Origin: Mizuhopecten yessoensis
Lineage: Eukaryota
Length of the DNA: 64,000 nucleotides
Reading direction: 5' to 3'
NCBI RefSeq assembly: GCF_002113885.1
Contig: NW_018406970.1
Coordinates: 1,796,022-1,860,021 of the forward strand
Each line of letters starts with the position of its first letter. Positions within the stretch are counted from its first letter, which is position 1. Below, piece by piece: positions 1 to 64,000 of the stretch. A program made the position numbers and the translations under genes. The notes under the pieces are model-generated. The model worked only from the letters and a program-made list of their open reading frames with translations, was not told the DNA's origin and did not search any database.

Positions 1-92
1 CACTTTGAATACTATTTCTGTTCATGTTAAAAACAAAATCAACTCTCTGTATAAATATATCAGGTGACCGTTAAGGCCCATGGGCCTCTTGT
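1..92 (+). mobile_element. 3' end of a HINE/Helentron-type non-autonomous element (truncated by window start)
   Basis: CAGGTGACCG subterminal motif plus GGCCCATGGGCC palindrome plus TCTTGTT at 61-92, the same terminus as the elements ending at 22649 and 24156. Confidence 0.6.
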
Positions 93-268
93 TCCATTAA
101 GGATTTTCTAAGTAAATACGGTAATGAAAATTGATAATAATGTAAGTCTCCACATGGTTCATAAGTAAATGTAGTCTTACATGCTTTAAATATGATTGGT
201 AAAAATGAAATGGTAAAAAAATATAACGTGGCCATCAGCAGGTATATATCCATCCTATGTTTTGTATG

Positions 269-777
269 TGTAACAGAGGTCATTATTTTTTCAATGCCTC
301 CGCTAGGAGTCGAACCCGGGACCTCTGGCTTACTAGTCTTACGCTCTACTGAATGAGCTAAAGAGAAATTCTCCCTAGCCAAGTCGGAAGGAAGTGGCTA
401 GTATTTTACCAGGGTGACGTACTCCCCCTCCAGGAAAGACCTCACCCTGAGTTTTCCAGGAGGCATAGTGATTCCTTTGCTAGGAGTCGATCACGGGATT
501 TCTGGCTTACTAGTCTTACGCTCTACTGAATGAGCTAAAGAGAAATTTTCCCTAGCCAAGTTGGAAGGAAGTGGCTAGTATTTTACCAGGGTGACGTACT
601 CCCCCTCCAGGAAAGACCTCACCCTGAGTTTTCCAGGAGGCATAGTGATTCCTTTGCTAGGAGTCGATCACAGGATTTCTGGCTTACTAGTCTTATGCTC
701 TACCGAATGAGCTAAATATAAATTCTCCCTAGCCAAGTCTGTACGTAGGAAGCTGCTAGTATTTTACCAGGGTGACA
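269..777 (-). mobile_element. Miniature non-autonomous LTR element (TRIM/Ajax-like) with tRNA-Thr(AGT)-derived LTRs, three LTR units in tandem
   Basis: TGT...ACA termini (269 TGTAAC, GTGACA 777) with 4-bp TSD TATG (265-268, 778-781). The 177-bp period units each contain a tRNA-like A/B-box sequence. A polypurine tract (GGAGGGGGAGTA on -) precedes the 2nd and 3rd LTR starts. Confidence 0.7.
295..367 (-). pseudogene. tRNA-Thr(AGT)-derived sequence inside the LTR (not a functional tRNA)
   Basis: - strand shows a D-arm GCTC..GAGC, anticodon loop CT-AGT-AA and T-loop GGTTCGACTCC, but the acceptor and anticodon stems are mispaired. Confidence 0.6.
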
Positions 778-1377
778 TATGTATGTCAAGTGTCTTATAT
801 GTGCTATGGATCACTCAGCAGGTATCAAATGAAGAAACCTTGATGAATGCTGTTGTGAGTTATCCCTTAAGTCCATAGTTACGAATGAAGCTGAATGGTT
901 GCAGGCAGCCATCTTTGATTTTGCATGTGACGTTACTGCTTTTTCTCAAGAACTATAGTTACTACTCGGTACTTAAGGGATCAAAATGAGACTTGACATG
1001 AATGACCCCCCTTAGCTTCATAGAACTTTGTAACTGTAACAAATTTTGATGGATCACATGTCTCGGACCACAGTTAATGCTTCAGGTTTGTTGTGCAGGA
1101 ATAAAGAGCCATTTCTTAATTTTAGACTTTTTTAGATATTTTTTTTTCACGACCCCGGATGTTTCGCCTATCGATAGAAAGCGTATACACACTGTATTAA
1201 TATACATGTAGAGGAAATGTCCTGGGTTGAGTGACATAAAAAACCCATAAACTTTCGTCACATCGTTGTACAGGTAAACATTAATACAAATTACTCACTC
1301 AGACTCACAATCATAGTTTGACAAAGGGACCAGTTGGTCTTGAAACGTTGCGACATGTTTATTACATACTTTTTACA

Positions 1378-3545
1378 TTGTGAATAAAGTAAAACTTTGA
1401 TAATACATATTTTCTACTTGAAGAAATAATCTTAGTGAAGATGTTTCCAATTCACATGTGAATAAAGTAAAACTTTGATAATAACTATTTCCTACTTGAA
1501 GAAATAATCTTAGTGAAGATGTTTCCAATTCACATGCGAATAAAGAAAACCTTTGATAATAACTATTTCCTACTTGAAGAAATAATCCTAATGAAGATGT
1601 TTCCAATTCACATGCGAATAAAGAAAACCTTTGATAATAACTATTTCCTACTTGAAGAAATAATCCTAATGAAGATGTTTCCAATTCACATGCGAATAAA
1701 GAAAAACTTTGATAATACATATTTCCTACTTGAAGATATAATCTTGATGAAGATGTTTCCAATTCACATGCGAATTAAGAAAAACTTTGATAATACATAT
1801 TTCCTACTTGAAGATATAATCTTGATGAAGATGTTTCCAATTCACATATGAATAAAAGTAAAACTTTGATAATACATATTCCCTACTTGAAGAAATAATC
1901 TTAATGAAGAGGTTTCCAATTCACATATGAATAAAGTAAAACTTTGATAATACATATTTTCTACTTGAAGAAATAATCTTAGTGAAGATGTTTCCAATTC
2001 ACATGCGAATAAAGAAAAACTTTGATAATAACTATTTCCTACTTGAAGAAATAATCCTAATGAAGATGTTTCCAATTCACATGCGAATAAAGAAAACCTT
2101 TGATAATAACTATTTCCTACTTGAAGAAATAATCCTAATGAAGATGTTTCCAATTCACATATGAATAAAGTAAAACTTTGATAATACATATTTTCTACTT
2201 GAAGAAATAATCTTAGTGAAGATGTTTCCAATTCACATGCGAATTAAGAAAAACTTTGATAATACATATTTCTACTTGAAGAAATAAGAGTCTTAATGAA
2301 GATGTTTCCAATTCACATATGAATAAAAGTAAAACTTTGATAATACATATTTCCTACTTGAAGATATAATCTTGATGAAGATGTTTCCAATTCACATATG
2401 AATAAAGTAAAACTTTGATAATACATATTTCTACTTGAAGAAGTAAGAATCTTAATGAGATGTTTCCAATTCACATGTGAATAAAGTAAAACTTTGATAA
2501 TACATATTTCCTACTTGAAGATATAATCTTGATGAAGATGTTTCCAATTCACATGCTAATAAAGAAAAACTTTGATAATACATATTTCCCACTTGAAGAA
2601 ATAATCTTAATGAAGAGGTTTCCAATTCACATATGAATAAAGTAAAACTTTGATAAATCTTAATGCAGATGTTTCCAATTCACATGTGAATAAAGAAAAA
2701 CTTTGATAATAACTATTTCCTACTTGAAGAAATAATCTTAGTGAAGATGTTTCCAATTCACATGCGAATAAAGAAAACCTTTGATAATAACTATTTCCTA
2801 CTTGAAGAAATAATCCTAATGAAGATGTTTCCAATTCACATATGAATAAAGTAAAACTTTGATAATACATATTTCTACTTGAAGAAATAAGAATCTTAAT
2901 GAAGATGTTTCCAATTCACATGTGAATAAAGAAAAACTTTGATAATACATATTTCCTACTTGAAGATATAATCTTAATGAAGATGTTTCCAATTCACATG
3001 CGAATAAAGTAAAACTTTGATAATACATATTTCCTACTTGAAGAAATAATCTTAATGAAGATGTTTCCAATTCACATGTGAATAAAGTAAAACTTTGATA
3101 ATACATATTTCCTACTTGAAGAAATAATCTTAATGAAGATGTTTCCAATTCACATGTGAATAAAGTAAAACTTTGATAATACATATTTCCTACTTGAAGA
3201 AATAATCTTAATGAAGATGTTTCCAATTCACATGTGAATAAAGTAAAACTTTGATAATACATATTTCCTACTTGAAGAAATAATCTTAATGAAGATGTTT
3301 CCAATTCACATGTGAATAAAGTAAAACTTTGATAATACATATTTCCTACTTGAAGAAATAATCTTAATGAAGATGTTTCCAATTCACATGTGAATAAAGT
3401 AAAACTTTGATAATACATATTTCCTATTTGAAGAAATAATCTTAATGAAGATGTTTCCAATTCACATGCGAATAAAGTAAAACTTTGATAATACATATTT
3501 CCTACTTGAAGAAATAATCTTAATGAAGATGTTTCCAATTCACAT
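1378..3545. repeat. 78-bp tandem satellite, ~28 copies
   Basis: Unit GAATAAAGTAAAACTTTGATAATACATATTTCCTACTTGAAGAAATAATCTTAATGAAGATGTTTCCAATTCACATGT; it produces the 26-aa periodic ORFs in the track. Confidence 0.97.
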
Positions 3546-4317
3546 TAAAATTCAAATTACCATACAGTAAAACTCTAGTAGGACCCTTTGGTTATAAATA
3601 CAGTTCAACTCTATATAGGACCCCTGGTCTTGTTAAAAAATGGGGGAGGGGGGAGGGGGCACTGGCGAAATAGACATTTCAATAATGAAAATATAAGGGA
3701 ATATCTGTATTTAGGTCAATATTAGAATGTAAATATATATATTATGGGTGAATATTGCGTGTGTTTTTCACTATTGCAAAACTATAACTATTGGGGAAAA
3801 CACTATTGCGATAGTTCAATTATTGTGGTATACTATCACGATAGTATTGGATACTTCAGTTACCCCAAGTTCTTTCTGTTAATTCTCTGTTTGTTTGTTG
3901 GTATATAAGGTCATTTTTGTCTTAAATATGGAAGTTAGTCGCCACGCTGTCTGCTAGCGTGTTTATCAAACGTTCCCACAACACTTGAGTATAGATCTAG
4001 AGTATACTGTAACAGTTATGTAATTCAAACACACATACGACTGAGACTAATATCTGTTAGTGACTACCGCCTTTGACTTCTTGTGTAAGTGCAGCCAAGT
4101 GCGTCGTAATGATAAAGACTGAATTATCAGTAATCGTAATCGCATGGTGTGATAATGAAAACCGTACGTAAGTGTTAGTAGTTTTTAAACTATCATTGTT
4201 TATAGCATACTTTCGACGACTTTTATCGAGTTTATGAAGTTGTCATCGATTAATCAAACAGAGAGGTGTACAATCGCAATCTATCAATAGTACGATGTAT
4301 CGTTACACCACTAATAT

Positions 4318-4510
4318 AAATAAATAAGTAAATGTACAACATTTGATATAGCACCCTATCTAGCTAACATAAGCCACTCTGAAGCGCTTTACATTACATA
4401 GATAAACAATTTTATACAGTTAGCATATATATATATTACAATTAGCATATATATATTAATCAATACAATATTGAGGAATTCACAGGAGCTGCCTTATTAG
4501 GCGCTAACTA
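4318..4510 (-). mobile_element. Degenerate SINE 3' fragment
   Basis: ATATAGCACC...GAAGCGCTTTACA...GGAGCTGCC..GGCGCT resembles the tail region of the SINE at 45553-45906. Confidence 0.35.
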
Positions 4511-4867
4511 CTAGTCCTATATGCCACCTGGCTAATATATCCCTATGTGTGTATGCCTGTGTGTGTGCTGGAGATGTATTGTGTGTAAATAGGATTGATT
4601 GGCATAGTTACCATGAAGCCAGCTAAGACTTCATGAAATATGTATGTAACACATTTGCCTTCATACCAGCATGAATTGAAAAAAGGTCGTTCAATCTTTA
4701 TATATTAATAAACTTACGAGTTATCTCAATAAAAATGGGATTTATTTAAGGTCTTAACAGAAAAACAATGTCAAATTATTTTTGTTATGAATTTAACATA
4801 AAATAAAATTCTGACAGTCACTATTTCTAAATCCACCTTTATACATTTATATTTTTCAGGCTCCAAA

Positions 4868-7800
4868 ATGGGGAAGAGAAACTCCATGTTGACTCTGTTA
4901 AAATGCGACCTCTGCTGCATGTTTTCAACCAAGAATGCCTACATCTTCAAGCGCCACAAGATCCGCTGTAAGCGGGAGAGGTACACCGAGGCCCACACCC
5001 CAAATCAAAGACCAGACAAGGTGAAACTAAAACTATCAGGAGCCTCTTTATTTGCATCAGCATCAACATCTAAATTACCAAAGCTTGAACTACAAAACAG
5101 CGATCCAAGTTCTCCAGCAGACGAGTCCCTGGAATTACCCGAGGGATCAAGTGACGGTAATTTTAAGGCTGAAGAAGTACCACCTTCAGCTGATTCATCA
5201 ACAGAAATCTATCGTAAAGGAAATGTTTACTGTAGAACATATCGCTGTCCCGAGTGCACCTATTGGACCAATAAATCCAAGACATTTCTGTACCATCTCA
5301 TCAACACACATAACAAGAACCTCAGCATCTTTGTATGCAGCTTCTGCGAGTACTCCTGTAAGCATCGTCACAAGGTGCAGCGCCATCTCAAGTTGGTTCA
5401 TCGATACAACATCCACATCGACGACGTCAAGATTGAGTACCAAAACGAAGCCTCAGCTGCCAACTTCAAGAGCAAGTCTCCAAAACTGCCTGCAGTAAGC
5501 CCTATTAAAAACATTGCTCCACTGAAGGTGAAGATCGCCCTGACGACTACGGCCGGTCGACAGGCAGCCCGCGGTAAAGATATCCTACCCGTCGGGTACG
5601 AGAACCACATAGTAGAGCTGACATCGGGAGGCAAGAAACTCTTCAAGTGCAAATACTGTTTGTTCAACAACGCTGACAAGTATCGCGTGTCGAAGCATGT
5701 GCAATGCATACACATCAATGCCAAGACCTACAAGTGTAACATCTGCGCGTTCACTACGGTGAAGAAAAAGGACTACTATACCCACAAATCGACCCACAGT
5801 GGCAAGGCTGCGTATGTGTGTGATGAGTGTGACTACACCTCAGACTTCAAGCCTAACCTGGACCGACACCGACTCAATCATACCAACAGTTACAACATCA
5901 AGTGTAAGTTCTGTACTTACTCGTGCGACCACGAAGGCACTGTCAAGCGCCATATGGCCAACAATCACACCAACAGTGCAGAAAACGTGTCCCTGATTTT
6001 CCCCGACGCCGACACCTCCGTCGAGTCGACCATTGATGAAGCTCCTCCCCATGGGTTGAAGCCTGCCGTAGCCTCACCAAACATGGGTAAAGTAAAAAGT
6101 CCAAACTCATCGGCGAATATATCAGACACTGACTTTGGTGGAGAGGGAATTCCGAGCCTTCAAACTGTGGAGGGAAGCTTCTTCTGTCCTCTCTGTGGGC
6201 TTAAGTACAAAAGGTCTTCTGACCTGAACCGCCACATGAAATTAAAGCACAAGATGACTGTGAAGCAATATCTGCGTGATGTGGACTTGTACAGGAACAG
6301 CACGCCGGTAGTCGTCTCTAACCAGGTAGAGCTGGAGGTGGAACAGCCACATGAGGAGGAGGAGGAGGAGGAGGTGGCAGGCGATGGTCCATTGGACCTG
6401 TCTGTGTCCTCAAAGGATCTGGATGAAATCATGGACAAAGACAGTCTCAAATGCTGTTACTGTACATACCAAGCTAAGTGGCCCAGCGACCTTCAACGTC
6501 ACATGGTTGTGCACACAGTAGAGAAACGCTACAAGTGTCCACACTGCAACAAACAGTACAAGTATGTGGGGGACCTCAACGTCCACCTCAGGAGGGATCA
6601 CAAAAAAGAACCTGGCTCTGTCAAGCATGTCAAGGTTCCCACCATTCCAAACCGCAAGTCCTCGCCGGCCATATTTAAATGTCCGTCTTGTTCGTTCACC
6701 TCTCCTTGGAAGTCGGAGGTCGACAGACACTCGAAGCTCCATAAAGGTGACAAACCCTTCTGCTGCAAGCACTGTACGTACCAGACACACTGGAAAGGCG
6801 ACATTCGCAGACACATGTATAAACATCACCCAGCTGTCATGGTTGATGATGTTATACTGGATGAGGTCATCACCATCCTAGCAGATAAGTTACCGGGAAA
6901 GGACAAGGAGGTCGCAGAACCACTTGATGAAGAGAAGATGGAGGTGGAAAGCATTTCTAGTCATGACACGGACCATATGTTTGATGGCGAGGATGAAGAT
7001 GAAAGTGATTCGGAATCGTCACCGATGAAGGCGTCTCCCTCAGGTTTGTTCAGGTGTAATTACTGTGACTTTGTCACCAATGCCCAATCCAAGCTCAAGG
7101 CTCACGAATCGACCCACACCAACCTGAAGCAATACATGTGTCCAGTGTGTGGGCGACGGGCCAACTGGAAGTGGGACATCAGGAAACACATCCGAAAAGA
7201 CCACCACAACAGTCCGCTGGATGTGGTCAAGCTAAGCCGCCAGGAAGCTGAGGCTACCATACAGACCTATATGGACACCATGCCAGTGGTCCGACGGGAA
7301 CACCACCTCAATGTTCCCGCTTCCACCGAAGAGGAACCCGGCAAACCGGGCAACAGCTTTGTCTGCAGTGCCTGCGACTTCAACTCTAGCACTCGGGTCG
7401 CTGTGAGTAGGCACATTCGAAACTCACACAGTGGCTTGAATGTAGATATCATCTGTCTGGTTGAAGAAGATGTGGACGACGAGGTCCAGATAAAAATTCC
7501 ACGCATGAGTTTACCCTCTGTACATGAGCCCAGGATGTCTACTCCAATAGCAGCTGCCAACATTCCCACACGCAATCTTCCACCATTCTATATTGCTGAA
7601 CAAGGAGATAAGGACAAGCCGTACAAATGTGTTGAATGTGGAAAAACTGGTAATATTAAAGCAGACATTCGAAAGCATTATCATTACAGGCATCCAAACC
7701 AACCAATCAGAATCTGGTACACTGATGAGAGCGGTACCAAGATGCTTCCGGAGGAACCACCCATACCACTTAACAACAAGAGGAAGCTGTCGGCATCCTC

Positions 7801-10800
7801 CATCTCCAGCATGCTGGAGCATGAAAGGACCCCCAGCAAGAATATGTCAAATACCACAGAGGCCACGCCAGAGAAAGAGGCCCTGGAGGTGTCGCACAAC
7901 CGAGTGTCTGCAGCTAGCCTTATCAAGCCGTTTATGTGTGGTGACTGTGGGAAGCGCAGTGCCACGAAGGCAGATATAAAGAAACACTACAACTACATCC
8001 ATCCGGGAGCAGAGGTTAAAGTGGTGTACCAAGAAAATCCAAACTCGCCTTATGATCGATTCAAGAGTAACTGTAACAGCAGTCAGACCACACCTGCCTC
8101 ATCGCCTGCAAAGAGTCCTTCACCTGCCAAACGCGCATCCCATAGTTATCCAGGGGGTCTGCCAATCGCCTCAGCAGATCCAAAAGTATTCGGCTACTGT
8201 AAGCCATTCCAGTGCTCGGACTGTGGACGACGATCAAACTGGAAGTGGGACCTCAACAAACACATTAGAATGAAACATCCAGGCAGCACGACAGCCCACA
8301 TGATCGCACTAACTGAGGAAGAGGCCCGAGGATCCCACGACGAGTACATGGCTCAGTTCAGCCAAACCACTCATGTTTCCAGTGCTTACAAAAAGGCCGT
8401 AAAGCTGGAGGCAGAGAAAGCTCCGGAGATAAACAACCCTCAAAGTGTACCAAGTAAGGGAGTCTACAAGCAATTCAAGTGCTCTGGGTGTCCCTACCGA
8501 TCTAACTGGCGCAGTGATATCCTTCGGCACACAAAACGCAAACACGGTGGGCGCTCCAGGCTGGTCGTCATGGATACGGAGGAGGCTAAAGTTTCACTAA
8601 TGGAGTACAACTATAATCCGAGGAAAAAGAGGGAAGGAGATCAAATTCCTCAGTCGAAGCATAGCAGTGGCCTGACAAACATATGGAAGTGTGGGAAATG
8701 TCCGTTCAAAAACCGTGACCGAACAGTCGTAATCAACCATCTTAGCATGCACAGTGTGAAGGCCTACAAATGTTCCATCTGTAACTATGCGACCAACTAT
8801 CGCAGCTCTGCTTGTCGACACATTCGGGTCAGGCATCACAGTGAAAATTTATCCCTCTGTAGGTCTGCCATCAAATGTGTGAAACAAGGCAAGGACGGAC
8901 AGGTCCTGGAGCCAGTCGAAAACGTAGAAAAGGAGGACTTCGACTGGAAGGACGCTGAACCAGACAACTTTTATGACATGTTCAAGTGTAAGCTTTGTGG
9001 GTTTCAGTCCAGCTGGCGATCCTGCGTCACCAGACATCTGCGCGAGAAACACAAGGGCGGAGGAAGCAAGGGTAAGGTGCTCAGGGTCCGAAAGTATCTC
9101 AAGGATGAACATAAATCCAACAAAGAGGTTCGCATCGCAGACCGGCGGTTCAAGTGTGAGGTGTGTCCCTATCGCACTGACAAGTCTAACCTTCTGCAGT
9201 TCCACATGAGCTGCCATACGGCCCAGCCAAATGCACAACAGGTCAAGTGTCCTTATTGCCCCTACTTTGTCGTGGCCCAGCGGCTCCTCCGTCAGCACAT
9301 TAAGCTCCATGAAGGAAACGTTTATCCGGAAACCGCTACTAGTACCAAGGAGGTTGTGTTCTCGGCTCCCACAACGCCTGTCAAGTCTAATGTTGTGCCT
9401 AGCATTTCTACCACTCCGAAACGTCACCGATGTGAGAAATGTCCGTACACAAGTAACAGCAAGAACGACTACCTGTACCACAAGCAGTTCCACAAGCCCA
9501 AGGAGAACGCCGAATTCAAATGCCATTTGTGCGACTATTGGGTAACCCACAGGCGCCTGCTGAAGCAGCACATGAAGGTGCACGAGATCTACCATGCTTC
9601 ACCTGCGGCCAAGAGCACCAACAGCTCGGTTCAGTCCTCACCCTGCAAGTCTGACTTCTCCGAGTCCAGCAGTATCTACGACATGGTTCAACTTGCCAAC
9701 TACAAACAGAAAGTCATTGCCTCGAAGATAATGCCCAGTATTTCCCAGAAACCTCTGATGTCTCCTATGAAGATAGCTTGCTCCGTTGGTAACAAGCCAG
9801 GCTATGTGTTCAGGAACGGTGTCTACAAGAAGCTGCAGAAGTGCAAAAAGTGTCCGTACATGACTGTTCGTCTCAGGAATCTGAAGCTGCATGAGATGAT
9901 GCATAATGTGCGGGTATCGAGGGCCCCCATGCTGAAATGTCCCCACTGTGACTACTACGTGGGGTCCAAGGGCTTGATTTCCCACCACCTCAAAGTGCAC
10001 CAGCCCGGCTACATGGCAGATTTCTCTGACACTACCATATCAGACCTCGAGGCCATGGAGGGTGGAGGTGCCGACGAGGATGTGGATGACAAGTCGGACA
10101 TTGTCGACATCCCGTACGAGAGCAAAGTTGACACACTTTACGAGATAGCCAGGTTCAAGAAATACAGCTGTGAAAAATGTCCTTACGCTAGCGCCAAGAG
10201 ATCACACTATGAACACCATGTGGAGCTTCATGGCAGCAAGCAGCGATGTGGTTGTCGTTACTGTGACTACAGCGTGCCCTCACAGAACCTATTGGCCCAG
10301 CACGAGAAACTGCATAGAACTCCCAACCAGAATCTCATGGTTGCCCAGTCTTTGTCAAATCTCCTGCAGCTCCCTGAGGTCCCCGCAGATGTGGCTCTGG
10401 CCAGCGCTCTGCCGCCTCTGGACACCAAGGAATCCTTCACAGTCAATGTCACCCACGATCATCTCGAGCTGTTTGAGAACTCGTCTGAAGCAGATTCTGA
10501 ACCTAAGAAGCTGTATCGGTGTGATCGATGTCCCTATGCCAATGTCAGACGTGATCACCTGCTGTCTCACCTCAAGTTCCACATGATCCGCAGTGACCTT
10601 GCCTGTCCCTACTGTGATTACACAGCGGCCAAACAACACCTACTCACTCAGCACATCAAGGTCCACTTCTCTCCCTTGCCGGAACTCTCCAACTGGCTGG
10701 CTCAGAATGGACAGATGGATCGAATGAAGCAATCCAAGGAACCAGACATCACGGAGGCCCTGTACGTGGCTCAGTTACTGCAGGGAGAAATCAAAAAGGA

Positions 10801-13315
10801 GGCTAGTAGGAAAAGTATGGAAGTCGAACTCTCCAAGAGTGAGGTAGTAGAGAAAATGAGTTCTGCAGAGTGTAGTTTGACAGACATTCCCTCCAGTAGT
10901 TCTGACTGTCAGATGTCAACAACAGAACCTGTAGCGGTTAATCCAGCATCAGAATCGTCGGCCAAAACTCAAATTGAAGGTGAGGCAGAAGTAAAAACTC
11001 CCACTGAAGATGAAATATCTGCTTCAGGAAAACCTGCAAGCGACGATGGCCCTGAAGCGGAGACTTCAGAGACTGAGTTACCTGGTGTAGTACCAGTCAA
11101 TGGTGGCCCTATGGCAGTTGACCCTTCCTCCGAGGCTCAAGTACCTGTTGCCATCCAAACACCTGCAGTGAATGGAGTACCAGAAGCAGTCAGCCTTCCC
11201 ATAGAGAACGGTGCGCCATCTGTTGAGAAGAGTCAGACAGAGTCGGGAATACTGGCCGACCCAGCCGCGGAGAGTCAGGTCGCCGAGGTTACACAGGAGG
11301 AGGTCAAGGAGCCTAGTAAAGATGACGGCTACATCTGTCAGTACTGCGACCGGGAATTCAGTGCGTCTGACCTGCTCGTCATGCATGAGATGCAGCATCT
11401 GATTGGAAACAACTTCAAGGTAAGGCATTCACAACAGTGTTAACATCTAGTCAGAACCTTGCTTAATTGATAATGTAAAGCCAAATTGTTTTACACTTGA
11501 GCAAGAGGGCAAATTAAACATTGTATGTAGATTTTAGAAGTTTTTATTTTGAAAATTCAACTACAAATTAATACTTTTTGAATTAGATGTGCCGACAAGC
11601 CTCGACCCAGATCAGAATATCTGAGTCTGATTAGTGAGCAATTTTTGTCTTAATCAAATTGTACTTGACAAACTCATAACTATATTGGCCATCAGCGCTA
11701 CTCCAAGGGGGATGCTCACATGTGCTCTCATATGCTAATAGCTATGTCACTGTACAACATGCAACTTTAATGTGCATAAAAATAAATATGTATGTCAGCT
11801 GCCAAATAGAAATCCTTTAGTATATAATAAATGCTCAAATCAATTTCAAATATTTTCAAAATGTTATACAAGATTTTAACTCGGTGTGTGATGCTTATTG
11901 TGTTATGTTAATTTGATGCTGACTTTAAAACTCTGATATATTTGGTATATTTCAGGACTACATGGTGGAAGGTCATGTGAGTATAACATGTCATGTGTAT
12001 TAATCACACATTAGGTAGCAGTATACAGTAGAGTATGTTGGCAATCTTTAATACTTCTTCATATGGCCAAATAAAATTAATTACTTGGTTCTCAGGCCAA
12101 TTTTTTTCAAAAGAGATGCGACAGGGCGGTATATTTTTTTTTCATTTTACATAGCAAAAACGAGACGAGGGCGATTTGTTTTCATTGTGTAGTTTGTAAA
12201 ATGTTCATTGTGGGCATTACCTTGTCTTTTTATAGTTGTGTAGAGACCCGTCATAGAGCAAGCCACCGTAAATCCCCCCACGATGTTCCAGACGAGAATC
12301 ACGAACCCCCCATTCCTTATTTGTACCGAAATGAGCGCCATTTGTACACAAGACTAATAAGTCATAATCATTTTAACGCTTGCCTGTATATCAATCATTA
12401 TCTTTATTCAAACGTTTTCGGGACTTGGGTGACTAACGAGTAAAAACGATATGCAGACCAATTTTCCGAATATTTTTAAAGACGCCGGCTGGCGCATTCA
12501 CAATTTTGTTTTTATTACTTTCACGATAAAATCGGCAATGCGGTGCCCTAAAAAAAATGTGCGCGGGCCTGAGAACCAAGTTATCAATTTTTGTTGGCCT
12601 AAACTATTCTAGTGGAATGAGTACATCCACTAAGGGACATAATGAGTATACATATTACCCATACCCTGATTGCCTTTAGTATTAGTGTTAACTGGCGAAA
12701 TGTCTCAATATTTTCGGACAGCTGACTTTACTGACTCAGCACACTGTGGCTTAGCGAGTTGTTTTCAGCGGTTTAGAGTCAAGACATAACGGACAATTGC
12801 GCACTTAACTTGACAAAGTAAACAGAGGTTTTCGAAAGCTCACAATACAAGTTTTCAATTACTGTTTGTGTTTAAAACAAACTGCATTAATTTCATGATT
12901 TCACATGTCTAGATAACATCAAAAACAATCTTGTTTTAATCGAAATGTTTCTGATGTACCGTATTATGTAATCTCGGAGTAGCATTCTTCTCTTAGACTT
13001 TTTATCGTAGAATTTTACAAAGTCAGTTCTTTTATTTAGTTTCAGACCAAGACTGAAAATTCAGAAGCAATGACAAATGGTGACAGCGAAAATGTTGAGG
13101 AAAAGGGCAGGATTGAAGAAGAAACGATAAAGGATGTTGTGGTCCAAAATGGAGAAGAAAAGTGTTCTCAAAACGGAGAAACGCCTGTAACGCCCGTACA
13201 AAATGGAGTGAAGGATAAAGTGACTGAGACACCAAAAGAAAGTGAGGGGTCTGGACTGGGTGAGGGAACAGACAACCATCTCATAGAGGAAAAACCGATG
13301 GAAACTGACCAGTAG
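4868..13315 (+). CDS. Large multi-C2H2 zinc-finger protein (~33 fingers, ~2282 aa; REST/SPR-4-like transcriptional regulator); exons 4868-11419, 11956-11976, 13040-13315
   Basis: 2191-aa ORF with ~33 CxxC...HxxxH fingers and an acceptor TTTTCAG just before the ATG (exon starts 4860). Donor AAG|GTAAGG at 11420 (phase 0), 21-nt exon DYMVEGH (CAG|...|GTGAGT), and a last exon in frame with the MTNGDSE...ETDQ* ORF. PLDLS CtBP motif at 6389-6403. Confidence 0.9.
12065..12599. mobile_element. MITE with GGCC-terminal TIRs (PIF/Harbinger-like) in zinc-finger gene intron
   Basis: GGCCAAATAAAATTAATTACTTGGTTCTCAGGCC and its inverted counterpart GGCCTGAGAACCAAGTTATCAATTTTTGTTGGCC; related copies at ~15724-16016 and ~20349-20800. 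Confidence 0.6.
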
Positions 13316-13714
13316 TATTCTTATACACTGTAGTGTAAATTTGCAACAGTATTTATTTCAAACTGTTCATATTTTCTGTCTTCACGCCAATGAGACGGAT
13401 GTGAGTGTAAATATAGTACTGGAAGCCAAGTCTTGATGCTTTGCTAGATTCATGCACCAAACACATTCAGGAATAAGGGAAACCATTGCCTTCATGTTAT
13501 AAGCTTGTGCAGTGCCAATATTTTTGACAGTTTTAGCAAAATTGTGGTGCGACGCCTGTTACAATCCCGTGCTGTGAAAGTTCTCCAAACATTGAGTCTG
13601 TGGAACAGCCAACAGAGGGAACAAATCAACAGCAAGTTATGAATGCTTATTTTCAGTGATACCTCTTCAAAAGAGGATTTTAATATATGGAAAAAAATCA
13701 TAGCTTTAATGCAA

Positions 13715-13930
13715 TACTGTAGACAGGGAAATTTTCACTGCAGTTCAATTTTTGCAGGTTTTCGCCCGCTGTAATGAGGGCGAATTCGTCGTTACAGCGA
13801 ACATTTGTAAACAACATATTTAATATACATAGTAATTAAATGTGAAGGGCAAATTTAACATTCGGCAAAAATCGATTTTACTGTCAAGGTGGAAAATTCT
13901 ACTTGGCGAAAAATTTCTCGGTGTTCAGTA
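13715..13930. mobile_element. Tc1/mariner-type MITE (TA-flanked CTGTA...CAG termini)
   Basis: TACTGTAGACAGGGAAATTTTC ... GAAAAATTTCTCGGTGTTCAGTA; similar elements at ~40657-40869 and ~47862-48087. Confidence 0.5.
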
Positions 13931-14401
13931 TCACTTCTCACTTGTGTTGTGATAAATATTTGTGAGATGAACAAATGCTGAGGAAATTACGCGAAAAACT
14001 AAATATCTCGCGAAACCAGTGATTTACCGCCTTGGAAATAAAGAGCTTGAGCCGATGCAAATTGTGACCTGCTGTGTGGACACAGCCGTCTGTGACATTC
14101 TTGTAGTTCGTATTATTTACATGTACACTCCTCGAAGGAACTTCAATACCTGAAGTGATAGAGTTATCAACTGGCTGATGTCAAGCTCTTTGTTGACCTG
14201 AAATGCTTGAAGCATTATCAGGTTTTTCTCCCGTCAGGATGTATGAATTAAAGACTGTACAAAGCTGGACTAACATCTGTTAATTGATTGCTTGGTCTGT
14301 GAGACTGTGATGTGTGGTTGGGGATGCATGGGTTATGGTGCCTGTTTTACGATGCATGGTCTAGTCTGTTAATATGTGATTTGAATGGTGCAGTGCGTTA
14401 T

Positions 14402-14703
14402 ATTCTGTTGTTAAAAGATAAAATCTGACATGTCAAAAAATGTACAGTAATTTTACAAGGAAGCTTCAGACATGTGTTATCTTCTGTTATTGAAGACAAA
14501 ATCTGACATGTTTAAAAATGTACAGTAGTTTTACAAGGAAGCTTCAGACATGTGTTATCTTCTGTTATTAAAGACAAAATCTGACATGGTCAAAAATGTA
14601 CAGTAGTTTTACAAGGAAGCTTCAGACATGTGTTATCTTCTGTTATTAAAGACAAAATCTGACATGTTTAAAAATGTACCGCAAGTAATATAAGGAAGCT
14701 TCG
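14402..14703. repeat. 78-bp tandem minisatellite (~4 copies), probably in the zinc-finger gene 3' UTR
   Basis: Unit TTCTGTTATTAAAGACAAAATCTGACATGTTTAAAAATGTACAGTAGTTTTACAAGGAAGCTTCAGACATGTGTTATC. Confidence 0.9.
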
Positions 14704-16329
14704 GAAATTGACCGCTGACCGGTTCAGGTCAAAACTAGTGATCTAAAGTGTGTGTTGGATACAATGTAATTTGGGGCCTTATCATTATACAGTTCATGTT
14801 GTTGCTTATACAACTCAGTATCTTATACATTTTTTTAGAAAAAAACTTCAGAAACACTAATTACACAGGAGGTATTATTAAACAATCCTATTTTATTGAT
14901 TTGGGTGGTGCAAATGACTTGTCCAGGCTATTAATGTAGAACGGATTATTTACGTGGGCTTAATTTTTTTTTTGCAATTTTGTCCAAAATTAGAAAGTTA
15001 AACTCACATGTTATCTGTGAATATCTGTGACTTGCAAAAAAAACAGTGATTTTATATTTAGTATTTATGAGAGTTATGATAATTTGCCCTTTTTTTCAAT
15101 CAGTGCAAAAAATAACTTTGGAATATTATAATTGTTAAAATACAGTATACAGTTACAAGTTTTCATAAAATATATTTGTATACAGTACTGTAGAACTACA
15201 TATTTCAGACAATTTTGAATCATAAATAGCTGAAGTGAAACTCGAGAGGCCATGCTTACAATTGAAAACTTCATTTTGATTTAATTTCAAACGTTAATTC
15301 AAATTTAATTTAAAAAGTTTAGTTAGATTTTATTTCAAAAGTTTATGTAGATTGAATTTCAAAAGTTTATGTAGATTGAATTTTAAAAGTTCATTTTGAT
15401 TTTATTTCAAAAGTTCATTTAGATTTACCCTGGTAATTTTTAGTTAAAAATAATTGATAAAAGTGAGCGTTACAGGATAAGGTGACTTCATCCTCTGGAT
15501 GTCTTGATTGTAACAAAGTCAGGATATTGATTTACATCAGGTGTATTTATTTCCTAGTTGTAATTATCACCATAGTATTATTTATAGGCTAAGCCTCTCA
15601 TGGCGTAGTACCTGCAATCTCGTAAACATAGTGTTGTATAACAGCATAAATAATACATATAGTGACTTTGATATTATAGTACAGTTGCCTGCCATATTAA
15701 CTTGACAATGAGGCTATTAAATGAGGCCAAGCAGAATTGAATGTGTGGTCTCAGGATCAGGGGAAATTGGAGCAAGGTTTCCTGGCATGGGTATTTAACA
15801 ATTAAGAGGTTTTAGTTAAACTTGGACATATATATGGTTTAGAGGAAATACGGATTCGGAACAGACGAATGGTTTTAGTTTTGACTCGATTTGTAAAGGT
15901 AATCCTGATTTTTACAAATGCTCTGTAAAATAATCTACAATGAGTAGGGTAGGGTAGGGTAGACATCTATGTAGGGTAGCTAGAGGTTACCGGAAACAGT
16001 TATTTTTTTTAAGGCCTTTACTACCTAACAATGAATTTATCACATATACAGTGTTAAAAATTCTTAAGAACCAAGTGTGTAAATGTGAAAGACGTTTGAT
16101 TTTTGATATGTGGCGGGTGATAACACTCATTGTTTCAATACGATGATGTCACAAAGTTACAGCACAGACAACTAAGGTGGTGTTTTCCTCAGAAATTTTA
16201 TGACTAATTATTTACTAGATATGTAACTTTGCCGACCATAGTCAAGCAAATTATAAAAGCAATGAATCTTAAAAATTGTTTCCAAATCCATCTGACTTAT
16301 TAAATATATTGAATCATTTTGGTATGTAT

Positions 16330-16512
16330 AATAAAGGCGAAGTTTGTTTTGAACACAAACAGGAATTGAAAACTTATTTTGCGAGCTTTCGAAAACGTCT
16401 GTTTCCTTTAATTTGTCAAGCAATGAGTGTAAATGCAAACAGACGTTTTCGAAAGCTCGCAAAATATGTTTTTAATTCCTGTTTGTGTTCAAAACAAACT
16501 TAGCCTTTATAT
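16330..16512. mobile_element. Palindromic (foldback) MITE
   Basis: AAAGGCGAAGTTTGTTTTGAACACAAACAGGAATT...AATTCCTGTTTGTGTTCAAAACAAACTTAGCCTTT long inverted repeat; a partial related copy lies at ~12810-12900. Confidence 0.65.
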
Positions 16513-16577
16513 TAAATCATGTTTCTTAAAATGATTGAAACAAGTTTGAGATTTTGTATGTGTCATAGAACTTTATA

Positions 16578-16668
16578 TTAACCCTTTCACCCCTATGTAA
16601 CTTTAGTTGATTCTACCATGCATTGATCTGGATGAGTCCATTATGGTCTACAGTGGTGAAAGGGTTAA
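16578..16668. mobile_element. ~90-bp piggyBac-like MITE (TTAA-CCCTTT...AAAGGG-TTAA)
   Basis: TTAA flanks and TIR CCCTTTCACC; second copy at 20909-21000. Confidence 0.75.
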
Positions 16669-17247
16669 GAATACCCGCACCACTGCCAAACAATGAAACT
16701 ACATTCGGAACTTATTTTCTGGCATTACTGTAGCTTTGATAAAACAATTTTGAACAGAAAAATATACCTTGCAGGTCTTTTATGAAAACGTTATGGAGAT
16801 GAAATAATAAAAATATAATCAACAGGCGTGTTCTGAGTGTAAAATATTTTGCAGGGCCAGACCGCGATTCAAACCCTTGACAAAAGAACTGTACGAGCCC
16901 AAATGGGCTACAGTTATGTCCAAACAGAAGTTAAAGGGAGGTAACTGTATATAGAGGGCAGTGCAGTGGGTCAGGAATCCTTAAGTGAAATGGGTTGTTC
17001 GTTGCCAAATTGTACTAGACATAACTTGGTATCTGATCACATTGTTGTACAATGGTATATAGTAAATTATTGATGTGAATGTGATAATGTGTGGTTTTAA
17101 GGTTGGAGTGTGTAACAGAAAAAATGTATGTTAGGATGTGTATTATATTTTTGTCACTGAAAAAATCTGCTCTCGAAAGCATTAAACACGTCATGTATCT
17201 GAGTGGTGTAAATATTGTGGACTCAGACTTACCATATAGCTTTATAT

Positions 17248-17338
17248 TTAACTCATTCACCCCTGAAATTTCACACTGAACTATTCCAACCTTTGAATTG
17301 GAAGAGTTCAAATGTGTCTTCAGGGGTGAATGAGTTAA
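17248..17338. mobile_element. ~90-bp TTAA-flanked MITE (family 2)
   Basis: TTAACTCATTCACCCCTGAA...TTCAGGGGTGAATGAGTTAA; further copies at 18483-18573, ~19125-19216 (inverted) and 49265-49355. Confidence 0.8.
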
Positions 17339-18482
17339 TGAAAGTATGTGGTCCAATGAATTCCGCATATGATATTGAAAGAGCATTTTTATGAAAATGG
17401 AAAACAGACATGTCCTCCCGACGTCAAAGTCTCGAGTCAACAGAAGAAAATTGATACCGGCTCAGTTTCAAAATGGAAAAAAAATAGAATAATGTTATTT
17501 TACTTACAGTATACGCATGTACCAAGCTCTTTTTACTCGAATTATTGTTGCATTTCCTTTATCTAGGAGAAATAAGACAATACCAATGAAGTTACTATAA
17601 TTTATTTACTTTTTGCTATACCTAAGTGTAGGAGATGCCAAATTTTACCAGCAGTGTACTGTCTGAAGAAGGTGGAGAGAAAAAAGGCACACTTATTGAA
17701 TTTTCATCAAATTAATATTTATTATTCAGCAAAGTTTTTTTTCCATCTTTATAGGATCCTGGTTTGTAGATTTCTTTGAGCAGTATAGCTTGCTTAGTAG
17801 TGAGCAGAGCTTATCAACAGAAAAAATAAGTGAAAACTAGTGTACTAGTTTACTTTTTGACTGTTATCAAATGCTTAATGTGAATATATGTTTGAAATTT
17901 TGATAATTTTGGTTTTGACATTATTTGATACTTATGAAATTTTGTTTGACTGTAATGACTGCAAGTACAGTTAATTTTCAAATGATGAAGTCACAAAGAC
18001 TGTTTCTTTGGTGTGCATTGGCAGTGTGAAATTGTAATGTCGCATCAGTTTTTTGATGAAAAACAAGTTCAGTTGTTTGTGATATCGGATCGAGTCTCCT
18101 TAATTACGCATGAAAATTGTAAAACAATTATCATAGTTCTTATAAATGTGAAACAAGAAAATAAGGCAGAAAAAGTCATGTAGTGTTGTTGTTATACACA
18201 GTGACCTACGTACATTGATTGTGCACTTACCTGCATTTTAATTTTGTCCTCACCCGCTTTTATATTTTGAAAACATCATGATCTGAAAAAATATTAGAGT
18301 TTATATTCTGTAATCTGGTTCAATTAATTTTCGTAAACATTTTATTTATTTTTTTAAGTTAACTTGCTTTAATTTTCATGTAATGAGATGTTGAATGAAG
18401 TAATAAAAAATGACTTTCAAGAATATCTACATGTAGATCAATTGGGAAAATATTTTAATTTGTAAAAGACTTTTTTTGTGGA

Positions 18483-18573
18483 TTAACTCATTCACCCCTG
18501 AAATTTCATAATTGACTATTCCAACCTTTGAATTGGAAGAGTTCACATGTGTCTTCAGGGGTGAATGAGTTAA
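18483..18573. mobile_element. ~90-bp TTAA-flanked MITE (family 2)
   Basis: Near-identical to 17248-17338. Confidence 0.8.
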
Positions 18574-19974
18574 GGAACACAGATTCTGATGCTTACTGTT
18601 TCTTTTGATGTTATCAGTAAGTTTAATAAATTTCATAAATTAACTAAGTTTTGTCATACGACAAGATTGCTTGGAACATGATCATTTTGGGTGTTTCCCC
18701 GATTTTTACTGCTGTTTCTTTTCCTGGAGAAATTAAGCATGTTGTTGAAAAAAAAAAAAACTTTTAGTTTAGAATCATGTGATCATCAAGATTTATATTC
18801 ATTAACACAATATTGTATAACATTAAATTTAAAAGTATCAACACAAAAACATCATTAGAAGTAGCGTAGTGGATAAGCTCCCAATGTAGTCTGGGGTTTT
18901 CCTTTTGGTTTAGTAAATAGATAATCAACTCAAAGTCTGTAAAAATTGCAAATAAATTGGAACTCTCTTTTCCTTGAAGGTTAAGTATTTGGACTCTACC
19001 TTGACCAAAAAAAAAAAAAAAACTGAGAAAGAAAGGATCATAAGTTGTTTCAAGTTTTAATGCAGTTAGGACAGGCGAAGTTTACAAAACAAAGTATTGA
19101 AAAATATCATGATTTACAGAAAAATTTAAACTCATTCAACTCTAAAGACACATTTGAACTCTTCCAATTCAAAGGTTGGAATAGTTCATTATGAAATTTC
19201 AGGGGTTAATAAGTAAATAAGATAAAATTTATGACAATCTTCTTGGAATTATATCAGTACAAGAAATTCCAGTTATCACAAATTAATGTACTATAACTGT
19301 CTGCCAAAGATTAAAATAACATTCTTCTTTCTTTTATATTTTTAATACAGCTTTTCCTACATAGCTAACTCTATTGCAGGCCATTGTAATGCAGCGAGTA
19401 TAGATCTCCACAATTTTTATCTGTTAGTCGTTTGTGCCTTCATTTATTGTTGGTTATCTCCCTTGCATCATTGAAACCACAGACTCGGGTGTGGTAAATT
19501 TTTAACAGCAAAAAAGAGAAAATCATTCTCATTTCCGCGGTATTCAAATTAAATCTATGCATGTTTGATGTGAATCTGTTACCCAGTCAACTGTGATAAT
19601 GAAAAGTAAATGCAATAAAAAGCGTATTTTATGAAGCTTCACTTTTGTTGAACTGTGATTGGAGGTTGCCAGTCGGACAATTGTTTTTCAGCAAAAAACT
19701 GCATACAATGAAAATGAACTTCATTTCTAAACATACACGAATGATTTTCTGTTACATAGTTCTGAACATGAAACCTTTATTTAGCGGTAACCAAATAGCT
19801 GCAAATAGATATTTATATGAACTTTGAAACATTACTTCAAAAGCACACTTCTTAGCATCATTTATGGTACTAACTCTATACAGTTAAAAATAGAATCACA
19901 GTTTATTTTACTTCATTTAAAAATTAACCTTATTTATTTACAACAATTATGAAACAAGTTTTTACAACTTATAT

Positions 19975-20162
19975 TAATCACTCTTGTTGGCCCGGATGTT
20001 AGCGCGCGGGGGATCTAACTGTGGTAGGGAACCGGAGTACCCAGAGAAAACCCACTTGGTCAGGCAAGTGACCCCATTCCTTTTCACGTCCGATAAGGGA
20101 ATCGAACCTCGGTCGCCTTGGTGAAAGGCAAGAGCGCTGTCCACTGCGCGACCCGACCACCC
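19975..20162 (-). mobile_element. tRNA-derived SINE (V-domain-like)
   Basis: - strand tRNA-like head with B box GGTTCGATTCCC, followed by GGGTTTTCTCTGGGTACTCCGGTTCC; homologous copies at 35328-35515, 50545-50724 and 52297-52482. Confidence 0.75.
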
Positions 20163-20805
20163 ATTTAGAAGTCAGCTGATTTTTTTTCTCTATTTTAAGA
20201 TGAGATATATTGAGATAACATCTTTTTTACAGCGAAATCTTGTCCATGCGTGGACTTTACAGGATTTTATCCACATCGACCCTTTTACACAATAAACAAT
20301 ACTAATGCAGCTCAGCCTTTGTTTTTGTTGTATAACACCTCAGTTTTAGGCCAAACAAAATAAATGTTTCCTGTAACATGTTTTAAACATTAAGGACTTC
20401 CCACCCTTCGTAATACACGTTTTTCTTGTAATTTCGGTAATGCGTATCGGGCATTTCAATGCCGTTGTGTAAATTATAGTAACACCGGGTAAACAATAGT
20501 ACACGCATTGATAGAATGCGTAGATTTTCATAAAATCGCCTCTACACAGTTGCATGACCATTACGTGAAAGTTTCAACGAATTCCGCTGGTTAATTGCGA
20601 AAGGCTGGAGCCTCCTTAAGGGTATTTAGGTAGGTTACAATTTATTTTTTTGAAAATACCTATTTGATATTGTATATGGTTAATAAAGGAGAGTGATCTT
20701 GACATTAAAAGCGTTTCACTGAAAATTGTCGAAAAATTTAAAGGATTGGCGCAAAAACCTTGGGAAAGTAGGGTTACCAGAAACACTTTTTTGTTTGGCC
20801 TTATG

Positions 20806-20877
20806 CATCCTCGATTTCCAGTGGTTACGATCTCTGTAGATAGCGAAAGTGAGCGTAACCCCTGGATATCGAGGATG
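20806..20877. mobile_element. Mutator-like MITE with 9-bp TSD
   Basis: TIR CATCCTCGAT...ATCGAGGATG flanked by the direct repeat GGCCTTATG (20797-20805, 20878-20886). Confidence 0.8.
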
Positions 20878-20908
20878 GGCCTTATGAAGAGGGGAGCTAC
20901 CGATCACC

Positions 20909-21000
20909 TTAAACCCTTTCTCCCCTATGTAACTTTAGTAGACTCTACCATGCATTGATATGGATGAGTCCATTAAAGTCTTCAGTGGTGAAAGGGTTAA
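20909..21000. mobile_element. piggyBac-like MITE
   Basis: Copy of 16578-16668. Confidence 0.75.
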
Positions 21001-21225
21001 AGGCATTTTGTTTGGTTAAGCAAACAATTCAGAATTTTTAAAAATCTGAAACTTTATTTACTTCCTTAAGTTGATGGGCAAAAAGCCTTTTTAGTTTATC
21101 TGGCACGAAACACGTGTGAGGTCGTCTACCTTCATCCTTGCAAGACTAGGGTCGTTTTCATTTAAACGGTTAAACATAAACAAACAATAAACGGTTGAAC
21201 CGGTCGGACCGAAGTTGTTCGTTTA

Positions 21226-22649
21226 TTAGCTCACTGGGTCTGAAGGACCAAGGTGAGCTTATGCCATACCATGGCGTCCTTCGTCCGTCCGTCCGTCAAC
21301 AATTTCTTTAAACAACTTCTTCTTAACCACTGATTGGAATTTAACTAAATTTGACTGGTAGCATCCCTAGGTGGTGGGGATTGAAAATTGTACAAATGGT
21401 GGGGCTGCCCCCCCAGGGGGCTGAGGGGTGGGGCAAAAAGGGGGCAATTTGGCTACATTGCTTTAAGCGGCATCTCCTCTGGAACTAAGACATGGATATC
21501 AACCATATTTGACTGGAAGCGTCCCTAGGTGGTGGGGATTCAAAATTGTACAAATGGTGAGGCAAAATGGGGGCAATTTGGCTATATTGCTTTAAGCGAC
21601 ATCTCCTCTGGAACTAAGAGATGGATATCAACCATATTTGACTAGAAGCATCCCTAGGTGGTGTGGATTCAAAATTGTACATATGGTGGGGCTGAGGGCT
21701 GGGCCAAAAGGGGGCGATTTGGTTATATTGCTATAAACGACTTCTCCTGTAGAACTATGCTGAGGATATCAATCATATTTAATCAAAAGCATTCATGGGA
21801 GGCAGGGATTCAAAATTGTACAAATGGTGTGGCTAACCCCCGTGGGGGCTGAGGGGCGGGGCAAAAAGGGGTATTTAGCTATATTGCTTTAAGCAACTTC
21901 TTCTCTGGAACTAAGAGATAGATATCAACCATATTTGACTGAAGAATCCCTAGGTGGTATATTGCTTTAAGCAACTAAATGGTGGGGCTGACCCCCCAGG
22001 GGGCTGAGGGCTGGGCCAAAAGGGGGCAATTTGGCTATATTGCCATAAACGACTTCTTTCGTAGAACTATACCATGGATATTGATCATATTTGGTTGGAA
22101 GCATTCATGGGAGGCAGGGATTCAAAATGGTACAAATGGGGGGGCTGACCCCCCGGGCTACGGGGTGGGGCCAAAAAAAAATGTATTACTTGGAAATGGT
22201 TGAGATCCCCACCATATAACCATATATACAATTGCTGAGTATAAAGAGAGGAATGCACATTTGCTTCCAGGATGGCTCTAGGGTCTGGCCCCACCCTTGG
22301 AGACTTAACCCCAATGGGTCATAACTTTGAAACAGTTAAGATCCCCACCCCAAAACTATACATACAATTGTTGGGCATAAAGAGACGAATGCAGTCATGA
22401 TATTAGAATTGATCCTGGGGTCTGGCCACAACCCTAGGGACATAGTTTCTGAGTCACAGCTTGGAAACAGTTGAGATCCCCACCCCATAACCATACATAA
22501 AATTGCTGGGCATAAAAAATCAAATTCAGATATGCTACAAGGATTGGCCTTGGGGTCTGGCATATTCCCTTGGATCACATTTGGAGAATATTTTGTCATG
22601 ATTGCTTGGATATCCAGGTGAGCGATACAGGCCCTCTGGGCCTCTTGTT
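21226..22649 (+). mobile_element. HINE/Helentron-type non-autonomous element with internal tandem repeats
   Basis: 5' TTAGCTCAC..GTGAGCT hairpin, (GTCC)n, ~130-160-bp internal repeats, then 3' CAGGTGAGCG, GGCCCTCTGGGCC palindrome and TCTTGTT. Confidence 0.8.
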
Positions 22650-22820
22650 AAATAATGTCAGTATTCTGATACTGCTTTCAGGGGAGCCTTGACAAAGCCT
22701 TGCAAGGCGTGCAGATATATTTGCAGGTACACCAGGATTTATACCCTAAACACATTACATTTAAAAACGGACAAACCGGTTGTTCGGCATAAATTAACAG
22801 GCCCAAGCTGAAGAATTTTT

Positions 22821-24156
22821 TTAGCTCACCTGGCACGAAGTGCCAAGTGAGCTTATGCCGTGGCGCGTCGTCCGTCGTCCGTCCGTCCGTCCGTCCGGCG
22901 TCCGGCGTCAATATTTTACTTAAAACGACTTCTTCTTAATAACCAAAAGGCCTAGGGTGATGATATTTGGCCAGAAGCAAACTGGGATGAAGGGCTACAA
23001 AGTTTGTTAAAATTAATGACCTTCACCCATTTTCAAGGTCACAGGGGTCAAATATGTTAAAACCTTTAAACATCTTCTTCTCGATAACCAAACTGCCCAG
23101 GGAGATGATATTTGGCCAGTAGCATGCTTGGGTGAAGGGCTACCAAGTTTGTTCAAATGAATGACCTTCAATTATATTCAAGGTCACAGGGGTCAATTGT
23201 CTTAAAAAACCTTTAAACAACTTCTTCTGAATAACCAAAATGCCCAGGGTGATGATATTTGGCCAGTAGCATGCTGAGATGAAGGGCTACAAAGTTTGTT
23301 CAAATGAATGACCTTCACCTATATTCAAGGTCACAGGGGTCAAATATGTTAAAAACATTAAACAACTTCTTCTGAATAACCAAAATGCACAGGGTGATGA
23401 TATTTGGCCAGTAGCATGCTGGGGTAAAGGGCTATCAAGTTTGTTCAAATGAATGACCTTCACCCATATTCAAGGTCACAGGGGTCAAATATGTTAAAAA
23501 CATTAAACAACTTCTTCTGAATAACTAAAATGCACAGGGTGATGATATTTGGCCAGTAGCATGCTGAGATGAAGGGCTACAATGTTTGTTCAAATGAATG
23601 ACCTTCACCCATATTCAAGGTCATAGGGGTCAAATATGTTAAAAACTTCAAACAACTTCTTCTGAATAACCAAAAATGCCCAGGGTGATGATATTTAGTC
23701 AGTAGCATAATAGGATCAAGGGCTACCAAGTTTGTTTAAATGTATGACCTTGAATCATATTCAAGGTCACAAGGAGGAAATATGTTCAAAATATAAAAAA
23801 CTAAAAAAAAACCATTGTTCTGAATAACCAAAAGGCTCAGGATGTTGATATTTAGTCAGTAGCATGCTGGGATAAACGACCTCTTCTGAATAACCATGGG
23901 TCCCAGGATGTTGATACTTTGCAAGTTGCATCCTGAGATGAAAGGCTATTAAATTTGTTCAACATAATGACTTTGTTCGACTTTCAATCACAGGGGTGAA
24001 ATGTTTAAAAAAAAAAATAACAGGTTCTTTTGAATGAATTTTAATCATAAATACTGATATTTTATTTTGCCTGTAGCTTTATTTTAGATCACTTTTAAGG
24101 TTACAAGTGTGCGATTTATACCAGGTGAGCGATGCAGGCCCATTGGGCCTCTTGTT
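22821..24156 (+). mobile_element. HINE/Helentron-type element with ~145-bp internal tandem repeats
   Basis: TTAGCTCACCTGGCACGAAGTGCCAAGTGAGCT, (GTCC)n, 145-bp period array (AACAACTTCTTCTGAATAAC at 23216, 23361, 23506, 23651), 3' CAGGTGAGCG..GGCCCATTGGGCCTCTTGTT. Confidence 0.85.
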
Positions 24157-24490
24157 TACTTGAGGATCCCGGTACCACAGCCAAACATTTAAACCATGAA
24201 TTAGAAAATGTTCGTTCTGGTTTGCCTATAGCTTAGATAAATAATATCTGGGGGGAAAAACCAACAATACCATGCGAGATTTTATGAAAAATATTGAAAA
24301 TGAAATGTGCATTGTGGCTAAACCGGTATTCGAATCCTTGGTCCTTTTTCATGAAACCGTTCTCATGCTCAAGCATGGGTTTCGTGCTCAAACCAGCTTT
24401 CTTGTAACTCACTTAAATCATATCAAACAATCAAGAAGTCATATGCATAAACGGAACAAGACATTAGGAATGAGAACAGGTAGCCTACGT

Positions 24491-24698
24491 CACAGGGACC
24501 TGAGAATGTGTTACAGCTATATTTGGACCTAAACTAATGTGTTCAGAGTAATTTAACACGTTTTGGTGTAGCTCGTGTTGATCACTTGCGGTGTCATTTT
24601 TACCGAAAGTCGATCTAAACCCCTAAAACGTGTGAAATTACTCTGAACACCTTTGTTTAGGTCCAAATATCGCTGTAACAAATGCTCAGGTCCCTGTG
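24491..24698. mobile_element. Foldback MITE with 8-bp TSD (P- or hAT-like)
   Basis: TIR CACAGGGACCTGAG.../...CTCAGGTCCCTGTG; TSD GCCTACGT at 24483-24490 and 24699-24706; abuts a truncated copy of the 52548-52814 MITE. Confidence 0.8.
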
Positions 24699-25052
24699 GC
24701 CTACGTCTGAAATAGACTTTATATATGGTTCGACATATCTAAAATACATTAATTTAGAGTAACTGTTCAAGGGATGTCATTTTGTTAACACAAAGGGTAT
24801 CTCGCATTCAAGGTCAACCGATCGCGAGAGCCCCATGGTAATGAGATCTTGATGAATTCCAGTTTAGTTTATACCCTATTTATTTTATTTTGTTCATGTC
24901 ATACACACAATACATAAGTACAGGATTCAGAAGAAAAAAAAAGTATTTAAATACTTATATGAATCTGTCTCCTTAATTACCGACAAGCGTATGACAACAC
25001 TACAAAGCTAAAAATGAATACTATGTGTAATAAATGACAAAACTTAAACCAT

Positions 25053-25056
<4 letters not shown>

Positions 25057-25093
<37 letters not shown>
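25057..25093. repeat. (GA)n microsatellite
   Basis: Direct reading. Confidence 0.95.
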
Positions 25094-25101
<8 letters not shown>

Positions 25102-26879
25102 ATGTCTTTAATCGTGACTTAGTGATACTGCACTGTAGTTGATACATACAATCGCATACTATAAGATAAGTGAACCCAACATAGGTAAAATAAATGTTTT
25201 AAATCATGACAAAGATGATTTGTGACTCACTGGGATTTATGTGACAGCACTGTTAATTTGTGAAACGTTTGGTTTTTAGAAGTAAAATGTTCCAGTTTAA
25301 ACGTCATGTGGATAGAGTATGTTAAAATATTCAAACGAACCATCCATCCAACTGCCAGTCATATAGGGGTCAAATATCTAAAATAAATGTTAACATCTGC
25401 TTAGGTTTCATCGGCGAAACTTCAAACTTGTATAAGTCCTCCAGTGGGCTTGACCGAACGGCCGTTACTGAATCCAAACTGACCTCTAGTTGACCGAGAA
25501 CTATTCAACAAAACAAATTCCACTGATGAAATTTTAGCCATTCTTAGTAAAACAATCCTCTAAAATCCCTGGCCAGTTTAGTGACACGTATAATCTTGAT
25601 TGTTGATTCGGAGATTCGGAAACAAATACCATCATCAACATGTGCTTTGATTAGTAAGGAAGTTTTTGTTTTTGTTTTTGCTAAACAATTTCCATAAAGT
25701 CAGTTTTAGCCAAATTGCCAAAATTAACGTTACATCATAGGTAGCTACCTTGAAACAGAGAGGGTATACGATACACATCCTCGACTGTGTATTGTAGATC
25801 TCTACTTATTTTCTACTTCAATTAACCATAGGAATCTGCATAAAATTTGTGTTTTTGCCAAAAAGACCGGATGACAAGTTTCTGTACCGCGGCTCAGATA
25901 CCCGTGAGGCATACAACCACCATCATAATGAACGGTCTAGTCCGGCCAAAATGACCTGTCGTATTGACCTCCGATTACCATACTAATAACAGGCGAGTCC
26001 ATATTCATATAGGGGATCGACACAGCTGGTAGATATGTCCCTAATGATCCCTGTCCCAATGCACTGTGTTTTTTTCGTTTATACAGTAACATCCCTTTAA
26101 CCTCGGTTTGGATATAACTGTAGCACAGTTGGGCATGCATTGACACTCCCGTTGTCTAGATAGCTCTATTGGTTAAAACAGTTAATAGTATAACAATCTG
26201 AAGTAGTTTTCGAACCCCGGTCTAGCCCCCACTTAAAACACCGTTGCTGATTATATTTTATTAATTTCATTTTTATCATTTCTCATATAAGTTCTGAAAG
26301 GTGTCCTTTTCACCGTTGTCGACGTCATTCTATTTATCAGAGACTACTTTTTCAGAAATTTATTATCAAATCTATAGTCGTGCTGGAAAAGGCCCAAGTT
26401 ACATGAAAACCGTCCGTTACGTCCCTGGCGTTTTTTATTTTAACGGTTCTGTGCCCGCCTAGAAAGGTGAAGGCGACTTGTCATTTTACGTGTTACCCTA
26501 TTTTATTATTACACAACCACGCTACACAAAACCGATCTCCCACAAATGACAGAAACAAAACGATCCTTCAAGTTTTCTCATGTTTAATAGTTATAGCAGC
26601 ATGTAATCTAAGTATTATATAAAGCGTGAAAATATGAAGTTCAAAGTTTAAATATTCCATCATTTTTAAATAACTTTGCAGTACTATAGGTAACAATGCA
26701 GGTGAGCTTTTCGTTGACTTTTGCAACACGATAAAAACATGTGTTTAATAAAGGCACTTGCTTTTAATAGTGGTGAATTGTTAAAATTACAATAACAAAA
26801 AGCTGATATCCCACATACGGTATAACATAACGACATATATACCTCTCGTAATACATGAGCACCATACTAGAACAGCTGT

Positions 26880-28391
26880 TTATCGCCTAGCTGACACGGC
26901 CACCTTGAAGTCCAACGGTTTCAGCGTAAGTCCGTATTTACTATCGATTACTGGTTCCTTTCCGGGAATGATTTCAAATAAACATTTTTGAATCATCGAC
27001 GAGAAAAACAAAAACAGTTCCATCCTTGCAAGTAATTCTCCTGGACACTTCCGCCTTCCTGCACCGAACGGGAGGAAAAGGTCCGCGGTGTTCTTGTCGA
27101 TATTTCCGTCACAATCTAGGAACCTGGTGGGGTCGAACTGACTGGGATTGTTGAACACTTCCGGGTCATGGTTCACGGACCAGAGATTGACGAAGACGAG
27201 GGTGTTTGCCCGGATGAAATGTCCGTCGAGGATCGTATCGCGAGTGGTGCTGTGTGGCAGTGCAAACGGAAATATACAAGAGTGGCGCAGAATCTCCAAC
27301 ATGCAGGCCTCTGTGTAGGGCAGAATATCAATATCATCAAACGACAATTGGCGATTGACACCGACCTTTTCCCGGATCTCTGCGTGCGCAGCTTCCTGAA
27401 CATCCGGATGTGTGGCCATGAACAGCACTGACCACTGTAAACTACTGGCGATGGTGTCGAACCCTGCGCCGATGAGTTCTTGAACTGTGGTGAGGATATG
27501 CTCGTCCGTAAGTCCCACAGCCTCCTTGTCCTCATCAGGGATGTCGTCCGTCGCCTTAATAAGAGCGTCCGTTATATCCCGCATGTGAGACGCGTCATAC
27601 GTGTCCAAATGTTCCTGTCGCTTTTTCAAGCTGAATTTGTTCATGGTTTCTAGGATACCGATGAACTTGTTGAATGAACTTTTCGTAAAGTGCCTCATCC
27701 ACGGCATAATATCTACTGGGTTTCCTGCCGCTGCAAACGCCATGAATTCGTCGTTCATCTTAACAAGATGTGTAAAATCTTCGTCATCTCGCTGATAACG
27801 TTTACCGAAACACAAAGCGCAGATGATGTTGCCAACCGACAGATAAATTTCGTTGTGAGGGTCGAAGGGGGCGCCCTCTGATCCAAGGAAATTGCTAGTC
27901 AGAACGTCCGCTTCCGACACAATAGCCATTTCTATGGGACTGTTTCGTTTATTGGTAAACAGGGCCAGCGAGTTCTGGGCGATACGACGATGCATTTTCC
28001 AGCGAGGCCCATAGTCTCCAAATCCCATACTCTTTCCATTTGCTATGAATTTGAAGGAATAAAAGTCAGGTCGGCCGGCGAAGTCTTCGGCCTGTTTGAT
28101 CATGGCCGATCGTATAGTTTTGAGACCGTTTAACACAATGGTCGGGGTAGTTCCCATCGTAATTTGGAACACATCCCCGTATGTAGCACGAAGTTCTGTC
28201 AAATATCTATGAGGCTTTTTACCGAGACTTACCAAATTCCCAATAAGAGGCCAAGGAAACGGCCCAGGCGCCGTGGAGGCCAACTTCCGGTTTTTTGAAG
28301 CCCAAATCAGCGACAAAGTAATCACACATCCGATCAAAACAAGCGGTGATATAGACAAATATCCGATCAGTGTTCCAGAAAAGTACGCCAT
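26880..28391 (-). CDS. Cytochrome P450, CYP1-like (clan 2), intronless, ~503 aa
   Basis: N-terminal TM anchor, PGPFPWPLIGNL proline motif, WxxxR (WKMHRR), I-helix GAGFDT, ExxR (EILR), FDPTRF, heme motif FLPFGAGRRKCPG. FAGRPDFYSF and LPHSTTRDT are typical of CYP1. First ATG is at 28391; the track start at 28430 is GTG. Confidence 0.93.
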   Translation of the reverse strand: MAYFSGTLIGYLSISPLVLIGCVITLSLIWASKNRKLASTAPGPFPWPLIGNLVSLGKKPHRYLTELRATYGDVFQITMGTTPTIVLNGLKTIRSAMIKQAEDFAGRPDFYSFKFIANGKSMGFGDYGPRWKMHRRIAQNSLALFTNKRNSPIEMAIVSEADVLTSNFLGSEGAPFDPHNEIYLSVGNIICALCFGKRYQRDDEDFTHLVKMNDEFMAFAAAGNPVDIMPWMRHFTKSSFNKFIGILETMNKFSLKKRQEHLDTYDASHMRDITDALIKATDDIPDEDKEAVGLTDEHILTTVQELIGAGFDTIASSLQWSVLFMATHPDVQEAAHAEIREKVGVNRQLSFDDIDILPYTEACMLEILRHSCIFPFALPHSTTRDTILDGHFIRANTLVFVNLWSVNHDPEVFNNPSQFDPTRFLDCDGNIDKNTADLFLPFGAGRRKCPGELLARMELFLFFSSMIQKCLFEIIPGKEPVIDSKYGLTLKPLDFKVAVSARR

Positions 28392-28690
28392 CTTGTTGCA
28401 CCAAAATAACCAGCAATTTAGAGAACACACTATCTTCTATGTATAACAATGTTTATGGACAATCGGTCCCAACACTAACATGGCGTCGACACTGATCGAG
28501 GACTGCGTTAACACTAAAGGCGACCGTGGCCGGAGTGGTGTCTCGTGTCTATGACCGAAAGGGCGGTCAGATGTAGCCATGACCTTGGTTCAAGCGTTAC
28601 ACAAGCGTCTGGTCAGGCTCCTCGCGTTCTGTGTCAGACATCCATTGTCCGGTGATCGCTTGAAGCTGTCAAAGGCGGCATTCCGGCCCA

Positions 28691-29117
28691 TTATATAGCT
28701 GCGGACACAATACTGACCACAGTCTATACGTCCAGATTGAATGTCAAGGCCAACGCATCTGACAGCAGCGACTGACCTCGCTTCACCACTTAACAAATCG
28801 TCCCAGGTTTTTCACTTAGTACAGTAAGGGCGATTGTTCCATTCTGTCATGTTAAGGTGCATGTAGGCCCGCACAGACAACATATGGCTGGGTGGGCAGA
28901 TCATCGCATTACTAGTAATACTGTAAAACTGCATAATGGCAAGCGACATGATTTATTCCTGTCGCCTGTGTGTATATAGCCACCGATGCCCTACAACGCT
29001 GGTGAATGATGTTTTTTTAATAAATAAATATTTGAACAAATAAAAAACGAATCTCGGTCATCAAATTGACAAAATAAATGCTGAACGTTCATAAGTCCGC
29101 GTTCAAAAGTTCGCGTG
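28691..29117 (-). promoter_or_regulatory. Putative CYP promoter: TATA box (TATATAA 28697-28691) and XRE-like core TCGCGTG (29111-29117)
   Basis: Motif matches ~300 and ~720 bp upstream of the ATG; short motifs that could occur by chance. Confidence 0.35.
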
Positions 29118-29506
29118 ATTTTATTTATTTTTTATTTTAATATTTTATTTGCATCTGAAAGGGCACAAGTTGTCCAATTTATATAAAAAAAAAAGAGTCT
29201 CTTCACAAAAGCATATTATAATATACATTATTTTATATATGCAAATGGCAAAATTTAATTTAATTGATATTTTCAATCACGTTGAGNGGGGGGGGGGGGG
29301 GGGGGGGGGGGGAGGGACACATATACTAAATATTACATATATTTAATGTGATCAGATTTAATGTGAGATCGTGGTAATAATCTTCTACGACACAGACGGC
29401 ACTAATAACACGGTCCACTATTCATTACACCCAGCTTTTCAAAAGTTCATCGTTTCCCGTGCCACGACTGCCTACACCTTTAGCTTTCCATTTTCACCAG
29501 TAGCCC

Positions 29507-29622
29507 GAGTTTCCTCTGGCCCTGACACCAGACTAAGGCATTTTGACAGACATATGTTTGGTGTGTGTTTCCTCTGGCCCTGACACCAGACTTAGTAATT
29601 TTGACAGATACATGTCTGGTGT
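29507..29622. repeat. ~60-bp tandem duplication
   Basis: GTTTCCTCTGGCCCTGACACCAGACT...TTTTGACAGA..ATGT.TGGTGT occurs twice. Confidence 0.8.
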
Positions 29623-30659
29623 AGACGCGGGCTATTCCATCAGTATATGCGTCAATAGTAGACGGAGACTAATAGTGTGACGTCGACAACGGTGAGTTTT
29701 CGTTTCACAAGTGCCGTTTGTATTCTGGGAAGACCAGCTAAAAACACGACTGGCAACATTTAAGATAAACATGATTGATGACTATTACCAACATGTATAA
29801 TAAATACCAAGAACGTACAATTTCTATAGAAAAGTGGAGGGTGGGCGATGTGTGTGTTTATGTGTGTTTGTGTGTGTTGGTGAATTTAGAACATATTGCC
29901 CAGTGTCTTGAAATATTATTTCATTTTTTGTCGGCTTAATTCCAAACTACAAAATAGTCAGCTGCAGGTCAAGAAAAATGCAATCATTCAGTACACAGTA
30001 CAATTCAATTCGTTGATCTACATAATTCAAGAGTTACAAGGAAAATAGAAATGATAAGATTATTAATCCTAGGTGAGTATAACAATTTAATTAAACCGTT
30101 TAATACATTTAAAATTGTCATGGTTGGCTCGGAATGTGCAATCCGTGTGTCAACTTCCTGTTGTATGAGTTGGCGGACGGTAGGATAAGAGGGGCATACG
30201 TAAGCTTCTTGAGATAACAGCACTGTTAAGGTTAATTATCAGCATAATTGAAAAAAATGACCTCGGTTTCGATTAATCTTCGGCCGATATTTTACACGGA
30301 AGTTCGAAAGAAGCTATTTATAGAACACTATCCCTGGTCGTTCGTTCAATTTAAATGATCTGGTAAAAATAGCAAGAATACGCGAATAAAACATAGCGAG
30401 TAGGAATCGTTAGTCCATTGTAGTACGAATATATGTTAATTGCATGCCATTAGCCACTGATGTGAAAGAATGGAAATATATCCGAGTTTAATTGCTCAAA
30501 AACCGGAAGTGTTGTAATATTTTATTGTTGAAAACCCGGAAGTGATGTAATCTGACTTCTATTTTACCTCATTTTAAAACTTGAGCCGTGTGTCTCGCAT
30601 TGCTTAAGAGACAAAGAGTCTATCGTTAGCACACACAAACCAAAAGCACGTGTAAAAAT

Positions 30660-33600
30660 TCAGCATTGTTTTATTAAAGTTGCTTCAGATTTAGGTTTTC
30701 TCTTCTTGTTTCTTATTTTTGTTTGTTTTTGATCCTGGCAATATATTTTGTAAGCGTCAAATTCGCACACACAAATATCATCCAACCACCGGACCATCAC
30801 TTTCTCGCCATCCACCTCAAGTCCTTGCTGCAACAACTTCCGACAGTCTTCTAGTGTTGTCATGGTAACGACCCACCGACTTCCGATATTGAGGTGCTCC
30901 CCCGCCCTGATAGACACGGGGTCATACTGGATGGCTGCTACTTTTAGACCAGTTTCTCTCTCAATCCATCTTTTAATTGTAGCGTGTGATAACCTATCGT
31001 CGCGGAGACTGAAACACAAAGACAGTGGTTGTTCCCTCGGGTAGGACTTCCGCATGTACATGGTTGGGAAAATGCGCTTATCATATCCGACTTTTTGTTT
31101 GATATCGTCAATCAGCGATAAGGTTTTCTCATTGACCACGTGTTCGTCAGCATATCTGGAGAGAAAAAAAAATCAAAACTTATGAATACATGTTTATGGT
31201 GGGTTTTTTAATCGGGTGACACAATAACCCATTGGCGTCCAGCCGTAGCGTAGCGTCTTTATGATTTGATAATCGTAAAAGTGCATAACATTTCATTAAA
31301 ACCGTCTCAAAACTATCCAGAAATTCTTAGTACAACACGGGTAAGAAAATTGGGACTCAAACCGGTTTTTTTCAACAGCATTGTGGTATTCCAATCAAGA
31401 CTTGAAGTGCTTGCTTGTCGAACATTTTCCACCAATTAAAAAGTCAATCTTATTGATACTACGAGACTTTGTCTTGATGCCAAACTTGTTTGATAATGTG
31501 TATTGGGGAAGGGTAGTTTTATTTATCAAATTTTCCGGAGATACCTACTCATCACCATCGAAGTGTGGAACCTCAAAGTTTGGTGTGCTGCCGTGAGGTA
31601 TGTGGAGTCGTACTGTGTGGTGCATGCTGGGATTGCTGGCTTTTTCTGTGGGTTCGTAATTGGGGATTATTGAGGCCCTGGGGGCAGATGCAACTTTGGT
31701 AGGGGCTGCGATAAACCTCCTCCGGAAACCGAGCTCCTCAAGTCTCCCGTAGGACTTCTCGTCCATTCCGTATTGAATAGGTATGCTCCTGTCGTCTGCT
31801 GCTGTGCTCCTACCCGCCATTTCACCACGCCGCGAAAGGAGCTTCGTTGGCTTGCTACTGATCTAGAGAAGATATTGATTGAAAACAGTTATCCGATTAT
31901 TTACTCTTTGAGTAATGGCTACGTCTTTAATTGATATTATATAATACTAATTATGCATAAAATTTCGTGTGTAATTCCATGAACATCCTCGATACTTTAG
32001 AGGTTACGCTCACTTACACGTTCATCGGGCCATAACCTTTGACTAGCGAAGATGTTCTATGAAATGCAGGTTCTAAATTGCTCCTTGAATAAATATTAAG
32101 TTGGCTTGCCATGAAAACGTTTATGAAAAGCGGTATATCATATCATTTTACGCACGGGGGTCTGATAATGAATCAACCGTCATCGAATTTCAAGGGATCC
32201 GCTCGCGATATTGATCTTCTTCGTGTCCGTGGAATTTCTCGTGACATACATTAATCGAAGTTCCGATCCTGCATGCGCCACCATACAAATGAATTACTTG
32301 TAACTAGCCTGAAAGATGGTTATTTACAGTGATTAGTTGGGTTTATTTTTTGTGTGTGCAGGGTATAGATAAAAGGTAAAAGCTGGCGTACGTTTTAGCG
32401 TGTGATGAGGGCTTCAAGGGCTGCATAGGGTATGTTTGCCTTGAAGTCCTCTAGTGTTGTGCATTGTACTGCTGCTATTGGAAGGAGATTCCATTGTGTT
32501 ATTGTGTGTGGAAAAAAATATATATTTGTAGGTGTCCTTTGTAGCAGATGTGTTTGTATGCCTAAGGGTGTGCATGTCTGGTTTGAGGGTCTACGGGTGT
32601 GAGTATATACATCTTGGATTTATAGCTACGAGTTGGTGTACAATTTTGTAAAAAAGGATCATTCTTGTGTGCAAGCGCCGTGTTTGTAGTGTTGGCCATT
32701 GTAGTTTGTGGATCATGTCTGTTACTGAGCTGGTGTTGTGGTATCTGTTGTTTACGTAGCGTGCTGCTCTTCGTTGTGTTTTTTCTATTTGGTTTGTGTT
32801 GTGTGGATCCTAATGGAAGAGCAGTATTCAAGTTTTGGTCTGACTAGTGCTTTGTATGCATGTTCTTCTATATGAGGTGAGTTTATTTTTAAGTTGCGTT
32901 TTAGAAAACCTAGGGACATATTGGCATTGGCTGTAATGTTGTTAATATGTTTGTCCCATCGTAGGTTATTTTGTAATGTTAAGCCTAAATATTTGCTGGA
33001 TTCTACTTGGTGTAATGCGTGATTGTGGAGTTTGTAGTCATGGTGTATTTTGTTGCGTTTCGGTGTAATGTTGAGTGTGTTGCATTTGTCAGGGTGACAT
33101 TCCATTAGCCAGTCTGTCTCCAATTGTCCTGCTGCGTCAAGGTCACGCTGTAGTTTTAGTGTGTCTTCTTTGTTGTCTATCGTCTTGTATATATGATGCT
33201 GTCGTCTGCAAAGAGTCTCAGTGTACTGTATTGCATGTATTCGTGGAAGTCATCGATGTAGATGAGGAGGAGGATGGGGCCCAAACAGGGTCCTTGAGGA
33301 ACCTCAGAGGTTACTTGTTTTGTATCTGATTGTTTGCCCTCCAGTTCTACTGTTTGGGTGCGGAATGAGAGAAAGTCTGTAATCCATGCGTGTGTGTTCC
33401 CTGTTATCCCGTAATATTTGTGTTTATACTGTAGTCGTTTGTGTGGGACTTTGTCAAAAACGTTGGCAAAGTCAATAATGATGATGTCTGTCTGTTTGTT
33501 GATGTTGTTGTTTGATGCGAGATCGTGTATGAATGTTGTGAGCTGTGTTTCACAGGTTCTGAGGATCTTAAGCAGTGTTGTAGGTCATATAATATGTTGT

Positions 33601-34717
33601 TGTTCTCCAGATGTGTCATTGTGGCGCTTGTTATGATGTGTTCTACGGGTTTACATGTTACGTACATAGTATTGCATACATATGGTAGCAGAGTGATGTT
33701 TGGTTAAAGATAAAGGCGAATCGTTCGGCAGCGCTATCGCAATTTTTACCTGATTTGATGTAAGGATATCTCTTTGATAACCTGTAAAGTAAATTAGCTT
33801 TGCGCTTTGTCAGTTGAAGCTGTCTGGAACCAATCTAATAAGTATAACCGCGAACCTACGATTCTGTCGTATATAATGGAATATGATATGAGCCTTGAAG
33901 CCCTTCAGTGTTGTGCATTGTACTGCTGCTACCGGTAGGAGGTTCCATTGTGTGACGGTGTGAAGGAAAAATGAGCATAGACCTGGTAGCATAGGTGTCT
34001 CTGTAGGTGTAAGCTTAGGGTGTGCGTGTCGTGTTCTTGGGGCATGTTGGTATGAAGATAGTGTTGGGGTCGCATTATGTGTGTGTTTATCGCTTGAACT
34101 TCTAGGAAGAACAGAAATACTAGGCTTATTATACTCTAGGCAGGCGGAGATGAGTGAGAATGGTATAAAAACACTGCCTCTATCGACATTCGAACTGACG
34201 AAGTATCCGGTTTGTACACAGACGCACTACATCATGCTGTACTATTCTATCGATTAAGCTTTCTCTTAAGTTTTACCTTCGGAGGGGGAGGTTTTTCTTC
34301 TGGCGAATCATAGTCGATTGCCGTTGCTGTAAGCATATCTTCTGAAATATTGCTGTTCTGTGATATGACATGCCAACGAAAACGCTTGGTGTCCTGATCA
34401 AAGAACATATTGCCTTTTAAACCTTGTAGGTCTATTTGTTGTGGTGTGGTCCCTGGACATGTCCGCGGGCCCGGCTGGTTCTTTTGGAATGTCGGTATGC
34501 TTCCAGCTGTTTGCGGTGGCGATTTATTCATGCCTTCAGATTTTCCCGATTTCACATGAGACATCGAAGAATAAAGACGTCGTGCAAGGAAGTGATCTGA
34601 TCCCTCTGTCGTCCTTAAGATCATGGCTTGGCTGGCGGTTGGCATGGCATGCAAGTATGTTTTATATTGTGTACAACTTCGGCTGGACCACGCCTTGGAT
34701 TTCCCGGTTGTGTGCAT
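30660..34717 (-). CDS. Uncharacterised 416-aa protein with C-terminal atypical RRM (LINE ORF1p/ZCCHC3-like); exons 34717-34277, 31862-31549, 31155-30660
   Basis: Three track ORFs join in frame: AAG|GTAAAA (phase 0) to CTCTAG|ATC, and GA|GTAGGT (phase 2) to CTCCAG|A. The C-terminal region shows a beta-alpha-beta-beta-alpha-beta pattern and a basic tail KIRNKKRKPK. The true start codon is uncertain. Confidence 0.72.
32400..33700 (-). mobile_element. Decayed, 5'-truncated CR1-like non-LTR retrotransposon (RT and C-terminal region) in intron 1 of the RRM gene
   Basis: Frameshifted RT motifs: ILYDLQH, IDFANVFDKVPH, VPQGPCLGP, LFADD, YLGLTLQNNLRWDKHI, LGFLKRNL, YKALVRPKLEY. Confidence 0.85.
33880..34075 (-). 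mobile_element. Second short 3' fragment of the same LINE family
   Basis: TTGAAGCCCTTCAGTGTTGTGCATTGTACTGCTGCT..TTCCATTGTGT matches 32441-32520; encodes SFFLHTVTQWNLLP. Confidence 0.7.
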
Positions 34718-35327
34718 TACGTCATAACATTTGACGTAAACATTTATGACGTCATAATTATTGTAAAGTTATGTCCCTTGTTTTTGTTTGTTTCACAAGG
34801 TTGCCGATGGAAGAATTTGTTCTCGAACCAGATGCCTGTACACCATTTGGCTCTTACGAGATTAATACTACCCCCGCAGAAGACGATAATGGATCTAGTA
34901 CATCACGGAACTTAAAAACTATACTTCCAATATAAAGTACAGTGATGTACCATATTTTTTCAAGGTGGTCTACATGCTATTTTTTCATTTAGTTCTACTG
35001 TATAGATCACATTTTTTTTCAATAAATTTTGCTGACTTTTTTGTCCCATTTTGATAAAATTTTGCACCCAGCTTGAGATCTTTTCGGTGTTTCTATTTGT
35101 AATATTGATACAATTTTTTATTTTTATGTTGTCGATATAATACTTTTCATCTCTTCATACATGTTACATTTGACGTCAATTCCTTAGACACACTGTTAAA
35201 GGTTTGCCGTAAAATATTCTCACTTATCATGGTTCAAAGATTTAAAAACGGATAATATTGTATATGCATGTATTACCAATATATAAACTTTATCTTTTGT
35301 ACAACAGGTTATTTCAGCTGATATAGT

Positions 35328-35515
35328 TAACCCTTGTTGGCCAAGATGTTAGTGCGCACCCGGGGATCTTAAGTGGGAGAAAACCGGAGTACACGAAGAA
35401 AACCCATGTTGCAGTCGAACAGGTGATCCCGTGCATTTTCCTCGTGGGATAGGGGAATCGAACACCGGCTGCCTTTGTGAAAGGCGAGTGAGTTATCCAC
35501 TACGCCACCCAACCA
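35328..35515 (-). mobile_element. tRNA-derived SINE
   Basis: Homologous to 19975-20162. Confidence 0.7.
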
Positions 35516-36610
35516 ACTTACATTACCAATATAAACACTCAATAATTCTCTATAGACTTGTACTTAATTTTATCTAAATCGGACGAAAAGCAAAGTCAGG
35601 AAAATTAATAGGAAAACAGGTAAATCTGCACATAGAATCCAACGAGAAAATGGCGGAACGTGTACACACAGGTGCTTGACATACTAATATGAATTGTATA
35701 CACTATATATACTATTGGTCTATACTATTATATATTATAAACACTTCATATTAGTGTATCCAGCACCTGTGTATATAAATACCGCGCGTTGAGAGCTGTG
35801 ACATCCCTAAAGGCATAGATCTGACTTTCATAAACTCGTGTATGCAATAGTTTAATGGTCAACTATAGTTTTTACAAGGACCCAATCTTGATCTGACTTT
35901 TATGATAAAACCGTCGGAGTTTTCAATCAAGAAGCTATTAAAAAGAAAACAACATCTATCGTGATAATGAGTTTGAGCAGCACAGACTGTTCTGAAAGAA
36001 AGAAACTATAACCCGCCGGAACTTCAAATTATGTCCGAAATTTTTCCAAATTTCAACTTAGGGCAATACACAAATTACGACTTTCTTTTCTAAACTGCGT
36101 TATTTATTATCTTTAAACATGCAAAAGAAGAGTGAGCTTGAAGATCTCACTAGCCTTGAGGAATATCCACATGTCTCGAAAACGATGATACGTCGTGAAT
36201 TACAGAACATACCGATGACTCTTACAGCCATATCCATCATTGCGCCAGGCGACCCTAAGGCCATCACTGAGCTCGGACGCAAAACCAAGTTAGGCAAATA
36301 AATCACAGGTTTATTCCCGAGAAACATTCCTTCTTCAGAAATTTATGAATTCAACATTTATAAAAGGAGTTAAACGCGGTACCGTCTGCACAATCTTGAA
36401 TTAAAATACGTGACCATGAAACGATGCTGGCGCGTGCGGTTCCAGAATCGGTACAGATATTCTACTCTCGAAACTGCCCACTTCATTGCCTTGATATCTT
36501 GATATTATACATTAGTTTTACTTTTTATTCGTGTCTGAGTTGGTTGTGTCAACCTCAGACACGGTCGTCTGTTTATTTATGAGGATGTCTCGCGCAGGGC
36601 CAGGTGATAA

Positions 36611-36655
36611 ACGGAAGTACATTTATATTAATGACGTCATAGCGACGGGTATAAA
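36611..36655 (+). promoter_or_regulatory. Putative tyrosinase core promoter: ETS-like CGGAAGT, CRE TGACGTCA (36632-36639), TATAAA (36650-36655)
   Basis: Motifs lie ~80-120 bp upstream of ATG|GTAAGT at 36730-36738. Confidence 0.55.
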
Positions 36656-36729
36656 TTTGGCCACACAGGACGGCATCTGACATGGATACTCGACATAATT
36701 TACAGAAATGTGGTGTCGAATAGGGCGTT

Positions 36730-39700
36730 ATGGTAAGTCACGGTTGACGTTTTATTATTCCTTTAACGTTATTAATGAAATTCTAGACATTCCTGCCCGA
36801 GTAGACAATACTGTATCCATCGTGTTTAGAATCTGACAAGGGAGCAGATTGCACCTATATATATCCTGGCGTGAAGAGAGTAATATTGGGTGTGTTTAGA
36901 TCATTTCTTTTTGGTAAAATGGCAACACCTGTTATAGTATACAACATCCAAATAATATACCGTTATTCGGTGGGTGGGGGTGAAGATGAAATGACTAAAG
37001 GGGGGTGGGGGTGGGGGTGAAGATGAAATGATTAAAGGGGGGGGGGGGTGGGGGTGAAGATGAAATGACTAAAGGGGGGTGGGGGTGGGGGTGAAGATGA
37101 AATGATTAAAGGGGGGGGGGGGTGGGGGTGAAGATGAAATGACTAAAGGGGGGTGGGGGTGGGGGTGAAGATGAAATGATTAAAGGGGGGGGGGGGTGGG
37201 GGTGAAGATGAAATGATTAAAGGGGGGGGGGGGTGGGGGTGAAGATGAAATGACTAAAGGGGGGTGGGGGTGGGGGTGAAGATGAAATGATTAAAGGGGG
37301 GGGGGGGTGGGGGTGAAGATGAAATGACTAAAGGGTTTTGTCCGTAAAAACATGGAAGTCATTTATTTTTACTTTTGTAACAGAGGATATTATTTTATCA
37401 ATGACTCCGTTAGGAGTCGAACCCGGGACCTGTAATTAACTGGTCTGACGCCCTCCGAATGAGCTAAACAGAATCCACCGAAGATTTGTCAGTAAGAACT
37501 TCACGAAGCAGCTTCTATTTACACCAGAGTTACCTTTAGTAAGAAATAATTAACGATATTTTCTTTTGAAAATTGAAAGGATCCGTAAAAGGTATTAAAG
37601 ACATTGTATTATTTATATATTTGTTTTAGGTCTAAGTGAATAAAGTTCCCCACCTCCAAGAAAGAGAGCTCTTCACACGAGTTTTCCAGAGATAACAGCG
37701 TGGCTTGTCGGAGTATCGCAGAATATTTTTGTTAATATTTCCAGGGTCCCCATGTTAGTTGCTAATGTAACGGAGTTCAATATTTCCCGTCGGGTTTGAA
37801 CCCGGAACATTTGAATTACCAGTTTGATGCTCTGGCGATAATTCACCGCAGCCAAGTCGGTAGTAAACGTTTATAGAATAATTATGTTGTAAAGTTACAT
37901 ATTTCGTAAACTACTATTTCGGTTTGTTAAGTATATACCGTAAAAAAATCCAGAAATTCGGATACTTGTCCCAATGTAGGCTAAACACAGTAACCTCCCC
38001 TTAATGTCGTTATATTTTTCCATATATAACAGTAGTCTCGTTCAACCAGACTCTTGTTGCCACCGCAAGCTACGCCGAATAGAGAATTACAAGTGATCAA
38101 GCGTCTGGTTGAACGAGACTAATATAACAGTAGCGCGATTGGGCTTGTTCGTTGAAATGCGAAACAACCGGTTTGTCTGACGGACTTGCAAAATATTTAT
38201 GTAGGCCTTGCAAAGCTTTGTCAAGGCTTGCCTAGAAGGCAGTAGAAGCAGCATCAAATTACGTGGTTCGACCTTATTTCATAAACGAACAACTCTGGTC
38301 CAGCCGTTTGAATCGCGATAAACGAAAGCAGCCTATAATAGCTCAATGGGTTAGGGCGACGGTGTAACAGTTGGAAGTCATGGGTTTGAATCCATGGCCG
38401 TTCCTAATATTTTACACTAAAAATGCCGTTTTTTTTATATTTTATTTTTAATTGTTATTTTTTCATCTCTATTATTTTTAATAAAAGTTAAGGTATCGTT
38501 TTCTTGCCTGAACTGATTTTTCAAAGCGATAATCATGTCTAAAAATCAGTTTCTAATAAGTTTTAATATTATCTGTTGGTAATTTATTAGTCGACACTCA
38601 TTTTTATCTTGAAGAGTCGTGTTTCTGATCTTCCCCGATACAAACGGCACTAGTGAAACAAAAATACCAGAAGGAATGGAATTTACAAGGAGAAGGCAAT
38701 CGTGGCATGGGAAGTGTGAACATTAGAAAAGCAGAGTGTTATGAATAGTGGACAGTGCTACTAGTGCCGTCTGTGTCGGAGAAGATCACGACCACGCTAA
38801 ACTTAATTGAAAATATTAATTAATTTAAAAATTGCCATCTTGTATATATCTTTTATTATGTTATTGGGAAAGGGCTTTACATTAAAAATCCCTTTTGTAT
38901 ATTAGATGCAAATAAAAATATGTTTGAATCAATCAGTTTCCAACGCGTAGTTACATGTTTTTAGCAATATGGGAAAATATTCATGAACTCCCTTCCTATC
39001 ACATGACCAGTGTTCTCTTGTTTACTTCCTTCCTTAGCCTGGATCTCTACGTCACAGTCTTGTGTGGGCTGTGACATTGTGCCTGTCCATTGCTTCCGCG
39101 GTCTACATTCGACCTGTTGTTTTTCCGAACGGGACTGTAGGAGTCGAGGTCATAGAGACAGACGACAGAATAGTCACCCCCGGGGATGCCACTAATTCCG
39201 AGGGACAGGAAATCGACATGGAAGCTTTTGAGTTCCCGCTTACAAAACAAGATGTGGAGTGGCTAAGTTCCTTACTGCGCCTGCCGGAAACAGGCGAGTT
39301 ACGGATCAGGAAAGAGTACCGTGTCTTGACGGACGAAGAAAGGCGCGATTTCCACCAGGCACTTAATATTCTCAAAAATGATACGGTTAGTCATCCTTGA
39401 CATTTTAAGCAGGGAATAAAGTAAGGTATACATCCTCGATACTCTGGGAGTTATGCTCACTTTCGCTCTGTGCAGAGAGCGAATGTTAGCGTAACTCCAT
39501 CCTCGACATCCAGAGGTTACGCTCACCTTCGCTCAAGCGTAAGTGAGCGTAACCCCTGGAGTATCGAGAATGGCGTAACTCCTGGTATAGGGCATTCAAC
39601 GAAGGCTTCATACTTCAGAGTATTATAGGGAGTAGATGAAGACAGGTTTTTTGACATCTTGAAATATAAATGTTCTGGTGTGACGTCAGACATCTCTCAG

Positions 39701-42672
39701 TAAAATGTCAAAAGATTGTTGTTTTGGGCCAAACAGAACTTTGGATGGAAGTGATAACCTCGATATTATCTCCCGTTGCAATGGTGAACGTGAGAAACAT
39801 ACACGATCGCACATATACAATTTAGTAACATATATAACATGCCAAAAATGAATGACACTGCACCATATTACGGAAGCCCATTTGTGTCATGTCCTTGCGT
39901 CGTCATGAAAAGACGAGATGACGTAAATTTTAATTCTAGTTGTTGAGAAAAGACGAACAATGAGAATGAAGGTTTGCTAAGTCTGATCTTTACGTGGCGA
40001 ATCAGGCACCGTGCCATACAGCTGTTTCGTCCTGCAAGGACTCATCGGTGAGGCTGGGGAACCAAAATATATAAATCATAATTGGTCTAAACTGTTAAAA
40101 CAGACGGGGACGTGCATAAATCCCCTTAATCATATGAATTTATAAAAAGTGTATACATATTCCCGTAGTACTACCCACATCTCATCAGCAAGATGATTTC
40201 ATGTCAGTAAGACGCATATATTCGTTTCAATAAAACACATATCCTCGTCAATCAGACTTGCATTTCCGTTTTACCAACATCACATTTTCCTTCAATATAA
40301 CATTTGTGTTGCAGTCTGTGAGCCTCAACAAATATGATCTCTTGGCCAATATCCATTCTCGATCGTCTGCGAACAAAGCTGCGCACGCAGGCCCGGGATT
40401 CCTCGGATGGCACCGAGTTTTCTTACTGATGTAAGTGTGCATTCATTTTGAAAACATTCTTCAAAGTACTGAAAGTGACATTATACCTTCAATGTGTTAA
40501 GCATTGTGATAATTTATAATAATTTATAAAATAAATCCTATCTTTCAATTCAAATTACAATATACATGTATATATATTGTACAATATAAAAAAAAACTGC
40601 ATGTAACTGTAGTAAAATGTGATTATGAAAAAAAGTTGAATATTTTTTTTGATATATATTGTAAAAGTGGAAAATTTCGCGTCTTTTGTATTGAGCAAAT
40701 TAGCACGAACATATCTGCACGCGAATATTTATTAATATATTATAGATACATAGAATACAAAATGTTTATAGATTCCATAACCATTTGAAACGAAAATTCT
40801 AATACCACAAACAGTTTAAGAGTCGCAACGCGAACGTTTTCACCCGCGAAAAAATCCGCTTTTGCAGTATGTCCTCCGCTTCTACCACTGAACTAGTTTG
40901 ACTCTCTCATCCGTATATATGTATGCATGTCTGTTTGTTATGGGACCGTGCTTCCAATGGCGTCTTCTTACCCAGACACAGTTATTCTCCATTCCGGGTC
41001 ACTGGAATGAGCAATAAGGGTTAAAAAGGGTTTAAAAGATGCTTGCTAAATGACAAAATCCTTTGCGCCGACAGAGACCTCGAACGCAATGTACTATGAT
41101 CCCTGGCATTTAGGGAGAGATTGCAACAATCAATATGTTTTCGAAAATTTGGTCAACCTGCAGTCTATTAAATGAATCTCTGAAGATATTCATTATAAAA
41201 TATATTTTCCCATTTATTAATGCAGGCTTCATCACAATGCGCCTCAGGTTACGGATTGTATAGTATAAACTCGTAAGAGGCGACTTATATGACACCTTCA
41301 GCATCGTTTTCCTTCTTCTTTTTGTGCTGCTAACAGGACATCGAAGGAACAAGACCTGATCCGCTGACCTCATTACAACACTTGGAACCTTTTATCCTTC
41401 CTTTTATCTTCTGTCATTTTTTCACTTCCGTAGTTTGTCCCGTGGCACCCGTCTTCACAAACTCCAGCGAGTAATCTTCATTTCTCATTTGATTGGAAAA
41501 GACAAAAAATACACTGCGGTAATTTTTGCGCCGTTGCTTGTAAAATTAATATATTTATAAGTAATATGTATATTTTAAATATCTTCGGGACTAAATCTGG
41601 GGTAAATTAAACTGATCAATGATTGAACTTATTTGTTTATTTCAGGGTGGAGAACGCGCTGAGGCAGGCCTGTCCAAACGTAACCATACCGTATTGGGAT
41701 GTCACGCTTGACCAACGAATGGACAAGCCGTACCAGTCGGTCATCTGGTCTGGGGACTTTCTGGGAACAGGTCATGGTCCAGTGTTCGATGGTCCATTCA
41801 AGCACTGGGAAACTCCGTTTGACTTTGGCCACCTAGAGCGCCTTGTTTCGGCACAGGGACGCCTGCTTTCCGACGCGGACATCAAAAGGATCATGTCTCA
41901 GAAAAGGCTGGGTGAAATCAGTTATTTTTCTGCTAGCTCAAATACCAACTTAGAGGCGCTCCACAACAGAGTACATGTATGGGTTGGTGGTCAGATGAGA
42001 AAGATTGAAATAGGTGCATTCGATCCCATTTTTTATCTCCTCCATTCATTTGTTGACAAGATTTGGGAGGACTTCCGGTTACACCAGAGGACAGAAGGCG
42101 TCGATCCTCAAAAGGATTTTCCCGAGTTTTACGGGAGAGCAGGTCACGCTCCTCTAGCTCCTATGGGTTTAGGCAGTCTCGGTGTATTAGACGGTCTCAG
42201 TGACGTATGGGGTCACGGGGTGCAGTATCGACCACGACCCACGTGCAAAGCGACCACAACGAATTCCATCTGTGATTCTCCTTATCTTAAATGTAACTCC
42301 AAATATTTCTGTGTTTCTATTTCCAAAACCGATACCATGGTTTCTATTAGTACGTCAATTCAAGAGAAAGTTGAATCTGAAAACATGAGCAATCGGATCA
42401 CGATGAACCAAGAAAATCTGTCCGGTGGCAATAATTCGTCTACTTCCGGTACACGTATCTTTAACAATTCAAGAATTATTGATGAACACGAGCCCGAAAC
42501 TGTCAAAGATGTAAACAGCGGTAATACGTCACAGGGCACAATTAATATAACTGCACGTGATTACCACCGATACATACTCCAATTTAACATGTACACTGAT
42601 AAATTCCACTCATTAAGTCATCCATTACCTCACAACTACCAATATCCATCACTCGAAATATTCGACTTATAG
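36730..42672 (+). CDS. Secreted tyrosinase-like type-3 copper protein (~497 aa); exons 36730-36732, 39038-39385, 40315-40430, 41646-42672
   Basis: Signal peptide (LVWAVTLCLSIASA), RIRKEYRVLTDEER, CuA H..AH.GPGFLGWHR, IPYWD, CuB LHNRVHVWVGG..DPIFYLLHSFVDKIW and a Cys-rich CxxxxxxxxCDSPYLKC motif. Splice phases 0/0/2 are consistent. The ATG-only first exon is less certain. Confidence 0.88.
36970..37335. repeat. G-rich ~37-bp minisatellite (~10 copies) in tyrosinase intron 1
   Basis: Unit GGGGTGAAGATGAAATGA(C/T)TAAAGGGGGG(T/G)GGGGGTG. Confidence 0.92.
37376..37533 (-). mobile_element. Solo tRNA-containing LTR of the 269-777 family
   Basis: TGTAACAGAGG..TAGGAGTCGAACCCGGGACC..GAATGAGCTAAA..CCAGAGTTAC, with 4-bp TSD CTTT at 37372-37375 and 37534-37537 (terminal A lost). 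Confidence 0.7.
38033..38121. mobile_element. 89-bp Mutator-like MITE with 9-bp TSD
   Basis: TIR TAGTCTCGTTCAACCAGAC/GTCTGGTTGAACGAGACTA; TSD ATATAACAG at 38024-38032 and 38122-38130. Confidence 0.85.
39431..39590. mobile_element. Two nested Mutator-like MITEs (CATCCTCGA family) in tyrosinase intron 2
   Basis: Inner copy 39498-39572 is flanked by the 9-bp TSD GCGTAACTC inside the right TIR of an outer copy starting at 39431. Confidence 0.75.
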
Positions 42673-43312
42673 TATACAAATTACTCATCAATACAGCATT
42701 TTGCAGATTCAAACATGTGGCATGTAAGCTTACTTTAAATTAATTTAATTTGATTTTTTCAGAAATTGCAACATAACCATAGAAAAGAAAATATGTACTA
42801 ACGTAATCATCTAACGGTTGAACAGTAATTGTCTCGTTGGAACTGTAGCAGCCAGGGAATACGAGTGGGAAATGCTACCTTATCACCTTGGGGCTCGCTC
42901 ACTAATTAAGCATCATTGAGGATGGATTTGTGAAAGGGACAAAGTCCGATTTTAACAGCCCATCACCTGATGATGCTGGACTTAAAACGAGAGAAAGTTT
43001 TATCATTTTCTTAAGGTTTAAGATAACAGTGAAACACTATTCGACTTCTCAGGAACATCCGTGTCAAACTAAATTTGTTAAATATTGAATATTTAGATAT
43101 AAAGTGAATTTCTTTAACACTTTCAACAGAAATTTTGGCGACAAATAATAAAGTATTTTCTACTTTGACTGCAATGAATGAATCTTCTGGGAATTTCCGT
43201 GCCGAACATCTGCATCCTGGTTCAAAGTCTTTAAATATATATATATTAATGATTTTTTTAACCACTTTCAACAAAACTAACGAACGCCGCAAATAAGTCT
43301 TCAAAACTCAAT

Positions 43313-43916
43313 GGGTTACGCTCACTTTCGCTCTCTGCACCCCTGAAATATGTCATTGCAAAAACACTTACCAATCGCTAGGTTGATGCCTGTCCTTTGA
43401 AAATTACAGAGAAGGGACAGCCGACTTCAAAGCCAGTCGGTTTTACCGTTACGGGGCCGACATCAAACTAGTCTTATCGTCTCATCGTACGAGTTTGCCA
43501 CGACATATATAGGTCCATGAGAGGGAAACGGGAACTACGCATAGACATGGATCCATCATCCTTGATATCCAGGGCTTCCGCTCACTTTCGCTCTCTGCAC
43601 CCCTGTAATATGTCATAGCAAAATTGAAAGCTCAAGTGTTCGCCACCTTGTTGATGAGACAAGAAGACTAGTTCGATCCTTTGATGTACATCAAAAGAAT
43701 CTCGCGGTCACGTAACGGTAAAAAAATGACAGGCTTTGAAGTCGGTTGTCTCTACTTTGTAATCTTCAAAGGACAGATATCAATCAGCCTAGCGATTGGT
43801 CAGTATTTTTTTCCTGAGACAGATCAAACAGCTATCTTCGTGCCTTCAATTTTGTTATGACATATTCCAGTGGTGTAGATAGCAAAAGTGAGCGTAACCC
43901 CTGGCTATCGAGGATT
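43313..43916. mobile_element. Longer Mutator-like MITE copies of the CATCCTCGA family (partial 43313-43505, complete 43557-43916)
   Basis: TIR GGTTACGCTCACTTTCGCTCTCTGCACCCCTG; internal segments of the two copies are inverted relative to each other; degenerate TSD TGGATCCAT/TGGATTTAT. Confidence 0.7.
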
Positions 43917-44090
43917 TGGATTTATGGACTACAGTCTATCCGCATCTGAAGAGCAGTCTGACTTTGGGGCATGACCTGGACGGGTCTAGGACTTTATGAA
44001 TTACAAGAGGGTCTGGTAAGCGACCATTTACCCCTGGCACCGGCCGAACAAAGACCATCGTCAGTTAAGGAAGACCAAACCAGAGCGAAA

Positions 44091-44293
44091 GTGAGCGTAA
44101 CCACTGGGGTATCGAGGATGACGTCAATCAAGTGAGCGTAACCACTGGGGTATCAAGGATGACGTCAATCAAGTGAGGTAACCACTGGAGTATCGAGGAT
44201 GACGTCAATCAAGTGAGGTAACCACTGGAATATCGAGGATGACGTCAATCAAGTGAGCGTAACCACTGGGGTATCGAGGATGACGTCAATCAA
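44091..44293. repeat. 5 x 40-41-bp tandem repeat of a MITE end plus flank, each unit containing TGACGTCA
   Basis: GTGAG(C)GTAACCACTGGRRTATCGAGGATGACGTCAATCAA repeated five times. Confidence 0.9.
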
Positions 44294-44899
44294 GTCGACT
44301 ACACAAGCTAACAAAGAATCCAACAAAGAGTTGCTTATACAGCACTTTAATTGTCAGAGTCACATGTCATGTCCGACATACATATTGATGTATTGAGCAG
44401 GTAAAGAGCGTACTATATACAACTAGTCATATACCATGATCAGTATGCATAAATATACAACATATATCTCAAGCATTATTAAGTCATAAATAGGCATAGA
44501 GACACTCGCTTCAGTTAACTACAGTAAACTGTTGGCTACATTTGAGTATGGACATCTGAAACATACGTCAGAGTAATCTCTAATTTAACAGTTTTAATTC
44601 GGGATAGAAAGAGCGTGCAACAAACAACTGGTCTATATCTTCATCCGTATCCATGTACATCCTTCTGTCACTCCAACACCAGATAGCTCCTCGCTGTCAC
44701 AGTAGTACTATATATCTTTTCAAGTCATGATGACACCAAATTAGGTAGACAAAAATTTGATTTGATGAAAGATATCACTATTTTTTAAAAGTCCTAGTTT
44801 CAATATATCTAATCTGTTAATAAACTGTAAACAGAGGACATTTTCAGTGTTGGAAATGTTTTACGTACTGAGTAAATGATCATGAAAGTATTCACATTT

Positions 44900-45150
44900 C
44901 ATGTCACAAAAAAATAATCACCACAAGAGTGATGATGTCACAGACAAGTCGCCCAAAGAGTGGTGATGTCACAGACGAGTCATCTCAAAAGTGGTGATGT
45001 CACAGAGAAGACATCTCCAAAGTAATGATGTCACAGACAAATCGCCTCCAGATTGATGACGACGCAGACAGGTCGCCACCAAATTGATGATGTCACAGAC
45101 AATTACCTTCAGAGTGTTGATGTCATAGACAAGTCGCCACCAGAGTGTCC
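44900..45150. repeat. Degenerate ~30-bp minisatellite
   Basis: Recurring GTGATGATGTCACAGACAAGTCGCC. Confidence 0.75.
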
Positions 45151-45552
45151 ATTCAGACATTACTTAGGCTATACCATATTTTACCGCAAATAAGCCCCCT
45201 CCCCACTTTGGTAAATGTCCTGGGAACAGGGTGGGTGCCTGCAGTTAAGCCCCCTCCCTAATTTTGTCTCCATCACAAAACAAAATGTATGTCAATTTTT
45301 GTCTCTGACATAAGCAAGTTAGCTAAATGGATGCAAAACAACATAAACCCAAGTTTAAATACTACAAATAACTTTGTTTCTGAATTAGGCACAATAGTAA
45401 ATAGCATGTAGTGACATGTACTCTTTACTGAGTACTGTGATTCTGTATTGTGTTTTTAATAAAGAATTATGTATTCATCAGTGAATGACTGAACACAATT
45501 GGTTAATGTCAGATCTACCATATTACAGGAAGGAATAAGCATTTGTCCAAAC

Positions 45553-45906
45553 TAATAATAACAATAATTTGAGGTTCTTATATACCGCCATTTCACAACC
45601 TAGTTTTGTAGGTCGTCTTAAAACGGTTCACAAATTAGTATCCATGGTTATAGGGCCTTTGCAACCTGCCAATATCTTTCTCAACTCCCTGGGGAGCATA
45701 CAGCCAGTGCTGCCATTTCGGCGCTCACAGCTAGCATTCTACGATTCTAGCACTGCCCAACCACATACTCATTTACAGCTGAGTAGATTGGAACAAGCGG
45801 AGTAAAGGATCTTGCTCAAAGATACAACACTGTGCCGTGCAGTGACTCGAACCCGCAACCCTTCGGTCACGAGCTCGGTTTCCTACCAGGTGACTACCAT
45901 GTCTCC
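45553..45906 (-). mobile_element. tRNA-derived SINE with CORE/Deu-like central domain and (ATT)n tail
   Basis: - strand B box GGGTTCGAGTC, GTGTTGTATCTTTGAGCAAGA, CAGCTGTAAATGAG, GGCTGTATGCTCCCCAGGGAGTTG and ATT tail. Confidence 0.65.
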
Positions 45907-48279
45907 GAAACTAAACCATCCTAAGTGGAATTTCATCACTTACAATAATTCTTATTTGATTCATGAATATCACAATAACACAAACTTCACTGGCCATTTT
46001 TGGGGATAACATGTATAGTCAACTTAATCTATATGCCATAAGCAAGAGAGAAAATCGAACAGGAACTCTTAACCAACACAAATAGTGAGCACCAATGGAA
46101 GGCCTTGTAATATCTCTCATTTGGTCAGCACCAATGGGAGGCCTTGTTACTCTCAGCTCCAGAATCTTCTCAAAACAGTCGGATTCTTTTGAAAGGACAT
46201 CTTGATCATCAGCATTTTATATTTTAACAGTTCTATTATTGTTGTGTAGAAATTAGAAAATCAATGGAAAAAGTGTTAAAAGACTTTTTAGCAATGTGCA
46301 AGTTTAAATATTCCATGAGATTATTCCATTAAGCTTAATTTGGAGAGTAATAGTGAATGATTACAAGGTACCGGTTTTAAATTTGATAAGGCATATTTGT
46401 TTTATATGCAGTGGTAGGCAACAACATTGTCAATCAGGTACTTAAGAATTATACTTTGGACAAAACTATGCTAAAAACATTATGTTTTTTTATTTTTCAT
46501 TTTTTTTATTTTTTACATGTAGTTAGTTAACAATCACCGGTAAAAGACAAAGGGAAATTCTCACTTCAATATTTATAGGTGTCACTATCAAATAATGGAG
46601 ACTAAATACTGATTATTTTTATAATGTATGTCACAAAAAAAATGCCATATTTCAACTTTCATCCTCTGAAATATCAGTATATTTATAATGACAAAGCTTG
46701 GCATACATGTTGGTACACCTGATGAATATAAAATTCTAAATGTTACATGGCGGAATTGATTTGTGGTAAATTGAATCTGCTTTTTCAATATGAAGGCGAG
46801 TAATTTTAGTTAAGTGACAGAACATACAATCCTACAACTGCTTATACAACACTGCACAAATAAACTTTAAAAAAAAATAAAAAAAATAAAAGTTATAAAA
46901 GGACAGTACCAGATTACCTCCCCTTGTAAAATGCTATCACTTTATATTTTGTGTCGGTAATTGTAGATGAACTTATTGTACACAGTAACATTCAATCAAC
47001 TTACAATTAGTAAAATGAGGCAACACACCATACTGGACTAGGGCTCGCATTAACAATCGTCAAATGGCAACACTTTTTAAAATTATTTGTGACAAAAAGT
47101 TCAACTTGGCGTCGCACAATGTTCAGAACAAAACCAATTGGCGACGCAGAATTTTTTCTAATGTGAGCCCAGCTTGACCATTCATTGTGATGCCATCCAC
47201 GTCCAATTCTATGTTCAACTATTGAAAACCGTTTTTTCAATCATTGACGAACATCGGAGTCAAGACTTTTACAAGACCAGATGGTTTTGTATCTTCAATT
47301 TCCCAGCAGCAGCGATAGTTATTCTACACATAACACATTTCATCTGGCAAATTATATGAAAGTAGATGTTTAATTTCTGGCTTTTGTAAGAAAGAGATTG
47401 ATAGAAAATTAAAATACGTACGATATTTTGTTTGATATATTGTTGAATTCTTACAAGCACAACATACATCTGGCATTTTGAATAACCTAAAGGGAGGTAA
47501 TCCAGTCGTGTTCCACGAGAACACTTATTGTCCTTTATTTTAAATTAAATATCGGCGTGAATGCTTCTTTAATTACAACTTTTAAAGATAAGCATTAACA
47601 TGACAATATGTTTGAAGCTTGTCACTATTTTATTTCTTCATAATCATTAATATAATATCGTTCTTACCTTGTACCATCAAGGAAATTAAAATGAATATAA
47701 TTTTCAATGATCAGCACAATATAAGCACTACTATTTTTGCACATGTTTGCTTTCTCATTATAATATATGGGTAATTGTTGAACAGCTTATACTTGCATAC
47801 ATGGAACAACCAAGTTCATTCACTGAAAAATTTCTCATATCATAAGAAGACAGCGGTAAGGACTGTGAAATCAGATATTTTTGTGGGGCCCTAATTTTGT
47901 GATTTCCCCGACATACCACCATTTTGTGGGTACATGAACTTGTGGATTACGAGTACCCACTCCAATGGGAGATCGGCTTTACATCAAACTTGTAATTACT
48001 TTGTGGACCTATGAATTCGTGGAGGAAGATTAGGTACCCACAATTTCAGCGAAATTAAAAAACCCACGAAAATAAGTGGCCTCTTAGAGCTTGCAATAAG
48101 ATAGATATATAGATTTGTTCATTATGAGGCAAGAGTGGGAACAATGTAAATTATATGTAAATGTGGCATGTGTCCCCACATCAATGAATAAAAAATAAAA
48201 AAATAAAAATGCACTAATTCAATGAAGTTGTAATGCATTTCTACAGTATCTGACAAACGCGTGGACTCGGACGTAATAA

Positions 48280-48600
48280 ACTCCGGATTCAGCTGAACAC
48301 ATGCCTGGGAGCTGTAATATTTTCTTGTCTTCCTGCCCACACAAATTCAGGACTCGGCTGAACACATACCTTAGGACCAGAACACCCTTCTCTCCCGATG
48401 CAAACACTCAGCACTTGGCTGAAAACGTACCTAAGGGCTGAAACAACTTTCTCTCTGAACACAAACACCCATACTCTCCAGAACGTATACCTAAAAGGAC
48501 TGAACGTCTTCCGAACAAGACAGACACAATTGATACGCAACTGAACATATACTTAAGAGCCAGAACATCTTCCTCTCCTGACACGCACACACTGAAGTCA
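48280..48600. repeat. Diverged ~60-bp tandem repeat downstream of the papain-like gene stop codon
   Basis: Recurring CTGAACACATACCTAAGG..CAGAAC..CTTCTCTCC..ACACAAACAC. Confidence 0.6.
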
Positions 48601-48904
48601 TACATAAATACACACATAGCCAATACATCCCTTCACGATCGTACATTAGCATTAAAAGTATCCTGGTAAGATTATTAGTTTAAAAACAGATGAAGTTGGA
48701 ATATAGAAAAAGAGGTGAATTCATATTAAAAGGTCCTTTTAAAAACGGCATAGTAATAATTAAGTATCCAATCAACCGGGGTTTCGACTGTGTAATTCAG
48801 ATTTTGGTACCATAATATAAGCAGTAATGTTTAGCAAATCTTAGAAAGATAAATTTTAACTGGAAACTACCAGTTATTTGTACGTTATGAAGTACATGGT
48901 GGTA

Positions 48905-51900
48905 CTAGGATGAACTAGCACTGGCACAAGTAATGTCCAATTCGGATTCCACGCCACACTTGCTCATTCCGTTCAAGTTTTCTGTCTCCATTTCTGACCC
49001 GTCCCTCAATTCCAGTTCCTGTGCGCTGAGGAGCTCCTCAGCAACCTCAGAGTTTTGACGTACGAACAGCGTGATGCCTGCCTTGTAGGCCGCGGGGATG
49101 GTGATGTGGGAGGTTAGCTGGGCGCGATGTCGCGGGATCTGGTGTGACAGCGCTGTACATGCCTCACGTAGTACATTCACTACCTGACCTGTGAACACAA
49201 AAACACCATTTTAATAATCTTTCCATATGGACAATGAAACGTGTTCCAAAGGCTCATTGTAAGCTTAACTCATTCATCCCTGAAATTTCATAATGAATCA
49301 TTCCAACCTTTGAATTGGAAGAGTTAAAATGTGTCTTCAGGGGTGAATGAGTTAAACCCCTTTTTCTACTATTTCGAAAATTTAATTTAGAAAAGGATTT
49401 TTTTTTAGATTAAGGGTCCCCGTACCACTGCCAAAAAATGTAACTTCATATTGGAAACTGTTTTTGTGGCATGAGTTAAGCTCTGATAAATCTTCTCCGA
49501 ACCCCCCCCTCCCCCCATCTTTTGAGATTTTCATGAAATCTTAATAAATATGGAATGTACACAAAACAATAGTGTTCTGAGTGTAAAAATACAGCAGGGC
49601 TAAACCGAGATTTGAACACTGGACTCCAGATTGTTATACTGTACTGAAACTAGAATACTGACAGGACAGCAAGGGCCCCGCTGTATGCCTGACAGTGTAT
49701 CTCCCATATAAGCACCAAGCAAAAGCAAAAGTGATCATTGACTGTTCAGAAAGGATCATTTACAATAGTTTTTTGTTTAAAGTAACGACAACATTGACCT
49801 TTGAAACTTTTTAAAGACCTATTGCACATGTACCATCTTGTGAAATTTCAGAAAATTTGGCCTTTAGTCTGTAAGGGCCTTATATGATGTATTTTTGACT
49901 GTATATTCCCCATTCCGTTTTCAGTAACAGCGACATTAGGAATTTCTTAAACCACTATTGCACATCTGCATATAATTACAGTGTATCATCATGAGAAATT
50001 TCAGAAAGTTTGGCCTTCTGTAAGGCCCTTATCTGATGTCTTTTTGACTGTATATTCCTGGTTCTATTTTTAGTAACAGTGACCTTGATCTGGGAATTTT
50101 TCAAAACAATATTGCACATCTGCATATAATCACAATGTATCATCATAAGAAATTTCAGAAAGTCTGGCCTTCTGTAATAATGCACAACGACTCACTATTT
50201 ACAGACAAACATTTCAAAATTTTAGCCGACTTCAGACGAAGATTTGGAGGAGACTTACCAAGCACGTTCCATGTTTGCCAGCGTGTGTCTCTCTGCTTGA
50301 GGAAATCGTTGAGTGGAGCCCAGTCCCTAAACCTGTTGACCACATCTTGTCTTCTGACCAACAGAACTGAGTCGCTGGTCAACTGGTCCATAATTGTCTC
50401 TGCAGGAACAATCTCCAGTGGGTTGGTCAGATATACCCCTGTAGATGTCACAAACTCAGAATTAGTACATGTCATACCTTACCTAAAGTTAAAACCTAAA
50501 CTTTATTTATTTTACAACAATCATGAAACAAATTACTTCAACTTGTATTATTAATTCTTAATGGCCCGGTTGTAAGCGTGCAGGGGGTCATTAATTTTGG
50601 AGGAAACCAGAGTACCCGCAGAAAACCAATGCGCAGGTGACCCCATACCTTTTCACATCTGGTCTGGAAATCAAACCTACAGCTGCCTTGGTTAAATGCG
50701 AGTGGTGTTATCCACTGCGCCACGCAATTTGGAATATTTGAAAATCTTGATTCAAGAAATATGTGTTCATAAAAATATTTCTATACTGAATAACTGTAAC
50801 ATCTAGTCAAATTCTTCACAACTGAAAATTTGAAAATGTTGATGTTAAATTAAGTATATGGCATGTAATTTATAGTTAACTCCATATATTTGTCTAGTTC
50901 ACAAGCAAGATAGTGTTGCTTTCATTTTGTTAAGTTAGAATTACAATATTTTTTGCCAAGCAAAATATTCATCCAATGTTTTTACATTCTCTTTTGTTGA
51001 ATATAAACATTTTCAGACTATTTGTTTGCACCATGGTAAATCTATTAAGTGAATTGTTTATCATTTTAAAATAGAAAGTTTGAAATTTTGACTGAAAAGG
51101 TATTTTGGTACAACGTGAATAGTCTTTAACGATAACCTTTAAATTTCCATTTCATATGAAATGGAAACGAGTGTAAGATCATCCTCTTTATCACATAATC
51201 AAGATTTGTGGCATTTATTCGACAATTTTCATGCAACCTTGAAAAGCAAAAAGTTGTCCTTTTGACTCCAGTGCATAAGTCTGTGACGTCATGTACTTGT
51301 CCTAGGCGTGATGTTACACAAGTTGTCTCATCATCAAGAGTCAAACACATCGGCACACTGTGGTTCAAACGCTCAGGATCTCATTGCCTCTTAATATTAT
51401 TACTTTCTTTTTCATGTATTAGTTTCGGCTGCTTGACCAGTGGTCATTACCTTTTGAGCTGACTCCGTACACCATCTGGTGATGCCAGGCGTCCGGAATT
51501 GTCCATCCTGGCTTCACCCCGCGCTGCAGGTTCAGAGTGGCGATGGGAACCGCGCCTACAGCATCAAAAACATTATGGTGAAGCAAGTATTGCAAAATCC
51601 ACTTTAACATAAATACACTGAAGATAATAACAAATATTGTAATACTTCAACGAAGTTTCAACTCATCTGCAATAAACATTTGAGGATTTGAATTTAAATG
51701 TTAGCAGTTTAGACATAGTTCCCTCCCCTGTATGAGATTTGTGTTTGATCATCACAGGGAATTGTCTGCAGGTAAATGACAAATGGTTTGTCCTTTTTCA
51801 GTTTCATTTTTCTTCGAACAATATTATATAAACGATACTTTGACTATTTTCCTACCACTGTGAAGACATAAAGGACTCTTAATCAGATTTCTAATCTGAA

Positions 51901-54900
51901 TTCACAATTTTTATAATGCCATACATTGTACATATAGAGATTCCTAAACCAGTGATAGATGGTCATCATGTTAATCTAATTTCATACTTGAGTTAGTGAA
52001 TCTTGAAATTTATTTGAAAATTAACTAACAATAGTTAGATAAAATTAGTCATCATGAGTTTAGGGACCTGTTTCTTCCATAACGTTCGTATTTTATCTGG
52101 AAAAAAATATACATTTTTCTTTTTTTAAATGTGGTAATGGTAAACCACACATTTACCAATTATCTTCAAACTCTTTGTTTTCAAAATAAACTTTGGAAAT
52201 TCTTTAATATAAAATCTCTCACTTTACATGAGTAAGGTCATATAATAACGTTAACTTTACTGTCTAACAATTATGAAACAAATTATATCGACTCATATTA
52301 ATCACTCCTGTTGGCCCAGATGTTAGCGCACAGGAGGTCTTAATGTTAAAAGAAACTTGGGGAATCCCCACGTGGTCAGGCAGGCGACCCAATACCTTTT
52401 GCATGTCGATTGCATTGGGAACCAAACCCCAGCCATTTTGGTAAAAAGTGAGTGCGCTTTCCACTGCATCATTGGACCACTCACTTAGGAATTATTAAAA
52501 CATACAGATTCGTTGATGCCATATGGAACTCAAGTCGACCAGATAGCGGGGCCCGTATTCATGAAATCGTTCTCATGCTCAAGCATGGATTCTGTGCTCA
52601 AGCCAGCTTTCTTGTAACCCACCTAAATCATGTCAACGATCAAAAAGTCAAATTTAAATATTGAAAACAGTATTCAGCTTCTAGTTTCTTCATTTTTTGT
52701 CCAAAACTTTAACAAAATAAGGATTTTTTGAATAATTTATAACTGGAACAAGAAATTAGACTGGAGCACAAAATCCAGGCTTGAGCACGAGAACGGTTTC
52801 ATGAATACGGGCCCAGGTTGTGTGGACTCGATATGACATCAGCTGTATATACTGAATGCGAAAATTGTATCCTTGGCTGGTACAAAGCCACCAAAAACAC
52901 TTAGAACAAAACAGTTACCTTTCTTCAACCAGTAGCCAAGCCACTTGAGGAGCTCCACTTTGCGTGGCGGGTAGAAACTGAAGAAGCGGCCACGGATGAC
53001 TCCCTTCGTTAACTTTTCCACTCCTTCCAGTAGATTCTCAGCTGTTGTGCCTAGAATACAACACATTTTTAAACAACAACTGCCATAATGTTTACATTTT
53101 ACTGCAGAAATGTTACATTTATAAGATTGATATAATCCTCCCTCACCCCGGGGGTAAAACAAAACTAGAAATTTGTCAGAATGACATGAAAGTCACCCCA
53201 TCATTCTGTATGATCATTGCCCGATAAATCATTGACCAAGCTACAACTGATAAATTTTGACATGTCAATCAAAATGGTAAACAATGACCAGGTGTAAATA
53301 GTTCAGCTAGCCATGCCAACACATGGAATTAATAAGAAAGCATGTGGCAAATATAACGTTAGCGTTGACCAACACCTTAAATACGGGGAGATCTGCGCGC
53401 TGATACGCATACGGTCACCTGGCATGGGCAGATCAGGTAATTGGAATATAACGATGTTTATTTCACAACAATAAGTTTCAGAAAAGATTCATATATACGG
53501 ATAAATCTTTTACTTTTTTTTGTAATGAAATATACTTTTCCAAGTAGTTTTCTGATCGTCTGCAAATCCGACTGAATCGGTCATCGATATCGAGGAGTGT
53601 GTACCACTTAAAGGCAGTCACTCAAACAGTTCCGACGAGGACCACCAACATCAGAATTCGCGAGACATGAAGAACACCAAACAATTGTGATTTCAGCAAT
53701 TCTCCTTTGAAAAGAAAACATCGGAATGTATTTGGCTGTTTTGAACCCGTTAATATTTATTTTTCAAACTCAAACTTTTATCATTATCTGTTCAAGTCGC
53801 ATGGATGTCACCTTGTAAATTCCTGCCAGTTAATAGTATCACGCGATCTGCACTCTTTGCGGTACACAACTTGCCAACTTCGCCATTTTACCCATGTCGT
53901 TTTGACACATACCCAAGAACGACATTTTAACCCCAGAGTGCTAAATATGATGCAATTCTTCGTTATGTTTCCCCAAACGTGGTATTTATCAATTCACAAC
54001 GCAACGTCCTGAACAGTTGGGCCTAAGTTTACTCGGGTTTGTTTATTCGATTCAATCGTATAATATGACTTAAACTTGCACCTTTCGTAATTGTTAAATT
54101 AGCAATGCAATCAGGGTTTTATTCAACGAAATTGAGCAGTTTATTGCTGCGAGCATATTTCAAAACATTTCTGAAAATCCTCGAAAAATTTAAGATGAAT
54201 GGTCGCGATCAAGGACTGGTTTTGGATTGTTTTTGAGTATCGTGTACACCCTTTTCTTGACACTTCATTTTTCCTTAAAAAAGTGTGCACTTTACGCAAA
54301 TATTAACGGTAGTCGTTGGTCAGACATAAAATATCTAAATCAGTCAATAGCAATTTATAATATGACAGTTTACTCCCTTCTTGAACCTCAAATGTTCCTG
54401 ATTCATACTCGGAACATCTTTAGGTTATATATAATATATATATGTAATTCCCGTGTGAAATTTGGAACGCCTTTAGGTTTTATGATATTTCCGACAGAAG
54501 CAAGCTCTCAACAGCGCAAGGCAACAGAGGTCAAAATCTGGGACTGAAACCGAAATTAATAGTCCCCACTGTTGTCATGCTTCAATGCCTTGTTGACATA
54601 TGATGTCATGCAATTGTCATGACTGAGAAAATGTGGATATGCCTGTCCAGAGTAAGAAAAAAAATTCTGTCTAAATAAATAAACAAAAAGGCTTCTGTTG
54701 CCCAGTGAGCATTGACACGTTCACTTACCTGTGGCAGATCTAGAGAAGAGGTAGTAAGGTTTACTTACCTGTGGCAGATCTGGAGAAGAGGTAGTAAGGT
54801 TAACTTACCTGCAGCAGATCTAGAGAAGAGGTAGTAAGGTTAACTTACCTGTGGCAGATCTGGAGAAGAGGTAGTAAGTTTAACTTTCCTGCGGCAGATC

Positions 54901-57900
54901 TAGAGAAGAGGTAGTAAGGTTTACTTACCTGCGGCAGATCTAGAGAAGAGGTAGTATGGTATGGGTGCTCCCTCCATCCTTAAGTTGGCCAGGATGGTCT
55001 TACAGATTTCCTCCTTGTCTACTTGACAATCAAACGCTTTCTGTCAAAGTGAAACACAACCATTAATGTAGCTAGCTAGAGATCAAAAGGAAACAAGGAC
55101 ATTTGCTCCGAAATATTCCTACCAACTCAAAATGTTTTATCAGAACATAACACCAACAGCACACTTAGGCAGAATTTTCCAAACTGGAAGCTGTTAAGGC
55201 TTTTCTCTCATACTGTTACAGTGATCTGGAATGTATTATGTCTCAATGTCAATTTCAAATGGGGCTGCGGTGGCCGAGTGGTTATGACGTCGGACTGTCT
55301 ACGATCATTATCCCTCCACCAGTGGGTTGCGGGCATGAGGCCTATGTGGTGGGAGGGGTCAATTTTGGCTATTTTGGTTTTCCACCCCATAACCTGTCAC
55401 ATCCTTAAATGACAATAGCTGTTAATAGGACGTACAAACAAACAATCCAAACTTTTAAAAATGTTAACGGAAATTTTCTATTGGTTTCTATTTGGTTTTT
55501 TCACTTGATGGAAAAAATAACCTTAACATTTTTCACATGATCAAAGTTGTTCCACCATTTTGTAAAGCAGTTTGTTTAATCTGAATTTCCTAAAAACAAA
55601 CACCTACATAAACGACCAATTGTTCTAATCTATCCATCGCGAACCTGATCCAAATATAGTGGGAATCAATATTGTGCAGACACTAGTAATATTATACTCA
55701 CCATGACGTTGAGTACTGCCGTGGGACCACATGCCGAGGTGCCAATCTGTTTGACTTGTAGGACGTACGCCTCGTATTCGTTCCAGATCATCACCTTTTC
55801 TATGTGACAGTGAGGTTTGTTACCTCGCCGACGGCGCTGTTCACACTTAGGCAGAACCTTCAAACAATTTATTTATTTGTATTAATGATAGCGCATCAAC
55901 AAACAAGAGGCCCATTGGGCCTTCATCCCTCACCCGTTTCTTAAGGCACATGATGAACCACACAAGTTGAAATGTTTCTACCAAACTGAGACCATGATCG
56001 CCACCTAAGATTTCTTACTACCTGGTAACCCAAAGAATTAAAATCAGATGTATTCTTTCAAGTTTCGCCTGTTTTCGAATGGGTTGTGCCAATGCTCCAT
56101 ACCAAATTAGGTCAAAATCTTTCCACCACCAAGATAAACTCCCATTTACACTTTTGGGAATGGTTCTACCCCATCATACCCAACATTATTGCACATGGGA
56201 TGCTCGATGCCAAATTAACTCAGAACTTGAAATTCCCGGGACTGTAGTACACTGTCTAAAGCCGGACTTTCCAATCTCAAATTATGTCTAAACCATGCAA
56301 AGAATCTTGCTCCAACAATAACAATGTAATGTAAATACACTCTCCACAATTTGTAGCCATTTAAAAAGAAAATTTCATGCAGAATGCTGTGCCATCAAGT
56401 CATAGCTCACTTGGGTCTTTGGACCAGATGAGCTAAAGCGAAATTAGGAAATAGCGAATAATGAATAATGAATAATGAAGCTGCGCACGCATCTCATGTG
56501 GTCCCCCAGTACCAAACAGATGTGAATGACAGAATTAGGATCTGAATTGATATCTCTACAGCCAAACCTTGAAATTCCAATTATCTCCCTTGAACATATC
56601 GTACATTACTGTCAAACATCAATTGCTTTGAACAGTGTGTTTAATCATAATGGAAAGTCGTGTTGTACCAGACTATGATAACTTGCATTTGTTGTCAGGC
56701 CATATTCGTGTGAAGTTCTACAGAAAAGTGAATTATCATATATAAATCTAAATTTGCATCCCCCCCCCCCCCGTGCCCATGGCCACTTCACGAAAATATT
56801 ATGTACCCCATCTCCTCCAAGAAAAAGAGTATGTGTCTTCCCTTCCTTCCCAGAAATTTAAGTACGTACCCTGGCCACATTGTCAGCCGATTTATTCATG
56901 ACTTCTTCCTTGACCACATGTAGACTGTTATCCCCCATCAACAGGGGCTCCAGGCACTCATTGATCTCCTCGTAGATTGGCTCGTCAGAACTCTCCCTAC
57001 ACAACCAATCAAATGTGGTATAAGTAAACTGGCTCGTCAGAACTCTCCCTACACAACCAATCAAATGTGGTATAAGTAAACTGTAACCTCATCGAGATTC
57101 CTTTTTGTAGTCTTAATAAACATACAAGAGGCCCAATGGGCCTGCATCGCTCACCTGTTATTAATCTAACACTTGTAATCTTAAGATTTCATAAGAACCT
57201 ATAAAAGATTTAAACATGACGCCTCTGACCTTGATTGTCGAACAAGGACATTAGGTTGAAAGTGGATGAAGGTCATTCATTTGAACTAACATGGTAGTCC
57301 TTCATCCCAGCATGCTACAGGCCCAATTTCAGTACCCTGGCCCTTTTGCTTATTGAAAAGAAGTCGCTTGAAGATTTTACGACATTTGACCCCTGTGACC
57401 TTGAAAGTTGGTCAAGGTCATTCAGTTGAACAAACTTGATAGTCCTTCATCCCAGCATGCTACAGGCCCAATATCAGTACCCTGGGCCTTTTGGTTATTG
57501 AGAAGNNNNNNNNNNNNNNNNNNNNNNNNNNNNNNNNNNNNNNNNNNNNNNNNNNNNNNNNNNNNNNNNNNNNNNNNNNNNNNNNNNNNNNNNNNNNNNN
57601 NNNNNNNNNNNNNNNNNNNNNNNNNNNNNNNNNNNNNNNNNNNNNNNNNNNNNNNNNNNNNNNNNNNNNNNNNNNNNNNNNNNNNNNNNNNNNNNNNNNN
57701 NNNNNNNNNNNNNNNNNNNNNNNNNNNNNNNNNNNNNNNNNNNNNNNNNNNNNNNNNNNNNNNNNNNNNNNNNNNNNNNNNNNNNNNNNNNNNNNNNNNN
57801 NNNNNNNNNNNNNNNNNNNNNNNNNNNNNNNNNNNNNNNNNNNNNNNNNNNNNNNNNNNNNNNNNNNNNNNNNNNNNNNNNNNNNNNNNNNNNNNNNNNN

Positions 57901-60900
57901 NNNNNNNNNNNNNNNNNNNNNNNNNNNNNNNNNNNNNNNNNNNNNNNNNNNNNNNNNNNNNNNNNNNNNNNNNNNNNNNNNNNNNNNNNNNNNNNNNNNN
58001 NNNNNNNNNNNNNNNNNNNNNNNNNNNNNNNNNNNNNNNNNNNNNNNNNNNNNNNNNNNNNNNNNNNNNNNNNNNNNNNNNNNNNNNNNNNNNNNNNNNN
58101 NNNNNNNNNNNNNNNNNNNNNNNNNNNNNNNNNNNNNNNNNNNNNNNNNNNNNNNNNNNNNNNNNNNNNNNNNNNNNNNNNNNNNNNNNNNNNNNNNNNN
58201 NNNNNNNNNNNNNNNNNNNNNNNNNNNNNNNNNNNNNNNNNNNNNNNNNNNNNNNNNNNNNNNNNNNNNNNNNNNNNNATCTCAGCATGCTACTGGCTAA
58301 ATATCATCACCCTGAGCATTTTGGTTATTCAGAAGAAGTTGTTTAAAGGTTTTTTAATACAATTGACCCCTGTGACCTTGAATATAATTGAAGGTCATTC
58401 ATTTGAACAAACTTGGTAGCCCTTCATCCAAGCATGCTACTGGCCAAATATCATCTCCCTGGGCATTTTGGTTATTGAGAAGAAGATGTTTAAAGTTTTT
58501 GACATATTTGACCCCTGTGACCTTGAAAAAAGGTGAAGGTCATTAATTTTAACAAAATTTGTAGCCCTTCATCCAAGTTTGCTTCTGGCCAAATATTGAC
58601 ACCCTAGGCCTTTTGGTTATTAAGAAGAAGTCGTTCAAAGTAAAATATTGACGCCGGACGGACGCCGGACGCCGCGCTACGGCATAAGCTCACTTGGCAC
58701 TTCGTGCCAGGTGAACTAATAATGATGGCTTGCCTTAAATTTGGAGAATGGTATATATTTCATTATAAGGACGTTTATAAATTATAACCAATGAATTTGT
58801 ATGTAAACCTATTTTTCTTAGAAGTACTCTAAACCTATGAAGGTGAATACAACATGACCTACATGTATGTAGGGATTATATATATATATATATATATCAT
58901 ATCTAAAGAAGTAGTCTGCAGATTTTTAAACAAACTGCGAACATGACCCATATTTCTTTATTAATACTGAAAAGTTATGTACTAGCCCAGTGATTATTGT
59001 AGAAGTTTTTTCAAGCGATTATTCCTAAGCAGCTTTTTCAAAACTTTGATAAGTCTCATTAATTACAAAGATATTCATAAATTATAATGGGTTCAACTTC
59101 TCATCAAAAAGTTGGGTAGTCCTACAAACAAGCACGAGTCCAAGATTCAAATATCCGAGTCCCAAAAATCACTGCTAGACTAAATGTATACGTAATGACC
59201 ATACCCTGAGGATTCCTCCAGTTTGGGTGGTAGCTGCATTATGACAGCATTCTGTAGGGCGTGCGTGAGATTCTCCAGGTCCCCCATGTACATACATTCC
59301 GTGTTGCTGTTCTGGGGTGCATGGTTCTCCTGCCCCTCCAAGTTGGAAGCCACATCTCTCATGAAACTCTGGGAGACATTTTCCTCCTCGTCCGAGGATC
59401 CCGACGATAACCTGTTTTCCCTGTCCATGGCGGCTTTGTAGAAAACCTTTTCCCGACGATTGCTGGCGGAATTCTGAAAGTTTGCACCGGGTACCTTATC
59501 CTGTTTGCATAAATCTGGGTTACAGTAGGTGTGAAAATTTTCATTATCAACGTGAAGATGTGGATCATACCTCTCCATATTGTTGTCGAAGTCGTCAAAA
59601 TCAGTGCAGCATCTATCGTAGTTGAGATTATTAGTGAGGGAAGCTGCCCCCTCTGCCAGCATTTCCTCACAGCTGTTAGCCAGAGACGCCTGATGAACAC
59701 TATCACAGTTGTTGGGATAGCAACGTCCATCAGACAAAAATGGGGTTAGAATCTCGGCATCTCTGACAAAGGAAAAGGACTGGTGAAGTCCTGCAGATCC
59801 CGGAAGATCAGAGTCCACAAATTCTAGAAAGTCGGTCTCCGGCGAGTACACAACGGATGAGTCGGACTCTATTTGACCTCCAACCTCACTTCCACTCTCA
59901 CTTTTACCTGTACAACTGTCCAACCTGGACAATGGCTTGGTCTTACAGTCGTGATCACTGTCTTTTGAACAGACATGATTGGACAATCTATCACAGAGCT
60001 TTAAATCACTTGGAGAATCATCTAAAAACAGAACTCTACTTTCACTTTCATCTTCCCTGTGTCCATTCGCTTTTCCTTCGTGAAATGGTAAAGGCTCATC
60101 TTTGGGGACAGGCAATTCATTTCTATCTTCCTCTCGCTCTGAAAAATCAGGAATACGAGGTTCTGCATTTACCCCATACCCCTCATCCTCATCAGACGAG
60201 GTAGAGGAGGAACTTGTGGAACTACAGGCGAACAGTAGTCGACTGGCTTGAGATGGAAAATCGGTGTCAATGTAGTCACCGATCTCGTCTAAACTGTCAT
60301 TGCTAGCAGGGCGTGGAAGCTGTTGAATTTGTGCATTTGGTAAGAACGGCATAAAAGGTGATCTCATTTCGGATTCAGGTTTTGGCATATTTTCTTCACA
60401 CGAGATGTTGTTCATCTCTACAACTTGTGAAGCGAATTGACCGTGACTAGTTTGGGACTGGGAATATCTACACATAGCATTACCACATGAACAATAGTCA
60501 AGATTATCACAGAGAAAATCATCAGGGTTAAAATTAGAGTCCGACCCACTTGACAGGGAAGATCCTCCACTGTCCTCTGGCACCGCAAGTGGGGCTAGGA
60601 TACAATCACTCTTTACCATCAATACAGGATCAAAGGGAGGGCACTGCCCACTTCCTGTGGATGAGGTCTTCGACTCGTTGCTGTCTGTACTTTCACTACT
60701 CGGCACAGTTCCATTGACGATGCACTCAGGTTTGGCGATGCCATCTTTGTTGCATCTTGAACTGCTCTTAGACGAGAATGGCCTGGTCCATTCCTGTGCC
60801 GAGTCTGTTGTTTCGCAGACTAAATGTAAATTCCAGTTAGTTCCCCCACTGGATGACTTCGGTGCCTGTGATTTGGTACTTGTTTTTGAGTCTTCTGCTG

Positions 60901-61597
60901 GCACTGGAACAATATCATCCAGATCTTCCTCGGAACTAGAATACATTTCTGGGTATAAATATGCCTCCCCTCGACTTTGGTCTCGGATATTGTTTTGTTT
61001 TTTGTTTCTCTCTTTTTTGTCCTTTCTCTGTTTGACCAATCGACTCCAGGAGATAGTTTTCGGCCTAACTGCTTGGCAGCCCTTTGACCCCTGATCCTCC
61101 ATTCCCCCATTTCCAATGACAAATCCGTTCAGTGTTTTAATATCATCTGAACTTCCGATAGTACATCCAGTTCCATTGCTGTTCCCCATGGCTTCCTCGG
61201 CCATGGAATCTACTTCCCCATTGCAGATTGCTTTTATTTTTTCATTTCCAGAATCTAAACTCTGATTTCCATTTGATCTAAGGCTTGGAATATCAAAATC
61301 TGAGTACAAGTGATCATTATGACACGATGTTGCTATGGCAGGTGGAATTGAAGTCGCGGGACTATCGTCGCTTTTTGTTGGAGTGTGGTTTAGTTGCCTG
61401 TTGTTGTTATCCGGTTGTTTGGTTGTAGTACCATCTGTACCTACATCAGTGCCTTCAACGGTCATTGTTTTACTTCTTGCACCATTGCTTTGCTGCAGCT
61501 GTACCCTCAAGCCGACCACAGGCACAGATACTGAAACACTGTTCTTGACCTCTTCAGATTCAATGGCTATTACATGGCTGGTCTCTCCAGTCGCCAT
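48905..61597 (-). CDS. Uncharacterised ~1162-aa protein: long acidic/Ser-rich disordered N-terminus plus C-terminal papain-like (peptidase C39/phytochelatin synthase-like) domain; exons 61597-59205, 56996-56870, 55857-55702, 55040-54929, 53050-52919, 51555-51451, 50438-50259, 49188-48905
   Basis: Eight exons join with GT-AG sites and consistent phases (2,0,0,1,1,1,1). Motifs QIGTSACGPTAVLNV, DAWHHQMVYGV and VYLTNP. A probable upstream exon ends at 62811. Confidence 0.85.
49265..49355. mobile_element. ~90-bp TTAA-flanked MITE (family 2)
   Basis: Copy of 17248-17338. Confidence 0.8.
49740..50175. repeat. ~3 diverged ~145-155-bp tandem units (intronic, probably HINE-related)
   Basis: Recurring ATTGCACATCTGCATATAAT..ATCATGAGAAATTTCAGAAAGTTTGGCC..CTGTAAGG. 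Confidence 0.6.
50545..50724 (-). mobile_element. tRNA-derived SINE
   Basis: Homologous to 19975-20162. Confidence 0.65.
52297..52482 (-). mobile_element. tRNA-derived SINE (diverged)
   Basis: Homologous to 19975-20162. Confidence 0.6.
52548..52814. mobile_element. MITE with GGGCCCGTATTCATGAAA TIRs (PIF/Harbinger-like)
   Basis: Long inverted termini; left arm homologous to ~24345-24430. Confidence 0.75.
54723..54957. repeat. 6 x 40-bp tandem repeat spanning an exon 3' end and its splice donor
   Basis: ACTTACCTGYRGCAGATCTRGAGAAGAGGTAGTAAGGTT at 54723, 54763, 54803, 54843, 54883 and 54923. Confidence 0.92.
55261..55448 (+). mobile_element. tRNA-derived SINE (Meta-like)
   Basis: A-box head GGTGGCCGAGTGGTTA and tail TAAATGAC.ATAGCTGTTAATAGGACGT-(ACAA)n. 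Confidence 0.6.
55902..56436 (-). mobile_element. Short HINE/Helentron-type element
   Basis: AACAAGAGGCCCATTGGGCC at the left end and AGCTCACTTGGGTC..GACCAGATGAGCTAA at the right end. Confidence 0.7.
57124..58719 (-). mobile_element. HINE/Helentron-type element, inverted relative of 22821-24156, containing the assembly gap
   Basis: Reverse-complement match of both termini and of the ~145-bp unit. Confidence 0.85.
57506..58278. other. Assembly gap (773 N)
   Basis: Run of N within a tandem-repeat array. Confidence 1.
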
Positions 61598-62810
61598 CTA
61601 GTCTGTAGCTGGAATGGAAAAATAAATGAATACCAGTAAATAGACATTCCAGCAAATTTTTGAATACTGTATTTTTTCTATCTGAATTTTACAGCCACCT
61701 TTTACAGTTACTTGTATTGAAATTGTGAATTATTCCTTGTTTTTCTTCATTTTGGAAAAATAAAACTTTTTTTTTGGCAAAGGAAGCAGTCTGTATTCGT
61801 CTGTTTTTATTCACCTTACCAGTACTATAGGGGGAATGTGTGAATGGGTTGACGAGGGCTCGCTAGCTGGTAGATTTTAGATTCTTGGATTAATGTTTTT
61901 TCATGTAGGACTTGAGCATATATTTAAAGAGCAACTGTATGTAAGAACAGTAGCTAGTGGGTCTTTTAAGAAAGACTTGGTTGTTTCAGTACCAAGATAT
62001 TTTTGAGAATTTTTAGATCTTGGACTTTTAATGTTTAAACTTTGTAATGTGTTTTTGGGTTCCGTGAGAGTGCAATACTGATTTAATTGGTATGTTAAGA
62101 TTTTTCACTTTTACAAAAACGTGCTGCTGAATCATCAAATTCTTTGATACCAAAATGGCTAGAATTCAGTAGGAATGGGTACGAATATGATTGATACAAT
62201 TCATTCAACCTAACTTGGCAGAACTACTGTAGTTGAGCAACCAGTTAAGTGTGCAGGATCAAACAAACCATTATTTGGTAAATAGTCTGGAGTATGATAT
62301 GTAACATTCATGTTTATTTACTGTTTTAGTACAAGTCTCATATAATTTTCATTCGTTCAAAACCTACTCCATAGAATCGAGGCGAATTAAAAACCTTTAC
62401 TTGTTAGTAAATATACACACAAAAAATATAATATATCAGTGACGTTAAATCACACATTTTTCAGCAGATATGGAATAACTTATCCGACTAAATTAATACG
62501 TCTCGTTTCTGACATTTTCAATTACGCACACATCGATATCAATACGACTAATACTGGCATAAATGAATCAGTAGTTACTGTTATCCAATATAATACTGTT
62601 CAATAAAATGTCACGTCGACGATAATTTCTTTTCCGTTATTAGGAGTATTGTAAACAGTCGGTATCAATCATGGTTGTTAATTTAGCCTTGTTAAAATTT
62701 ACGAAATATTAGAAAAAATGGCAAACATCAGAAACGGTTTTCCGCATAATATGACAATTTTGATTCCCATAGACACTCAAACACCATATTAAAATCAATT
62801 AAAAACTTAC

Positions 62811-63076
62811 CTTTATAATGTATTATGTCTACATAGAAGATGAATAGGGCAAATTTAGAGTTTTTGGTGTCATTCCCAAGGTCCAAACTTTCTTCCGCCA
62901 TATTGCTTGATGGGTTTTAGTTCGGATTCCTCTTACTTTGGCTACTATGTCAATCAAAACCCTAGATGAGTTCCGAAATAACAAATTTCAGGAATCTTTA
63001 CAATCAGCCAATCAAAAATTTCCTTACATCAGAGTACGCAAAGGTGATTAATTGAAAATGGCTGCCATTAGTAAGT
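62811..63076. promoter_or_regulatory. Probable bidirectional promoter and first exons: - strand exon ending at 62811 (papain-like gene) and a + strand start near 63058
   Basis: - strand donor AAG|GTAAGT at 62810; YY1-type AATATGGCGG (-) near 62900 and AAAATGGCTG (+) near 63055; CCAAT box AGCCAATCA at 63006; + strand GTAAGT at 63071. Confidence 0.5.
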
Positions 63077-64000
63077 TGTTGAAGAAAAGGAGGATGGTAT
63101 TTCGGGTTATTTTTCTGATGTTAGCAAAATCACACGTATACCAATGGCATTTTATTGACGGTTGCTTTTATTACAATATACGATTACGTGAAATATTTCA
63201 ATATGATTAAGTAAACCTTGTTATTGATTAATAAACAGTGGTCGTCGGTGATACAAAATTGAAAATACACACAAAAAAATGGTTACTCAATGTTTGTGTG
63301 TTTTAAAATTATTAAGGTCAAATAAAAATTAAATGTAGACCGTCCTGGATTCTGTTCATTTGGGTACTCGTGTATTTTCGGTATTCATTGTCAGAAATGT
63401 TATGTTGAGAGTTCGAAATCCCTACCTACCCAGTATTTGGCAGTAATATTTTGCCTTAAAATTTGATCCAAAACATCCTATTTCTTTTCCTGGAAAGTTA
63501 GAAATGACCGAGAATAAATGTTCCATATTGTACGTGTATGATCAAATGATAATGTTTTATCAATTAATTGTCTTTAGGTAGTTTACAAAGTGGTTTTAAG
63601 CAACAAAATAATTGCTACTAACATACTAATAATCTTAAAGAGAACATTATTTTTGCCTATAATGTATCACAAAATATTGTAATAGAGAAAGAATGTTTTG
63701 TGATGATATGTATCCCCAAATATTGTAGGAAGAAAAAGGTGCTTAATTCAGTCCAATTCCACTTGTTTATTGGGTTTAACCAATTTAAAAAGGAGCTATT
63801 GTCAGAATGATATAATCTCATATGGATTGATCACACAAGTTGTATTTAAAATTTCATTAAAGCAACAGATTATGAAATTTGCACCACTAATAAAAGCCTG
63901 TTCATTTGGTTATTGGCCATTTATGTCTGTATTTTAATTTGTAGTCATTTGCAAAGTTAAAACACCTAGCACTAGATGCATCAAAATAAGCTTTTGAAAA

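What the first reader, a model, noticed from the sequence alone, without database searches (positions are those of the whole stretch)
48905..55857. Uncharacterised papain-like (C39/phytochelatin-synthase-like) enzyme domain on an 800-aa disordered arm
Seen: splicing six small exons gives ...QVKQIGTSACGPTAVLNVMKAF...SRSAAGTTAENLLEGV...AVPIATLNLQ...PDAWHHQMVYGVSSKGVYLTNPLE.... Established: Q-x4/5-CG followed by a helix, then H-x-hydrophobic strand-G, then a strand ending D/N-P is the order of oxyanion Gln and the Cys-His-Asp/Asn triad in papain-like C39 peptidases, phytochelatin synthase, BIVM and ACTMAP. Inference: an intact, probably catalytic cysteine peptidase or transpeptidase that I cannot assign to a named family. 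Asn replaces the usual Asp, there is no signal peptide, and the ~800-aa N-terminus is acidic and Ser-rich.
Basis: partly seen in the sequence, partly recalled or inferred. Interest (0 to 1): 0.72.

Follow-up and report, generated by a model that had tools for sequence, protein, structure and literature searches.

The report
Unnamed animal papain-like cysteine enzyme family
A scallop gene really does encode an intact papain-fold cysteine enzyme domain, probably a protease, on a long disordered arm; it belongs to an unnamed family found from corals to fishes and, as far as these searches reach, missing in land vertebrates.

Summary

- **Gene:** the window is Mizuhopecten yessoensis. The minus-strand gene is LOC110453389, 1162 aa in 8 exons.
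- **Splicing:** four junctions of the catalytic exons appear in spliced contigs of about 4 kb from four public runs in four studies. All are GT..AG.
- **Fold:** the C-terminal domain folds with high confidence (pLDDT 94.8). It is a papain-like fold closest to C39 double-glycine peptidases (Z 15.0) and phytochelatin synthase (Z 13.5).
- **Catalytic residues:** in 189 homologues Gln877 is kept in 178, Cys883 in 182, His998 in 184, His999 in 185 and Asn1014 in 182. Three more have Asp at 1014.
- **Family membership:** no Pfam family reaches threshold. The scallop has separate ACTMAP and phytochelatin synthase genes. Every named homologue is "uncharacterized protein".
- **Distribution:** cnidarians, lophotrochozoans, crustaceans, echinoderms, amphioxus, lampreys, sharks, ray-finned fishes, coelacanth and lungfish. 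No tetrapod appeared in the searches.
- **Arm:** it is acidic, Ser-rich and predicted disordered. In the forms sampled, only protostomes have it.
- **Most likely function:** a cytosolic cysteine peptidase or isopeptidase with a narrow substrate range. The substrate is unknown.
- **Joined step:** I used the deposited protein that the search returned.

The parts
59205..61597 (-). Exon 1 (coding part), aa 1-798: acidic, Ser-rich, disordered arm
   Evidence: tblastn of P0001 at 100%. ATG at 61597 and GT donor. pI 4.5, Ser 13.8%, net charge -68. pLDDT about 33 for aa 708-853.
56870..56996 (-). Exon 2, aa 798-840: end of the arm, with the conserved EPIYEEI motif at 56980-56963
   Evidence: The motif is conserved in molluscs.
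55702..55857 (-). Exon 3, aa 841-892: Gln877 (55749-55747) and Cys883 (55731-55729) at the start of the catalytic helix
   Evidence: Cys883 starts helix 34-45 of the model. Gln is kept in 178 and Cys in 182 of 189 homologues.
54929..55040 (-). Exon 4, aa 893-930: helical part of the domain
52919..53050 (-). Exon 5, aa 930-974
51451..51555 (-). Exon 6, aa 974-1009: invariant Asn982 (51532-51530), Trp997, His998 (51484-51482) and His999 (51481-51479)
   Evidence: Strand 148-157 of the model. Asn982 and Trp997 are kept in 189 of 189, His998 in 184, His999 in 185.
50259..50438 (-). Exon 7, aa 1009-1069: Asn1014-Pro1015 (Asn at 50424-50422) in the hairpin after the His strand
   Evidence: Asn in 182 and Asp in 3 of 189.
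48905..49188 (-). Exon 8, aa 1069-1162 plus stop: last two core strands and a disordered acidic tail

Best explanation
The gene encodes a cytosolic or nuclear papain-fold (clan CA) cysteine enzyme. Its active site is Gln877 (oxyanion hole), Cys883 (nucleophile, at the N-terminus of a helix), His998 (possibly His999; general base at the start of a beta-strand) and Asn1014 (orients the His, on the next strand of the hairpin).

The domain of about 270 aa founds an unnamed animal family that sits structurally next to C39 double-glycine peptidases, phytochelatin synthase, ACTMAP and BIVM.

The most likely activity is hydrolysis of a peptide or isopeptide bond in a small set of intracellular protein substrates. 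That would be a maturation-type or Ubl-type cleavage, as in its neighbours ACTMAP, the C39 peptidases and UfSP, and not bulk degradation.

In protostomes the domain hangs on an acidic, Ser-rich, disordered arm of about 300-1050 aa. The arm carries a few conserved short motifs that probably recruit partners or substrates. In the cnidarian and deuterostome forms sampled, the domain works alone.

What is shown: gene structure, transcription, fold, residue conservation, single copy, and lack of a named family. What is inferred: catalysis, the choice of His998, hydrolase rather than transferase, the substrate class, and the role of the arm.
For: - Spliced transcript contigs in 4 studies.
- Model pLDDT 94.8 and pTM 0.91, with Cys at a helix N-terminus and His and Asn on adjacent strands.
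- Z 15.0, 14.2 and 13.8 to C39 peptidases, 13.5 to phytochelatin synthase, 11.8 to UfSP2, 11.7 to staphopain. Foldseek E 2e-4 to 3e-3 for the same group.
- Weak sub-threshold hits to Peptidase_C39_2 and Phytochelatin in 9 members each.
- Of 189 homologues, Gln877 is kept in 178, Cys883 in 182, His998 in 184, His999 in 185 and Asn1014 in 182 plus 3 Asp.
- The Gln-to-Cys distance of 6 and the His998-to-Asn distance of 16 equal those of papain and ComA (own knowledge).
- No signal peptide or hydrophobic segment in the long form. The short forms checked start with hydrophilic N-termini; the higher hydropathy values there lie in the domain's own first residues.
- The domain is 75-92% identical among bivalves, against 34-39% for the arm between scallop and mussel or oyster.
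- Single copy in the scallop genome.
Against: - No biochemical data exist for any member. All named homologues are 'uncharacterized' or 'hypothetical', apart from a few automatic or mis-merged labels.
- I could not read the model's coordinates, so triad distances were not measured. Co-location rests on secondary-structure positions and on superposition with C39 peptidases.
- The same fold and triad serve transpeptidases and acyltransferases: phytochelatin synthase at Z 13.5, CtaG at 9.0, CcbD at 7.8.
- Asn982, Gln984 and Trp997 are kept even more strictly than the Cys, and I cannot explain why.
- 7 of 189 members lack the Cys.
Confidence: 0.6

Rival explanations
1. It is a transpeptidase or acyl-transferase rather than a hydrolase. 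The Cys883 acyl-enzyme is resolved by an amine acceptor, as in phytochelatin synthase (gamma-Glu-Cys transfer from glutathione) or BtrH/CtaG-type amide-forming enzymes.
For: - Alr0975 phytochelatin synthase matches at Z 13.5 with the longest aligned stretch (163 residues) and the highest Foldseek TM by query (0.41-0.42).
- Nine members give weak Phytochelatin hits, best E 0.0032.
- CtaG and CcbD appear at Z 9.0 and 7.8.
Against: - All Phytochelatin hits are below the Pfam cut-off.
- The scallop has a real phytochelatin synthase elsewhere at 289 bits, so this gene is not needed for that role.
- The best structural matches by Z and rmsd are hydrolases.
- The His-to-third-residue distance is 16, against 18 in phytochelatin synthase (own knowledge).
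Confidence: 0.2
2. It is a broad-specificity intracellular cysteine protease for general protein turnover, like staphopain or cathepsin-type enzymes.
For: Staphopains, streptopain, cathepsins and Der p 1 all match at Z 8-12.
Against: - No signal peptide and no pro-region. AF2 shows nothing from the arm docking on the domain.
- An unregulated broad protease in the cytosol would be harmful.
- The nearest neighbours by Z are narrow-specificity enzymes.
- Very high conservation over the whole domain surface fits a specific partner.
Confidence: 0.1
3. It is a non-catalytic scaffold, a pseudoenzyme that keeps the fold for binding only.
For: 7 of 189 homologues lack the Cys, and some of these also lack His or Asn, so inactive relatives may exist.
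Against: All four catalytic positions are kept in 94-98% of members across Cnidaria and Bilateria. The scallop protein has all of them.
Confidence: 0.05

Closest known systems
Peptidase C39 double-glycine peptidase domains (LahT150, ComA, PCAT1; Pfam PF03412 and PF13529)
   Same: Best structural match: Z 15.0, 14.2 and 13.8, rmsd about 2.1-2.2 A over 130-134 residues. Same Gln, Cys, His, third-residue order. Same Gln-to-Cys (6) and His-to-third-residue (16) distances (own knowledge for ComA). Weak C39_2 hits at the Gln..Cys motif.
   Different: Below the Pfam cut-off (best 17.3 bits against 24). Asn in place of Asp. About 130 extra residues of helical inserts. Animal and cytosolic, with no ABC transporter. 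No bacteriocin-type substrate is known in animals.
Phytochelatin synthase (Alr0975, Pfam PF05023, MEROPS C83)
   Same: Z 13.5 with 163 aligned residues. Weak profile hits in 9 members. Same triad order.
   Different: Below the cut-off. The scallop has its own phytochelatin synthase at G000:C4983 with 289 bits. Asn replaces Asp. No Phytochelatin_C domain.
ACTMAP (C19orf54), the actin maturation protease (PF21646)
   Same: Nearest named family in the atlas feature search, score 0.94. An animal, cytosolic, C39-like cysteine protease with a single dedicated substrate (PMC13367750, PMC13557074). It is a model for what this family may do.
   Different: PF21646 is not among the families listed for the 74 members at E<=1. 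The scallop has a separate ACTMAP gene on contig C5311. Atlas clusters of this family carry no Pfam family.
BIVM (PF28452)
   Same: Listed by the atlas feature search at 0.93. Classed in the same cluster I of papain-like enzymes as ACTMAP, GUCD1 and UfSP2 (PMC10318531). Also uncharacterised.
   Different: Own-family atlas clusters carry no Pfam 38.1 family, whereas BIVM clusters carry PF28452 in 91% of members. Fish members are labelled 'uncharacterized', not BIVM. A direct profile test was not possible because PF28452 is absent from the local library.
UfSP1/UfSP2 and ZUFSP (Ubl-specific proteases)
   Same: Z 10-11.8 over about 145-150 residues. Cytosolic animal enzymes that cut after Gly-Gly.
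   Different: Lower Z than the C39 group. No sequence-level signal. No Ubl-binding elements identified.

Membership tests
Papain-like cysteine peptidase fold (clan CA) | Nucleophile Cys at the N-terminus of a helix packed against a beta-sheet that carries His and then Asn/Asp, with an oxyanion Gln before the Cys | tested here: met
   Model pLDDT 94.8. Cys883 starts helix 34-45, His998/His999 start strand 148-157, and Asn1014 lies in the following hairpin. 45 chains reach Z>=8, nearly all papain-fold enzymes. Triad distances were not measured because the coordinates are not readable.
Papain-like cysteine peptidase fold (clan CA) | Catalytic residues conserved across the family | tested here: met
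   Of 189 homologues: Gln 178, Cys 182, His998 184, His999 185, Asn 182 plus 3 Asp.
Peptidase C39 / C39_2 (PF03412, PF13529) | Score over the Pfam gathering cut-off | tested here: not met
   Best 17.3 bits against a cut-off of 24. Only 9 of 74 members hit at E<=1. No match in the scallop genome at E<=0.1.
Peptidase C39 / C39_2 (PF03412, PF13529) | Cys-His-Asp triad | tested here: not met
   Asn in 182 of 189 members, Asp in 3.
Phytochelatin synthase (PF05023) | Score over the Pfam gathering cut-off | tested here: not met
   Best E 0.0032 among 74 members. The true scallop phytochelatin synthase lies at C4983 with 289 bits.
ACTMAP (PF21646) | Match to the ACTMAP-like_C profile, or orthology to ACTMAP | tested here: not met
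   PF21646 is not among the 25 families listed for the 74 members at E<=1 (29 families matched in all). The separate scallop ACTMAP locus C5311:282913-287561 matches at 45.5 and 38.2 bits.
BIVM (PF28452) | Match to the BIVM profile | tested here: inconclusive
   The profile is not in the local library. Indirectly, atlas clusters of this family have no Pfam 38.1 family while BIVM clusters have PF28452. This points to non-membership.
Ubiquitin C-terminal hydrolase (C12 / UCH) | Profile match or fold match to UCH enzymes | tested here: not met
   One member of 74 hits PF00443 at E 0.043. No UCH is among the 50 best structural matches. The similar motif spacing is from my memory only.

The most novel reading that the evidence does not exclude
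This is the founding member of an unrecognised, ancient animal family of dedicated protein-maturation or Ubl-type cysteine proteases. It would be a functional sister of ACTMAP with its own specific substrate, kept from cnidarians to lungfish and lost at the origin of tetrapods. In protostomes it would be steered by a disordered, motif-bearing arm.
Probability: 0.3. Interest if true: 0.8.

Novelty: new variant of a known kind. Interest (0 to 1): 0.62.

Why it matters
Orphan papain-fold enzymes with intact triads have turned out to run single, important processing steps. ACTMAP was unnamed until 2022 (reference list of PMC13557074).

This family is strongly conserved: about 45% identity between scallop and fishes over the whole domain. 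It is single-copy in the scallop and present in zebrafish (LOC100332351). It is missing from Pfam, and no paper in the searched library mentions any of the six locus identifiers I tried. The likely reason is that humans, mice and other tetrapods seem to lack it.

It therefore points to an unknown protein-processing or deconjugation step in most aquatic animals. That step can be tested directly in zebrafish. Its loss in tetrapods poses a clear evolutionary question.

Tried and rejected
- **Exon-by-exon Pfam and PDB sequence searches** gave nothing useful. The PYROXD1 hit (E 0.005) covers mostly intronic read-through of the open frame at 50158-50478 and is spurious.
- **Profiles A1 and A2 against PDB sequences.** A1 gave only OtDUB at E 0.25. 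That is a CE-clan enzyme whose His precedes the Cys, so the hit is a chance likeness of the Q-x5-C-G-P motif. A2 gave nothing.
- **NCBIfam** gave only weak RseA hits far below the cut-off.
- **A UCH (C12) relation**, which I suspected from motif spacing, is not supported by profile or fold.
- **Docking of the arm on the domain:** AF2 of aa 708-1162 left the arm at pLDDT about 33, so there is no sign of a pro-peptide-like docking.
- **Paralogues in the scallop:** none.
- **Literature:** searches for six LOC identifiers, for 'P210 lyase' (the second-best structural match 22oc) and for BIVM as a protease found nothing beyond the 2023 classification paper.
- **PF28452** could not be searched.
- **Domain fusions:** a histone-deacetylase fragment in P0103 and LRRs in P0126 sit on short metagenomic contigs and may be merged gene models. 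I did not use them.
- **Joined step:** The deposited protein P0001 stood in for the spliced model.
- **N run:** the N run at about 57491-58285 was left as it is.
Full report
**What is there.** The window comes from the scallop Mizuhopecten yessoensis. The 805-aa open frame at 59180-61597 (minus strand) retrieved the deposited protein P0001, 'uncharacterized protein LOC110453389' of 1162 aa, at 100% identity. It also retrieved orthologues from Pecten, Ylistrum, Mytilus and Saccostrea.

tblastn maps P0001 onto eight minus-strand exons with GT..AG introns. The refined coding exons are 61597-59205, 56996-56870, 55857-55702, 55040-54929, 53050-52919, 51555-51451, 50438-50259 and 49188-48905. They sum to 3489 nt, as a 1162-aa protein plus stop requires.

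The deposited protein returned by the search served as the spliced model, and the exons were searched one by one by reference.

**Transcription.** Twenty public runs hold about 90% of the sampled words of exon 1. I laid the contigs of four runs from four studies on 50200-55900. Single contigs of 3.9-4.05 kb in three runs, and two shorter contigs in the fourth, carry exons 3 to 7 joined at 55702|55040, 54929|53050, 52919|51555 and 51451|50438. All have CT..AC ends on the plus strand, which is GT..AG for the gene. The positions inside the contigs leave room for exons 1-2 upstream and exon 8 downstream, so they fit the full model. The runs are labelled RNA only by guess, but contigs without introns can only be transcripts.

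**The domain is real and widespread.** The C-terminal 330 aa are 75-92% identical among bivalves. The arm is only 34-39% identical between scallop and mussel or oyster. A profile of the domain finds 670 clusters at E<=1e-3 and 446 at E<=1e-10 among 1.84 billion representatives. A second search found 534 proteins of domain size.

Named members come from these groups:
- Long forms with an N-terminal arm (about 570-1480 aa in full-length models): bivalves, gastropods, a cephalopod, annelids, a brachiopod, a nemertean and crustaceans.
- Short forms of about 260-350 aa: corals, sea urchins, a starfish, an acorn worm, amphioxus, lampreys, sharks, many ray-finned fishes including zebrafish (LOC100332351), coelacanth and lungfish.

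Nearly every name is 'uncharacterized' or 'hypothetical'. The exceptions are a UniRef label 'Ubiquitinyl hydrolase 1' for one snail protein and two labels that look like merged or mis-annotated gene models.

With the lungfish protein as query, the ranking runs coelacanth (77%), bichir, sturgeon, sharks, then teleosts down to 56%. There is no tetrapod among the best 120. A tetrapod orthologue of similar length should rank near the top, so the family was probably lost in tetrapods.

The gene is single-copy in the scallop assembly.

**Fold.** AlphaFold2 on a 74-sequence alignment gives pLDDT 94.8 and pTM 0.91 for aa 850-1140. Foldseek against the PDB puts C39-like and double-glycine peptidases, a CdiA-CT papain-like toxin, ComA, PCAT1 and phytochelatin synthase Alr0975 on top, at E 2e-4 to 3e-3.

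The exhaustive aligner gave these matches:

| Match | Z | Detail |
|---|---|---|
| LahT150 (C39 double-glycine peptidase) | 15.0 | rmsd 2.2 A over 133 residues |
| 22oc ('P210 CD lyase') | 14.7 | undescribed entry |
| PeiR | 14.4 | |
| PCAT1 | 14.2 | |
| ComA | 13.8 | |
| Alr0975 (phytochelatin synthase) | 13.5 | 163 residues aligned |
| 3erv (Bacillus C39-like) | 12.6 | |
| UfSP2 | 11.8 | |
| Staphopain | 11.7 | |

Calpain, cathepsins and other papain relatives follow further down. The domain is about twice the size of a C39 core because of helical inserts at model residues 52-94 and 172-234.

**Active site.** In model numbering (add 849 for P0001), Cys34 opens helix 34-45, Trp148-His149-His150 open strand 148-157, and Asn165-Pro166 sit in the hairpin that follows. 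Gln28 lies six residues before the Cys.

Over 189 homologues, Gln877 is kept in 178, Cys883 in 182, His998 in 184, His999 in 185, and Asn1014 in 182 with three more as Asp. Asn982 and Trp997 are invariant, and Gln984 is kept in 188.

The Gln-to-Cys distance of 6 and the His998-to-Asn1014 distance of 16 equal those of papain and ComA (my own knowledge). I therefore favour His998 as the base. I could not read the coordinates, so the triad distances are inferred and not measured.

**Not a member of a named family.**
- Pfam finds nothing for P0001. It gives only sub-threshold Peptidase_C39_2 hits (best 17.3 bits against 24) and Phytochelatin hits (best E 0.0032), in nine of 74 members each.
- ACTMAP-like_C (PF21646) is not among the families listed for those members.
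- The scallop has a separate ACTMAP locus on contig C5311. It also has a separate, strong phytochelatin synthase frame on C4983 at 289 bits.
- The BIVM profile is missing from the local library. Atlas clusters of this family carry no Pfam 38.1 family, while BIVM and ACTMAP clusters do.
- The 2023 survey of papain-like enzymes places BIVM, C19orf54, GUCD1 and UfSP2 in one cluster. The parts I read do not describe a family like this one (PMC10318531).
- No paper in the searched library mentions any of the six LOC identifiers I tried.

**The arm.** Residues 1-850 have pI 4.5, 13.8% Ser and net charge -68, with no hydrophobic segment. AF2 of aa 708-1162 leaves the arm at pLDDT about 33 and shows no docking on the domain.

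A few short islands are conserved among the long forms:
- GD[FY]I[DE]xD[FL]P at aa 440-448, with two invariant Asp. This island extends from molluscs to a shrimp.
- SPETDF.
- NFQN..SN..EKVF.
- SSDEEEN.
- EPIYE[ED]I at aa 803-809.

The last resembles the Src-family SH2 target pYEEI (own knowledge; untested). The short forms checked have hydrophilic N-termini and no signal peptide.

**How it most likely works.** The enzyme is a cytosolic or nuclear cysteine enzyme. Its Cys883 thiolate, activated by His998 and oriented by Asn1014, attacks a carbonyl that Gln877 and the Cys backbone polarise.

Its nearest structural and feature neighbours are narrow-specificity hydrolases that cut after small residues or remove short N-terminal pieces: C39 double-glycine peptidases, UfSP and ACTMAP (PMC13367750, PMC13557074). 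I therefore rate a specific peptidase or isopeptidase as most likely (0.6). A phytochelatin-synthase-like transferase is the main rival (0.2). A broad protease (0.1) and a pseudoenzyme (0.05) are less likely.

The protostome arm probably serves as a regulated docking platform.

**Verdict.** The family is a new, unnamed branch of a well-known fold. It is of real interest because it is ancient, strongly conserved, testable in zebrafish and apparently absent from tetrapods. Its substrate and chemistry remain unknown.

Noticed in passing
window 54719-54960: A 40-bp unit repeated 6.1 times copies the last ~30 nt of exon 4 together with its GT donor (CAG|GTAAGT). The intron therefore starts with five further copies of the donor region, one of them mutated. 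The transcript contigs use the first, exon-adjacent donor.
   Followed up: partly
window 56978-57083: A perfect 52-bp tandem duplication contains the acceptor of exon 2 plus its first ~19 nt. This creates a decoy acceptor 52 nt upstream, whose use would shift the frame.
   Followed up: partly
window 56963-56980 (EPIYEEI) and 60254-60280 (GDYIDTDFP): Short conserved motifs in the otherwise fast-evolving arm. EPIYE[ED]I is kept in bivalves, gastropods and a cephalopod and resembles the Src SH2 target pYEEI. GD[FY]I[DE]xD[FL]P is kept from molluscs to a shrimp.
   Followed up: partly
G000:C4983:285377-285988 (-): An uninterrupted 231-aa open frame matches phytochelatin synthase at 289 bits over the whole profile. 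It is an apparently intronless phytochelatin synthase gene in the scallop assembly. I did not check whether it is a native gene or a contaminant.
   Followed up: no
G000:C5311:282913-287561 (+); loci L001-L003: The scallop's ACTMAP-like gene, seen as three exon matches to PF21646.
   Followed up: no
P0001 positions 982, 984, 997 and 890: Asn982 and Trp997 are invariant and Gln984 nearly so (188) in 189 homologues, stricter than the catalytic Cys. Position 890 (Cys+7) splits almost evenly between Asn (92) and Asp (96). The role of these residues is unexplained.
   Followed up: no
window 4868-11443 (+): A single 2191-aa open frame encodes a multi-C2H2 zinc-finger protein, including a weak sub-threshold match to a ZNF462-type finger.
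   Followed up: partly
window 26880-28430 (-): An uninterrupted 516-aa cytochrome P450 frame, E 2e-113.
   Followed up: partly
window 41623-42672 (+), perhaps with 39062-39400: An open frame with a tyrosinase central domain, E 3e-23.
   Followed up: partly
window 1373-3538: A long tandem array gives repetitive open frames on both strands (ETSSLRLFLQVGNMYYQSF... units), in a region of 27-35% G+C.
   Followed up: no
window about 57491-58285: A run of N inside intron 1 of the gene. The flanking 145-bp tandem repeat lies at 58284-58641.
   Followed up: no
P0103 and P0126 (metagenomic homologues): One homologue carries a histone-deacetylase fragment upstream of the domain, and another carries leucine-rich repeats downstream. 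These may be true fusions or merged gene models on short contigs.
   Followed up: no
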